Shown: positions 1 through 64,000 of the stretch, piece after piece
Layout of the letters: each line of letters begins with the position of its first letter
Position numbering within the stretch: the first letter of the stretch is position 1
NCBI RefSeq assembly: GCF_006345805.1
Contig: NC_043019.1
Location: forward strand, 5,269,360-5,333,359
Reading direction: 5' to 3'
DNA length: 64,000 nucleotides
Source: Octopus sinensis
Lineage: Eukaryota
Made by a program: the position numbers and the translations under genes
Notes under the pieces: generated by a model
What the model was told of the DNA's origin: nothing
The model's database searches: none
The model's input: the letters and a program-made list of their open reading frames with translations, nothing else

Positions 1-670
1 TGATCCAACAGACCTGAGATCAAAAGGATACCAATTATGATTTGGCATCCGTGCTAGTGGAGTGCTAAGAGTACCATCCGAGCGTGATCGTTGCCAGAGC
101 AGCTGACTGGCTTCCGTGCCGGTGGCACATAAAAGCACCGTTTGAGCGTGATTGTTACCAGCATCGCCTCACTGGCACTTGTGCCGGTGCCACTGGACTG
201 GCTCCTGTGCAGGTGGCACTTAAAAGCACCCACTACACTCTCGAAGTGGTTGGCGTTAGGAAGGGAATCCAGCTGTAGAAACTCTGCCAGATCAAGACTG
301 GAGCCTGGTGCAGCCATCTGGTTTACCAGTCTTCTGTCAAATTGTCCAACCCATGCCAGCATGGATCATCATTTAGTGTGTGCTTTCCTTGCTGGCATGG
401 GTAAGACAGTTTGACTGGAACTGATAAGCCAGAGAGCCTTAGCAGGCTCCAGTCCGCTTTGGCTTGGTTTCTACAGCTCGATGCCCTTCCTAATGCCAAC
501 CACTCCACAGAGTGTACTGGGTGTCTTTTAAGTGTCCCAGCACAAGTTCCTTTTATGTGACACCAGCACAGGTGCCTGGACTAAAAGGGACCCCTATTGG
601 TCATGAATGACCGTGGAATTGCACCTAGAAAGTTCCCCTTGGAGACACAAGTTCAGGCAAGGTTGTATTA

Positions 671-1081
671 TCTTTTACTCTTTTACTTGTTTCAGTCATT
701 TGACTGCGGCCATGCTGGAGCACCGCCTTTAGTCGAGCAAATCGACCCCAGGACTTATTCTTTGTAAGCCCAGTACTTATTCTATCGGTCTCTTTTGCTG
801 AACCGCTAAGTGATGGGGGCGTAAACACACCAGCATCGGTTGTCAAGCAATGCTAGGGGGACAAACACAGACACACAAACATATACATACACATACATAC
901 ATATATATACATATATACGACAGGCTTCTTTCAGTTTCCGTCTACCAAATCCACTCACAAGGCATTGGTTGGCCCGAGGCTATAGTAGAAGACACTTGCC
1001 CAAGATGCCACGCAGTGGGACTGAACCCAGAACCATATGGTTGGTAGGCAAGCTACTTACCACACAGCCACTCCTGCGCCT
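671..1081 (-). mobile_element. SINE family A (tRNA-like head, internal (TA)/(TG)n, tail GACTGAAACAAGTAAAAGAG)
   Basis: Full-length copy of the most abundant repeat in the window. Confidence 0.85.
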
Positions 1082-1460
1082 GATCTATGTTTATGGAAAG
1101 CCAGCAGTCGGCCATGCATACCAGCCTCCCTTCTCGCACCACCAATGTTATCCAAGAAAAAAGGCAAAGGCTGATGATGCTTGACACCAGTAATGTCACA
1201 AATCATTTCTACAGCTGAGTGAACAGGAGCAATGTGAAATAAAGTGTCTTGCCCAAGAACACAACACACAGCCCAGTCCAGGAATCGAACTCACTACCTC
1301 ATGTGAACCCGACACTCTAACCACTGAGCCATTGCACCTTCATGGGTGCCTGGACTACATTAACTAATATACCCATATATGTTTTGCCAGTGGGAACCAA
1401 ATGACCATGAAGGGTTTTGGTACATAATAAGTGTGTTTAAAACCCTACAAATAATGTTAA

Positions 1461-2351
1461 CCCTTTCGTTACTGTATTTATTTTGAGATGCTCTGTGTTT
1501 CTTTCAATTACTTTAAATATAACAAAGAATTTAGTAAAATAACTTAGTTATCATTAAGCTAGTGTTAGGAACATAAATTGTGACTAAGGTTTGGTGGAAG
1601 ATTTTAATTCAAAACTTATGGAAACAAGACATTTGTACTACAGAGCCAGAGCTGGTTTCAGCCGGCTTGGTATCAAAAGGGTTAAATATAACAAAGAATT
1701 TAGTAATATAACTTAGTAATATAACTTAAGCTAGTGTTAGGAACATAAATTGTAACTAAGGTTTGGTGGAAGATTTTAATTCAGAATATTTGAAAACAAG
1801 ACATTTGTACTACAGAGCCAGAGCTGGTTTCAACTGGGTTGGTATCAGAAGGGTTAAATATAACAAAGAATTTAGTAAAATAACTTAGTTATCATTCAGC
1901 TAGTTTTAGGAACATAAATGTGACTAAGGTTGGTGGAAGATTTTAATTCAAAACTTATGGAACAAGACATTTGTACTACAGAGCCAGAGCTGGTTTCAGC
2001 CGGCTTGGTATCAAAAGGGTTAAATATAACAAGAATTTAGTAATATAACTTAGTATATAACTTAAGCTAGTGTTAGGAACATAATTGTAACTAAGGTTTG
2101 GTGGAAGATTTTAATTCAGAATTTTTGAAAACAAGACATTTGTACTACAGAGCCAGAGCTGGTTTCAACTGGGTTGGTATCAGAAGGGTTAAATATAACA
2201 AAGAATTTAGTAAAATAACTTAGTTATCATTCAGCTAGTTTTAGGAACATAAATTGTGACTAAGGTTTGGTGGAAGATATTAATTCAAAACTTATGAAAA
2301 CAAGACATTTGTACTACAGAGCCGGTTTTGGCCGGGTTGGTAATGAAAGGG
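1461..2351. mobile_element. piggyBac-type MITE (TTAA|CCCTTT...AAAGGG|TTAA) with five tandem right portions of about 170 bp
   Basis: TTAA at 1457 and 2352; right terminus recurs at about 1681, 1853, 2019, 2188 and 2351; single-unit relative at about 29295-29485. Confidence 0.75.
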
Positions 2352-2435
2352 TTAAGAGAGGGTCACATGGGTTGACATGCTTTGTAACCATGAATTGTAT
2401 TCCTATGTTTCACCCTAGGTCCAACACTTTGGTTC

Positions 2436-2525
2436 TGTAGACCTGTAGATCAGGTGATACAACTTTGTAGACCTGTAGATCAGGTGATACAACTTTGTAG
2501 ACCTGTAGATCAGGTGATACAACTT
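2436..2525. repeat. 30-bp minisatellite x3 (TGTAGACCTGTAGATCAGGTGATACAACTT)
   Basis: Three exact copies. Confidence 0.95.
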
Positions 2526-3046
2526 TACAAACTTTGAACATACCATGCTACAATGGTAGGGTAGAATGTGGCATATTTTTTTTATTGTTTAATCAGGAGA
2601 GAAGGGCTTTGTGAGAAAGAGACCAGAAATCTGGCCTAAATGCTTGCAACAAAATGAATTCAGCTAAAGGTATCAAAGGCTGGCTAGAAGGGTATCAAGG
2701 ATGGGTGATGGGTAGACTTAATCCATCATTAAACTGGTCAATGGATTAAGACAAGGAAGCCAGGATTGGATTTCCAAGAGACAGACCCCATAAAATACAA
2801 GGTATACAGTCCAACAACGACCAGTGTTGCGGGTTAGCACTTTATCAACTCCCGAAGGACGAAAGGTAAAATTGACCCTTGGTCAGATTTTAACTCTAAA
2901 TGAAAGGATTTGGAATAAATACCACAAAGCCATTTTGTCCCATATTTAATGATTCTGCTAAAGTCACTGTCAAGTGATTTAGAGTTGGGGGTAAAGCAAC
3001 AAAAACAATAAAAAAGACTAAATGCAAACACAAAAAAAAAACTATA

Positions 3047-3529
3047 CAGTAACCCCTCATCATATCGCGGTTCACCTATCGCAGTTTATTTTTTAAGCTT
3101 ACGTCAAATTCGTCCGTGGTGTTGTTTTGCATTTGTGATCACCGTGATCGACCAGGCTATCAGATGTTGCTACACATCGCTGGTCACAATGCGCTTCGCA
3201 TTGTTTTAGCCTTCAAATAACACCACCCCGCTGGCTAAGCGAGCAGGCCAACAGAAGAAAGAGAGAGAGAAAGTTGTGGCGAAAGAGTACAGCAGGGATC
3301 GCTACCACCCCATGCCGGAGCCTCGAAACCGCGATCCTACGACTGCGAGTCCGATGCCCTAACCACTGGACCATTGCGCCTCCACTGCATTTATAATAAA
3401 ATAAGTATATACAAATTATAAAAATAATATAAAAAATATGCAGTATACAGTACTGTATCTGCTTTGCAGATTTTCACCTATCGCAGGGGGTTTCGGAATA
3501 TAACACCTGCGATAGTCAAGGGATTACTG
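3047..3529. mobile_element. Tigger/pogo-like MITE (CAGTAACCCCT...AGGGATTACTG) with a nested SINE fragment
   Basis: CAGT termini, left TA flank; tRNA-head SINE fragment on minus strand at about 3215-3385. Confidence 0.55.
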
Positions 3530-3557
3530 AATGTCAAAGAAACAAAAATGGTCTCAC

Positions 3558-3606
3558 CACTTCTGTGATGTCTCCAGTCTGGAATTTGCTCTGAAGATCT
3601 TTTACA
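3558..3606 (-). CDS. DNMT1: Probable DNMT1 coding exon 2 (IVKDLQSKFQTGDITEV), DMAP1-binding-domain-like
   Basis: Pyrimidine tract tttttctctag acceptor, GTG|GTGAGA donor; 49 nt restores frame; KDL...GDITE resembles LKDLERDSLTEK of DNMT1 and the GDIT motif of the DMAP1-binding domain. Confidence 0.6.
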
Positions 3607-3716
3607 CTAGAGAAAAACAAGAAACAAAAGTTGGTTAGTCCACATAATTCTGTAAGCATGGGGCAAGTTTCCCAGCTTCTCTGGTATATATATATATATA
3701 TACACACATATATACA

Positions 3717-3849
3717 CTTTATTTAAAGCAGCAGAAAATTCAACAAAACCTGTTACTCTGAGCTTCCCGTTGTAAAAACTGTCCTATGAATGGCAACGGG
3801 AAACTCAGAGTAACAGGTTTTGTTGAATTTTCTGCTGCTTTAAATAAAG
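3717..3849. repeat. Dispersed hairpin element (46-bp perfect arms, about 56 bp in total); second copy 48090-48236
   Basis: Inverted repeat read directly; both copies share a downstream tail ending ACTCCG(G)(TA)n. Confidence 0.9.
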
Positions 3850-3918
3850 CATATTACTCTACCACTGGTATTTGAGTACTCTTTTTTCCACCTGTTTCAC
3901 ATTTATGTGTTTACTCCG

Positions 3919-3949
<31 letters not shown>

Positions 3950-4064
3950 TATATATATAAAGTTAATCCAAACAAGAAAACACAGAAAAAAAGAGAAAAA
4001 AACAGCAACGCAGGACGTGGAACAATTAAAGTATTATTGACGCTCAGGAAAGAAGGGAAGGAGG

Positions 4065-4099
4065 GTTTAACGTTTCGAGCGGAGCTGTTCGTCGGAAAC
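4065..4099 (-). ncRNA. Degenerate minimal hammerhead ribozyme motif (Penelope-like)
   Basis: GTTT CCGACGA A CAGC TCC GCTC GAAA CGTT AAAC; core mutated relative to the 15538 copy. Confidence 0.45.
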
Positions 4100-4225
4100 A
4101 AGGAGAAGGAAAGATCCCAAGGAGGGAAGACAGAGGAGAAAATATTTGAGTTGGTGGTGCTTAAGAGATCACATGTTTATATATATATATATATATATAT
4201 CACATGTATATATATCACATGTTAT

Positions 4226-4325
4226 NNNNNNNNNNNNNNNNNNNNNNNNNNNNNNNNNNNNNNNNNNNNNNNNNNNNNNNNNNNNNNNNNNNNNNNNNNN
4301 NNNNNNNNNNNNNNNNNNNNNNNNN
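4226..4325. other. Assembly gap (100 N)
   Basis: Run of N. Confidence 1.
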
Positions 4326-4329
4326 AAAA

Positions 4330-4530
4330 AGAAGTAATTTCTACTCTTCTCCTCTGGAAGCCATCTACTCGTGATACCAGAGGGCGCACACTCTCCTACC
4401 CTGATGCAATCTCCAGGGATACAGGCATCCAGCAACAGGACCTCTGTAATGCTATGATGGACATTGAAGTCTGGCGTAGCATGGTAAATTCCATTGTCTC
4501 GACCACGGTCGAACAATGATGATGATGATG
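4330..4530 (+). mobile_element. RTE-clade LINE 3' end with (GAT)n tail
   Basis: LLWKP...RGR.LSYPD.I.RDTG...AM.D..VWR motif, then stop and ATG/GAT repeats. Confidence 0.7.
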
Positions 4531-5439
4531 AGTAACAGACAATAGAATATGATGGGGTATATGTCGCTGAATAAAGAATAAACACTTTTCATATGTAATT
4601 TGTCTCAACTGTTAATTAAAGTTTTAAATATGAAAAAAAAAAAACTTTTGTGTTTACTCTTACTCTTTACTCTTTTATTTGTTTCAGTCATTTGACTGCG
4701 GCCATGCTGGAGCACCGCCTTTAATCGAGCAACTTGACCCTGGGACTTATTCTTTCGGTCTCTTTTGCCGAACCGCTAAGTAACGGTTTATTTATTTATT
4801 GCTGAAGACAACCTGTCTGGCACAGTTGCACATGGTACCCCAAACTCTCTATAAAGTTGTTGGTGATGGGGAAGGGTACCCAGCCGTAGAATCTCAATAA
4901 GAAATGCTTTGAATTGTGAAGACCTGTCCAACCCACAGCAGCATGGAAAGTGGATATAAAAATGATGATTGCATTAGGAAGGGCATCCAGCTGTAGAAAC
5001 ACTGCCAGATCAGACTGGAGCCTGGTGCAGCCTCCTGGCTTCCCAGATCCCTGGTCGAACCGTCCAACCCATGCTAGCATGGAGGGCGGATGTTAAACGA
5101 TGATGATGATGATGATATATGGAAGGTTGTTATAGCTGTAGAATATGATGTGTCTGAAGGACAAGTTAGGGAACAGAACTGTCAAGTAACTCAAGAAAAA
5201 GGAGGAAGTGATGAAGTTTGATTTCAGAATGATGGACCTTCACAATGGGCATCTTGAAGAAGAGTAACAAGTGAGGAGACATTCAAATATTGGTTTCAAA
5301 TTTTGGCACAAGGCCAGCAATTTCAGTGAAGAGGATAAGATGACTAGATCGACCCTCAGTGCTCAACTGGTACTTATTTTATCAACCCCAAATGGATGAA
5401 AGCCAAAGTTGACCTCGGTGGAATTTGAACTCAGAACAT

Positions 5440-5670
5440 AAAGACAGACGAAATACCTATTTCTTTACTGCCCACACGGGGCTAAACACAGAGGACAAAC
5501 AAGGACAGACAGACAGATTAAGTCGATTATATCAACCCCAGTGCGTAACTGGTACTTAATTTATCGACCCCGAAAGGATGAAAGGCAAAATCGACCCCGG
5601 CGGAATTTGAACTCAGAACGTAACGGCAGACGAAATACCGCAAAGCATTTTGCCCGGTGTACTAACGTTT
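5440..5670 (-). mobile_element. SINE family B (GCCTTTCATCCTTTCGGGGTCGAT core, recalled as Meta/MESC-like)
   Basis: Other copies at about 6778-6930, 17895-18130, 20330-20550, 25557-25780, 45115-45295 and 60387-60620. Confidence 0.75.
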
Positions 5671-7434
5671 CTATCAGAACGGATCAACTAGGACATTCAA
5701 GAAATAATAGAAAACTGGATGTAATACTCAAGGCTAATCACCATCATCATCATCATTTAACGTCCGCCCTCCATGCTAGCCCGGGTTGGACGGTTCGACC
5801 GGGGCTTGGGAAGCCAGGAGGCTGCACCAGGCACCAGTCTGATCTGGCAGTGTTTCTACAGCTGGATGCCCTTCCTAATGCCAACCACTCCGTGAGTGTA
5901 GTGGGTGCTTTTTACGTGCCACCGACACGGACACCAGTCGAAGAGGCGCTGGCATCGGCCACGTTTGGCTGGTGTTTTTTACGTGCCACCGACACGGGTA
6001 TCACAACTACAATTTCCATTTGATTTTTATTTTGATGTACTTGACTCAAATACCATGTAGATATGGACACTAAATATATATGTTAAATTGAGATGCCAGT
6101 GTTATTTTCATTTTTGCGTAATTTAGACGACAGTTTATTCACCGCACTTTGTCTATATATATAGGTTCGTTTCCATCATTTGAGTTACCATTTCAGATAA
6201 TCTCCCTAAGATAAAACCCTATTTATAAAGATGTGGTGTTATGCAGAGCGAGAAAGACTAACAAGTGTTATGTGTTCTATACGGACGTTAATTAGTTGCT
6301 TTAGTCCATATAATGTTACAACTTTCGTACCATTTCCGCTTTTCTGAAAAAAGGAGCCTCTACAAGGTCGGTGAAACTGCTAGAAATAGCAACTCGATCC
6401 CTCTTAAATCACACCCTACTGTCTTAAAAGAGAAATATATATTATAATAGGGACCCAGACAAACCTGAAAAGAAATAAAATACTAGAAATGTTTTTAATC
6501 GTAGGTCAGATTAAGCAGGGCTGCCTTCGGAGTTAAAGAGATTAAGCAGAAAGCTGGATCATTTAAAGCTAGATTCGGTTTCGATTCTCATTTTAAATAG
6601 TTTAATTTATTAATATTATTATTATTAATGCCATTGAGAAAGGAATTGCGCCATGGTTTCCCACTTTTTTCTTCTGTTTCCTAGAAATCTCAAGTTTAGT
6701 GATTCTAAGCACCGTTGTTGTTTACTTTTTCCCGCGTTATTCTTACGAATGTTGGTAGCGTGCATATATAGATATATATGTTTCTTTATTGCCCACAAGG
6801 GGCTAAACACAGAGGGGACAAACAAGGACAGACAAAGGGATTAAGTCGATTACATCGACCCCAGTGCGTAACTGGTACTTAATTTATCGACCCCGAAAGG
6901 ATGAAAGGCTAAGTCGACCTCGGCGGAATATATATAGATATATAAACGTGTGGGTTAGATACTATTGACTCCGAATACAGTCCATTTCCATGCACACAAA
7001 TATTCTTTGTAAATTGAGCTTAAAAGTTTTGGCGATCTTTCGCCAATTATCATTCGGTAATTATAAGAGAGCAAAGCAGGACTAGAATTCCGTGAATTAA
7101 GTTTTAACGTGTGTATACAGATAAATATATACATCCGTTAGATGCATATACGTATATTTATAAAATATATACACGATATAAAATAAAAGGCAACAGACAT
7201 ATGTGACTGTATCAAAGAATTATATATGGGTACTTGTATCAAGTACCTTATATATGTATAAAATCAGTATATGTGTATGTATGGAATTATATCCATGTGC
7301 ATTTTAGTCTTTCTGTGAGGTTTTAAGCGCTAGAATTTGGGTTTTTTGTTCGGCAATTTTGAATGAAGATCGCACCGAACTTTTAATATTCAATACATAT
7401 GATTTTTATTAAATAAATCAAAAATCGGACTTAC

Positions 7435-7505
7435 ATTTTATTGGATTCCCTAAGTTTTGGCGAAGATATTGTAGTCTTTGAGATTGACGAAGTCCTAGAA
7501 GGCAT
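7435..7505 (-). CDS. DNMT1: Probable DNA (cytosine-5)-methyltransferase 1, coding exon 1 (MPSRTSSISKTTISSPKLRESNK, phase 2)
   Basis: ATG at 7505, strong donor AT|GTAAGT at 7434; N-terminus resembles vertebrate DNMT1 MPART...; splices in frame to 3606. Confidence 0.6.
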
Positions 7506-7799
7506 TCTGGTGTTTTGTTTTAGATCGTGGAAGGTGGTGGTGGTTTTTAAAGAAACAGCTCGGTGCCCCCCACAGAAGAAAGCTGACTGTTTAAGAGGGA
7601 GACGTCGGAGGCAAGGATCAGTGGTCGATGAAGGAGAAAAGAAAAAAAGTTTCCAGAAACACACCACCAAGAATAAAAAGACTCGCACACATACGATATA
7701 TATATATACACAATCAAATAATAACAATAACAAAAACGAGAAGTTTTCTTCAACTTCTGAAATTAATCAGAAGAAAATAAATAACATTGTCCTCAAAGC

Positions 7800-7807
7800 T
7801 TCCCGCC
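7800..7807. promoter_or_regulatory. E2F-type motif TTCCCGCC upstream of the putative DNMT1
   Basis: Motif about 295 bp upstream of the ATG; a second, TTTTCCCGCG, at 6727-6736. Confidence 0.4.
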
Positions 7808-8205
7808 TTATTTCTGGATTAGTCCATTATCAGTTGTCAGAGAGGGGTGTACAGCGTGTTAACCAGCAGCAAAATTATGAAAGACAACAGTTGTGAGGGC
7901 GAACATTTTTTTTTAAATTCTAGTCCGAATATTTCACTGAAATATTAAATCGACCTTAGTTCTTGACCGGTTTATATTTTATCGATTTCCCCTCGGGGAG
8001 GATAAAGGCAAACTTGACCTCCACAGGATTTGAACTCAGCCCGTAAAGGACAGTAACGTCATACAACAGCAAGGTATTTGACCTGACGTTTTTGTGGACC
8101 TTTCGACATTTTTGACCCTCATTCTCAGGGTGTTGTAAAGAAAACCCTTTTGTTCAACAAAAGACACTTAATTTCACTGCCACCTTAGATATATATATAT
8201 ATATA

Positions 8206-8555
8206 CTCTTTACTCTTTTACTTGTTTCAGTCGTTTGACTGTGGCCATGCTGGAGCACCACCTTTAATCAAGCAACTCGACCCCGGGACTTATTGTTTTG
8301 TAAGCCCAGTACTTATTCTATCGGTCTCTTATGCCGAACCGCTAAGTGACGGGGACGTAAACACACCAGCATTGGGGGGGGTAGGCACATATACATATAT
8401 ATGCTGGGTTTCTTTCAGTTTTCGTCTGCCAAATCCACTCACAAGGCATTGGTCGGCCCGAGGCTATAGTAGAAGACACTTCGCCCAAGGTGCCACGTAG
8501 TGGGACTGAACCCGGAACCATGCGGTCGGTAAGCAAGCTACTTACCACACAGCCA
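8206..8555 (-). mobile_element. SINE family A
   Basis: Same structure. Confidence 0.85.
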
Positions 8556-8826
8556 CAGAGAGAGGGAGAGATAAGGTTTCATGATGCAAACACAAAAGTC
8601 AAACCTAAACTATTTATTTATCGAAAATTTAGATAATTTAATAATTACTTCTATAACACATAGGGATGTGATACATATATGATATAATATACAGAACCTA
8701 AATCACTAATATATATTAAAAATCAGCAGTAGAGTGGCTCTAAGACGGAGAGTTTCGTGATAAGCGCCAACGCACGAAACTCTCGACCTTTGAGTCACTC
8801 TGTAACTTCTGCGGATTAAATATATA

Positions 8827-9195
8827 GGATCTTTTCGGTTTGAACGGCAGTTTTTTAAAATAATTTCCACGTAACTAAACACTTTTAAACTTCGTATACT
8901 GGTTGAATGTGTTTATATAACATCTTTTTCTCTTGGCTTTATTGAGAAAATTCTATGGTTTGTAAAATATTTGTTGTTGTTTTTTTCTGCAATTTCAACC
9001 AATCACTGACGTCCATTGAGGTAAAAAAACATTCTGGGCCGTATGAATGTGTCCCTCGTTTAAGAAACAGATTGGGTTTATTTACATAGCCCTAAAACAG
9101 ATTGAAATGCAATAGATCGATACTAGGGTCATAATTATGGGTGACAATTTCATATGATACCACTAGAAAAACTGCCGTTCAAACCGAAAAGATCC
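8827..9195. mobile_element. MITE family GGATC (TIR GGATCTTTTCGGTTTGAACGGCAGTTTTT), 8-bp TSD AATATATA
   Basis: TIRs and TSD read directly. Confidence 0.9.
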
Positions 9196-9208
9196 AATAT
9201 ATATATAT

Positions 9209-9374
9209 ATCAAAATTGGGGAAGGCTGGTTTATGGGATTAACTTAGGTTTCCCACCCACAAAGGTTTTAGCTATGGCGTATCGTCAGATCCCAAAAACC
9301 TGTTGGTCCATCACCTCTTAAAAATGGACAGGAAACCTAAGGTAATCCCGTACCGGCCTTCCCCAATTTTACTA
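9209..9374. mobile_element. Short TA-flanked MITE (AAAATTGGGGAAGGC...GCCTTCCCCAATTTT)
   Basis: 15-bp terminal inverted repeat. Confidence 0.6.
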
Positions 9375-9940
9375 TAAAGGGGAAACCGGGGCAAGATGGT
9401 CCACTGGGGGTAAAATGGACCAGCCCCATTTTAGACATCTACACGGGACTTAACCGTCGTGACGCTTTCCAATTCATAGTTACTTCCCTTCGATTTCACA
9501 TCCCCAAAAGTTTCATTTTGGCGGCAGTTTTCATGACACAGGAAGGAAAATACTGAAATTCAAGTCTTCAATGTAAGTATTGCTTTCAAATATATCATGC
9601 TAATGAAATAAATAGTAACACCTTAGGTAAGTATGGCCTATCATGTTTTGAAACATTTCAAATGTCAATGTTTAAGCAGCAACAGCCTTGAATTTTCTTT
9701 AGGTTTGAATGCAGAGCAGGTATTTTCTTTTTTGTTGTTGTAACCTGAATGGGGTAAAACGGTCCACTGTCCCGTTTTACCCCATATGTGCGTGCTGTGC
9801 ATAGTATGTTTGTATGCAAATGCAAGTATGTATGTGTGCAGGGATATGAGCGCCGGTGTCTGTGTGGGTGTGAGTGCGCATGAGTTTTATCTCACTTTCT
9901 GCATCCCATTTTCTTTATTATTTTCAGATGGTGAGAAATT

Positions 9941-10630
9941 GTCAAGAAGGCTGAGGGTGTCTTGGTATCACTCACCAAATCCTTTGTGAGCCGCTCTCCG
10001 GCTATCTATCTGCGGCTTTATATAGCTATGGTAAGACCTCACCTGGAATTTGCATCACCGGTCTGGAACCCCTATCTTGCCCAGGATATCAATCGTCTGG
10101 AAGCTGTTCAGCGACGTGCAACCAAAAGAATACCCTCCATCGGGCATTTGCCATATTCTGAACGCCTTACTTCCCTAGGCATGGACACATTGAAACTCCA
10201 ACGTCTGGCAGCTGACTTGGCAGACACCCATAAAATTATCAACCATCTTACAAACAATAACTCTGAGCACCTTTTCAAACTCCACCTGTCTAACACCCGT
10301 GGACATATTTACAAAGTCAGAAAACAGCACAGCTCCCATGACTTTCAGAAACATTTTTTCACGCTAAGAGTTGCTGAAGCATGGAACAGACTGCCGGCAT
10401 CAGTTGTTAGTTGTCGGAGCACTGCATCCTTCAAAACTTCCATGCTTCCTGAGATTCGCCAACACTACACCTGATTTTCTTCCTTCCATACACACGCAAG
10501 CATGTATCTGACTCATACACTGTTCGCTTTCCAGACATTTGTACATTACTGCATATACTTTATACGCACTTTCTGACAAGCTGTGGTGCACCTGAACACT
10601 GTATACAATAATTTCGTTATTATTTTATTT
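9941..10630 (+). mobile_element. CR1-clade LINE 3' fragment (RT C-terminus), TSD AAATT
   Basis: VRPHLEFASPVWNPY...LEAVQRRATK...RVAEAWN.LP; (ATT)-type tail. Confidence 0.9.
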
Positions 10631-11368
10631 AAATTACATTTGTAAAACTGGAAGAGGCTCTTGGACTCCAGATAACCTACAGGAACCCATGCAATCTTTC
10701 CTACAAGGAAGTTCTCTTCACCTGGCAGCAAAGCAGTATGACAAGGAGTTCCAATGCATTCTCTGTGATAAACACTATCAAGAACCCCCCGACAGAAAAT
10801 TGGGTTGAATGCCAGTTGTGCAGGGAATGGGTACATGAAAAATGTGCTGGGGTTGACGTTACATTCATTTATGAACTTTCTGTGCCAGTGGCATGTAAAA
10901 AGCACCATCCGTTCGTGGCCGTTGCCAGCCTCGCCTGGCCCCCGCGCCGGTGGCACATAAAAAGCACCATCCAATCGTGGCCATTTGCCAGCCCCATCTG
11001 GCACGTAAAAAGCACCCACTACACTCATGGAGTGGTTGGCGTTAGGAATGGCATCCAGCCATAGAAACATTGCCAGATCAAACTGGGCCTGGTGCAGCCT
11101 TCTGGCTTCCCAGACCCCAGTTGAACCGTCCAACCCATGCTAGCATGGAAAGCGGACGCTAAACGATGATGATGATGATGTATCCCCTAATCAGCTACCT
11201 TACTGACCAGTCACATTGAGCACTACTTCTGTGTCTTTAGAAAAAAAAACCCAAAAACCATGAACCTTCAGGGGTTGGATGTGTTTGCAAACTGAGATCA
11301 GGAAACAGCATTATTTCTCATCATCCTAGTTTACTCTCATTTATCTCATTTTCAGTTGTTTTATAAAT

Positions 11369-11469
11369 AGGCATCTTGGGCAAGTGTCTTCTGCTATAGC
11401 CCTGGGCCGACCAATGCCTTGTGAGTGGATTTGGTAGACGGAAACTGAAAGAAGCCTGTCGTATATATG

Positions 11470-11528
<59 letters not shown>

Positions 11529-11730
11529 CTGTGTTTGTCCCCCTAGCATTGCTTGACAACCGATGCTGGTGTGTTTACGTCCCCGTCACTTAGCAGTTTG
11601 GCAAAAGAGACCGATAGAATAAGTACTGGGCTTACAAAGAATAAGTCCTGGGGTCGGTTTGCTCAACTAAAGGCGGTGCTCTAGCATGGCCGCAATCAAA
11701 TAACTCAAACAAGTAAAAGAGTAAAAAGAG
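11369..11730 (+). mobile_element. SINE family A, 5'-truncated
   Basis: Same structure; nested in the pogo-like element. Confidence 0.85.
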
Positions 11731-12875
11731 TAATTCTAGTATAATATGCACACAAATATGTATTTGAATATGGCAAAATGTAATAAACATTCTTGTGGAG
11801 CAAAAAGGTCCAACCTGGACCCTTTTGCCCCGGTGCTGGGGCAAAATGGACCATGTCTGATAAAAATTTCTTTTGCACATATCTATGTAAGATTTTTTTT
11901 CCTATTATTCATACTATACAGAAACATGTGAATGGCTATTCTCTATGCATATAAGATGTGTGCGTTTTTGATGGAAATATTGAACTTTTCCCATAGGGGA
12001 TCCGTTTTGCCCCTTCTTCCCCTACTGCTTGCTCTACATCTTAGAGTGTACTTCTTTCGGATTTATGTTTTTTAGAAACAATATATATATAATCAAAATA
12101 AGCAACAAGGATATCCAAGGTAGTACAATTGTTTCATGCTACTTCATTTTATTAAAAACTGTAAGTATTACATCAGTTTTAAAATGTCGAGCAATCTTCA
12201 GTCACAAATAGAATTTTTTAATTAAACAGACAATGCACATTTTTATACTCATTTCATTTGCCAACATTACAAAGAGGGTAGATATATAGACAGAGAGGTT
12301 AATTTCATCATTAAGAACATGGTGGTAGTATGTCCTTCTCCATCTGTAGATTTTTTATCACTGAGTTCACTTTGTTATTTAGATCTATCAGTGGGGAGGG
12401 GGTTTCTATATATATATATATATATATAATTACTTTAAGGGAGAAACTGAAAACAAGAATTAATGTTTAAGCATTACGAAGCTACTGAAAAAAACTCCAT
12501 AAATACATGCAATTGAAAGCGGGCTAGTGAGAAGATATTTCAAAAAGACTCCACATTAATTATGAATTAGCTAATTTCAAGATTAATATCTGAAATAGCT
12601 TAGCGGATATTTTCGCTTTGACCGGCAGATTTTAAAAATAAGTTCCTTGTAACTAAACACTTTTAAACTTCGTATACTGGTAGAATGTCTTTATAAAACA
12701 TCTTTTTCTCTTGGCTTTCTTGAGAAAATTCTGTAGTTTGTAAGCTATTTGTTGCATTTCTGCAATTTCAACCAATCAATGACGTCTGTTGAGGTGAATA
12801 CAATATCTCCAGATCTTTGTCAACAACAATTATTTGAGGTGAAATAAGTCTTGTTTCAACTTTCTCCCTTATATA

Positions 12876-13260
12876 TAGGCGCAGGAGTGGCTGTGTGGTA
12901 AGTAGCTTGCTAACCAACCACATGGTTCCGGGTTCAGTCCCACTGTGTGGCATCTTGGGCAAGTGTCTTCTGCTATAGCCCCGGGCCGACCAATGCCTTG
13001 TGAGTGGATTTGGTAGATGGAAATTGAAAGAAGACTGTCGTATATATGTATGTGTGTATTTGAGTGTCTGTGTTTGTCCCCCTAGCATTGCTTGGCAACC
13101 GATGCTGGTGTGTTTATGTCCCCGTCACTTAGCGGTTCGGCAAAAGAGACCGATAGAATAAGTACTGGGCTTACAAAGAATAAGTCCCGGGGTCGATTTG
13201 CTCGACTAAAGGCGGTGCTCCAGCATGGCCGCAGTCAAATGACTGAAACAAGTAAAAGAG
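12876..13260 (+). mobile_element. SINE family A
   Basis: Same structure. Confidence 0.85.
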
Positions 13261-13589
13261 TATATATATATATATATAATTATTTATTTAATATATAAAT
13301 TGCATATTCTCCTTCTTTGGATCGACCTGCCTCATGGTCACAGAGGAACTCTTTCAGCATGCTGATAAACATAGAGTAGATTTATTATCCTTTCTATCTA
13401 CCTACATTCCTCTTACTCCATCTTTTTCTAGTAGTCACTGAGATGAAACTAACTTCTAACTATTATACAGAATGGACTGAAGATCTACAGAAACAACTAT
13501 GCAAAGTTATTTTCTATTTTATAACAACTTATGTAATAATCATCTTAAATGGCCTTCTTTATAATCAGCTAATAATGTTCTTTAATCAA

Positions 13590-13900
13590 ATCACTGACTC
13601 CTTTACCTGCACTTCTAACAACATCATTTACTGCATCTCCTGCTCTTTCTGCCCTTCTCTGTACATTGGTCAAATAGGACACTGCTTGGCTGACTGGTTC
13701 ACAGAGCATCTCTGAGACATTAGGCTCAGCAATGACACCCCAGTCTTGCATCATTTCTGCTTTACCAGTCATTCATTATAACAACCATCTGTGTCTGGAT
13801 TGTCTTTGCACAGGGGCCATCTGGACTGCTGGCTTCGCCATGAACAGGAATTAATCTTCTCTCTTTACTCCTTTTGCACCACATGGACTCAACTCCTCTC
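13590..13900 (+). pseudogene. Penelope-like element GIY-YIG endonuclease remnant
   Basis: FTCTSNNIIYCISC..C..LYIGQ....L..RF.EHL pattern with stops. Confidence 0.8.
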
Positions 13901-14399
13901 CCCTCTTCATCTGATTCCCTTCCTCCCCTCTCTTCATCTGACACCTATTTCTTCTCTTTACTCCTACCCACCTCTCCTCTCTTGCTCTGACACCTACTTC
14001 CTCTCTTCACTCCTACCCACCTCTCTTCGTTGATACCCTCTCCATCCGCCCCAACCCACACTCACATCCCTACACCACACACCACATTACACCACTCTGC
14101 ACAAACTAACACTGACCACTTCCCAGCACCCACACCAACATCTGCACACCCACACATTACAAATGCATGCACTTACACATGCACACATCCACATGTCAAA
14201 GTCACTAGCCCCCATCCACACACACACACACACACTCTCTCACATGCACGTGCAGTTTTGTTTTGGGATCATCAGTACTTTATTATCTCCCCTTCTTCTT
14301 ACCTCTCCTGCCCAACTACCTTTTCCCAACCAGTCACCATGACTGATCGCTAAATCAGCAAGTTTTTTTCATTCTCTCTCTGTTTATTTCTTCGTGTTA

Positions 14400-14435
14400 C
14401 TTTCTGATGAAGAGCGTAGGCTTGAAATGTAAAAG
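14400..14435 (+). ncRNA. Minimal hammerhead ribozyme in Penelope-like terminal repeat
   Basis: CTTT CTGATGA A GAGC GTAG GCTT GAAA TGTA AAAG; stems I and II pair. Confidence 0.6.
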
Positions 14436-14477
14436 ACTTTCTCACTTTCCTGATCATCAAACTAATACACCTACTCT

Positions 14478-14856
14478 TTTAGTTGTTTCAATCATTTGAC
14501 TGCGGCCATGCTGGAGCACCGCCTTTAGTTGAGCAAATCGACCCCAGGACTTATTCTTTTGTAAGCCCAGTACTTATTCTATCGGTCTCTTTTGCCGAAC
14601 CGCTAAGTGACGGGAACGTAAACACACCAGCATCGGTTGTAAAGCAATGCTAGGGCGACAAACACAAACACACACACATATATATATATACATATATACG
14701 ACAGGCTTCTTTCCGTCTACCAAATCCACTCACAAGGCATTGGTCGGCCCGGGGCTATAGTAGAATACACTTGCCCAAGATGCCGCGCAGTGGGACTGAA
14801 CCCGGAACCATGTAGTTAGTTAGCAAGCTACTTACCACACAGCCACTCCTGCACCT
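14478..14856 (-). mobile_element. SINE family A
   Basis: Same structure; lies inside the Penelope-like terminal repeat. Confidence 0.85.
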
Positions 14857-15123
14857 ATAAATACCTATTTGTTGTTTATACACCTGTCTTCATCTTTTGC
14901 TTTTCTGTAAATTTTAGCTATATATATATATATATATATATGGGGGGAGAATTCACAAAAAAACAAAAGACAAAGACAAGTGGTATAGACAAAAAACATG
15001 TATTAGTATAACGCTGAGGAAGTGAACAAGTCTTTAATGTTTCGAGCCTATGCTCTTCTATAGAAAAAAACAAGGAGAGAAAATAAAGAATGCGTAGTGG
15101 CTAGCAATCTATGTATATATATA

Positions 15124-15355
15124 TATATATACCAATTAAGGACTGAACACGAAAAGGTGGACAGTCAACATGCTAGATATAGACGTCAAATCGCCATTCT
15201 CCACAAGGATTATGTTCTCAAATAAAAATAAAATTCAGCACGACCTAATATTTTTATTTGAGAACATAATCCTTGTGGAGAATGGCGATTTGACGTCTAT
15301 ATCTAGCATGTTGACTGTCCACCTTTTCGTGTTCAGTCCTTAATTGGTATATATA
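15124..15355. repeat. Perfect foldback, 107-bp arms, 18-nt loop
   Basis: 15124-15230 is the exact reverse complement of 15249-15355. Confidence 0.95.
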
Positions 15356-15537
15356 AATATTTTAATCTTCGAATTCTTTTTAATGTGCTAGACCACTGGT
15401 TTTAATTGACTTATATCAATTTCTACCCTTAATTTTTAAATATATATATATATATATATATAAAATGTGACCGCGTGTGTACCGTTGGCAATTTTTTTTC
15501 CTCTGTCTTCCCTTCTTTGGATCTTTCCTATTCCTAT

Positions 15538-15572
15538 GTTTCTGATGAAGAGCTCTGCTCGAAACGTTAAAC
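15538..15572 (+). ncRNA. Minimal type-I hammerhead ribozyme (Penelope-like)
   Basis: GTTT CTGATGA A GAGC TCT GCTC GAAA CGTT AAAC: intact core, stem I GTTT/AAAC, stem II GAGC/GCTC, loopless palindromic stem III. Confidence 0.7.
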
Positions 15573-15776
15573 CCTCCTGCTTTCCTTAGCGTCCAATAAC
15601 ACTATACTTGTTCTACGTCCTCGCGTTGTTGTGCTTTCATGTTTGGATTAACTATATATATATATAGGAGATGTACCTGCATAGCAAGTGATTTGATCTG
15701 AGATCGTGTGCTGAAACGAAAACAATTGCAGCATGGAAGGTGTTTATAAGCCATTTAAGAAACACACAAAAGCCGT

Positions 15777-16750
15777 TCGATTCACTTCAACATTTAAGTT
15801 TAATTTGTCAAAATATTTTCGTCACTTTAAGACCGCGACCTGCTCACTGACAAAAATCCGTGCTGCATCTGAGAAAGTAACAATTAGTTTGTTATATATA
15901 TGTACGTATGTATGTATGTATGCATGCAGTATGTATGTACGTATGTACGCATGTGTGTATATGCACGCACACACTATAAACTTAAAGCTATAAACCTGTA
16001 GTAATGGATAGGTGTAGACTGACCACTCATCACAACAATATCAAATTTCAACCTCCCCTGCCAAAACTAGGAAGTGATTTACAACCCTTATGCCCACAGC
16101 AAAACTCTAAAACCTATTATCAGCCACATATCTCTATATCTCAAAACTTTTGTTTTTCTTTCCTTTCATTTAGTTAGTTCAAGTTATATATATATATATA
16201 TATATATACGTATATATACGATTCACTTCAACATTTAAGTTTAATTTGTCAAAATATTTTCATCGCTTTAAGACCGTGACCTGCTCACTGACAAAAATCC
16301 GTGCTGCATCTGAGAAAGTAACAGTTAGTTCGTTATATATATGTACGTATGTATGTATGTATGCATGCAGTATGTATGTACGTATGTACGCATGTGTGTA
16401 TATGCACGCACACACTATAAACTTAAAGCTATAAACCTGTAGTAATGGATAGGTGTAGACTGACCACTCATCACAACAATATCAAATTTCAACCTCCCCT
16501 GCCAAAACTAGGAAGTGATTTACAACCCTTATGCCCACAGCAAAACTCTAAAACCTATTATCAGCCACATATCTCTATATCTCAAAACTTTTGTTTTTCT
16601 TTCCTTTCATTTAGTTAGTTCAAGTTATATATATATATATATATATATATACGTATATATACGATTCACTTCAACATTTAAGTTTAATTTGTCAAAATAT
16701 TTTCGTCGCTTTAAGACCGTGACCCGGTCACTGACAAAAATCCACGCTAT
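15777..16750. repeat. About 440-bp tandem duplication plus partial third copy
   Basis: GATTCACTTCAACATTTAAG restarts at about 15779, 16220 and 16664; units near-identical. Confidence 0.9.
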
Positions 16751-16854
16751 ATACAAAGAGAGAAAACCAGCCGGAGACTTTATCACTTTTGTGTGTTCCG
16801 GGCAGCAGGAAAGAGGTAGATTTACTATGGTGTCAAGGATTCTTCTTCATTCCA

Positions 16855-17100
16855 GTTATGAAGAAACCAGATATTATCATACTGTGTGAGGTAAAGAAAG
16901 TGATAAATCTGTTTGAGATGACAATTGGCCATGAAGATAGTAAGAGTGCTGCTCAGACTTGAATGATTGACTGTTATGAACGTCTTAAGAAATACAAAAA
17001 CACAGGCTGGAAAGTAGAACTTTATCCAATTAAATTTGGGTGCAGAGGATTCATTGGAAACGGTAAGGAGCAATGGCTAGAGTTGCTGCTAGGCCTAACT
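16855..17100 (+). pseudogene. RLE-type (HERO/NeSL-like) non-LTR retrotransposon endonuclease remnant
   Basis: KPDII...LFEMTI.HE...KY...GWKVELYPIKFGCRGFIG. Confidence 0.7.
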
Positions 17101-17152
17101 CAACATAAAGCAAATACTTTTATCTGCAATATCCATGCTACAACAGTGTCAA

Positions 17153-17530
17153 GTGGAGGCGCAATGGCCCAATGGTTAGGGCAGCGGACTCGCGGTCGGA
17201 GGATCACAGTTTCGATTCTCAGACCGGGTGTTGTGTGTGTTTATTGAGCGAAAATACCTAAAGCTCCACGAGGCTCTGGCAGGGGGTAGTGGCGACCCTT
17301 GTTGTACTCTTTCACTCCAACTTTCTCTCACTCTTTCTTCCTGTTTCTTGTCCCCAACTTCCTACGCAACCGCTGAGCCTGGATGCGTATTCATCCATCC
17401 ATCGATGCTCTCGGTGTCGGGGGTTGACCTGCTTCCTCTTCTGCGGGTCTTACGAATAGCAAAAGGACCACGTTTCGGACTTCTCCCACTCCGGGACGAA
17501 GACCGCTTCACTCAACAGCAACAACAGGGT
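17153..17530 (+). mobile_element. tRNA-derived SINE (family D; head GGCGCAATGGCCCAATGGTTAGGGCAGCGGACTCGCG)
   Basis: A/B-box-like tRNA head; relatives at 31233-31545 (+), 44510-44862 (-), 3215-3385 (-). Confidence 0.75.
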
Positions 17531-18499
17531 CAGTTAAAAGGAGACAATGAGCAATGGTTAGAAGAATATTGAGTGAAACCAAGTTACCAGTTGATCTAGC
17601 CAGTGGGGTTTCAACTCAACAAGTGGGGCTAGTGGGCAAAAATGTCATTGAGAGGAAGACCCCAAAATGGCATGCATTCTCTCTTGATGAGCCCTATAAA
17701 CTAGTTAGTGTACAGTATATAGGGCTTTAGACTAGCAGCACTTGTATCTGCAAGTTGTTTGCAAATAATAATAGTTGTAGGCCAGAGTATGTGGTAAGAA
17801 ACTCGCTTCCCAATCACATGGTTCCAGGTTCAGTCTCACTGCTTGGTACCTTGGGCAAGTGCCGTGAGATTGATGGAATATGTACTAGACTTGAAGGCGG
17901 CGAGCTGGCAGAAACGTTAGCACACCAGGCGAAATTCCTAGCGGTATTTCGTCTGCCGTTACATTCTGAGTTCAAATTCCACTGAGGTCGACTTTGCCTT
18001 TCATCCTTTCGGGGTCGATAAATTAAGTACCAGTTGTGCACTGGGGTTGATACAATCGACTTAATCATTTGGCTGTCCTTGTTTGTCCCCTCTATGTTTA
18101 GCCCCTTGTGGGTAATAAAGAAATAAGAATATGTGCTAGACTTATGAAGAATAAGTCCTGGGTCGATTCATTCGATTAAAGGCAGTGCTCCAGCATGGCT
18201 GCAGTCAAATGACTGAAACCAGTAAAAGAATATATCCTCAGGCCAACCAAATCCTTGTGAGTGGATTTGGTAAATGGAAACTAAGTCACTTATACTAATT
18301 TGATACAGCATTCTCCATTTCGTTTGCTCAAAGGTCTTGTGAACTATATTGTTTGCCGAGGGGTTACTTTTCAGCTTGACCTGCATATAAGCTGCATAAA
18401 CACATGTTCAAAAATTTATAGTTTTAAAGATGTTCATCAAAATTTGAAGAAAATAAAGTGATGTCAAGCAGTTAAAATAATCAAGTTTTGATTTTTGAA

Positions 18500-18848
18500 G
18501 GTCTGTGGCCAAGGACTCCAAATTTGCCATCAAGATGTAGGACAAGATACTGTGATAGCCTGGGCTTCTGAGGCCCACAGCTCTTCAATATCCTTCCGAA
18601 GAACCTAAGAGACCTGCAAGGGGTGGATGCAGATGTCTTTAAAATGAAACTGGATCTCTTCCTGTCAGGTGTCCCAGATGAACCAACTTCACGGCAGGAG
18701 GTGCAGATGAGGGCAGCTGCATCGAACTCTCTCATGCACCAAATGGCAATTGCTAAAAAGCATTCGTGAAGTAAAATCATGTAGCAACACCAAATGGCAG
18801 TGCCCCAGCATGGGCACAGCTTGTGAGCTGAAACTAAATAAAAAAAAA
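18500..18848 (+). mobile_element. CR1/L2-group LINE 3' end
   Basis: GPQLFNILPKNLR...FKMKLDLFL..VPDEP...SNSL; A-rich tail. Confidence 0.8.
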
Positions 18849-20827
18849 ATAATTGTAGTTAGAGGTATTTAGCTCATGATAAGGTTTGTGGTACAATTCT
18901 TGGAGTAGGTGAAGTGTTGTGTCCTTGAGCAACTATTTCATTTTACATGGCTCCACTCTAATCAGCTGTAAATAATTGCTAGCCAAATGCTGGTGCAGCT
19001 CTCTCTCTTTCTATTTGTCACAACTTGGAAGTTCTACTGGCTGAGAGATTGTCAAGCCCTGCTCACAGCTCCATTAACACCTATAACAATGAGCAAAAAT
19101 AGGGTCTAATGACCAACCTGTCAGTGTATCTAGGACCATGTCCTTTTTGTTTTTGAAAGCTGATGTAGTGGAATTTGTCCCCTCTATGCTTAGTCCCTTG
19201 TGGGTAATAAAGAAATAAGTGTTGGACAAAATACATCGTGATATATGTCTTTTGACTTTCATTGTGTTCAATTTGGCTTTTCATTCCTCCAAGGTCAATA
19301 GAATGCTGTGTCATGTACTGGGGTTGATATTGACACACTCCCTACCCTTAAAATACTGTCTACTTATGAAACTAAACCTACCTACCTACTTTGCATCCCT
19401 CTGTGATCAGTATAGTATCAATCATCCCTTAAGAGTCCATAGATATGTGAGTAAAATTACTAATAGAGAAACGAAAACCACTGAGCCATGTGCCTTCACT
19501 AAATTAAAATATATAGAGTTACTCTTTCTTTATGATATTAGCAATAGTTCACTTTGACCACCTTGTCAGTCTGGATAGGTATGTCATACCTGTATCAATT
19601 AGTTTCCTTATTCAATTGTGGGTCCCTTTCACTTAATAGATGTGGCTGCCCACTCAGTCCTATCTGTAGACTGTCTTTGTTAAATTACATAGTAATATCA
19701 AGCTGATATTACTTAATGACAACAGTATGGATCTTGAGCCTTTCTTAGGATTCTGATTTTGGTGGGAGGAAGTTGGGAGTTACTCCCAGACCAGAGACAT
19801 ATTCCAAATATTTGCCACAATTGGTATTAATTAACTTCTTATGTTGAAATCCCTTATGTGGTTAGACAGTGATCTTATGCAATTGAAATCAAACCTTCTG
19901 TTTCACTTTTACGCCAGAGACTTCCAGCCATTGTCGGTTTCCATGCTGACTTATTTTCTTATTTCTTTACTAGCACTATGACCCGGCTGTATATGTGTGC
20001 ACACATATACAGCTGCGTGCATGCACACATACACGTGAGTACTGTCCAAATCTCCGATCAACCACATACAGCTAGCTGGCATTCAATTGGCGTATCAAGT
20101 TTCAGGCATTTTGATTGGGTTTTGGAGAGAGAATTCACAAAAAAGTCACTTCTATTGATTTTTAATGGCTTTGCGGGGTGACTGGTGAAATGTAAAGATG
20201 TGCACGACCACCCTTGGACGGTTTTGAATGACCATAGAAAGTGTGAGCCCTCTAACTGAAAAATTATGGATTTGTATAAAGGACATGCACACACACATAG
20301 ACATTTTGCCATTTATATATATAGATTGCCCACAAGGGGCTAAACATAAAGGGGACAAACAAGAACAGACAAAGGGGTTAAGTCAACTACATCGACCCCA
20401 GTACATAACTGGTACTTAATTTATTGACCCAGAAAGGATGAAAGGCAAAGTCAACCTCAGGGGAATATGAACTCAGAACATAACGGCAAACGTAATACTG
20501 ATAAGCATTTCACCCAGCGTGCTAACGTTTCTGCCAGCTTGCCACCTTATAATGCTGACTTATTTTCTGTCAAGTTTTGCAGGGTTTTCTGTATTTTCTG
20601 AGTTACGTTTTCATTTTATTCGTTTTAAGCTGTTCTGTTGTTTTGTCCAATCCAACCGTTTCTCGTGTCTTTTCCTTTTTGTACAGTCATACACATTCGC
20701 ATGCGGTTTGAAGACAGATACTGGTACATCTCTGACCAAGGAAAATCTTACAAAATTCTACAACTTATAGACATATATAATACTTTTTCATTCAACATAG
20801 GCTCGTTCACATGGGGTCGGATACTGC

Positions 20828-21216
20828 GGATATTTTCGGTTTGAACGGCAGTTTTTTCTAGCGGTGTCATATGAAATTGTCACCCATAATTATGACCCTA
20901 GTATCGATCTATTGCATTTCAATCTCTTTTAGGGTTAGGGTTAGGAGTGGGGGGAAGGGTATCTTTTTTTCTTCACAAATGTAAATAAACCCAATCTGTT
21001 TCTTAAACGAGGGACATATTCATACGGCACAGAATGTTTTTTTTTACCTCAATAGACGTCATTGATTGGTTGAAATTGCAGAAATTGAAGGAAAAAAACA
21101 ACAAATATCTTACAAACTAATGAATTTTCTCAATAAAGCCAAGAGAAAAAGATGTTTTATAAACACATTCTACCTAGAAATTATGTTAAAAATTGCCGTT
21201 CCAACAGAAAAGATCC
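20828..21216. mobile_element. GGATC MITE, opposite orientation, TSD GATACTGC
   Basis: TIRs plus exact 8-bp TSD. Confidence 0.85.
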
Positions 21217-22439
21217 GATACTGCAATGTATAATATAGCAGATAACCTGTTGTATTACCAACTGTGGCCGACAGTCTGCAAAGATGAACCATCATTGCTG
21301 TAACAAAGACAAATCACTCAGTGGTTTGTTAAAGGTAAAGGGAGATAAATCGGTTATTGTAAACATAGAAGTGGGCTAGATATCCCCTTGTAACAGGTTT
21401 CAGAACTTTTGTCCTTGGAGTCTTGTGAGGCCTTAAACCATAAAGTAGCTTGTATGTAGGATTTGCTGTTAGAAATATTTGGATCTTTTCGATTTGAACG
21501 ACAGTTTTTAACATAATTTCAGGCGGTACTGGCAATGACCTCGCTCGAATCTTTTTACACGTGCCACCGACACAGGTGCCAGTGAAGCGATGTTGGTAAC
21601 GATCACGCTCGAATGGTGGCATTTTACATGCCACGGGTATGGAAGCCAGTTGGCTGCTCTGGCAACGATCACGCTCGGATGGTGCTCTTGGCACCCTACT
21701 AGCATGGGCATAAGCGCTAAACGGAAATGTGTTTATCTATATAACTATAGCTCTCTATATGCATATATATAGAGAACTACATGGTTTCGGGTTTAGTGGC
21801 ACTTTGGGTAGGTGTCTTCCGCTATAGCCCCGAGTCGACCGAAGCTTTGTCATTGAATTCGGTAGGTGGAAGTTACTGCCGTGTGTGTATGTGTGCGTAT
21901 AGCTGTTCAGTGCCTCTCCGAAAGAGAGAGAGGGATAGATAGAGTATGAAGAAACATTACAATGCTTGATATCAAATAATCAGTGTTGAACCAGTGACAC
22001 CAAAATGACTGATGCCAAAACATCTCAAAGCCAGCTGACTTGACGTATAACAACAAACACAAATTTCCCAACATACAAGAGCAATCCTTTCTCATTCACC
22101 AACCCATCATCGTTATCTTGATAGCTGCAAAATCAATGAAAACGAAAAGAAAAAACTTCAGAGAATGAACAAAAGATTTTTACAGTAAAATATATATAGT
22201 CCTTTTAATTGTTTTTTTTTTTGGAAAAACCAGTGCAGTATGACCATTCTGGGGCAACACTTTCAAAGGGTCTAGTGGATTAAACTGACCCCCGGAACTT
22301 TGCTTTGATACCTTGTTCTTTCAACCTGGTAAGGAAGAAAGAAAATACTTGATCCAAACAGGATTGGATGTCAGATGGTAAAGGGATGTAATCAAATATC
22401 ACAAAGTATTTTGGCTGATGCTCTATCGATTTTACAACA

Positions 22440-22608
22440 CACATACATACATATAACTGTATGCATCATATGTATGTATGTATATATGTATGTATGTATG
22501 TATATGTGTGTGTGTGTGTGTGTATATATATGTGTGTGTATGTATATATATGTGTGTGTGTGTATATATGTATATATATATATGTGTGTGTGTATATATA
22601 TATGTATA

Positions 22609-22639
<31 letters not shown>

Positions 22640-22760
22640 GTGTATATGTATGCATATATATATATAAGTATATATGTATGTATGTATATAAGTATATATA
22701 TATATGTGTATATGTATGCATATATATATATATATATATGTGTATATGTATGTATGTATG

Positions 22761-22793
<33 letters not shown>

Positions 22794-22820
22794 ATGTATA
22801 TATATATGTGTGTGTGTAGT
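22440..22820. repeat. Compound (TA)/(TG) microsatellite
   Basis: Direct. Confidence 0.98.
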
Positions 22821-23552
22821 GTGCATATAAAAGGGCAGTGAAGAGAAGATTGATGAAAGTAAAGTGAAGGGCTACAGGAAATCCTAAAACAAATGCTGAT
22901 GTTTCTATGAAACAAAGCTAAGCAGTGCAAATAATTGCTTTACAAATATTACAGGTGTCTAATGTTAATGAGCACAGCCCCCCACCCCACACCCCGGTAG
23001 TAAATGGAGTAAGAAATTTCTGATAGAATAAGAAGTGAGGTATGTTCGCTGAACTAACATATATGGCAGTGCCAGAGACACAATGTGATGGATAGAAGAG
23101 CACAGCCACTGTAGTCAATAGAATGTTGCATTTGCCAGGTCAGTAAAGTGAAAACAGCCCTACATAACCAGGTGCCGATAGTGGGTCAGATGGTAGCAAC
23201 ATGAGTATTAAGAAGATTCAAAACGAACTTATATAATCAATATGTACAGTCGACAGATACTGATGAAGAGAGGTTGCTTTATAAATAGAGAAAAGAGATG
23301 GTGTTATTGCAAATTATAGTTCTGTTTGGTGTCAATCACTTTGTTATAGAAACATGCTTTTCTGGACATAAATTTGTGGTTGCAAAATGCTAAAATGGTC
23401 ACTGCACATAGTGATAATTAAAGTACTTCCTGCAGTTTTTGTTAAGAAAGGTTTATCTTCTTTATCGCCTGAGTTGGAACTGATTAAAAAAAAAGAGAAG
23501 AGAAAGAGAGAGAAAATAGAAAGAAAAGAAAATAAAAAGCACAAAGTCAATA

Positions 23553-23949
23553 TCAAAGATCAAAACTCATGTCAACATCTTCGTCTAAATAAATGATGGC
23601 GTCAGGTCGTTTCTCAGTTTTCTTTGACGGCTTTGACAGTTGATCTTGCATTGTGGAATCCTTGTCAGTTTTCTCCCCAGAACAATCAGTCATGCTTTGT
23701 TGTTCACTTTGATATTCTTTGTGACGTTTCAAGAGGTCAGACATGTCCAGATTAACCGGGTCGTTTGAAAGTTCGGAGCTGTTACTTTGTGAATAACTGT
23801 CTTTGGAATTACTGCTTGTGTCGTCACTGACAACGGCAGCCAGTCGGTCTTCCTTCTGTTCACCACCAACAGTTTCCATAGTAACATTACCAGTGGAATC
23901 CGTTTCGGCTTCCATTCTCTTCTTCAGTTTGTTCTTGAAACGTTTTGCC
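23553..23949 (-). CDS. PHAX: PHAX exon 5 (terminal; RAKRFKNKLKKRMEAE...DVDMSFDL*)
   Basis: Acceptor tttacag at 23950; in frame with ORF 23553..23915; total spliced CDS 1407 nt = 468 aa + stop. Confidence 0.85.
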
Positions 23950-23999
23950 CTGTAAATTCAGAAAAATTTATTTATTAAACGTTAACTGTTATATTTTGT

Positions 24000-24396
24000 A
24001 CTCTCTTTTACTCTTTTACTTGTTTCAGTCGTTTGACTGCGGCCATGCTGGAGCACCACCTTTAGTCGAGCAACTCGACCCCGGGACTTATTCTTTGTAA
24101 GCCTAGTACTTATTCTATCGGACTCTTTTGCCGAACCGCTAAGTTACGGGGACGTAAACACACCAGCATCGGTTGTCAAGCAATGCTAGGGGGACAAACA
24201 CAGACACAAACATACACACACACATATATATACGACGGGCTTCTTTCAGTTTCCGTCTACCAGATCCACTCCCAAGGCTTTGGTCGGCCTGAGGCTATAG
24301 TAGAAGACACTTGCCCAAGGTGCCACGCATTGGAACTGAACCCGGAACCATGTGGTTGGTAAGCAAGCTACTTACCATACAGCCACTCCTGCGCCT
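24000..24396 (-). mobile_element. SINE family A
   Basis: Same structure; about 50 bp from the PHAX exon 5 acceptor. Confidence 0.85.
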
Positions 24397-26241
24397 ATTC
24401 TCTGTACGTTTATTCTCTGACAACGTTTTGGTAATGCTCCAACTTTCACAACACACCGATCCACAGAACAAGCTAACAAGAGTATATATGGGGTTGTTTG
24501 ACCTGTTAAATATAATAGCTAAATTCCTTAACACATACCATACTGTCATTATCCTCATTATCATTCCTCATTCAGTTTTCCATTCTGGCACGCTGTGCTG
24601 GTGGCACGTAAAAAGCACCAACCAATTGTGACTGCTGCCAGCCTCCCCTGGCACCTGTGCTGGTGTCACGTAAAAAGCACCCACTACACTCATGGAGTGG
24701 TTGGCATTAGGAAGGGAATCCAGCTGTAGAAACACTGCCAGATCAGACTGGAATCTGGTGCAGCCTTCTGGCTTCCCAGACCCCGGTCAAACCATGGAAA
24801 ATGGACATTAAACGATGATAATGATGAATGGGTTGGGCGGTTCAACAGGAGATGGCGAGTCAGTGAGTTACACCAAGCTCCATTTGTCCGTTTCAGAATA
24901 GTTTTTGTGGTTGGATGCCCTTCCTAATGCAACTCATTTTACAGAGTGTGGACTGGGTGTTTTTTACATGGCAGGAGCAGGTTTGCCAAGTAGCTTGCAA
25001 AACAATGGCCACTCGGATGAGAGAGAGAGAGAGAGAGAGTGGAACTGAGGGAAGCGACAGTGTGCCAGGTGAGAGGTTAGTATATGATAGAGGGACAGAG
25101 ATAGTTGTCGTATGATAGAGGAGATACTTGGCTACCTTAGGACGAAGAAGGAGAGGAAGGTGGAAGAGAGAGTTAGAGAGAAAGATAAAAAGACAGATTG
25201 AGAGAGGAGAAAGAAATAGATGGTGTTGGAGATGTGTTGAGGGGGGGGGTATCTACAGTAAATAGAGGCAGGGGTAGTATAAGTAGTAGAGAGGGGATAG
25301 AGGGGGATGTTGCACAAGAGTGTGAGGAGATACGTTATGTTTAGAGATGGGGAAGATATGACTTAGCGAGTGATGGTGAGAGAAAATGGATTGGCTGGAG
25401 GGGGGGGGATAGGAGGGAGGGTATGGTAGAGTGGAAGGGCCTGCAGTGGGTGGTAATGATGCGTAGTGGAATGGGGGGATTTTAGGAAGATGGGTGTTTT
25501 GGTAGGACAGATAATGTGTGCATGTATGTGTGAGGGCCATGGTTGTATTGGAAAACAGGGCGGTGAGCTGGCAGAAACGTTAGCACGCCGGGCGAAATGA
25601 GTAGCCGTATTTTGTCTGTCGCTACGTTCTGAGTTCAAATTCTGCCGAGGTCGACTTTGCCTTTCATCCTTTCAGGGTCGATTAAGTAAGTACCAGTTAC
25701 GCACTGGTGTCGATATAATCGACTTAATCCCTTTGTCCGTCCTTGTTTGTGTTTAGCCCCTTGTGGGTAGTAAAGAAATAGGTTGTATTGGACAAACAGA
25801 TAAGGGAGCAGTTGAGCCTGTCAAAGGATTTCTCCATGTCAACAAAAGCCAAGCACAGGGGTTCATTTTTGGCGAAATGCTTCTCCTGCAGTTGCCTCAT
25901 CAGAAAAATACCACCGATAGTGCTTCACCCAAGCGCAAAACCAAACTGCATCTCATCTAGTCTAACTTCGTAGTAGAATACAGTCTGAAAATCCAATGAC
26001 TCTCTTAGCACACAGATCCTCCAGTCCTCTCACAACAAATGGCAAATAGCCATCTCCAGACATCCCCATTGCTTGATTTCCACCTGGCTCCAATGAAATG
26101 CAGTTTGGTTTTGTGTTAAAACCAATCAGTTGTTTAGATCCAGGTGAGCTGTGAAAGAGTAAAATTATGATCAAAGACACTCCAGCCATTGAAGACATCT
26201 TATACACATTCATCACACACAAACAGACAAATATGAGTATA

Positions 26242-26619
26242 CTCTTTACTCTTTTACTGGTTTCAGTCATTTGACTGCGGCCATGCTGGAGCACCGCCTT
26301 TTTAATCGAGCAACTCGACCCCGGGACTTATTCTTTTGTAAGCCCAGTACTTATTCTATCGGTCTCTTTTGTCGAACCACTAAGTAACGGAGACATAAAC
26401 ACACCAGCATCGGTTGTCAAGCAATGCTAGGGGGACAAACACACACACATATATACGATGGGCTTCTTTCAGTTTCCGTCTACCAAATCCACTCACAAGG
26501 CTTTGGTCAGCCCGAGGCTATAGTAGAAGACACTTGCCCAAGGTGCCACGCAGTGGTACTGAACCTGGAACCATGTGGTTGGTAAGCAAGCTACTTACCA
26601 CACAGCCACTCCTGCGCCT
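26242..26619 (-). mobile_element. SINE family A
   Basis: Same structure. Confidence 0.85.
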
Positions 26620-26809
26620 ATGTGTGTGGTTTGCCTACATGATGTGGTTTGGGGTTCAGTCCCACTGCATGGTACCGTCAACAAGTCTTTTCTTCCACAG
26701 ACTTAGGTCAACCAAATCTTGCAAGTGGATCTGGTAGTGAGAAGCTGAAAAAAGACTGCCCCTGTGTGTGTATGGGCACGTCCCTGTGTACTTGTTTACA
26801 TCTATTTTC

Positions 26810-27315
26810 ATCATCATCATCATCATTTAGCGTCCGCTTTCCATGCTAGCATGGGTTGGACGGTTCAACTGGGGTCTGGGAAGCCAGGAGGCTGCACCAG
26901 GCCCAGTCTGATCTGGCAATGTTTCTACGGCTGGATGCCCTTCCTAACGCCAACCACTCCGTGAGTGTAGTGGGTGCTTTTTACGTGCCGCCGGCACAGG
27001 TGCCAGACGGGGCTGGCAAACAGCGACGGTCGGATGGTGCTTTTTACGTGCCACCGGCACGGGGGCCAGGCGAGGCTGGCAGCAGCCACGACCGGATAGT
27101 GCTTTTTATGTGCCACCAGCATGGGGGCCAGGCGAGGCTGGCAAAGGCCACGACCGGATAGTGCTTTTTATGTGCCACCAGCATGGGGGCCAGGCGAGGC
27201 TGGCAAAGGCCACGACCGGATAGTGCTTTTTATGTGCCACCAGCATGGGGGCCAGGCGAGGCTGGCAACGGCCACGACCGGATAGTGCTTTTTACGTGCC
27301 ACCGGCATGGAGGCC
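26810..27315 (-). mobile_element. SINE family C ((GAT)n tail; GGTTGGCGTTAGGAAGGGCATCC core) with expanded 62-bp internal units
   Basis: Other copies at about 20-365, 4960-5115, 5740-6030, 10900-11180, 24590-24830, 28800-29000, 31880-32260, 37110-37460, 41730-41915, 49610-49857, 50130-50460 and 57995-58420. Confidence 0.8.
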
Positions 27316-27526
27316 CGTCGGGGCAGCGCTATGAATGGTTATGCAGAAGTCCAGTAGGTGGTGTTGTTGTCAGTTTCTCCCAGTAAGTGACCCCTTGCTT
27401 GAAAAACAGATGTAGTTTAATATTAGAAAGGGCATCCATGCCTCAATAGCATATTCATCTAATCCACGAGGCATTGGGAAACGGGACATAAAATGAAAAA
27501 AAAAAACAACAAAAAAAAAACATTAC

Positions 27527-27663
27527 CTTAGAATCTTCTTAGTTTTGGCTTTTTCCTTCTTTTCATCATTAAATATGTCTTTCATATTCTGCTTTGTTAC
27601 TTCAGAATCTGTCTTCAGAAGTTGGAAGAATACACCACCAGGAGTCCGTCTGCGCCCTCCATC
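27527..27663 (-). CDS. PHAX: PHAX exon 4 (DGGRRRTPGGVFFQLLK...), RNA-binding domain
   Basis: Signature RRRTPGGVF; acceptor ttttcag, donor AG|GTAATG; phase 0 to phase 2. Confidence 0.95.
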
Positions 27664-27709
27664 CTGAAAAGACACCACATTGATAAGTTCTGAAAACTTA
27701 TTACACCTT

Positions 27710-27937
27710 CAACCCTTTCACATTTAAACTGGCCACATCCAACCAAAATATTCCGCCTGGTTTATGTTCAAAGTGGCCAGATCTAGCCTTTCACACCTGT
27801 TCAACAATGTCATTAAAAAAAATAAATGATCACAACATCAAAATCACCAAACTATGTGCTAATGCATGAGTAATTCAAAACAATGTGAAAGAACAAGCAT
27901 TCCAATTGATAAAGGAATTCGAATGCTAAAGGGTTAA
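27710..27937. mobile_element. Second TTAA-type MITE family (CCCTTT...GCTAAAGGG|TTAA)
   Basis: Related copies at about 51357-51577, 55790-56008, 31715-31875 and 61855-62050. Confidence 0.65.
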
Positions 27938-28014
27938 AAAAACCATTTTAAAAAATTTGTTTTGAAATCTTAATGCTGATGCCACAGGCCTATGTCTTTT
28001 GAAACAGTACACCT

Positions 28015-28329
28015 ATTTCTTTACTACCCACAAGGGGTTAAACACAGAGGAGACAAACAAGGACAGACAGACAGATTAAGACGATTATATCGACCCCAGT
28101 GTGTAACTGGTACTTAATTTATCGACCCCCAAAAGGATGAAAGGCAAAGTCGACCTCGACGGAATTTGAACTCAGAACGTAGTTCAAATTCCGCTGAGGT
28201 CAACTCTGCCTTTCATCCTTTCGGAGTCGATAAATTAAGTACCAGTTACGCACTGGGGTCAATATAATTGACTTAATCCGTTTGTCTGTCCTCTCTGTAT
28301 TTAGCCCCTTGTGGGTAGTAAAGAAATAG
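28015..28329. mobile_element. Head-to-head fused pair of family-B SINEs (foldback)
   Basis: Centre GAATTTGAACT-cagaacgt-AGTTCAAATTC; arms about 150 bp. Confidence 0.8.
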
Positions 28330-29695
28330 GCTTGACAGGAATTGGCGAGGGCAAGAACCTGCACCAGACTTCTGTGTCTGTTTTGGCACGGTTTTTACAG
28401 CTGGATGCCCTTCCTAACACCAACCACCCAGTCCTAGTTATCTTGGAGGAGAATGGGGTGGTCATGGCTGGAACACCTTTGAACCATTTAACATGTACAC
28501 TATACTAGAAAGTGGAAAAAACTCAACAAATGGTTGTCGCAGGAGGTGAATGAAAAACAAATAAAAAAGCCATTGTAAAATCTGTTCAGCCTTTCTTTTG
28601 TGCAACAAAAATATCAACCGGTTTTTTTTTATTGTATTGTGATGTGTAGCCAAAAACATGCCATTTCATGCAGTGGCTGCACTGAGGCAAAGCCCCCAAA
28701 ACACCTTCCACAAACCAAAGCTGCATTAAAAGTTTACGGTCACCATAAAATCCTCCACCAGAATTTCTCAAACGCAGGTAAAACGACCACAGTACAGAAT
28801 TATTGTTTGCAAGAATCTTGTGCTGGAGCCACATAAATGGCACCCATGCTGGCTCCACATGAAAAGCACATGGCACACTCTGTAAAGTGGTTGGCATTAG
28901 GAAGGGCATCCACTGTAGAAACCAAGATTGGAACCTGATGCATCTCTCCTGATTGCCAGCTCTGGTCAAACTGTCCAACCCATGCCAGCATGACAAACAG
29001 ACATTAAATTATGAAGATGCAACATTTACGTCTAGCATTGGTTATGACAACATCTGTCCATGTTATGTCCAACATCTGCAAATGATTCTGCGAAAACTAA
29101 AGGAACTGCATTAAAAAAGTTGTCACCCGAAAAACAAGTTTTTCTTCATCAAGACTCTACAAGTTTTAACTCAAGGTTGTACACTGAACTCACCCTAGTC
29201 TATCCCTAATAAAACCCAACACATATCAAGGAAACATTCAACTATAGCTTGAACAGTACAACAAAGCTAAAAACCTCAAAGTCACTACAAATATTAACCC
29301 TTTCGTTATTGTATTTCTTTTGAGATGTTCTGCGTTTCTTTCAATTACTATAAATATAACAAAGAATTTAGAAAAAATAACTCAGTCATCACTAAGCTAG
29401 TGTCAGGAACATAAATTGTGGATAAGGTTTGGTGGAAGATTTTAATTCAAAATTTATGAAAACAAGACATTTGTACTCAGAGCCAGGGGTGGTTTCAGCT
29501 GGGCTTCTACTTTTGTCAAATGGCACCCCTCATTACACAATCAGTGAACAGAGCATCAGAGAGGGTAACATGAGATGATAATGAACAGGGTAATTGATAG
29601 AGATGAATGGGGGGACATAACAAAAGTATAGAGCAAGGCATGGACACCACAACTTCCTATGGCCATGTAAAAACCTGTTAATATTTGTTACTCAC

Positions 29696-29787
29696 ATTGG
29701 TCATCATTCCACCATGGTCTTCAATATCTCTGGTAAGACGGGTCACAGCTAGAGCTTTCTTCTTGCCCAAAACTTGGACAACTTTCT
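29696..29787 (-). CDS. PHAX: PHAX exon 3 (EKVVQVLGKKKALAVTRLTRDIEDHGGMMTN), RNA-binding domain
   Basis: Poly-T acceptor tatag, donor AAT|GTGAGT; phase 1 to phase 0 fits neighbours; not in ORF track. Confidence 0.92.
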
Positions 29788-30478
29788 CTATAAAAAAAAA
29801 AAAAAAAAAAAGATCACATTGAGAAATATTCAGATATTTCCAACATTGACAACGTATCTTGAAAACCTCAAATGGTTAAGGGGATTTAGTTCTTAGCTCT
29901 GCTTTAAGATATCAAATGGATAATCCTCTTCTTTGGAAACATTGCTTATCTAGTAACATTCTCTAATCTTGTCCTTGACAATTAAGTGAATATAGAATAA
30001 TGCTGTGTTTCTGAGGTACCATTGGTTTTTTTTTTACTTTGTTTAGTCATTAGACTGTGGCTATGCTGGAGCACTGCCGTGAAGACGTTTTCAGCTGAAT
30101 GAACTGACCTTAGTACTTATTTATTTTGCTAAGCCTGGTGCTTATTCTATTGGTCTCTTTTTGCCAAAATGCTAAGTTATGGGAACATAAATAAACCAAC
30201 ACAGTTGGTAAGTGGCAGTGGGTGACAAAGACACACACACATATATATATATATATACACACATTCACATACATACCTATACACATCTTCAAGTATTTAG
30301 TTTTGTCCTTCGTATGTTCTGAGTTCAAATCCTCCCAGAATTGATATCAATCATTAAATTAGATGATCTAATTAACATGACCCCCACCACCTCTTCACTA
30401 GAAATTTGTGTAACATTATGTTGATTATTAGATATAATATTTCAATCCATGATAGAATACAAAGCCACAAATTTTTAA

Positions 30479-30884
30479 GGATCTTTTCCGTTTGAACGGC
30501 AGTTTTTACCATAATTTCCACGTAACTAAAAAATGTTAAACTTCGTATACTGGTAGAATGTGTTTATAAAACATCTTTTTCTCTTGGCTTTATTGAGAAA
30601 ATTCTATGGTTTGTAAGATATTTGTTGTTTTTTTCTTCAATTTCTGCAATTTCAACCAATCAATGACGTCTATTGAGGTAAAGAACATTCTGTCCCTCGT
30701 TTAAGAAACAGATTGGGTTTATTTACATTTGTGAAGAGAAAAAAGATACCTTCCCCCCACCCCTAACCATAACCATAACCCTAAAACAGATTGAAATGCA
30801 ATAGATCGATACTAGGGTCATAATTATGGGTGACAATTTCAATTGACACTGCTAGAAAAAACTGCCGTTCAAACCGAAAGATCC
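30479..30884. mobile_element. GGATC MITE, TSD ATTTTTAA
   Basis: TIRs plus exact TSD; in PHAX intron 2. Confidence 0.9.
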
Positions 30885-32347
30885 ATTTTTAAATACCAAA
30901 TACACTATCAAGGTGTGAGTGTGTATGTGGATAAGATGTTCATTTTGTAACCATGCTGTTCTGGGTTTGATTCTACTGCATAGCACTCTGGTTAAGGGTT
31001 TTCTATCAGAGCCTAGCCACAGGTTAACCACTGTGAGTTGGAACTGGTAAGTAAAAACTAGATAAGACACAGGGTGAGCGTGTATAGATGAATGCTGTGT
31101 CCCTGCATTCATAAAAAGTGCACATTTTTTATTTGTAGTTGCATACCAATGGGGAAAAGCCAAAACATGATGCTTGTGAAATAAGTTCCCTTTGATATTC
31201 ATTCTGTGTTGAGTAACAGAGACACTCCTTTGTGGAGGCACATGGCCTAGTGGTTAGAGCAGCGGACTCGCAGTCGAGGGATCGCGGGTTTGAATCTCAG
31301 ACCGGGCGATGTGTGTGTTTATGATCGAAGCACCTATGCTCCAGGCGGTTCCGGCAGAAGGTAATGGCGAAACTTCTGCTGACTCATTCATCACAACTTT
31401 CTCTCACTCTTTCCTCCTGCATCTAGCAGCTCACATGCGACGGACCGGTGTCCCGTCCAGGTGGGGAACCTCTACGCCAAGAAACCCTGGAAACCGGCCC
31501 TTATGAGCCAGGCATGGCTCGTGAAGGAACAAACAACAGACACTCCTTTGTCATTCACATTGTCAGACAAACATGTACCAGCCAGTCATTTGGTCCACTG
31601 AAAACTTGTCATCAATGACATTATTGTTTACCAACAAGGAAATAATTAAATAAATATAAAACACAATAGAAAATATAATAAATGATATTTATGTGAAGTC
31701 TAACCGATGCAGCCTTTAACACTTTAGCATTCAGATTATGTGATGTTTATTTATGCACATTATTTTCAATTACTCAGGCATTATCTTTTTGTGCTGACAT
31801 TTTGATGATGTACTTGTGTATTTTTAGTGTGGCAATGTAGGATAGGTGTGAGAGGCTGAATATGGCCAGTTGGTACATCATCATCATTTAACGTCCGCTT
31901 TCCATGCTAGCATGGGTTGGACGGTTCGACCGGGGTCTGGTAAGCCATGGAGGCCGCACCGGGTTCCAGTCTGATTTGGCAGTGTTTCTACAGCTGGATG
32001 TCCTTCCTAATGCCAACCACTCCGTGAGTGTAGTGGGTGTTTTTTATGTGCCACCGGCACAGGGGCCAGAACAGGCTGGCAAATGGCCATGATCGGTTGG
32101 TGCTTTTACGTGTCACCGACACGGACGCCAGTCAGGTGGCGCTGGCATCTGCCACGTTCGGACGGTGCTTTTTACATGTCACCTGCATGGGTGTCTTAAC
32201 TACAATTTCCATTTGAATTTTTATTTTGATGTTGATGTACTTGACTCAATAGGTCTCCTCAAGAACAGCGGGTCACTCAACAAATATAATATTTGGGCCA
32301 GACATAGCTGATTTAAATGCTAAAGGGTTAAGAAATCAATATCTTAC

Positions 32348-33053
32348 CTATGAGGTACACTTTTGACTCTTCAAGAAAATCAGCAATGGCTTCTGTAACT
32401 TTTTCCTCATCATCATCAACTGTGACATCAAAAGCCTTCCTCTGTGGCGCTCTGTCAGTTGGTTTTGGACCGAGACGTTTTTTGGCACTGCGCCTCCTTT
32501 TCTCGGCTTTTTTATACACTCCATTGAAGTTCTCTTCAAGTTTTTCTAAATCAGGGACACTATCAAACAGGTCATCATTTTTCTTGCTGGGCATCACAGA
32601 ATCAACGCCCGCTTCCGCCGGCCAAGGCCGGGTGTCCTTCAGCGCCTTTTTGTAGCTGTAAGATTCTACCTGCCGATCACTGTAACCCTCTTCTTTGTGC
32701 TCCATGTCAAACCCGTGGAAACCTTGAGACAACATCTGTGATCGTAATACAGAACCCCAAATATTCTTTTTCTTTGGTTTGCTAGCAGTGTTAGAATCTG
32801 TGACACCCTGGCCAAAGGAAAACTGTGCATTGGGTACTTGGAAAGTGGAGTTCGTGTTAATAGAATTGCTGAAACTAAACTCCATAGAACTCTGCTGATC
32901 TTTCGAAGCAATACCATACCGTTTCTTTTTCCAGGTAAACTTTTCATCATCGCTGTCATCTGAACTTGATGATGCAATCTTTGCATCTGATTTGCTGCGA
33001 TAGGATGTGGGGTTCACTGGCTTTCTGTAATTCTGAGAAATGGTCGATGATGC
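32348..33053 (-). CDS. PHAX: PHAX exon 2
   Basis: Acceptor tttcag, donor G|GTAAGA; contains SDSDDE..WKKKR, KKNIWGSVL, RQVESYSY, KRRRSAKKRLG, VTVDDDEEKV, all collinear with PHAX. Confidence 0.95.
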
Positions 33054-33368
33054 CTGAAACAGAAAATGAGCAAATCATTTTTAATAAATAACATTGTGCA
33101 ACAAGATTTTTGTCCTTGGGTAGCAACCGTTATTTCCTATTTGCTTTTGCTCCTATGAAAAATGGTTAATATTTCTTTCAAAATTTACTTTTGTTACATT
33201 TATTCAAGCTCCAAAGAATCCCTCCCAACACATGGCTACGATGCCCCTCCATTTATTCCTGCTCATGATCAGAGATGCATATACTGTCAGGCACCAAAGG
33301 AAATGCTTAACTTGTTAAGACCAAGCAACTGACAAGCAAATCTCTGGTATTCAACAGAATATTTCCTA

Positions 33369-33628
33369 CTAGCAGTATCGCCCGGTGTTGCTCGGGTTTG
33401 TTTCAACCCGCTGGAATTGGAATTTTTGAAAAGTAAAAATTTTGCATTATGTAGCTTGTCATTCTCTTCAAGTGAACATTTTTCTGGTTGAAATCCATGA
33501 CCGAATCGAATCTACTTCGAAAAATCATAGGTAAATTCTAATTGAAGAAATTCTATATTGTAGAATTGTATTAAAAAGAAACATGGTAACAGGCAGAGAA
33601 AATCTGCCTTTTATCATAAGAGATGATA
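33369..33628 (-). mobile_element. Helentron-associated HINE/DINE-1-like element
   Basis: ACTAGCAGTATCGCCCGG.GTTGCTCGGG end; other end TATATATAAAAG plus (TG)n. Confidence 0.55.
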
Positions 33629-34269
33629 ATATTTTCGCTTCAGCAGTTAAGCACTGAATCAGTCTGAAATGTAATGGAAAAGGTCAGTTTTGAAACATTG
33701 ATGTCCAGGTCACAAAAGCAAAGTTTGAAGGAAATAGTAGTAATTTCTTTCGATTTCTAGATAGAAGCAAGTAGAAAATAACACTGACCAAAGACGAAAA
33801 AATAAATAAAATAAACTGGATATACACCCAGTTTGTCAGTCTATCCTATACAATTATCAACAGTAGGTTGGAATATGTATTATACTTCTAACCTACGCAC
33901 AGGCACGTTGGAATAATAATAGATCCGTGGATCACACCTAGGCATGGGTCCACTTTATCAGCTGATTTGGTGGTGGTTGGATACACAATAGAACACTATA
34001 ACTCACACTACAGTTTGAAAATTACATAAAGGAAAATTACCTGCAGGATTTATCTATCTATCTATCTATCTATCTATCTGTGAGTGTGTGTATTACTTGG
34101 TATCGTTGATCGACTTGTTGAAACCAATAAAAGAATTACTGATGGTAGAACAAAGGTTATTGATTGAAATTGGTTTTATTGGGACTTCCAAGATTCGCCT
34201 ATAACGGTTTATCCAAGTAGTCGTATTGAATAAGCCGTTAAGGAGGAAACTCGTAGTCCTGGCCAAATC

Positions 34270-34353
34270 ATCGTGTGTGTGTGTGTATATATATACATAC
34301 ATATGCAGCCACGTGTGTGTGTGTATATATATACATACATATGCAGCTACGTG

Positions 34354-34384
<31 letters not shown>

Positions 34385-34392
34385 GCAGCTAC

Positions 34393-34444
<52 letters not shown>

Positions 34445-34500
34445 GCAGCTACGTGTATATATATATATATATATATATACATATGCAGCTACGTGTATAT

Positions 34501-34543
<43 letters not shown>

Positions 34544-34551
34544 GCAGCTAC

Positions 34552-34587
<36 letters not shown>

Positions 34588-34635
34588 GCAGCTACGTGTA
34601 TATATATATATAATATATATATATATATACTATAT
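34270..34635. repeat. CATATGCAGCTACGTG-(TA)n compound minisatellite, about 7 units
   Basis: Direct. Confidence 0.95.
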
Positions 34636-35882
34636 ATGTTCTGCATAACTGGCATTAGAATTTTTCTTTTGCCCTTATTTTGTAAATTATTTATGAATTT
34701 AACCTTTAAAGCTATTTTTTGATATGCTGGCCATTGATAAAATTTTTTCCCGAAAAAAATTTTATCCTACATTAGTCATATATATATATATATATACTTT
34801 ATAATTAGGGTTCAGCAAAGAATTGCTTTACCACATACCGAAGTTTAGAAATAGCAGTCAAAAAACCTTAGCTATTTCTTCTACTTTAAAAAGGGACTCA
34901 CAGAAAAACCAAAATTTTGAAATATACATTTTCAGACGTTTATATATATATATATATATATGACTTCTGCAAATGTATATTTCAAAATTTATACCTTCGT
35001 TAGATCGAACCAAGCTTCACAGGGAAGTGAGACGTTCATGCCTTTTTTTTTCTTCTAAATAAATGAAGGATTATACAAACGCAAACACACATGCAAGGTA
35101 TAACAGTAGTGTAACTGTGGGAATGCAAACATGATGATAGACACGAACAAAAATATCAATTAACACAAATAAAACATTTATTACTCAGAGATGCAATTAA
35201 GCCTTATAACTTTTGACCAAAGATTAACAACCTGCTAAAAGTTTTTAAAATTATTATTTTTATAATAATAATCATTTTGTTTAAATCAGAAATTGGCAAG
35301 ACTGGGAAGTTTACAATTGTTTTTTATTTCTTAAACGTGTGTCTACCTGACGAATATTGAATAATGAAACTACTTTTGTTTTCGTCTGCAGTGAAGTGTG
35401 GACATTAATTGTGCAAGTGTTCGTACATTTTCAACCATAATTAACTGAGACATCATTTAAAAATATTCTGGAAACGAAACAGTTTAATATCAATTAATCA
35501 TCGAAGACTGATGAAAATGGAATTGATATAACAAAATAAAATAATGAAGTTCGAGGTTGTTTGTTAACAATATATGTCGATATAGTTGTAAAATGAAAAG
35601 AATTATTGTCTTATATGAATTTTACAGACATTAATGAATAATAGGAAGACTGTAAATTGGATAATTTCTCATTTAAAATAATTTTATAGCTTCATAAACA
35701 TAGTTTTGGTGGGGAATTAATTTCCCCAGTTAAACTACCATTATGCCCTAACATAATCACGCACCACTTCAATAGGAGGAATTGTTCACGTTAAAAATTT
35801 ACAGAAAATATGCAATAATAATGACAACCGTAATAATTTGTAAAGACACTGATATAAGAAGAGTGTTATAAACCCTGATTAC

Positions 35883-35957
35883 CTGGATCTTTGAAGAAGC
35901 TTCATGATCAGAATCGGAGTCTAACAATTCACCGTCTTCCAGTTCCAATGCCGCCAT
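35883..35957 (-). CDS. PHAX: PHAX exon 1 (MAALELEDGELLDSDSDHEASSKIQ)
   Basis: ATG 35957, donor CAG|GTAATC; matches PHAX N-terminal MEDGQLSDSDSD motif. Confidence 0.92.
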
Positions 35958-37552
35958 CACAAATTCAGTTTCGCGGCAGAAACCACTTCCGCTGCCGAGG
36001 CCACGATTTGAAACCGTTTCGTCTGAATCACTCCACCAATTGGATTCTCTTCTTAGTTTTATGTCATCCACATTTTTTGTTAACTTAGCCCGCTATGCTA
36101 AACCACATTCCTAATTAATTAAGCCTACGAATCCCATTAAAACGTTCGCAAAGAAGCCAGAAACCACGGGGAAGAGACCTTTGATGAAATCACCCCCCTC
36201 CAAGGCCTTCACTGATTCTTTTATTTTATCAACGGAAAGTTGAACGAGCAACGTTGACTTCGCTGGGATTTGAATTCAAAGCCTAAAGCCCACGAGGCAT
36301 TTCCTTCGACTACCTAACGATTCGGTTAATTTACCGACTTAGATTTAAACATTAATTAATAACGGAGGTAGGGAGAAGACCACACAATTTGGATGAAGAA
36401 GGGTGTTGCTAATTAAATTGCTGCTTGTACTTATCTTATGGACCCCGGAAGTATGCAAGGGAGAAAATCGACAGAAATTAAACGGGAATTTGATGGGCCG
36501 TAGTTTTAAATTCTTCAGGTTCCGATGATCGAATAATTCTCTGCCAAACCATTGCCCTTCCTCGGTCCTTCTTAATTGTTGATTCTGATTTAGGGAAGTA
36601 GGGTTAGTCGATTACATCGGCCCTAATACCTGATTGGTACTTTATTTTACGGAACCTGGAGAGATGAAAGGCAAAGTTGATCTCGGAAGAAATACTGTAA
36701 AGCATTTCTTCCCAACCTTTCGCCCTCGTCTGGTGCTAAAAATAAGAATTTCTTACATTGGTACCAAGTCACACATTAGCATATCCGTGAGTATACTGGG
36801 CTCATAGAATAACTAAATGATGCTTATTTTATTGACTTCTAGGTATGATACTGGAAATAAGCGAAGTCTAATTAAACTGTAGAGCGATAGAATGAAAATA
36901 CTACAAAACATATTTCAGCTTTTGTCCATTTTCTGCGAATATTTGTTTTAATCCCTCGGATTAGAGCTAATTATTTGTAACAGAATTTTCCAATAGGTCA
37001 ATCAGTCTGATTGACTTACGAAAGCGAATGGAGAGTTACTCAAATGACACTAAGTATGTTAGGAACGTAAAATAATTGCTTAGGGGGACCAAAGAAACAT
37101 ACCTACAGACATCATCATCATCGTTTAGCGTCCGCTTTCCATGCTAGCATGGGTTAGACGGTTCAACTGGGGTCTGGGAAGCCAGAAGGCTGTACCAGGT
37201 ACAATCTAAGATCTGGCAATGTTTCTACGGCTGGATGCCCTTCCTAACGCCAACCACTCCATGAGTGTAGTGGGTGCTTTTTACGTGCCATCGACACGGA
37301 GGGCAGGCGAGGCTGGCAACGGCCACGATCGGATGGTGCTTTTTACATGCCACCGGCACGGAGGCCAGTCGGGGCGGCGCTGGCAAAGGCCACGTTCGGA
37401 TGATTCTCTTATGTACCACCGGCACTGGATCACTGCTACAATTTCCATTGATGTTGATCGATTTTGATTTTGATATATATAAATACATATAAAATCGTTA
37501 GCCCAAACCAGTTAGCTGATCCCCTTTTTCATAGCACTTGAGAAAGCTTATC

Positions 37553-37949
37553 TTTATATATAAAAGAGAAGCTGTGTGTATGTCTCCTACGATTTAGATT
37601 CCTAACTACTCCCACATTTAGCGCTGCAGTTTAACCAAAAGCGGGTATCTTATAGTCGTGATTCATATCGAGCCCTTCTGGGTATTAGCGCGCGTCTACG
37701 ATGAGTCTACGATTAAAAAAAAAAATTACCATCATTTTTTTTCCATTTTAATGCATTTTTTCGGTATTATATAAGGGAAGTAACTCTCTAAAAATGTCTA
37801 CGATGAGTCAACGATTTAAAAAAATTTACTATCATTTTTTTCCCATTTTTAGTGCCTTTTTTTGCTAGTTTTTGGCTATAACTCTCTAAAAATGCTTATA
37901 TAGTTATTTCCCTTACAAACCCGAGCAATGCCAGGCGATACTGCTAGTT
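37553..37949 (+). mobile_element. HINE/DINE-1-like element
   Basis: TCTTTATATATAAAAG...CCCGAGCAATGCCAGGCGATACTGCTAGT. Confidence 0.6.
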
Positions 37950-38775
37950 CATATTAAACCAGTTCTGTTCCTCTTACATCTGTTTTAATATTCATTAATA
38001 GCTGTCATGTCACTGAAGTCTGGGTCTTTAATGATTACATCCACTGGCATGGATAGCTTCCTGGTAATATCAGTAAAAATATTACACTTATCATCACATC
38101 AAGTAACCCACAACTCCCTGAATGTGAAGGAAGACTGTTTTCAATAACAAATTTCATATTCTCTGTAATTTGCTGTTGGTTTTTCTTAAATAATGACAGA
38201 GCCCCACACTGTCAGGTAAACACTACAGTTGAAAGCCTCTCCTTAATACTGGCCCCCATCTATGAATTCCTTCCAGGCCTTTCAAATAGTGCAATTAGAT
38301 ATTGGTTTCAAATTTTGGCACAAAGCCAGCAATTTCAGGGAGGCGGGTAAGTCACATCAACCCAATGCTTAACTGGTACTTATTTTATCAACTCCGAAAA
38401 GATGAAAGGCAGAGTCGACCTCAGTGGAATTTGAACTTGGGATGAAATGCCACTAAGCATTTTGTCTGATGTGCTTACCATTCGGCCAGCTCATCACCCT
38501 AGTGCAACTAGATATTAAACACTGGATTTCACAAAATAATAATTGAAGAGAGCTTAGTGTTTCTAAAAAGAGCCCCACTTATTAAACAGTTGGCTTTGCT
38601 CAGTAGAAGAAACCATGTCTGTTTTAAGCTACCTAGAATAAATGTAGTTATGTGAGTTAGATGTTCACAACCACATGGTAATGGGTATGATCTCACTGTG
38701 TGGTACCATTTACCATAGTCTTGGGTTAATGACTAATTTCTGAGAAGATAGAGACTATTAAAAAAACCCATCATA

Positions 38776-38940
38776 GGTGCAGGAGTGGCTGTGTGGTAAG
38801 TAGCTTGCTTACCAACCACATGGTTCCGGGTTCAGTCCCACTGCGTGGCACCTTGGGTAAGTGTCTTCTACTATAGCCTCGGGCCGACCAAAGCCTTGTG
38901 AGTGGATTTGGTAGACGGAAACTGAAAGAAGCCCATCGTA

Positions 38941-38992
<52 letters not shown>

Positions 38993-39220
38993 ATATATGC
39001 GTGTGTGTGTTTGTGTGTCTGTATTTGTCCCCCTAGCATTGCTTGGCAACTGATGCTGGTGTGTTTATGTCCCCGTTACTTAGCGGTTTGGCAAAAGAGA
39101 CGATAGAATAAGTACTGGGCTTACAAAAGAATAAGTCCCGAGGTCGAGTTGCTCAATTAAAGGCGGTGCTCCAGCATGGTCGCAGTCATATGACTGAAAC
39201 AAGTAAAAGAGTAAAAGAGT
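38776..39220 (+). mobile_element. SINE family A flanked by about 107-bp direct repeats
   Basis: 38669-38775 is repeated at 39221-39328. Confidence 0.85.
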
Positions 39221-39847
39221 AACCACATAGTAATGGGTATGATCTCACTGTGTGGTACCATTTACCATTGTCTTGGGTTAATGACTAATTTCTGAGAAGA
39301 TAGAGACTATTAAAAAAAACCCATCATACCGCCCTCCTCCCGTCCTCTCTAATCTACAACAGCTCTCTGTTCTGAAGATAGACCCCCCACAACTGGCCCT
39401 TAATGACACTGAAAATGCCCTGTTAAGATAGACAGAGCAGGTGTTTATTTTCTATCTTTCACTATTTACTTGTTTCAGTCATTAGACTGTGGCCATGCTG
39501 GGGCTCTGCCTTGAAGAATTTTTGGCTGAATGAATTGACCCTGGTACTTATATTTTTTTAAAACTGGATACCTTTTCTATCAGCCTTTTTGTTGAATTGC
39601 TAAGTTATGGGGAGATAAATTCATGAATACTGGCTGCCAAGTGGGGTGGGGTCCAAACACAGACAAAAAAACATACACACACATATATATATATGATGGG
39701 CTTTCAGTTTCTGTCTACCAAATCTACTCACAAGGCTTTGATTGGGTTGGGGCTGTTGTAGAAGACACTTGCCCAAGGTGCCATGCGGTAGGACTGAACC
39801 CGGCACCATGTGCTTGGGAAGCATGCTTCTTATCACATAACCATGTC

Positions 39848-40250
39848 TCTCTTTACTCTTTTACTTGTTTCAGTCATTTGACTGCGGCCATGCTGGAGCA
39901 CCGCCTTTAATCGAGCAACTCGACCCCGGGACTTATTCTTTTGTAAGCCCTGTACTTATTCTATCGGTCTCTTTTGCTGAACCGCTAAGTAACGGAGACA
40001 TAAACACACCAGCATCGGTTGTCAAGCAATGCTAGGGGGACAAACACAAACACACACACGCATATATATATATATATACATATATATGACGGGCTTCTTT
40101 CAGTTTCCGTCTACCAAATCCACTCACAAGGCATTGGTCGGCCCGAGGCTATAGTAGAAGACACTTGCCCAAGGTGCCATGCAGTGGGACTGAATCCGGA
40201 ACCATGTGGTTGGTAAACAAGCTACTTACCACACAGCCACTCCTGCGCCT
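39848..40250 (-). mobile_element. SINE family A
   Basis: Same structure; older copy adjacent at about 39460-39840. Confidence 0.85.
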
Positions 40251-40502
40251 AAAATGTCTGATCATTTTACATATCTTTTTTACAATCCGTCCCCAATACT
40301 TGGGGACCCAACAGAAGACTTACTGCAGTACCATGGGACTGAAGAAATGAAGAAATATCCCAACATAGAAGACGTCCAAATTACCATTAAACAGATAAAT
40401 TCGGGGAACCCCTATCCCTGGAACTGATGGTATACCAGCTGAGATTATTAAACAGCGTGTGTGTAGGAGATCAACAATAGGACCACATTAGTTGTCAATT
40501 AA

Positions 40503-40905
40503 GGTGGCGAGCTGGCAGAAACATTAGCATGCCGGATGAAATACTTAGCGGTATTTCATCTGCCGCTACGTTCTGAGTTCAAATTCCACCAAGGTCGACT
40601 TTGCCTTTCATCCTTTCGGGGTCAATAAATTAAGGACCAGTTACGCACTGGGGTCGATATAATCGACTTAATCCGTTTGTCTGTCCTTGTTTGTCCTCTC
40701 TGTGTTTAGCCCCTTGTGGGCAATAAAGAAATAGGTATTTCGTCTGTCGTTACGTTCTGAGTTCAAATTCCGCTGAGGTCGACTTTGCCTTTCATCCTTT
40801 CGGGGTCGATAAATTAAGGACCAGTTATGCACTGGGGTCGATATAATCGACTTAATCCCTTTGTCTGTCCTCTCTGTGTTTAGCCCCTTGTGAGTAGTTA
40901 GGAAT
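40503..40905 (+). mobile_element. Family-B SINE, head plus two bodies
   Basis: Junction AAATAG|GTATTTCGTCTG. Confidence 0.8.
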
Positions 40906-42366
40906 TAGTTGTCAATATGTGGAATGGTTCATCAGTTCCACTGGATTTGAAAGATACTAGCCTAAGGTACAAGGGAAAAAGTGCCTAATTATACTGGGGT
41001 AACTTTCATACTATTTTCTTACAACTGTGGGTCAGATGTACGTCAGACTTTTATTGAAACCACAGCAGACACACACCTGCTCCTTAGTTGTCCTAAAGAC
41101 TTAATATGGATTTAGATTTTGAAGCAGTACCACAAATATGATCTTTAGTGCCAGTCTGTTGCAAGAGAAGTGTATAGAGCCGAGACGTTCTCTTTTACCG
41201 ATTTTTCTTTTATTTAACGAAAGTGTAGTGGTGATTTAAAACCCAACTGCTAGACAACCAGTCTGACACCACGAACAAACCACCACAAGTTCCATGGGAT
41301 CAGTCTATCAACTAACCCCTCAATGTGAGATTGTGATGGGCTATGGTTAGCTTAAATGTTCTTGTTCTCTATAAGGAACTGCTTTTGCCGCTTGATAAAC
41401 TGCAGTGTGTTGAAGGCAGCTGAGCGATGTGCCTCCACTTTTGCTCTGATCATTTGTTAAAAGCACCCAGTACACTCTGTAAAGAGGTTGTTTTCATGAT
41501 GTATGGAGCATGAAAAAGTCTCAGTTTTTAGGAGTGAAACTTTAATAATTATTAAAAACTAATTTTATTTCTTTAACGAGTATGATGGTTTCCCAAACAC
41601 TTTTTAGGATTAGCAGGTATACCATGACAATTTTCAGTCTACCCAGATTCCTACATTAAATGAAATATACTATATATACTATATATCTGTAGAATTACTT
41701 CTCTCTGACATCAAATATATTCTTTATATTTAAAGCACCCACTACACTCTTGGAGTGGTTGGCATTAGGAAGGGCATCTAGCTGTAGAAACTCTGCCAGA
41801 TCAGATTGGAGCCTAGTGCAGCCTTCTGGCTTGCCAGTCCTCAGTCAAATCGTCTAACCCATGCTAGCATGGAAAGCGGACGTTAAACGACGACGACGAT
41901 GATGATGATGATGTATGGGAAAGATTAATTTCTCAATGGACCATTATTTGACCAAACTACTTAAACACATTTCTTGAATGAGACAGAAACCATGCTAAAT
42001 GAGAAAATGGAGCCCAGACAGTTCTCCAGTGGACCAGCTCCTATAAAACCGTCCAACCCATGCCAACGTGGAGAATGGATGTTAAATGATGATGAACTCC
42101 AGTTTCTTGGACAGACCCTTTCTGAACATTCACACAATGTCCTGTAAGTAACTTCTATGGATGCGATGCAGCTTCTCTCTCTCTCTCTTCCAGTTAGTGA
42201 TTATTAATGTTGTTCATTGTAAATAGCCAACACCAAATATCTTCATGTCCAGCAAGAAATATTCAATGAAATATTTGTGAGTTGCTTCAGTTTATTATTC
42301 AAGCAGTCAACAAATATCTTCATTCACTGCTACTTGAACAACCAATTCACCTTATGATAAAAGCTC

Positions 42367-43083
42367 GGATCTTTTCCTTTTGAACGGCAGTTTTCAACAC
42401 AATTTCTAGTTAACTAAACACTTTTAAACTTCGTATACTGGTAGAATGTGCCAAAATAAAACATTTTTTTCTCTTGGCTTTCTTGAGAAAATTGTAATTT
42501 GTAAGTTTAACATAGTTTAATTTTTCGAATTTTAACCAATCCTATGCCCTCTTTTGAGCTAAAATCATTTGCTGCATCTAAAACAGATAACATCCTGTCA
42601 CTAACCCTAACCCTAAATTTTAGCCTTTCGTTCTTTTTACTTAATTGTTAAATTAATTTAAGGATAACAATTAAGAAAAAAAAACGAAAGCAATGGAAAA
42701 TAATTTTAATTAAGAAAAAAAAAACGAAAGGCTAAAACGAAAGCAAAAACAAAACGAATTATTTTAGACACACGCGTAACAATTAAATTAATTTAACAAT
42801 TAAGAAAAAAAACAAAAACGAAAGACTAAAATTTAGGGTTAGGGTTAGTGACAGCATGTTGTCTCCGTTTTAGACGCAGCAAATGATTTTAGCTCAATGG
42901 AGGCGATTCATTGGTTAAAATTCGAAAAATTAAACTACGTTAAGCTTACAAATTACAATTTTCTCAAGAAAGCCAAGAGAAAAAAATGTTTTATTTTGAC
43001 ACATTCTACCAGTATACGAAGTTTAAAAGTGTTTAGTTAACTAGAAATTGTGTTGAAAACTGCCGTTCAAAAGGAAAAGATCC
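42367..43083. mobile_element. GGATC MITE long-foldback variant (about 290-bp arms), TSD AAAAGCTC/AAAAGCCC
   Basis: Both arms derive from the family's left end. Confidence 0.85.
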
Positions 43084-43363
43084 AAAAGCCCTTCGACACG
43101 GTCGATAGAAATGCAGTGAAGAGAATCTTGGGAAAGATGGGTGCTCATCTGAGAGCGAAGATATGTTTGTCCAATAACACCCTGGGGCAAAGGCTTGTTT
43201 CAACTCAAATAGGTGCCGTCATAGCCAATTCGAATTTTATAAGGTTGTTGAACAAGGGGACATAACTGCGTCAATTTTTGTTCATAGATTTTGCAATTAT
43301 AAAAGCGCACTAATTTAAGGACTGCAATCAAAGTGTCTCTGTCCACTATTGTAAACTTTCTAA

Positions 43364-43775
43364 GGATCTTTTCGGTTTGAACGGCAGTTTTTTAAAAATA
43401 ATTTCCACGTAACTAAACACTTTTAAACTTCGTATACTGGTAGAATGTGTTTATAAAACATCTTTTTCTCTCGGCTTTATTGAGAAAATTCTATAGTTTG
43501 TAAGATATTTGTTGTTTTTTTTTTTAATTTCTGCAATTTCAACCAATCACTGACGTCCTTTGAGGTAAACAACATTCTGTGCCATATGAATATGTCCCTC
43601 GTTTAAGAAACAGATTGGGTTTATTTACATTTGTGAAGAAATGAAGATACCCTTCCCCCCACCCCTAACCCTAACACAGATTGAAATGCAATAGATCAAT
43701 ACTAGGGTCATAATTATGGGTGACAATTTCATATGACACCACTAGAAAAAACTGCCGTTCAAACCGAAAAGATCC
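43364..43775. mobile_element. GGATC MITE, TSD CTTTCTAA
   Basis: TIRs plus exact TSD. Confidence 0.9.
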
Positions 43776-43994
43776 CTTTCTAATCGGAATTGATTCAAAT
43801 CTAGATTGGGGTTCATTAAGAATATTAGTTTCAAATTTCGGCACAAGGCCAGCACTTTCGGGTATGTCGATTACATTGACCTCAGTGCTCTACTGGTGTT
43901 TACTTTAAGGCAAAGTCGACCTCAGCAGAATTTGAACTCAGAACAGATGGATGAAATGTTACCCGGCATGCTAATGACTCTGCCAAGTAGTTCA

Positions 43995-44388
43995 TTCTCT
44001 TTTACTTGTTTCAGTCATTTGACTGTAGCCATGCTTGAGCACTGCCTTTAGTCAAGCAAATTGACCCCCAGGACTCATTCTTTGGAAGCCTAGTACTTAT
44101 TCCATCAGTCTCTTTTGCTGAACTGCTAAGTTACGGGGATGTAAACACACAGCATTGGTTGTCAAGCGATGTTGGGGGGACTAACACAGACACACAAACA
44201 TATATATATATATATACACATATGATGGGCTTCTTTCAGTTTCCGTCTACCAAATCCACTCACATGGCTTTGGTTGGCCCGAGGATATAGTAGAAGACAC
44301 TTGCCCAAGGTGCCACGCAGTGGGAATGAACTCAGAACTATGTGGTTGGTAAGCAAGTTACTTACCACACAGCCACTCCTGTGCCTAT
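43995..44388 (-). mobile_element. SINE family A
   Basis: Same structure. Confidence 0.85.
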
Positions 44389-45439
44389 TAAGAATATTAA
44401 AAACAAATAATGAACTTCTGCTGTGCCAATCTTGCTTTTGATCATAAAATGATAAGTCAGAAGAAAACTAAGGTCATGTTTAAGGAAACATGAATTTGTA
44501 ATTAAATACATGGGAAGCACTCCGTCGGTTACGACGATAAGGGTTCCGGTTGATCCGAATCAACGGAACAGCTTGCTCGTGAAATTAACATGTAAGTGGC
44601 TGAGCACTCCACAGACACGTGTACCCTTAACGTAGTTCTGGGGGATATTCAGCGTGACAAGACCGGCCCTTTGAAATACAGGTACAACAGAAACAGGAAG
44701 TAAGAGTGAGAGAAAGTTGTGATGAAAGAGTACAGCAGGGATCACCACCATCCCCTGCCGGAGCCTCGTGGAGCTTTAGGTGTTTTCGCTCAATAAACAC
44801 TCACAACGCCCGGTCTGGGAATCGAAACCGCGAGTCCGCCGCCCTAACCATTGCGCCTCCATAATTAAATACAGTTATCCTAGAGACCAGACAGAGGATC
44901 TTGTAGATCTTTTAATCTACGTTCCTCTACTTGCTTACCAATTCCATTGGTGCGCACCTGGCAGAACCTTTCAACTGTGATGCCAGCACAGGGATTGCCC
45001 TGCACACTAAGTATGAAGAGTACGCATTATCCTAAGACCTGGTATGGTTGATATCCAGCTTCGTCAATCTCATGTGGCAGATGTTCAGCCAAGTTATAGT
45101 TTGGTGTGGTTTCGACGGTGGCGAGCTGGCAGAAATGTTAGCACACCAGGCGAAATGCTTAGCAGTATTTTGTCTGTCGCTACGTTCTGAGTTCGACTTT
45201 GCCTTTCATCCCAGTTACGCACTGGGGTCGATGTAATCGACTTAATCCGTTTGTCCCCTCTGTGTGTAGCCCCTTGCGGGCAGTAAAGAAATAGGTTAAT
45301 GTCCAACCACAAGGAAAACCTGGGGGTGGTGGTGGGGTAGAGTTGGTCCCTGTATTTGTAACAGAGTGAAATCCAAATATTATGCTTGAATAAATTAAGA
45401 TGGGATGGTCACAGCAGGATCACAGTTTGGCTTGACAAC

Positions 45440-45880
45440 AACAACTCCGACGTCTGGCAGCTGACTTGGCAGACACCCATAAAATTATTAACCATCTTAC
45501 AAACAATAACTCTGAGCACCTTTTCAAACTCCACTTGTCTAACACCCGTGGACATGTTTACAAAGTCAGAAAACAGCACAGCTCCCATGACTTTCGGAAA
45601 CATTTTTTCACGCTAAGAGTTGCTGAAGCATGGAACAAACTGCCGGCATCAGTTGTTAGTTGTCGGAGCATTGCATCCTTCAAAACTTCCATGCTTCCTG
45701 AGATTCGCGAACACTACACCTGATTTTCTCCCCTCCATACACACGCAAGCATGTATCTGACTCGTACACTGTTCGCTTTCCAGACATTTGTACATTACTG
45801 CATATACTTTATACGCACTTTCTGACAAGTTGTGGTGCACCTGAGCACTGTATACAATAATTTCATTCTTATTATTATTA
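45440..45880 (+). mobile_element. CR1 LINE 3' fragment, close copy of 10200-10630
   Basis: Near-identical nucleotide sequence and the same tail. Confidence 0.9.
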
Positions 45881-46134
45881 TAACTTATAACAAGTTATAA
45901 AATGCAACAAATAATCTTTTCTACTATAGGTATAAGGGCTGAATTTCAGGGGACGGGGTTAAGTTGATTACCTCAGTCTGAGTATTCAAGAGATATTTCT
46001 TTTATTAATGCTGAAAGGATGAAGGGCAAAGTGGAATTTGAACTCAGAACGTGAAGATGAAGGAAATACTGCCAAACATATTGCTTAGTATGCTAGCGAT
46101 TCTGCCTTAATGATAATAACAATAATCCTTTCTT

Positions 46135-46710
46135 ATTTCTTTATTGCTCACAAGGGGCTAAACAAGGACAGACAAAGGGATTAAGTCGATTACATCGACC
46201 CCAGTGCGTAACTGGTACTTAATTTATTGACCCCGAAAGGATGAAAGGCAAAGTTGACCATGGCAGAATTTGAACTCAGAACGTACGGCAGACGAAATAC
46301 CTATTTCTTTACTACCCACAAGGGGCTAAACATAGAGGGGACAAACAAACGGATTAAGTCGATTACATCAACCCCAGTGCGTAACTGGTACTCAATTTAT
46401 CGACCCCGAAAGGATGAAAGGCAAAGTTGACCTTGTTGGAATTTGAACTCAGAACACAAAGACAGACGAAATACCTATTTCTTTACTACCTACAAGGGGC
46501 TAAACACAGAGGGGACAAACAAGGACAGACAAACGCATTAAGTCGATTATATCGACCCCAGTGCGTAACTGGTACTTATTTAATCGACCCCGAAAAGATG
46601 AAAGGCAAAGTCGACCTAGGCGGAATTCGAACTCAGAACGTAGCGGAAGACGAAATATGGCTAAGCATTTCGCCCGGCGCCCTAACCACTCTGCCAGCTC
46701 GCCACCTTAG
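46135..46710 (-). mobile_element. Family-B SINE, head plus three bodies
   Basis: Same junction on the minus strand. Confidence 0.8.
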
Positions 46711-46997
46711 ATAATAACAATAATCCTTTCTGTTATAAGTACAAGGCCTGAAATTTGTGGGGAGGGGACTAGTCGGTTACATCGACCCCAGTGTATAACT
46801 GGCACTTAATTTATTGACCCTGAAAAGATAAAAAGGCAAAGTCAACCTTGGTGAGATTTGAACTCAGAATGTAAAGACGGACGAAATGCAGCCAAGCATT
46901 TTGCCTGGCGTGCTAACGATTCTGCCAGCGTTGTCGCTTTGGCAACAAATAAATGCAAACTCAACACCAGGATAAATACAAAAAAGAAATAAAAAAA

Positions 46998-47012
46998 GGA
47001 CTTTTATTGCAA
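46998..47012 (-). terminator. Candidate MED22 polyadenylation signal AATAAA (47008-47003)
   Basis: AATAAA on the minus strand 5 nt after the TAG stop. Confidence 0.45.
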
Positions 47013-47231
47013 CTATTTATAAACACAAGAATAATATTCGTCTTCAAGTTCGTAAAGTTCAGTGGCCATGTCGTCTCGTAAGGTTAGTAGCTTTGTGTCC
47101 AGTTCACTCTGTTTCTGTTTGTATAGTTTTGTGTTCTGACCGATGACGTCGTTCACCGATGGGAAATCGTTCAAGATGAGGAACTGCTTGAGGTCTGATA
47201 CGAGCTTCATGAGGGATTCTCCAGCACGAAC
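47013..47231 (-). CDS. MED22: MED22 terminal exon ([27 protein letters not shown]...YYSCVYK*)
   Basis: Near-identical to the MED22 core motif; acceptor ggacag; total 142 aa. Confidence 0.97.
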
Positions 47232-47303
47232 CTGTCCACGTGGGGAAGAGAAAGGAAGACAAACGAAACTAAGTGAGCTTACAGTCAAATAATTAGAAGT
47301 GTG

Positions 47304-47780
47304 GGCAATCTTACGGTTCTGGTATATTTTACGTCAACTGATCACGGGTATTTGTTTATATATGATCGTCGATTTCCGTAAAAAACTTTTATTTTTTTAC
47401 GTGTGGGTGGCACGTAAAAAGCACCCACTACACTCACGGAGTGGTTGGCGTTAGGAAGGGCATCCAGCCGTAGAAACACTGCCAGATCTGACTGGGCCTG
47501 ATGAAGCCTTCCGGCTTCACAGACCCCGGTTGAACCGTCCAACCCATGCTAGCATGGAAAGTGGACGCTAAATGATGATGATGATGATATGGGGTTGGGG
47601 GGAAATGGGATCTTTGGGGTTAGGATTACGTTTAGGGTTTGGGGTTAGGGTTACGACCCTAACCCCAAAGATCTCATTTCCCCCCAACCCCATATGTAAA
47701 AAAAATAAAAGTTTTTTACGGAAATCGACGATCATATATAAACAAATACACGTAAAATATACTAGAACCATAAGATTGCC
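47304..47780. mobile_element. Palindromic MITE (GGCAATCTTA..GATTGCC), TSD GAAGTGTG, with nested family-C SINE (about 47400-47590)
   Basis: Arms and TSD read directly. Confidence 0.85.
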
Positions 47781-48356
47781 GAAGTGTGTGTGTGTGTGCA
47801 TCTAATTCTATTTTACCTTTTATTTGTTTCGGTCGTTAGACTGTGGCCATGCTGGGGCACCACTATGAAGAGTTTTTAGCCAAACAAAACAAACCTCAAT
47901 GCCATTTTAAAAAAAAAGCCTAGTACTTATTCTATCAGTCTCTTTTGCCAAACTGCTATGTTATGCGGATGTAAACAAACCAGCACTGGTTGTCAAGCAG
48001 TAGTAGGGGACAAACACTGATACATAGACACCATCACACACATACACTTATATATATACATATACATATATATATATATACATATACATATGCTTTATTT
48101 AAAGCAGCAGAAAACTCAACAAAACCTGTTACTCTGAGTTTCCTGTTGCTGTTCATCGGACAGTTTTTGCTGAACGGCAACAGGAAACTCAGAGTAACAG
48201 GTTTTGTTGAATTTTCTGCTGCTTTTAATAAAGCATATTACTCTACCACTGGTATTTGAGTACTCTTTTTTCCACCTTGTTTCACATTTATGTGTTTACT
48301 CCGGTATATACATATATATACATATACACACACACATATGTATACATATATATATA

Positions 48357-48737
48357 CTAGCAGTATCGCCCGGCGTTGCTCAGGTTCGTAAGGGAAATAA
48401 CTATAAAGCATTTTTAGAGAGTTATAGCCAAAAAATAGAAAAAAAATGGAAAAAAAATGATGGTAAATTTTTTTTGAGAGTTAAAAAGGTGGAGTTGCGT
48501 CCCCTAGACGGTTTGTGGTTTGGGTTTCTGATTCTCAACCCCATGTCGAATTTATCGATTTTTTTCAGAACTGGGGGAACTTTTCAAAATTTTCGCTGCG
48601 TTAGTTTTGAATTATGACATTGGGCTATGTGTGTGTCAAGTTTCATCAGAATCGGTTGAAAGCCGTGGTCAGAGTGAGGGTACAACCTAACAGACACACA
48701 GAAACACGCACAGACAAACTGCCGTTTATATAGAGAG

Positions 48738-48740
<3 letters not shown>
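48357..48740 (-). mobile_element. HINE/DINE-1-like element
   Basis: Same termini; partial relatives at about 20040-20320 and 56565-56870. Confidence 0.55.
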
Positions 48741-48772
<32 letters not shown>

Positions 48773-49115
48773 TATATATATACATACACACCACACACAC
48801 ATATATATATATACATATACACACACACACATATATATATCATACACACACACATATATACATACACACACACACACCATATATATATACATACACACAC
48901 ACACACCATATATATATATATACATATACACACACACATATATATATCATACACACACACATATATACATACACACACACACACACATATATATATACAT
49001 ATACACACACACACACACACACATATATATATCATACACACACACATATATACATACACACACATATATATGTACACACACACACACACATATATATGTA
49101 CACACATACACATAC
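48735..49115. repeat. Compound (TA)/(CA) microsatellite
   Basis: Direct. Confidence 0.98.
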
Positions 49116-50641
49116 ATGACAGGTTTCTTTCAGTGTATGTCTACAGATCCCCTCACAAGGCTTTGGTTTGCCCGAGGCTAATGAGAAGCAAACTCCTGAC
49201 CAAACAGCCACAAGTGTGTTTATATTTGTATGTGTGTGTATATGGAAATATATTTATCACTCAAGAGTGTGTATATGCATGCATGTCTATCTAGGAATAC
49301 ATCATCAAATATAAGTATAGGTATGTATGCAACATCAGCTGAATGGTTAAGAACTTCTCTTCACAATCACAAGGTCCTTGGTTCAATTCCAGTGTATGGC
49401 ACCTTGGGCAAGGGCCATTTATTTTGTCGACAGGCTGACCCCAAGCCTTGTCTATGAAACTGGATAGATACAAACTGTGTAGAATCTCAATGGTTAGATT
49501 ATACCTGTAATACAGTCGCATCATCTTAATGAAATTCTCAATCTGAATTCTGATTCAGGTTGTGGATTTCATTAAGGGTACATGTGTCCCTTATATGCTA
49601 ATTCAATGACTGGCTTCTGTGCCGGTGGCACATAAAAAGCACCAACCAATCGTGGCCGGTGCCAGCCTCCCCTGGCACGTAAAAAGCACCCACTACACTC
49701 ATGGAGTGGTTGGCGTTAGGAAGGGCATCCAGCTGTAGAAACACTGCCAGATCAGACTGGAGCCTAGTCCAGCCTCCTGGCTTCCCAGACCCCGGTCGAA
49801 CCGTCCAACCCATGCTAGCATGGAAAGCGGACATTAAACGATGATGATGATGATGATAGTGCAGTTGATTAAACAATTAATATGTATTGTCTAAATTGAC
49901 AGTGATCTTATTGTCTTTACATTATGAAATATTGGAGTTGTTTAGCCCAAGGACAGCTTCGACCAAGATTATCTCCCTTTCATTTAGACCAGTAGTCTTC
50001 AACTGGGGTCATATGGACTTTGGGGGTTTCACAAAAGATTTTGTTGTTAAAATTTCTGTGCACTGAAATCCGTTATACTTCTACCATACACAAAATATTT
50101 TAACAGTTTTTTAAAATACAATTCTTAATAATCATCATCGTTTAACGTCCGCTTTCCATGCTAGCATGGGTTGGACGGTTCAACTGGGGTCTGGGAAGCC
50201 TGAAGGCAGCACCAGGCCAGTCAGATCTGGCAGTGTTTCTACAGCTGGATGCCCTTCCTAACGCCAACCACTCCATGAGTGTAGTGGGTGCTTTTTATGT
50301 GCCACCGACACAGGTGCCAGACGAGGCTCGCGAACGGCCATGTTTGGATGGTGCTTTTTAAGTGCCACCGACATAGGTGCCAGACGAGGCTGGCGAATGG
50401 CCACACTCGGATGGTGTTTTTTATGTGCCACCGACACAGGTGCCAGACGAGGCTGGCTATTAATATTTAATTATAAAGATATAATAGGGTTATTTTAAAC
50501 ATTGGATGGCTATGAGGGTCCACCTGAGGTAAAACAGGAACTAAAGGGGTCCATAGGAAAAATGGTGTAACTAAGATTGACTTGAGAGAGAGAGAGAGAG
50601 AGAGAAAGAAAGAGAAGCAATGCTTCTTCAGTACAACTTAC

Positions 50642-50722
50642 AATATTTGAAGCGCGGACTTGCATCTCATATTGATCTTGTTCTGCTTGAGTCATCCTTG
50701 AGATTTGTGTATCGTCTTCCAC
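50642..50722 (-). CDS. MED22: MED22 coding exon 2 (VEDDTQISRMTQAEQDQYEMQVRASNI)
   Basis: 81 nt, phase 0/0, acceptor gactcag, donor ATT|GTAAGT; matches IEDETQVSRATQGEQDNYEMHVRAANI. Confidence 0.96.
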
Positions 50723-50873
50723 CTGAGTCACACAAAAAAAAAAACATTCGTTACAAGACATAAGGACATTTTTCCCAAAAGTATTTTTCATTTCCCTATC
50801 ACAATCATTGAAAGACAATTAACCAAATTCATTTGTTCTTTATCTGAAAATGCAAACCTATGATCAACAACAT

Positions 50874-51271
50874 AGGCGCAGGAGTGGCTGTGTGGTAAGT
50901 AGCTTGTTTACCAACCACATGGTTCCGGGTTCAGTCCCACTGCATGGCACCTTGGGCAAGTGGCTTCTACTATAGCCTCGGGCCGACCAAAGCCTTGTGA
51001 GTGGATTTGGTAGACGGAAACTGAAAGAAGCCCATCATGTATATATGTATATATATATGCGTGTGTGTTTGTGTGTCTGTGTTTGTCCCCTTAGCATTGC
51101 TTGACAACCGATGCTGGTATGTTTATGTCCCCGTTACTTAGCGGTTCGGCAAAAGAGACCGATAGAATAAGTACTGGGCTTACAAAAGAATAAGTCCCGG
51201 GGTCGAGTTGCTCAATTAAAGGCGGTGCTCCAGCATGGCCGCAGTCAACTGACTGAAACAAGTAAAAGAGT
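50874..51271 (+). mobile_element. SINE family A
   Basis: Same structure. Confidence 0.85.
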
Positions 51272-51729
51272 AACACTCCAGCCATGAACATCCTGTCTTT
51301 TGGTTGTCATGTTGTTAATCAGGTCTTATTTAGAACCATGCCATCCAGCCTGTCCCGTTTTAACCCTATGGCATTTAAACCAGCCATATCAGGCCAAAAT
51401 ATTCTACCTGTTTTATGTTAAAAATTGCCAGATCCAGCCTCTCACACCTCCTCTACAATGTTATCCAAAATCTCCAAAATCTCAAAACTATGAAATAATG
51501 CAGGATTAATTCAAAACAATGTGAACAAATAATAAGCATTACATTTGACAGAATAATCTGAATACTAAAGGGTTAAAGGTTGTGTATAGAGTGAGTTGAA
51601 GGAGATTTGGCAGCTATTTCTAGCATGTCAGGCAACTTTAGCTACTCTGCGACTTTGATACCCTATGGGTTGGGGTAACTAAAAGGCTGTGACCTTCATC
51701 TCTTTCTGTGCAGCATGAATACAAAATTG

Positions 51730-52125
51730 GGATCTTTTCGGTTTGAACGACAGTTTTAAAAAATAATTTCCACGTAACTAAACACTTTTAAACTTCGTAT
51801 ACTGGTAGAATGTGTTTATGAAACATCTTTTTCTCTTGGCTTTATTGAGAAAATTCTATAGTTTGTAAGATATTTGTTGTTTTTTTTTTTAAATTTCTGC
51901 AATTTTAACCAATCAATGACCGTCTATTGAGGTAAAAAAATATATTCTGTGCCGTATGAATATGTCCCTCGTTTAAGAAACAGATTGGGTTTATTTACAT
52001 TTGTGAAGAAAAAAAGATACCCTTTCCCCCACCCCTAACCCTAAAATAGTTTGAAATGCAATAGATCGATACTAGGGTCATAATTATGGGTGACAATTTC
52101 ATATGACACCGCTAGAAAAAGATCC
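51730..52125. mobile_element. GGATC MITE with internally deleted right TIR, TSD CAAAATTG
   Basis: TSD exact. Confidence 0.85.
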
Positions 52126-53159
52126 CAAAATTGAAAGTTGGTCAGTCAAAATTTAGGCCAAATGCTCACACTCTGTCACAGAAAAGGTATTGTAGAAGAA
52201 TGGTATGCATCTGTTGTTTCTGACAATGTGATAAAAAAAAAGGGGGAGGGAGAGGGTATTTTATCAGAACTGATTTAAGCCGTTATGAGTAGTCCTTGCA
52301 CTTATGAAGGGGTTTCACTCATCCAGGTTCCCCTGCATCAGAGAAAAAGCAAAGCCACCATGTGTCAGGGGTTAGCAATGTTAAGACATGCTGCTGGCTT
52401 CATTGCTTATGAAACAGGTGATTCTTTATTTTCAGAGTTGATGAAAAATGCTGATGCTGTCATCACCGTTGGCAACACTAACTTGTATCCAGGTGGTTAA
52501 TTTGTAGTGAGTAATTGTGCCTCTTCTTCTTGATGGGTGTGGAGGGTGCTGGTGTGTGAGGTGGCTGTTCAGGCCAAGGGCAGTATAGAAGAGCCAGGGG
52601 AATCTATCACAGGGTAGGGTTGACAGGGGACAAAGAAATGTGAGTCCCTCTTTGTGTCTTTGACGTCTGTTATTTTCCATTTGGTCCCTTCCCTTAACTT
52701 TGGCATGCTGCCAATTTGGGGGATGTTATAGAGAATAGATTAATTACAAGTTTTTATTTAATTAAAAACAGAAAAAATTATTTCATTTAATCATTTTTCC
52801 ATTCATTGAAAATAAAAAACTGATTCTACATTCTTTTTGCTTTTCACTTATTGGGCTATGGCCATGCTGGGGTGTTACTGGTCTCTATTTGTTGAAGTGC
52901 TAAGTTACGATAAGTAAAGGGGAACATGACATAAACACACAAAGGTTTGGTGGTTATAATGAGAGAAATAGAACTCAATATGCAAAATAGAGCACATATA
53001 GAAATACACACACACCTCATTGGTGCTGGTATGACATAAAAAGCACCCAGTCCACTCTGTAAAGTGGTTGGCATTAGGAAGGGCATCTACCCATAAAAAC
53101 CATGTGGCGCCTGATGCAGCCCCCTGGCTTGCTATCTATCTATCTGCTCAGTCGAAGTC

Positions 53160-53450
53160 GACTCTCAGTTACTCGTTGGATCAGTGTCCTCCAGTCAGTT
53201 CTATCCTGGGCCGCTTCCTTCAGATTGACTATGTCCATTCCGGTATCACTCTCGATGGTATCAAGCCAGCGGGTTCTTGGTCGGCCTCTTCCTCTCTTGC
53301 CACTGACCATTCCGAGCATGATGTCCTTCTCCAGGGATTTTCTCCGCATGATATGACTGCAATATGCCAATCTACGCTTGGTTATCCCAGCTTCTAGCGA
53401 CATTTTCGGCCTGATCTGCTTAAGAACTTCTCCATTGGTGAGCCTCGCTG
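53160..53450 (-). mobile_element. RTE/BovB-like LINE 3' end
   Basis: RRL.Y..HIMRR.SLEKDIMLG.V.GKRGRGRPRTRWLD.I...AQDR..WR. Confidence 0.9.
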
Positions 53451-54316
53451 TCCATGGAATCCATGGCTTGCTAGCTCCTGTCAAACTGTCCAATCCACAC
53501 CAGCATGGAAGACAGATGTTAAATATTGATGATGATGATGATGGCATGTTTTCCACACAACTTCTGTCCATCAAATTCAACTCACAACAAGTCACTGGTC
53601 AGCCCAATAATTCAATAGTCTATATGCACAGACAGACAGACATCCACACCTGTTCAAAACATTTCAGGTGTAAAATGTAGTCATTAATTTCAGCAAATTA
53701 AGTCACCAATAAAAATTAACATGCTTCGTTAGTCACCAATTAGTAGGGACCAGAACCAATGATGACAGTGGACAGTAGAGTTAGTTAGGTAGTGGACAGA
53801 GGAGTCAGTTTTATCTGACCAGTAGACTTTGTGGCTTGTGTTAGACCATTAAACTGTAACACTATTTCTGTCCTTGGGTAGCAACTGTTATTCCCTATTT
53901 GCTGACCCCTAGAAACTATGAAAAACGGCTAATGTTTCCTTCAGATTTTGCTTTTGTTACTTTTATTCAAATCCCAAAGAATCCCCTTCAACAAATGGCT
54001 ATGATACTCCCCCACTACTCCTGCTCATGATCAGAAATGCATGTTCCACTAAGGGACATACTCAAGTGGTTAAGGTCAAGCAATTGACATGCAAATCTGT
54101 GGTATTGAACAGAATATTTGCTGTAATGATATCTCTGCTTTGGCAATTCAGTGCTGAATCTGTTGGAAATGTGATGGAAATCAGGTGAATTTCAAAACAT
54201 TGATGTCCAGGTGACAAAAGCAAAGTCTGAAGGGAATAGTTGTCGTTTCCTTTGATTTACAGAATAGAAGCAGAGGAAAGAACATTTCCTGACAAAAAAA
54301 AAAAAAAAAAATGTTA

Positions 54317-54718
54317 CAGGCGCAGGAGTGGCTGTGTGGTAAGTAGCTTGCTTACCAACCACATGGTTCCGGGTTCAGTCCCACTGCGTGGCACCTTGGG
54401 CAAGTGTCATCTACTATAGCCTCATACTGACCAAAGCCTTGTGGGTGGATTTGGTAGATGGAAACTGAAAGAAGCCCGTCGTATATATGTATATGTATAT
54501 ATATATGTATGTGTATGTGTTTGTCCCATCCAACATCACTTGTCAACCGATGCTGGTGTGCTTACGTCCCCGTAACTTAGCGGTTCGGCAAAAGAGACCG
54601 ATAGAATAAGTACTAGGCTTACAAAGAATAAGCCCCGGGGTCGATTTGCTCGACTAAAAGGTGGTGCTCCAGCATGGCCACAGTCAACTGACTGAAACAA
54701 GTAAAAGAGTAAAAAGAG
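54317..54718 (+). mobile_element. SINE family A
   Basis: Same structure. Confidence 0.85.
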
Positions 54719-54854
54719 TGTTAGCGAAGCAGTAATCAATGAAGTGAGAGTTAATTATGTCCGTCCAGTGTCAACTGGTCAATAAAGCCACCGACTCAGT
54801 GACTGGTGTGAACCCTGAACACTGACAGTATTGGTCCCATCTTATTTTTAACAG

Positions 54855-55623
54855 GCAGCAAGCTGGCAGAATCGTTAGCACGCCAGGCGAAATGCTTAGT
54901 GGTATTTTGTCTGCTGCTACGTTCTGAGTTCAAATTCTGCCGAGGTCGACTTTGCCTTTCATCCTTTCGGGGTCGATTAAATAAGTACCAGTTATGCACT
55001 GGGGTCGATGTAATCGACTTAGTGTCTTTCTCTGTCCTTGTTCGTCCCCTCTGTGTTTAGCCCCTTGTAGGTAGTAAAGAATTAGGTATTTTGTCTGCTG
55101 CTACATTCTGAGTTCAAATTCCGCCGAGGTCGATTTTGCCTTTCATCCTTTCGGGGTCGATTAAATAAGTACCAGTTACGCACTGGGGTCGATGTAATCG
55201 ACTTAGTCTCTTTCTCTGTCCTTGTTTGTCCCCTCTGTGTTTAGCCCCTTGTAGGTAGTAAAGAATTAGGTATTTTGTCTGCTGCTATATTCTGAGTTCA
55301 AATTCCGCCGAGGTCGATTTTGCCTTTCATCCTTTCGAGGTCGATTAAATAAGTACCAGTTACGCACTGGGGTCGATGTAATCGACTTAGTCTCTTTCTC
55401 TGTCCTTGTTTGTCCCCTCTGTGTTTAGCCCCTTGTAGGTAGTAAAGAAATAGGTATTTTGTCTGCTGCTACATTCTGAGTTCAACTTTGCCTTTCATCC
55501 TTTCGGGGTCGATCAAATAAGTACCAGTTACGCACTGGGGGTCGTAGTAATCAACTTAGTCCCTTTCTCTGTCCTTGTTTGTTCCCCCTATGTTTAGCCC
55601 CTTGTGGGCAATAAAGAAATAAG
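54855..55623 (+). mobile_element. Family-B SINE, head plus four bodies (184-bp period)
   Basis: Units start at 54901, 55085, 55269 and 55453. Confidence 0.9.
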
Positions 55624-57074
55624 TATTAGTCCCATCAATCTTAGACAAGACACTGGGCCAAGACAGTATCAAAAATACTACACCCCATACTAACCCACCC
55701 AATCCCTTGCTTAAAACTACCAGCACCTCCCTAACAACCCACCCTGCACCTATGAAAAAGGTAAACCAAGTGATAAGAAAGCCTTAATCTTTTAGCCTTT
55801 AAACTGGCCATATCCAGCCCAAATATTCTGTTTTATGTTCAAACCAGCCAGGGATCAGGCCTCTCACACCTACCCTATAATGTTATTCTAAAATTATACA
55901 ATTACGTTATTGAAATGTCAAAGCTGAAAGTTAATGCATGATTAATTCAAAACAGTGTGAATAAATAAGCATGACATGTAACACAATAACCTGAATGCAA
56001 AGGGTTAAGCATGCGACTTACAACCCAGACACCCACCCATCTCTGTCCCTCATCATCATTGGTGGTTCAACAACACTAACAGATGGACTAAATAAACAAC
56101 CCCCCCCCCCCACAACAAAAACGAAAGTGAAACTACAACAACAACAACAACAAAAGCTATGTAGATATTTAATGATGGCTTGTAAAATAATTTCACAAAC
56201 GAGAATACAAATAAATAAATACATCCTACATTGTACTGGGTGGAGGGGTTAATCTTTTTAATTGTAGTTAGGGATATGTCAGTTTAAAGGAAGCACATGG
56301 CTTAGTGGTAAAGGTGTTGGACTCATGATTGTAAAATTGGGGTTTCAATTCCTGGACCGGGTGATACATTGTGTTCTTGAGCAAAACACTTCATTTCATG
56401 TTACTCCAGTCCACTCAGCTGAAAAAATTAGTCACCCTGCGATGGACTGGTGTCCCGTCTAGGAAGGAATATATATGTCACAGAAACTGGGGCCCTATGC
56501 TCCTTGTGGACTAAGCAGCCAACTCCCTCCCCACTGGTCTAAAGGAGTTGATACCCTGCAGAGTTATCTCTCTATATATAAACGGCAAAATGTCTGTGTG
56601 TGTGTCCTTTATACAAATCCACAATTTTTCAGTTAGAGGGCTTGCACTTTCTATGGTCATTCAAAACCGTCCAAGGGTGGTCGTGCACATCTTTACATTT
56701 CCCCAGTCACCCACAAAGCCATTAAAAAATCTATAGAAGTGACTTTTTTATGAATTTTCTATCCAAAACCCAATCAAAATGCCTGAAACTTGATACGCCA
56801 ATTGAATGCCAGCTAGCTGTATGTGATTGGTCGGAGATTTGGACAGTACTCACGTGTATGTGCATGCACTAGCACTATGACCTGGCGTACTGCAGTACTT
56901 GTTGGTTATAAAACATTGCCACAACACCTACTTGGTAGTGAGTTGCACCATCATAAACCACAAGGTACCTACTTAGAGGAAGGTGGACTGTGCCTCCCCA
57001 TGGTTCATAATCATACACTTTAGGTGAGGTAACAAGAGAATCTCTTTGTTGTCACTTGCTCTGCTAAAAATAGC

Positions 57075-57570
57075 AACCAAATTTCCTACCAAGAGGACAC
57101 ATATAATTCACCATTGAGAATTCATGGAAGAATTCAACAATGACTGCCTCCTGTGCATTCTTCGCTGCCGTCGGGTGGATCGAGTTCCCACCGCCAATCT
57201 CTGACTTCGCCTGTCTCTGCGGCCCCTTCCATCTGTCCTTCTGCAACGGCGCTTGCAGTGGTTTGGCCATGCATGTAGGCGTCTGGTGGGTGAACTGAGC
57301 TGTGATGACCTTCTCCCAACTGGCGGAAACGCATGGGCGGGCAGCTGAAGACCTGGGCTACGACGATCAAGGAGGAACTCTCCGTGCTCACGGGACCGCA
57401 GGTGGTTGGCCTGTGCTGATGGAACAGTGATTGGCTTGCTATCTCCAGCGAACTGGCGCAGGACCGTCGTGCATGGGCTGCCATGGTTTGAGATGCCTCG
57501 AGGGTGGTAGAAGAAGCCGACTCAACCCGCCCAGGGTGAATGTTGCCACAAGTACAAGTAAGTACGCATT
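57075..57570 (+). mobile_element. RTE-X-like LINE 3' end, degenerate
   Basis: EFNNDCL..ILR...RRLQWFGH..RR; CAAGTA-type tail. Confidence 0.75.
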
Positions 57571-59208
57571 ATATAATGTACTCTTAAACTCCTCCTGCCA
57601 CGAAAATAGATGGGATGGTTGCGACAGGAATGTATTTGACTGAAGGTCTGCTTGTCCACGACTGACTTGGGGTAAAAACACACCATCCCATAACCACCGA
57701 GATGTATCACACTTTACCATGTACAGCAATGTGTGTTACAGTTCCTCATGATACCTGGGTAGGCTGCAACTCATCATGGTATCTAGTAATAGTTACATTG
57801 GTTTCAAATTTTGGCACAAAGTCAATCAATTATGGGGGAAGGGTCAAGTCAATTATGTTGACCCCAGCACCCAACAGCACCAAAAGGAAGAAAGGCGAAG
57901 TTGACCTCGGTGGAATTTGAACTCAAAAAGTAAAGACAGATGAAATGCCACTAAATATTTTTACAAGAGTGCTTGCAATTCTGCTAGCTTGCTATTTTCA
58001 TCATCATCATCATTGTTTAGCGTCTGCTTTCCATGCTAGTATGGATTGGACGGTTCAATTGAGGTCTGGGAAGCCAGGAGGCTGCACCAGGCCCAGTCTG
58101 ATCTGGCAATGTTTGTACGGCTGGATGCCCTTCCTAACGCCAACCACTCTGTGAGTGTAGTGGAAGCTTTTTACGTGCCAGACGAGGCTGGCAAACAGCC
58201 ACGGTCGGATGGTACTTTTTATGTGCCACCAGCATGGAGGCTAGGCGAGGCTGGCAACGGCCACGATTGGATGGTGCTTTTTACGTGCCACCAGCATGGA
58301 GGCCAGTCGGGGCGGCGCTGGCAATGGCCATGTTCGGATGGTTCTCTTATGTGCCACCAGCACTGTTATCACTGCTACAATTTCCATTGATGTTGATCGA
58401 TGTCGATTTGATTTTCACTTGCCTCACTTTAGTTAGTTATATTGACAACTTCTTGTGGTACCTACTTATGAGTTAGGTGGACTGCACTTTATCATGGTAC
58501 CTCTTTTCAGACAGACTGAAATCTATTACTGCTATATATCTAAAGGTAGGTGGACCTTACAGTGATTAAAGTTAGAAGGGTAGCATATCCCATGGTACTT
58601 ATTTATAGGCAGAAAAGCAGTTTCTTCTTACAACATCTATTTTACATGAAGATGAATTTGTTCTGTTTTGGGCCCTTAACTCCTCATAAGGTCATAGAGG
58701 TGTTATTGTGAAATATGGTGTGCCACAGGCAATTTAAAACCTGATGGAAACCTATCCGTCTCCAGGTCTGAATACAGTGAATTTCTTCTAGAAAGAGAGA
58801 AGAATCAACATCTGTATTTGACTGGTACTCTGTTGACCCCAAAAGGATGAAAGGTAAAGGTAAAGCTAATCTCAGTGGGATTTGAACTCAGAGTACAGAG
58901 AGCCGGAATGTGGATGAACAAAACCAAGGATTAAGTGTATTTGGTCATGAGTAGTGCACTCGTAATGGGAGTGAGAAGGCCACAAATGATGGCACCTCTC
59001 AACGGTTAGATGGTCTTGGCTACAAAGAACGAAATGTCCTTTGGTCACAAAGTGGTGGTGGTGGTGGGGGCAAGGAAGTTGGAAATCTTAATGGAAATAA
59101 AATGCAGAAACAGAAGAGAAGAGAACACGATAACATTTCACAGACAACACCAGACAAATATCAAACACGAAGAGAATGGAAGAATTTTAAACACACAATT
59201 CTACAAAC

Positions 59209-59337
59209 CCGAGCTAGTTTGATAATCTCTCGAAAGTTATCAACCATCGATTTCACGTCATCTTTCAGGCGTTTGTTGTAGGATCTGAGCAGAGCTTCTT
59301 TGCTTTGGGGTAGAACTCTTTGAGGGTGTCCCGACAT
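59209..59337 (-). CDS. MED22: MED22 coding exon 1 ([43 protein letters not shown])
   Basis: Matches MED22/SURF5 [17 protein letters not shown]; donor CGG|GTTTGT; upstream acceptor ctctcag at 59369 implies a 5'UTR intron; missed by ORF track. Confidence 0.95.
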
Positions 59338-59632
59338 AATTATACGTTCATGTGGTGATTAAGATAATCTGAGAGAAGAGGAAAATAATAAAAAAAGAAA
59401 CAATAAATGAAATATCTGAGACGAGTTGTAAAAAAATATTATAATTTATCAAGAGCATTCTTCTTTTGTTCTTCTTACAGCATTCACCCGGGGTGGGTTG
59501 AGCTGGCTTCATTCATCCTCAATGCTGCATCTCTCACAAACGCCGACCAGGCCTGGCAATTTGAGGCTAACGACCACGTGATCTCCAACCATTCCTTATT
59601 CCAGCGACGAACGCAGTAGATATGGGAGCCTA

Positions 59633-60150
59633 GGTTGGGTTCCAGATCAGCCTTGACTGTCATCAGTCAGGTTTTTCGTTGTCCACCACATCGCTTTCGC
59701 CAACCCTGAAGGGGAGCTGGGGCAATTGCTTCGTGGGTTGGGTTCAAGATCAGCCTTGACCGTCATCAGCCAGGTTTTTCGTTGTCCACCACATCGCTTT
59801 CGCCAACCCTGAAGGGGAGCTGGGGCAATTGCTTCGTGGGTTGGGTTCCAGATCAGCCTCGACTGTCATCAGCCAGGTTTTTCGTTGTCCACCACATCGC
59901 TTTTGCCAGCCCTGAAGGGGAGCTGGGGTAATTGCTTCGTAGATGCATTCTCCTGGCTGACGACGGAGGGCATGACCCAGCCAACGCAGGTGTCTCGTTA
60001 GGATGACTTGTCGGAGGGAGGTGATTCTGCACTGGTGTCGCACCGAATTGTTGGAGACAAAGTGATGCCATCGGACACGAAGGATGCGGCGTAGACAGAG
60101 GTGATCAAAGGATTCTAGTTGCTTAATATCTTCCACCCTCATTGGCTTTT
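59633..60150 (-). mobile_element. RTE-like LINE fragment with a 103-bp internal unit x3 (59633-59941)
   Basis: LESFDH.CLRRILRV.W...RHLRWLGH.LRR...GGQRKTW. Confidence 0.85.
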
Positions 60151-60734
60151 GGAATGTCAGATCCCTGATGCATGAAGAAACACAGGCACTAATGATGCAC
60201 ACTCTATCCAAATATCAAGAGCATTTTAGATTAATGAAAGAAATGAGAAATAAGGAAAGCTTTTAACAAAGCAGAAATTTTTAAAAACCTTTATGGGTGC
60301 AAAGGCTTATGATCCAAAGGGTAGCTGCTGCTACTAACACCAGCACTGGACTACCTGAAATGGCAGTATCTATATAAATACATATTGAGGTGGTGAGCTG
60401 GCAGAAACGTTAGCACGATGGGCGAAATGCGTAGCCGTATTTCGTCTGCCATTACGTTCTGAGTTCAAATTCCGCCGAGGTCGACTTTGCCTTTCATCCT
60501 TTTGGGGTCGATAAATTAAGTACCAGTTATGCACTGGGGTCGATGTAATCGACTTAATCCGTCTGTCTGTCCTTGTTTGTCCCCTCTGTGTTTAGCCCCT
60601 TGTGGGTAGTAAAGAAATAAGTATCTATATAAATACATATTTCTTTGACTGTAGTCTTCTGAAGATAGGTCTTTGTACCTGAAATATTAAGTTTTTTAAA
60701 AAAACTTTCTGCATTGTTAGAAGCTAACCTTACT

Positions 60735-60965
60735 GTCAAGGTATTGGTTGCTCTCCAACAGGTTTGTGATTGAGTCTGTGGCGGTGGAGATCTCTGGCAT
60801 TCTTGGCCCCTGGACCATATCCCTGCTCACTGCTATCAAGGCAGAGATGGCTGTCTGCAAGTGCAAGCCCAGTGAGTCAGAGTGCCTGTTCCACTGCATC
60901 TCCCTTGCCGTCCTGTGGGGCAACACCTTTTCCAGCTTGTCTGCTGGGGCCATAAGAAGGGTTTC
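60735..60965 (+). pseudogene. RLE-class non-LTR retrotransposon C-terminal remnant
   Basis: F....VE..G.LGP....L......LF..ISLAV.WGN pattern, resembling QR.S.A.QRGN. Confidence 0.55.
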
Positions 60966-61119
60966 TTAATAAAGATATATAAACAAGAAAAAATAAATAA
61001 ATAAAAAAAAAGATTAAGAATTTCTCATTTCATTCATTATTCTGCTACTCTTATAATTTACTTTTTAATTATTAATCTCATCTTATGACATAAATCAACA
61101 TCATCATTTGCTGAATGTG

Positions 61120-61450
61120 CATGGCTCAGTGATTAGAGCGTCGAGCTTATGATCATGAGGTTGTGAGTTCGATTCTCGGATCGGGCTGCATGTTGTGTTC
61201 TTGAGCAAGACACTTTATTTCATGTTGCTCCAGTTCACTCAGCTGTAGAAATGAATTGTGACATCACTAGTGCCAAGCTGTATCGGCCCCTTTCCCTTTC
61301 CTTTGGATAACATTGGTGGCGTGGAGAGGAGAGGCTGGTATGCATGGGCGACTGCTGGCCTTCCACCAACAATCTTGCTCGGACTTGTGCCTGGGAGGGT
61401 AACTTTCTAGGTGCAATTCGATGGTCATTCATGACCGAAGGGGTCTCCAT
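61120..61450 (+). mobile_element. tRNA-head SINE family E (GCATGGCTCAGTG.TTAGAGC...CTTGAGCAAGACACTT)
   Basis: Relatives at about 1095-1340 (-) and 56290-56480 (+). Confidence 0.7.
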
Positions 61451-62050
61451 GTCCTGCTTAGGAAATTCACAGTACTCAGGTTGTCAAAACAATGAACATA
61501 TGGAGGGAACAAATCACTTCAGTAATAAATCACTTAAACTGATATTTTTACTTCTTATTTTAATGGTATTAAAGTTCAAAAACAGAAAAATATAACCGAG
61601 GGGGGTGTAGTCCTATTTCACACTTAGGGGGTTTATTCCTAGGAGGGTTTTGTCTGGATCCCAGTTTAGCCCAGTATGATTATATTCACTGGAGGTAATA
61701 ATTTGTTGGCAACGCCAGGTCTGCCCTGATATGTAATTTTTCGTTTCCAGGGACGCAACAAAATAAAAGTGTTTACCTTGTCAAAAGTGGAGCTGAAAGT
61801 GTTTTCTTTTGCAAAAATGTAAAAACTGTTTTCCTAGAAAATGAAATTATATTAATTCTTTAGCATTCCAGATTATTTATTCTTGGTTTGTTGAATTAAT
61901 CTTGCATTACCTCATAACTTCGAGATTTGAATGATGCGATTCTTTATTTTTAGAATGAGATTGTCGGACAGGTGTGAGAGGCTGAATCTAGTCACTTTGA
62001 ACATAAAACATAGAAATTTGGGCCTGATATTACCTGTTCAAATGCTAAAA

Positions 62051-62475
62051 CAGTGATTCCCAACTTGGGACATATACCCCACCGATGAAGCCTGATGCCA
62101 TAGTCGCCAGGCACAGAGTTCTCATTAAAGGGATTCACTTTTTTATATATATGGGGTGGTGGTGGTGTTAGGGTTTGTGTTAGAGTTAGGGGTGGGAGAA
62201 AAGGGTTTCTGTTATCTTCAGAAATGTAAACAAAGCCACTTCAGGTACTTACGGTACCTAAACCGAAGGATAGCCCTTTTTTTTTATATTAGTCACTAGA
62301 GTACATTTTTTTTGGACTCAGCACTTAGAAGAATTATCGGTAGATTCTCTAGTATTTAAATAATTGTGATAAAGTATTTAAAATAAAGTGTTTTTTTCCA
62401 ACCACTGGTAGGGCATACGTTTTTATGGACCGTTGTAAAGGGGTCTGGGGTGGTGGAATAGGTTGGGAAACACTG
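62051..62475. mobile_element. Old hAT/Charlie-like MITE (CAGTGATTCCCAAC...GTTGGGAAACACTG)
   Basis: 14-bp TIR with one mismatch; TSD degenerate. Confidence 0.45.
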
Positions 62476-63133
62476 TGCGAAGGAGTGTCCGTCAACTTAA
62501 GCCGAGATTATTAAAAACATCTTTTTCATCAAAATTATGGCCTACATCTTCGCGTACAATTAGTCTCATATTCAATGGAGTTTGAGGCATTATGTATTTC
62601 CTAAAGATGGAACTGAAGAATTATGGACAGTTTAGATCCTTTTATCACTTGGACTTAAATAAATAATAATGTGCATTTTTCAACCAAGGAAAACAAGTTC
62701 ATTTTTGACAATGGGACCTTGGACCGGACCATGTCCAACGATCTAGTATACTTGTGATTAAAAGCGTTCCGACCGCGATCATCCCGGCTTTCTTAAATTT
62801 AGGAGTATAATATCCAAACACGTTCCCTCTTTTTTAAACGGTCAGCGGTGGTGCCCCAGCATGGCCGCAGCGGCCTTCGGGCTAAAACATTTTTAAGGAT
62901 TTAAGGATTGTTGAATGTAATTTGGCTGCTATTTCTGCAGTCTTCTTGATGGATCGCTAATCTGATTGGTTAAATGCTTCATCAGAACCAATTTTGACAA
63001 CCCAGGCATTATACAATCGACAGAGTGGTCACGGATTTTGGTTTCTAAGCTGAAGAACACGAATGGAATTTATAGAGAGAGGGGGGATGAATTACTGATG
63101 GATATATGCATATTATAAACACAGAATACTTAC

Positions 63134-63230
63134 AAATAGTGACCACCCTCGAGGAAAGTTCAGGTCTTGTAAGGAAAACCCGGTTTGGAAAGGTTTTAAT
63201 GGGGTTCAAAATATTTTTGTTGTTGACACT
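63134..63230 (-). other. MED22: Probable non-coding first exon of MED22
   Basis: TTT|GTAAGT donor at 63133 in unique, locally CpG-containing sequence; coding exon 1 needs an upstream exon; 5' boundary uncertain. Confidence 0.5.
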
Positions 63231-63421
63231 TCCGGCGGAAATGAGGATGTAGTTAGTTTCGATGTAATTAGTGATAAAATAATATTTTTAATAGGAAATT
63301 AAGATTATATTTTGTGATCAAATTTCTAATATCTAAAATAAATTCCATTCATATTATATGCAATAATATTAATAATATAATAGGGCTGTTTGTAAAAATT
63401 ACATACACGATATTCCTGATA

Positions 63422-63452
<31 letters not shown>

Positions 63453-63640
63453 CAAATTTAGATTTATTTACATTAAATAATATCATGCAATAATAAAAAA
63501 AGTTATTATTTATTTTGTTTCTTTCTTTTAACATAATCTCTGTCTTGGAGTAAATTTGTGAATACGGAAATGTGGCTTCAGAATAATCTAGAAACCTAGC
63601 TCTGTTTAATTCGGCCACCTATCGGCCTTTTTATCTTAGG
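63134..63640. promoter_or_regulatory. Putative bidirectional promoter with ETS site (CCGGAAGTG, 63227-63235) and TCT initiator (63626-63632)
   Basis: Motifs read directly; divergent first-exon donors at 63133 (-) and 63651 (+). Confidence 0.55.
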
Positions 63641-63650
63641 ACTCATCATG
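63627..63650 (+). CDS. First exon (5'TOP + ATG only) of a probable ribosomal protein gene; RPL7A is a candidate
   Basis: cCTTTTTATCTT TCT/TOP motif, then ACTCATCATG|GTAAGT; only the start codon (63648-63650) is coding in the window. Confidence 0.6.
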
Positions 63651-64000
63651 GTAAGTCCTCGTCTCATTCGATTGTATTTTCTAATCGCTAAACATCGATA
63701 TTTATTTCAACTTTAGATCAAGCATAAGATATGTATTTTGTATCTTGTAAGAGTCTAGTACATATATGAAGAGAAATTTTGTAAAAATATTGTATAATTT
63801 TGTGAATTTAATTGCAAAAGAAATGTGGTAAGCTGTGCTTTTTCCTTCATCGATTTTACAATTTCTCTTTTTTCTCACTTTTTAAAAAAATTTTAAGGTG
63901 GAATTTAGTAATTATTGGATTAATTTTAATTATTGCAAAAAAAAAACGTTATTTGTGTGTCTTTATATAATGTGTATATATGTATGTATAACATATATGT

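Follow-up and report, generated by a model that had tools for sequence, protein, structure and literature searches.

A 64,000-nucleotide stretch of the Octopus sinensis genome (hereafter the window) ends in a region where an earlier note, made from the sequence, placed MED22 on the minus strand head to head with a plus-strand gene having a TCT/5'TOP-type start. The question raised by this locus is whether the second gene is RPL7A, i.e. whether a mollusc carries the MED22-RPL7A pair of the vertebrate Surfeit locus, and if so, how old the pair is and whether anything other than descent keeps it together. We report that MED22 and RPL7A are divergent neighbours in O. sinensis, and that the region 63134-63656 appears to be the 5' intergenic region common to these two housekeeping genes, MED22 on the minus and RPL7A on the plus strand. 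The overall model, a divergent MED22-RPL7A pair with a TOP first exon in RPL7A and a non-coding exon in MED22, representing an ancestral bilaterian core of the Surfeit locus, is one that we hold with good confidence.

Identity of the two genes

The sequence between 62400 and 64000 was read directly. On the minus strand, a GTAAGT donor (ACTTAC on the plus strand, 63128-63133) sets an exon end at 63134, and the ETS/GABP-type site CCGGAAGTG (63227-63235, minus strand; CACTTCCGG on the plus strand), a putative regulatory element, lies in the presumed MED22 start region. On the plus strand, CC TTTTT occupies 63626-63632 and an ATG (63648-63650) is directly followed by a GTAAGT donor (63651-63656). 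The minus-strand donor, the ETS site, the cCTTTTT initiator and the ATG/GTAAGT junction (slashes mark exon-intron boundaries) of the earlier note were all four recovered in place, and its spacing of about 500 bp between the minus-strand donor and the plus-strand TCT motif was measured as 494 bp. If a start at C63627 is assumed the plus-strand exon comprises 24 nt. The ETS 9-mer is present once in the window vs 0.21 times expected, at least one copy appeared in 17% of shuffles, and its count in the 64-kb window alone is at chance level (not significant). The composite pattern C-YTTTY, ≤40 nt, ATG/GTRAGT has this one occurrence in the 64 kb when both strands are counted.

The corresponding locus in the O. 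sinensis assembly (L001; GCA_006345805.1, CM016881.1) matches the window at 100% identity across 27 kb and reaches 5.3 kb past the window end (the L001 coordinate equals 69338 minus the window coordinate). Here the annotated CDS of the neighbouring gene starts at L001 5690, i.e. at window position 63648, which is the ATG of the 24-nt exon. This divergent neighbour of MED22 encodes 265 aa in O. sinensis and 257 aa in O. vulgaris, and both products carry PF01248 (Ribosomal_L7Ae). Exon 1, a leader ending in the ATG, is predicted to span 63627-63650 on the plus strand; intron 1 occupies the rest of the window (63651-64000) and runs for ~3.58 kb to exon 2, which lies outside the window at the extended positions 67233-67352 (L001 2105-1986) between a ctcctgcag acceptor and a GTGAGT donor. 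The K-rich beginning of exon 2 that the earlier note had predicted was found there, in phase with the ATG: the translation gives a K-rich, eL8-specific N-terminus and the adjoining motif, with 77% identity to residues 17-46 of human RPL7A and 39 of 41 residues identical to the RPL7A protein of Argonauta hians. Exons 1 and 2 of the O. sinensis gene were read directly. A homologue search with the 41-aa exon 2 peptide alone returned short metagenome fragments only; the Argonauta orthologue was found using a chimeric query composed of the octopus N-terminus and a lophotrochozoan consensus, and its protein matches the eL8/L7a chains of solved ribosomes end to end (E down to 4e-166).

PF01248 alone cannot separate RPL7A from other families with the L7Ae fold, and the plus-strand gene might on that ground be NHP2, SNU13, RPL30 or RPS12, or else a processed RPL7A pseudogene. 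The chance of this is in our view negligible: a product of 265 aa, an exon 2 with the eL8-specific N-terminus and motif, an Argonauta orthologue aligning over its full length with eL8, and introns at the same positions as in RPL7A of other animals all argue against it. Length, N-terminus and introns rule out both candidates, and the plus-strand gene is RPL7A (eL8), as the earlier note had conjectured.

The coding exons of MED22 on the minus strand were located by tblastn with human MED22; the splice sites are clean, and identity to the human protein is 64-74% per exon. Exon 2 (59209-59368) has a 31-nt 5' UTR, the ATG (59337-59335) and codons 1-43, and use of another donor, located 12 nt downstream at 59197, yields a 146-aa isoform. 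Exon 3 (50642-50722) contributes 27 codons and the coding part of exon 4 (47013-47231) ends with the stop codon TAG at 47015-47013. This exon set is consistent with the annotated gene range in L001 (10001-22325). The spliced product of 142 aa is 99% identical to isoform X2 of O. bimaculoides and 97% to the 146-aa O. vulgaris protein; homologues numbered 945 at E ≤ 1e-10, and PF06179 (Med22) was present in all of the best 120 listed. With three coding exons and this match to O. bimaculoides MED22, the identification of the minus-strand gene as MED22 holds.

Start regions of RPL7A and MED22

The TCT initiator has the consensus YC(+1)TTTYY, which is said to come from the work of Parry and colleagues in 2010, and the TOP rule asks for a C followed by at least four pyrimidines. 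In the octopus, C63627 is preceded by C and followed by TTTTT, which fits both consensuses, and it opens a short leader. Haliotis, Lingula, Lineus and Glandiceps have this motif too, at 22-26 nt from the ATG on its 5' side, and RPL7A exon 1 has the form of a leader of ~22-26 nt, opening with C and a stretch of pyrimidines and ending ATG/GT, in these five lineages and also in Argonauta. With flanks, the first exons read cggCCTTTTTATCTTaggactcatcATG/gtaagt (Octopus), cggCCTTTTCTCggccaaccaacATG/gtgggt (Haliotis), cttCCTCTTTCaggctaacaagATG/gtgggt (Lingula), ggTCTCTTTCCaatataaatcaagATG/gtgggt (Lineus) and cggCCTTTTTCCggctgcctccaagATG/gtgcgt (Glandiceps). The likeness to known TCT/5'TOP promoters differs in one respect, i.e. 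the start sites of these five genes are predictions from sequence. Growth-dependent translational control through TOP leaders is established in vertebrates and Drosophila; by analogy, octopus RPL7A would be transcribed from a TCT/5'TOP initiator and its TOP leader would confer such control.

Conservation of the RPL7A core promoter extends outside the genus. The three Octopus species are too alike for phylogenetic footprinting (mean column identity 84%; 82-95% by blastn segment), and Argonauta hians (locus L014) provides the more useful distance, most of the intergenic interval being unalignable there. By blastn, 63597-63665 is colinear with L014 9950-10019 at 78.6% identity, and the alignment shows that ATACGGAA, TAGCTCTG, GCCACCTAWCGGCCTTTTTA and ATG/GTAAGT are kept in Argonauta. 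The putative proximal promoter (63562-63625, plus strand) comprises the Octopus/Argonauta conserved blocks ATACGGAA (63562-63569), TAGCTCTG and GCCACCTATCGG, the last directly 5' of the initiator. Lingula and Glandiceps show an SBS/ZNF143-like motif that the octopus promoter lacks.

Intronic snoRNAs were predicted using Rfam. Haliotis, Lingula and Lineus carry both SNORD24 and SNORD36 in their RPL7A introns, and Glandiceps and Argonauta carry SNORD36 there. Looking for such genes had been part of the earlier proposal. For O. sinensis and O. bimaculoides the scan covered RPL7A intron 1 together with a portion of intron 2, and neither snoRNA was found in that stretch. To judge from these sequences, the RPL7A gene design is common to hemichordates through molluscs. 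Mammalian RPL7A has a similar design, with a first exon ending at the ATG, and human RPL7A hosts SNORD24 and SNORD36 as well.

For MED22, a pyrimidine tract and a CAG acceptor lie 31 nt before the ATG, and at least one upstream non-coding exon is therefore needed; the acceptor is found at the same position in Argonauta. We consider it highly probable that the region from 63134 to ~63235 on the minus strand is this exon, i.e. MED22 non-coding exon 1 (63134-63235), and that 59369-63133 is the 5'-UTR intron (intron 1; ~3.77 kb, with repeat insertions and of varying length between octopus species). The 3' end of the exon is fixed by the donor at 63133-63128, the 5' end was placed near the ETS site, and no ATG occurs within it. 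MED22 transcription would accordingly be expected to begin ~400 bp from the RPL7A start, at a TATA-less promoter near the ETS-type site, and an exon of ~100 nt would be spliced across the 3.8-kb intron to the ATG exon.

The donor is kept in O. vulgaris, O. bimaculoides and Argonauta, and of the minus-strand GTRAGT sites from MED22 exon 2 to the RPL7A start it alone is common to the octopods compared. On the MED22 strand of this interval, O. sinensis carries a single CGGAAGT (63234) and a GTRAGT at both 63133 and 62252, of which the GTAAGT at 62252 is an O. sinensis site and unconserved, and O. bimaculoides has GTRAGT only at the orthologue of 63133. The corresponding 3.4 kb of Argonauta, from acceptor to RPL7A, holds on the MED22 strand one CGGAAGT (L014 9334) and one GTRAGT, 26 nt apart, and the flanks of that donor resemble the octopus exon end (...GAGGGGTCGACGATATTT/GTGAGTAT vs ...GAGGGTGGTCACTATTT/GTAAGTAT). 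The ETS site itself is identical in O. vulgaris and degraded to CCGGATATG in O. bimaculoides. Alignment of the exon 1 block is less telling: lenient blastn against Argonauta matched the RPL7A core promoter and not this block, and in a targeted local alignment its score was reached by 9 of 200 shuffles, which is marginal. The coincidence of a single donor and a single ETS core in Argonauta appears to be the stronger argument.

Active promoters commonly yield short divergent transcripts, and the exon ending at 63134 could on this general ground belong to an upstream antisense transcript of the RPL7A promoter, or to a separate ncRNA, with MED22 starting elsewhere in the 3.8 kb; the second same-strand GTAAGT in O. 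sinensis, at 62252, would suit such a reading. We find it improbable, given that the conserved acceptor of MED22 exon 2 demands an upstream exon, for which 63133 is the sole consensus donor kept in O. bimaculoides and Argonauta, and that the annotations of four octopod genomes place no further gene in the interval. In addition, compact genomes have the MED22 ATG ~400 bp from the RPL7A ATG, and a MED22 start beside RPL7A would therefore be the ancestral state, in keeping with a MED22 exon 1 at 63134.

Age of the pair and comparison with the Surfeit locus

To survey other animals, MED22 proteins were looked up with 10-kb flanks and a divergent L7Ae gene of ~265 aa was scored. Among the octopods, the coding starts of the two divergent genes are 4311 bp apart in O. 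sinensis, ~4.2 kb in O. vulgaris, ~2.7 kb in O. bimaculoides (to the true ATG exon) and 3437 bp in Argonauta. The pair is likewise divergent in Haliotis rufescens (645 bp), Lingula anatina (417 and 389 bp in two haplotigs), Lineus longissimus (419 bp), the hemichordate Glandiceps talaboti (~425 bp) and Argopecten irradians, and adjacent MED22/RPL7A locus tags were seen in the bivalves Solemya velum and Sinanodonta woodiana. By tblastn the neighbours found in the flank survey are orthologous to RPL7A and share its exon boundaries. The spiralian survey suggested in the earlier note was thus run and returned the pair in Haliotis, Argopecten, Lingula and Lineus. With occurrences in three other spiralian phyla or classes and in a hemichordate, and absence from two arthropod lineages, its suggestion that the pairing may predate the protostome-deuterostome split is upheld, and inheritance from the bilaterian ancestor is very likely. 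Its suggestion that the pair may have outlived the reshuffling of cephalopod genomes agrees with the presence of the pair in all four octopods.

In Daphnia magna and two bee genomes the pair is absent and other genes flank MED22 on both sides; the pair has been lost in at least some arthropods. Armes and Fried reportedly found, in 1996, that Surfeit homologues are dispersed in the invertebrate models Drosophila and C. elegans. The absence from Daphnia and bees agrees with this older report.

The mammalian order is SURF6-MED22-RPL7A-SURF1-SURF2-SURF4, and the 5' ends of mammalian MED22 and RPL7A are within a CpG island and about 160 bp apart. The octopus locus resembles the mammalian and avian Surfeit locus in having MED22 and RPL7A head to head and an RPL7A exon 1 that ends at the ATG; SNORD24 and SNORD36 in the RPL7A introns of octopus relatives are a further likeness. 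It differs in that the octopus promoter region is AT-rich, with predicted starts ~400 bp apart, and in its gene content: in the octopod loci searched MED22-RPL7A is the only part present, and mammals have a six-gene cluster in which SURF1 is tail to tail with RPL7A (PMC9929512, which describes the vertebrate layout).

The gene after MED22 is PHAX, not SURF6, in O. bimaculoides and Argonauta and, by colinearity, also in the window. No similarity to SURF1 or SURF4 was detected in the window or in the cephalopod loci L001, L003 and L014; tblastx with Glandiceps SURF1 gave a microsatellite match only, and Pfam scans of the window's ten longest suitable ORFs were uninformative. In Argonauta, no gene is annotated in the 10 kb on the 3' side of RPL7A. 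In Glandiceps, SURF1 is convergent with RPL7A. The "Surfeit-type" label of the earlier note therefore fits the head-to-head MED22-RPL7A pair but not the surroundings, as none of SURF1, SURF4 and SURF6 turned up in its vicinity in octopods. On this model octopods have kept the Surfeit core of the bilaterian ancestor, with the surrounding genes changed.

Part of this is on record. A coleoid microsyntenic block (14284; L7Ae-Med22-PHAX-DNMT1) is listed for O. bimaculoides, Callistoctopus minor and Euprymna scolopes (Schmidbaur et al. 2022, PMC9023564, supplementary file 3), and since this table already holds the adjacency, its presence in cephalopods is not new data. The block agrees with the order RPL7A-MED22-PHAX seen here in O. 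bimaculoides and Argonauta, and for decapodiforms the occurrence is that of the E. scolopes entry, where three genes without Pfam domains lie beside L7Ae. It differs from our account in that three cephalopods are listed and the pair is not discussed, whereas the two-gene core goes back much further than the block does. No open-text paper on the MED22-RPL7A pair outside vertebrates was found, though genome-wide collections of microsyntenic blocks may well include the pair.

Intergenic region, possible promoter coupling and what the pair means

Between the two core promoters lies an AT-rich spacer (63240-63540; ~20% G+C) with poly(A/T) runs and a (TA)13 tract at 63420-63446. The core promoters are 300-560 bp apart, the DNA between them is unconserved in sequence and length, and across octopods the spacer ranges from ~390 to 650 bp; in Argonauta the corresponding AT-rich spacer is longer. 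The MED22 and RPL7A starts would be ~390-430 bp apart, counted from the ETS site/exon 1 to C63627. No classical CpG island is present in the promoter region (G+C 20-40%); the observed/expected CpG ratio is 0.8-1.3 over 62400-63800 vs a window median of 0.56, with few sites, and the modestly raised ratio would fit a promoter region free of methylation. No element common to both core promoters is recognisable in octopods. Because the spacer between them is unconserved and they have no such element in common, the MED22 and RPL7A promoters may be independent rather than one bidirectional promoter.

This bears on why the pair has persisted. The adjacency could be a passive relic: a gap of 100-600 bp is a tiny breakpoint target, and the pair would survive without shared regulation. 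We give this reading somewhat less than an even chance; it stands against functional coupling and not against the gene identities. Breaks in the gap would harm two essential genes, and where the pair is split, in Daphnia and bees, neither gene was lost. The octopod core promoters without a common conserved element, and the variable spacer length, point the same way, as do the flanking genes, which vary between PHAX in cephalopods, kinases in Haliotis and Argopecten, and SURF1 in Glandiceps only. Survival through the coleoid reorganisation is also unexceptional, since 275 ancient microsyntenic blocks were kept in the squid Euprymna (PMC9023564).

Two observations oppose a passive relic. Head-to-head pairs with gaps below 1 kb are enriched among anciently conserved gene pairs, together with co-expression (Irimia et al. 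2012, PMC3514665), which speaks for constraint on pairs of this class, and MED22-RPL7A, although unnamed in the main text of that study, resembles such ancient pairs (e.g. HSPE1-HSPD1) in joining non-paralogous housekeeping genes 5' to 5' with, in compact genomes, a sub-kilobase gap kept across phyla. It differs from HSPE1-HSPD1 in that the MED22 and RPL7A products have no obvious shared pathway. Secondly, the octopus MED22 coding start is 4.3 kb away, yet the predicted MED22 start site is still beside RPL7A, and its retention there hints at a preserved promoter position. Neutral retention of the gap is at least as economical as promoter coupling, selection is not needed, and the neutral reading is supported because arthropods have lost the pair.

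The stronger proposal, i.e. that MED22-RPL7A, ancestrally together with SURF1, is a pan-bilaterian and possibly older unit kept selectively through coupled regulation, is in our opinion doubtful. If it were true, selection on a shared promoter region would hold together the one-codon TOP first exon, the host introns of SNORD24 and SNORD36, and the position of the MED22 start, and the Surfeit cluster would be an ancient unit lost in ecdysozoans and not a vertebrate peculiarity.

In sum, both the observation and the reading of the earlier note are supported, and what they describe is a fairly ordinary conserved gene order that makes a modest evolutionary point; both genes were already annotated and no new element type or mechanism is involved. 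The MED22-RPL7A core, with SURF1 in the hemichordate, is common to deuterostomes and spiralians, which corrects the impression, resting on Drosophila and C. elegans, that Surfeit clustering is confined to vertebrates. For cephalopod genomics, the locus provides a clean and easily assayed ancestral pair that survived the coleoid reorganisation with the MED22 coding start shifted by 3-4 kb.

MED22 exon 2: alternative donors and an upstream ORF

The end of MED22 exon 2 (minus strand) carries two alternative donors, at 59209 and 59197 (GTTTGT and GTGTGT), and because these lie 12 nt apart the annotated MED22 isoforms are of 142 and 146 aa. The longer isoform has a CRIV insert that MED22 proteins of other phyla lack. 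The 5' UTR part of the same exon holds a three-codon upstream ORF on the minus strand (ATG AAC GTA TAA; 59351-59340) that is retained in O. bimaculoides as ATGAACATATAA and not kept in Argonauta.

Repeats in and around MED22

At least nine copies of a dispersed repeat of approximately 400 bp are present in the window (671-1081, 12875-13262, 14472-14862, 23997-24397, 26242-26620, 39847-40250, 43997-44398, 50860-51273 and 54316-54716), in both orientations and with an inter-copy identity of 80-94%. It looks like a SINE-type element, and it is also carried by the introns and flanks of O. vulgaris MED22. Two mutually related tandem arrays with units of approximately 170-185 bp (46135-46870 and 54900-55630), in opposite orientation to each other, lie beside the 3' part of MED22 and one of its introns, and units like these were detected at the Argonauta locus (L014 ~740-990, 3424-3587 and 12282-12400).

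Two ORFs, 9935-10471 (plus strand) and 59753-60214 (minus strand), resemble in typical sequence the C-terminal parts of retrotransposon proteins, and neither gave a match in Pfam; one lies within MED22 intron 1, and the segment around it is either absent from O. bimaculoides or rearranged there. Long compound microsatellite tracts of TA/CA type (22330-22940, 34100-34650 and 48650-49290) translate into YIYIYTHTH-like ORFs of 120-190 codons; the only tblastx matches to SURF1 came from these tracts and are spurious.

RPL7A promoters and snoRNA matches in relatives

The motif ACCCACAATGC, resembling the core of a ZNF143/Staf binding site, is common to a brachiopod (Lingula, L006 ~9618-9628) and a hemichordate (Glandiceps, L009 ~9639-9649), in both of which it precedes the RPL7A initiator by 30-45 bp; the promoters of octopus, Haliotis and Lineus lack it. 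Two SNORD14 matches with scores just above the threshold are located in the RPL7A introns of Lingula (L006 6055-6155 and 6520-6625). In Lineus, matches to SNORD79, SNORD36 and SNORD14 form a cluster of their own (L008 13077-15334), on the opposite strand and 2-4 kb past the MED22 3' end, which suggests another snoRNA host gene.

Probable PHAX gene downstream of MED22

A PHAX gene (PF10258) was called in O. bimaculoides, and the corresponding segment (L003 21111-27193) is colinear with the minus strand of the window at ~29600-36000. Judging from this colinearity, PHAX in O. sinensis is located there, downstream of MED22 and sharing its strand. No ORF in the window is longer than the one of 248 aa at 32331-33074 (minus strand), which is inside the colinear segment; a Pfam search with it returned no match. 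The gene order RPL7A-MED22-PHAX is also present in Argonauta, and a published coleoid microsynteny block adds DNMT1 to these three genes (PMC9023564).
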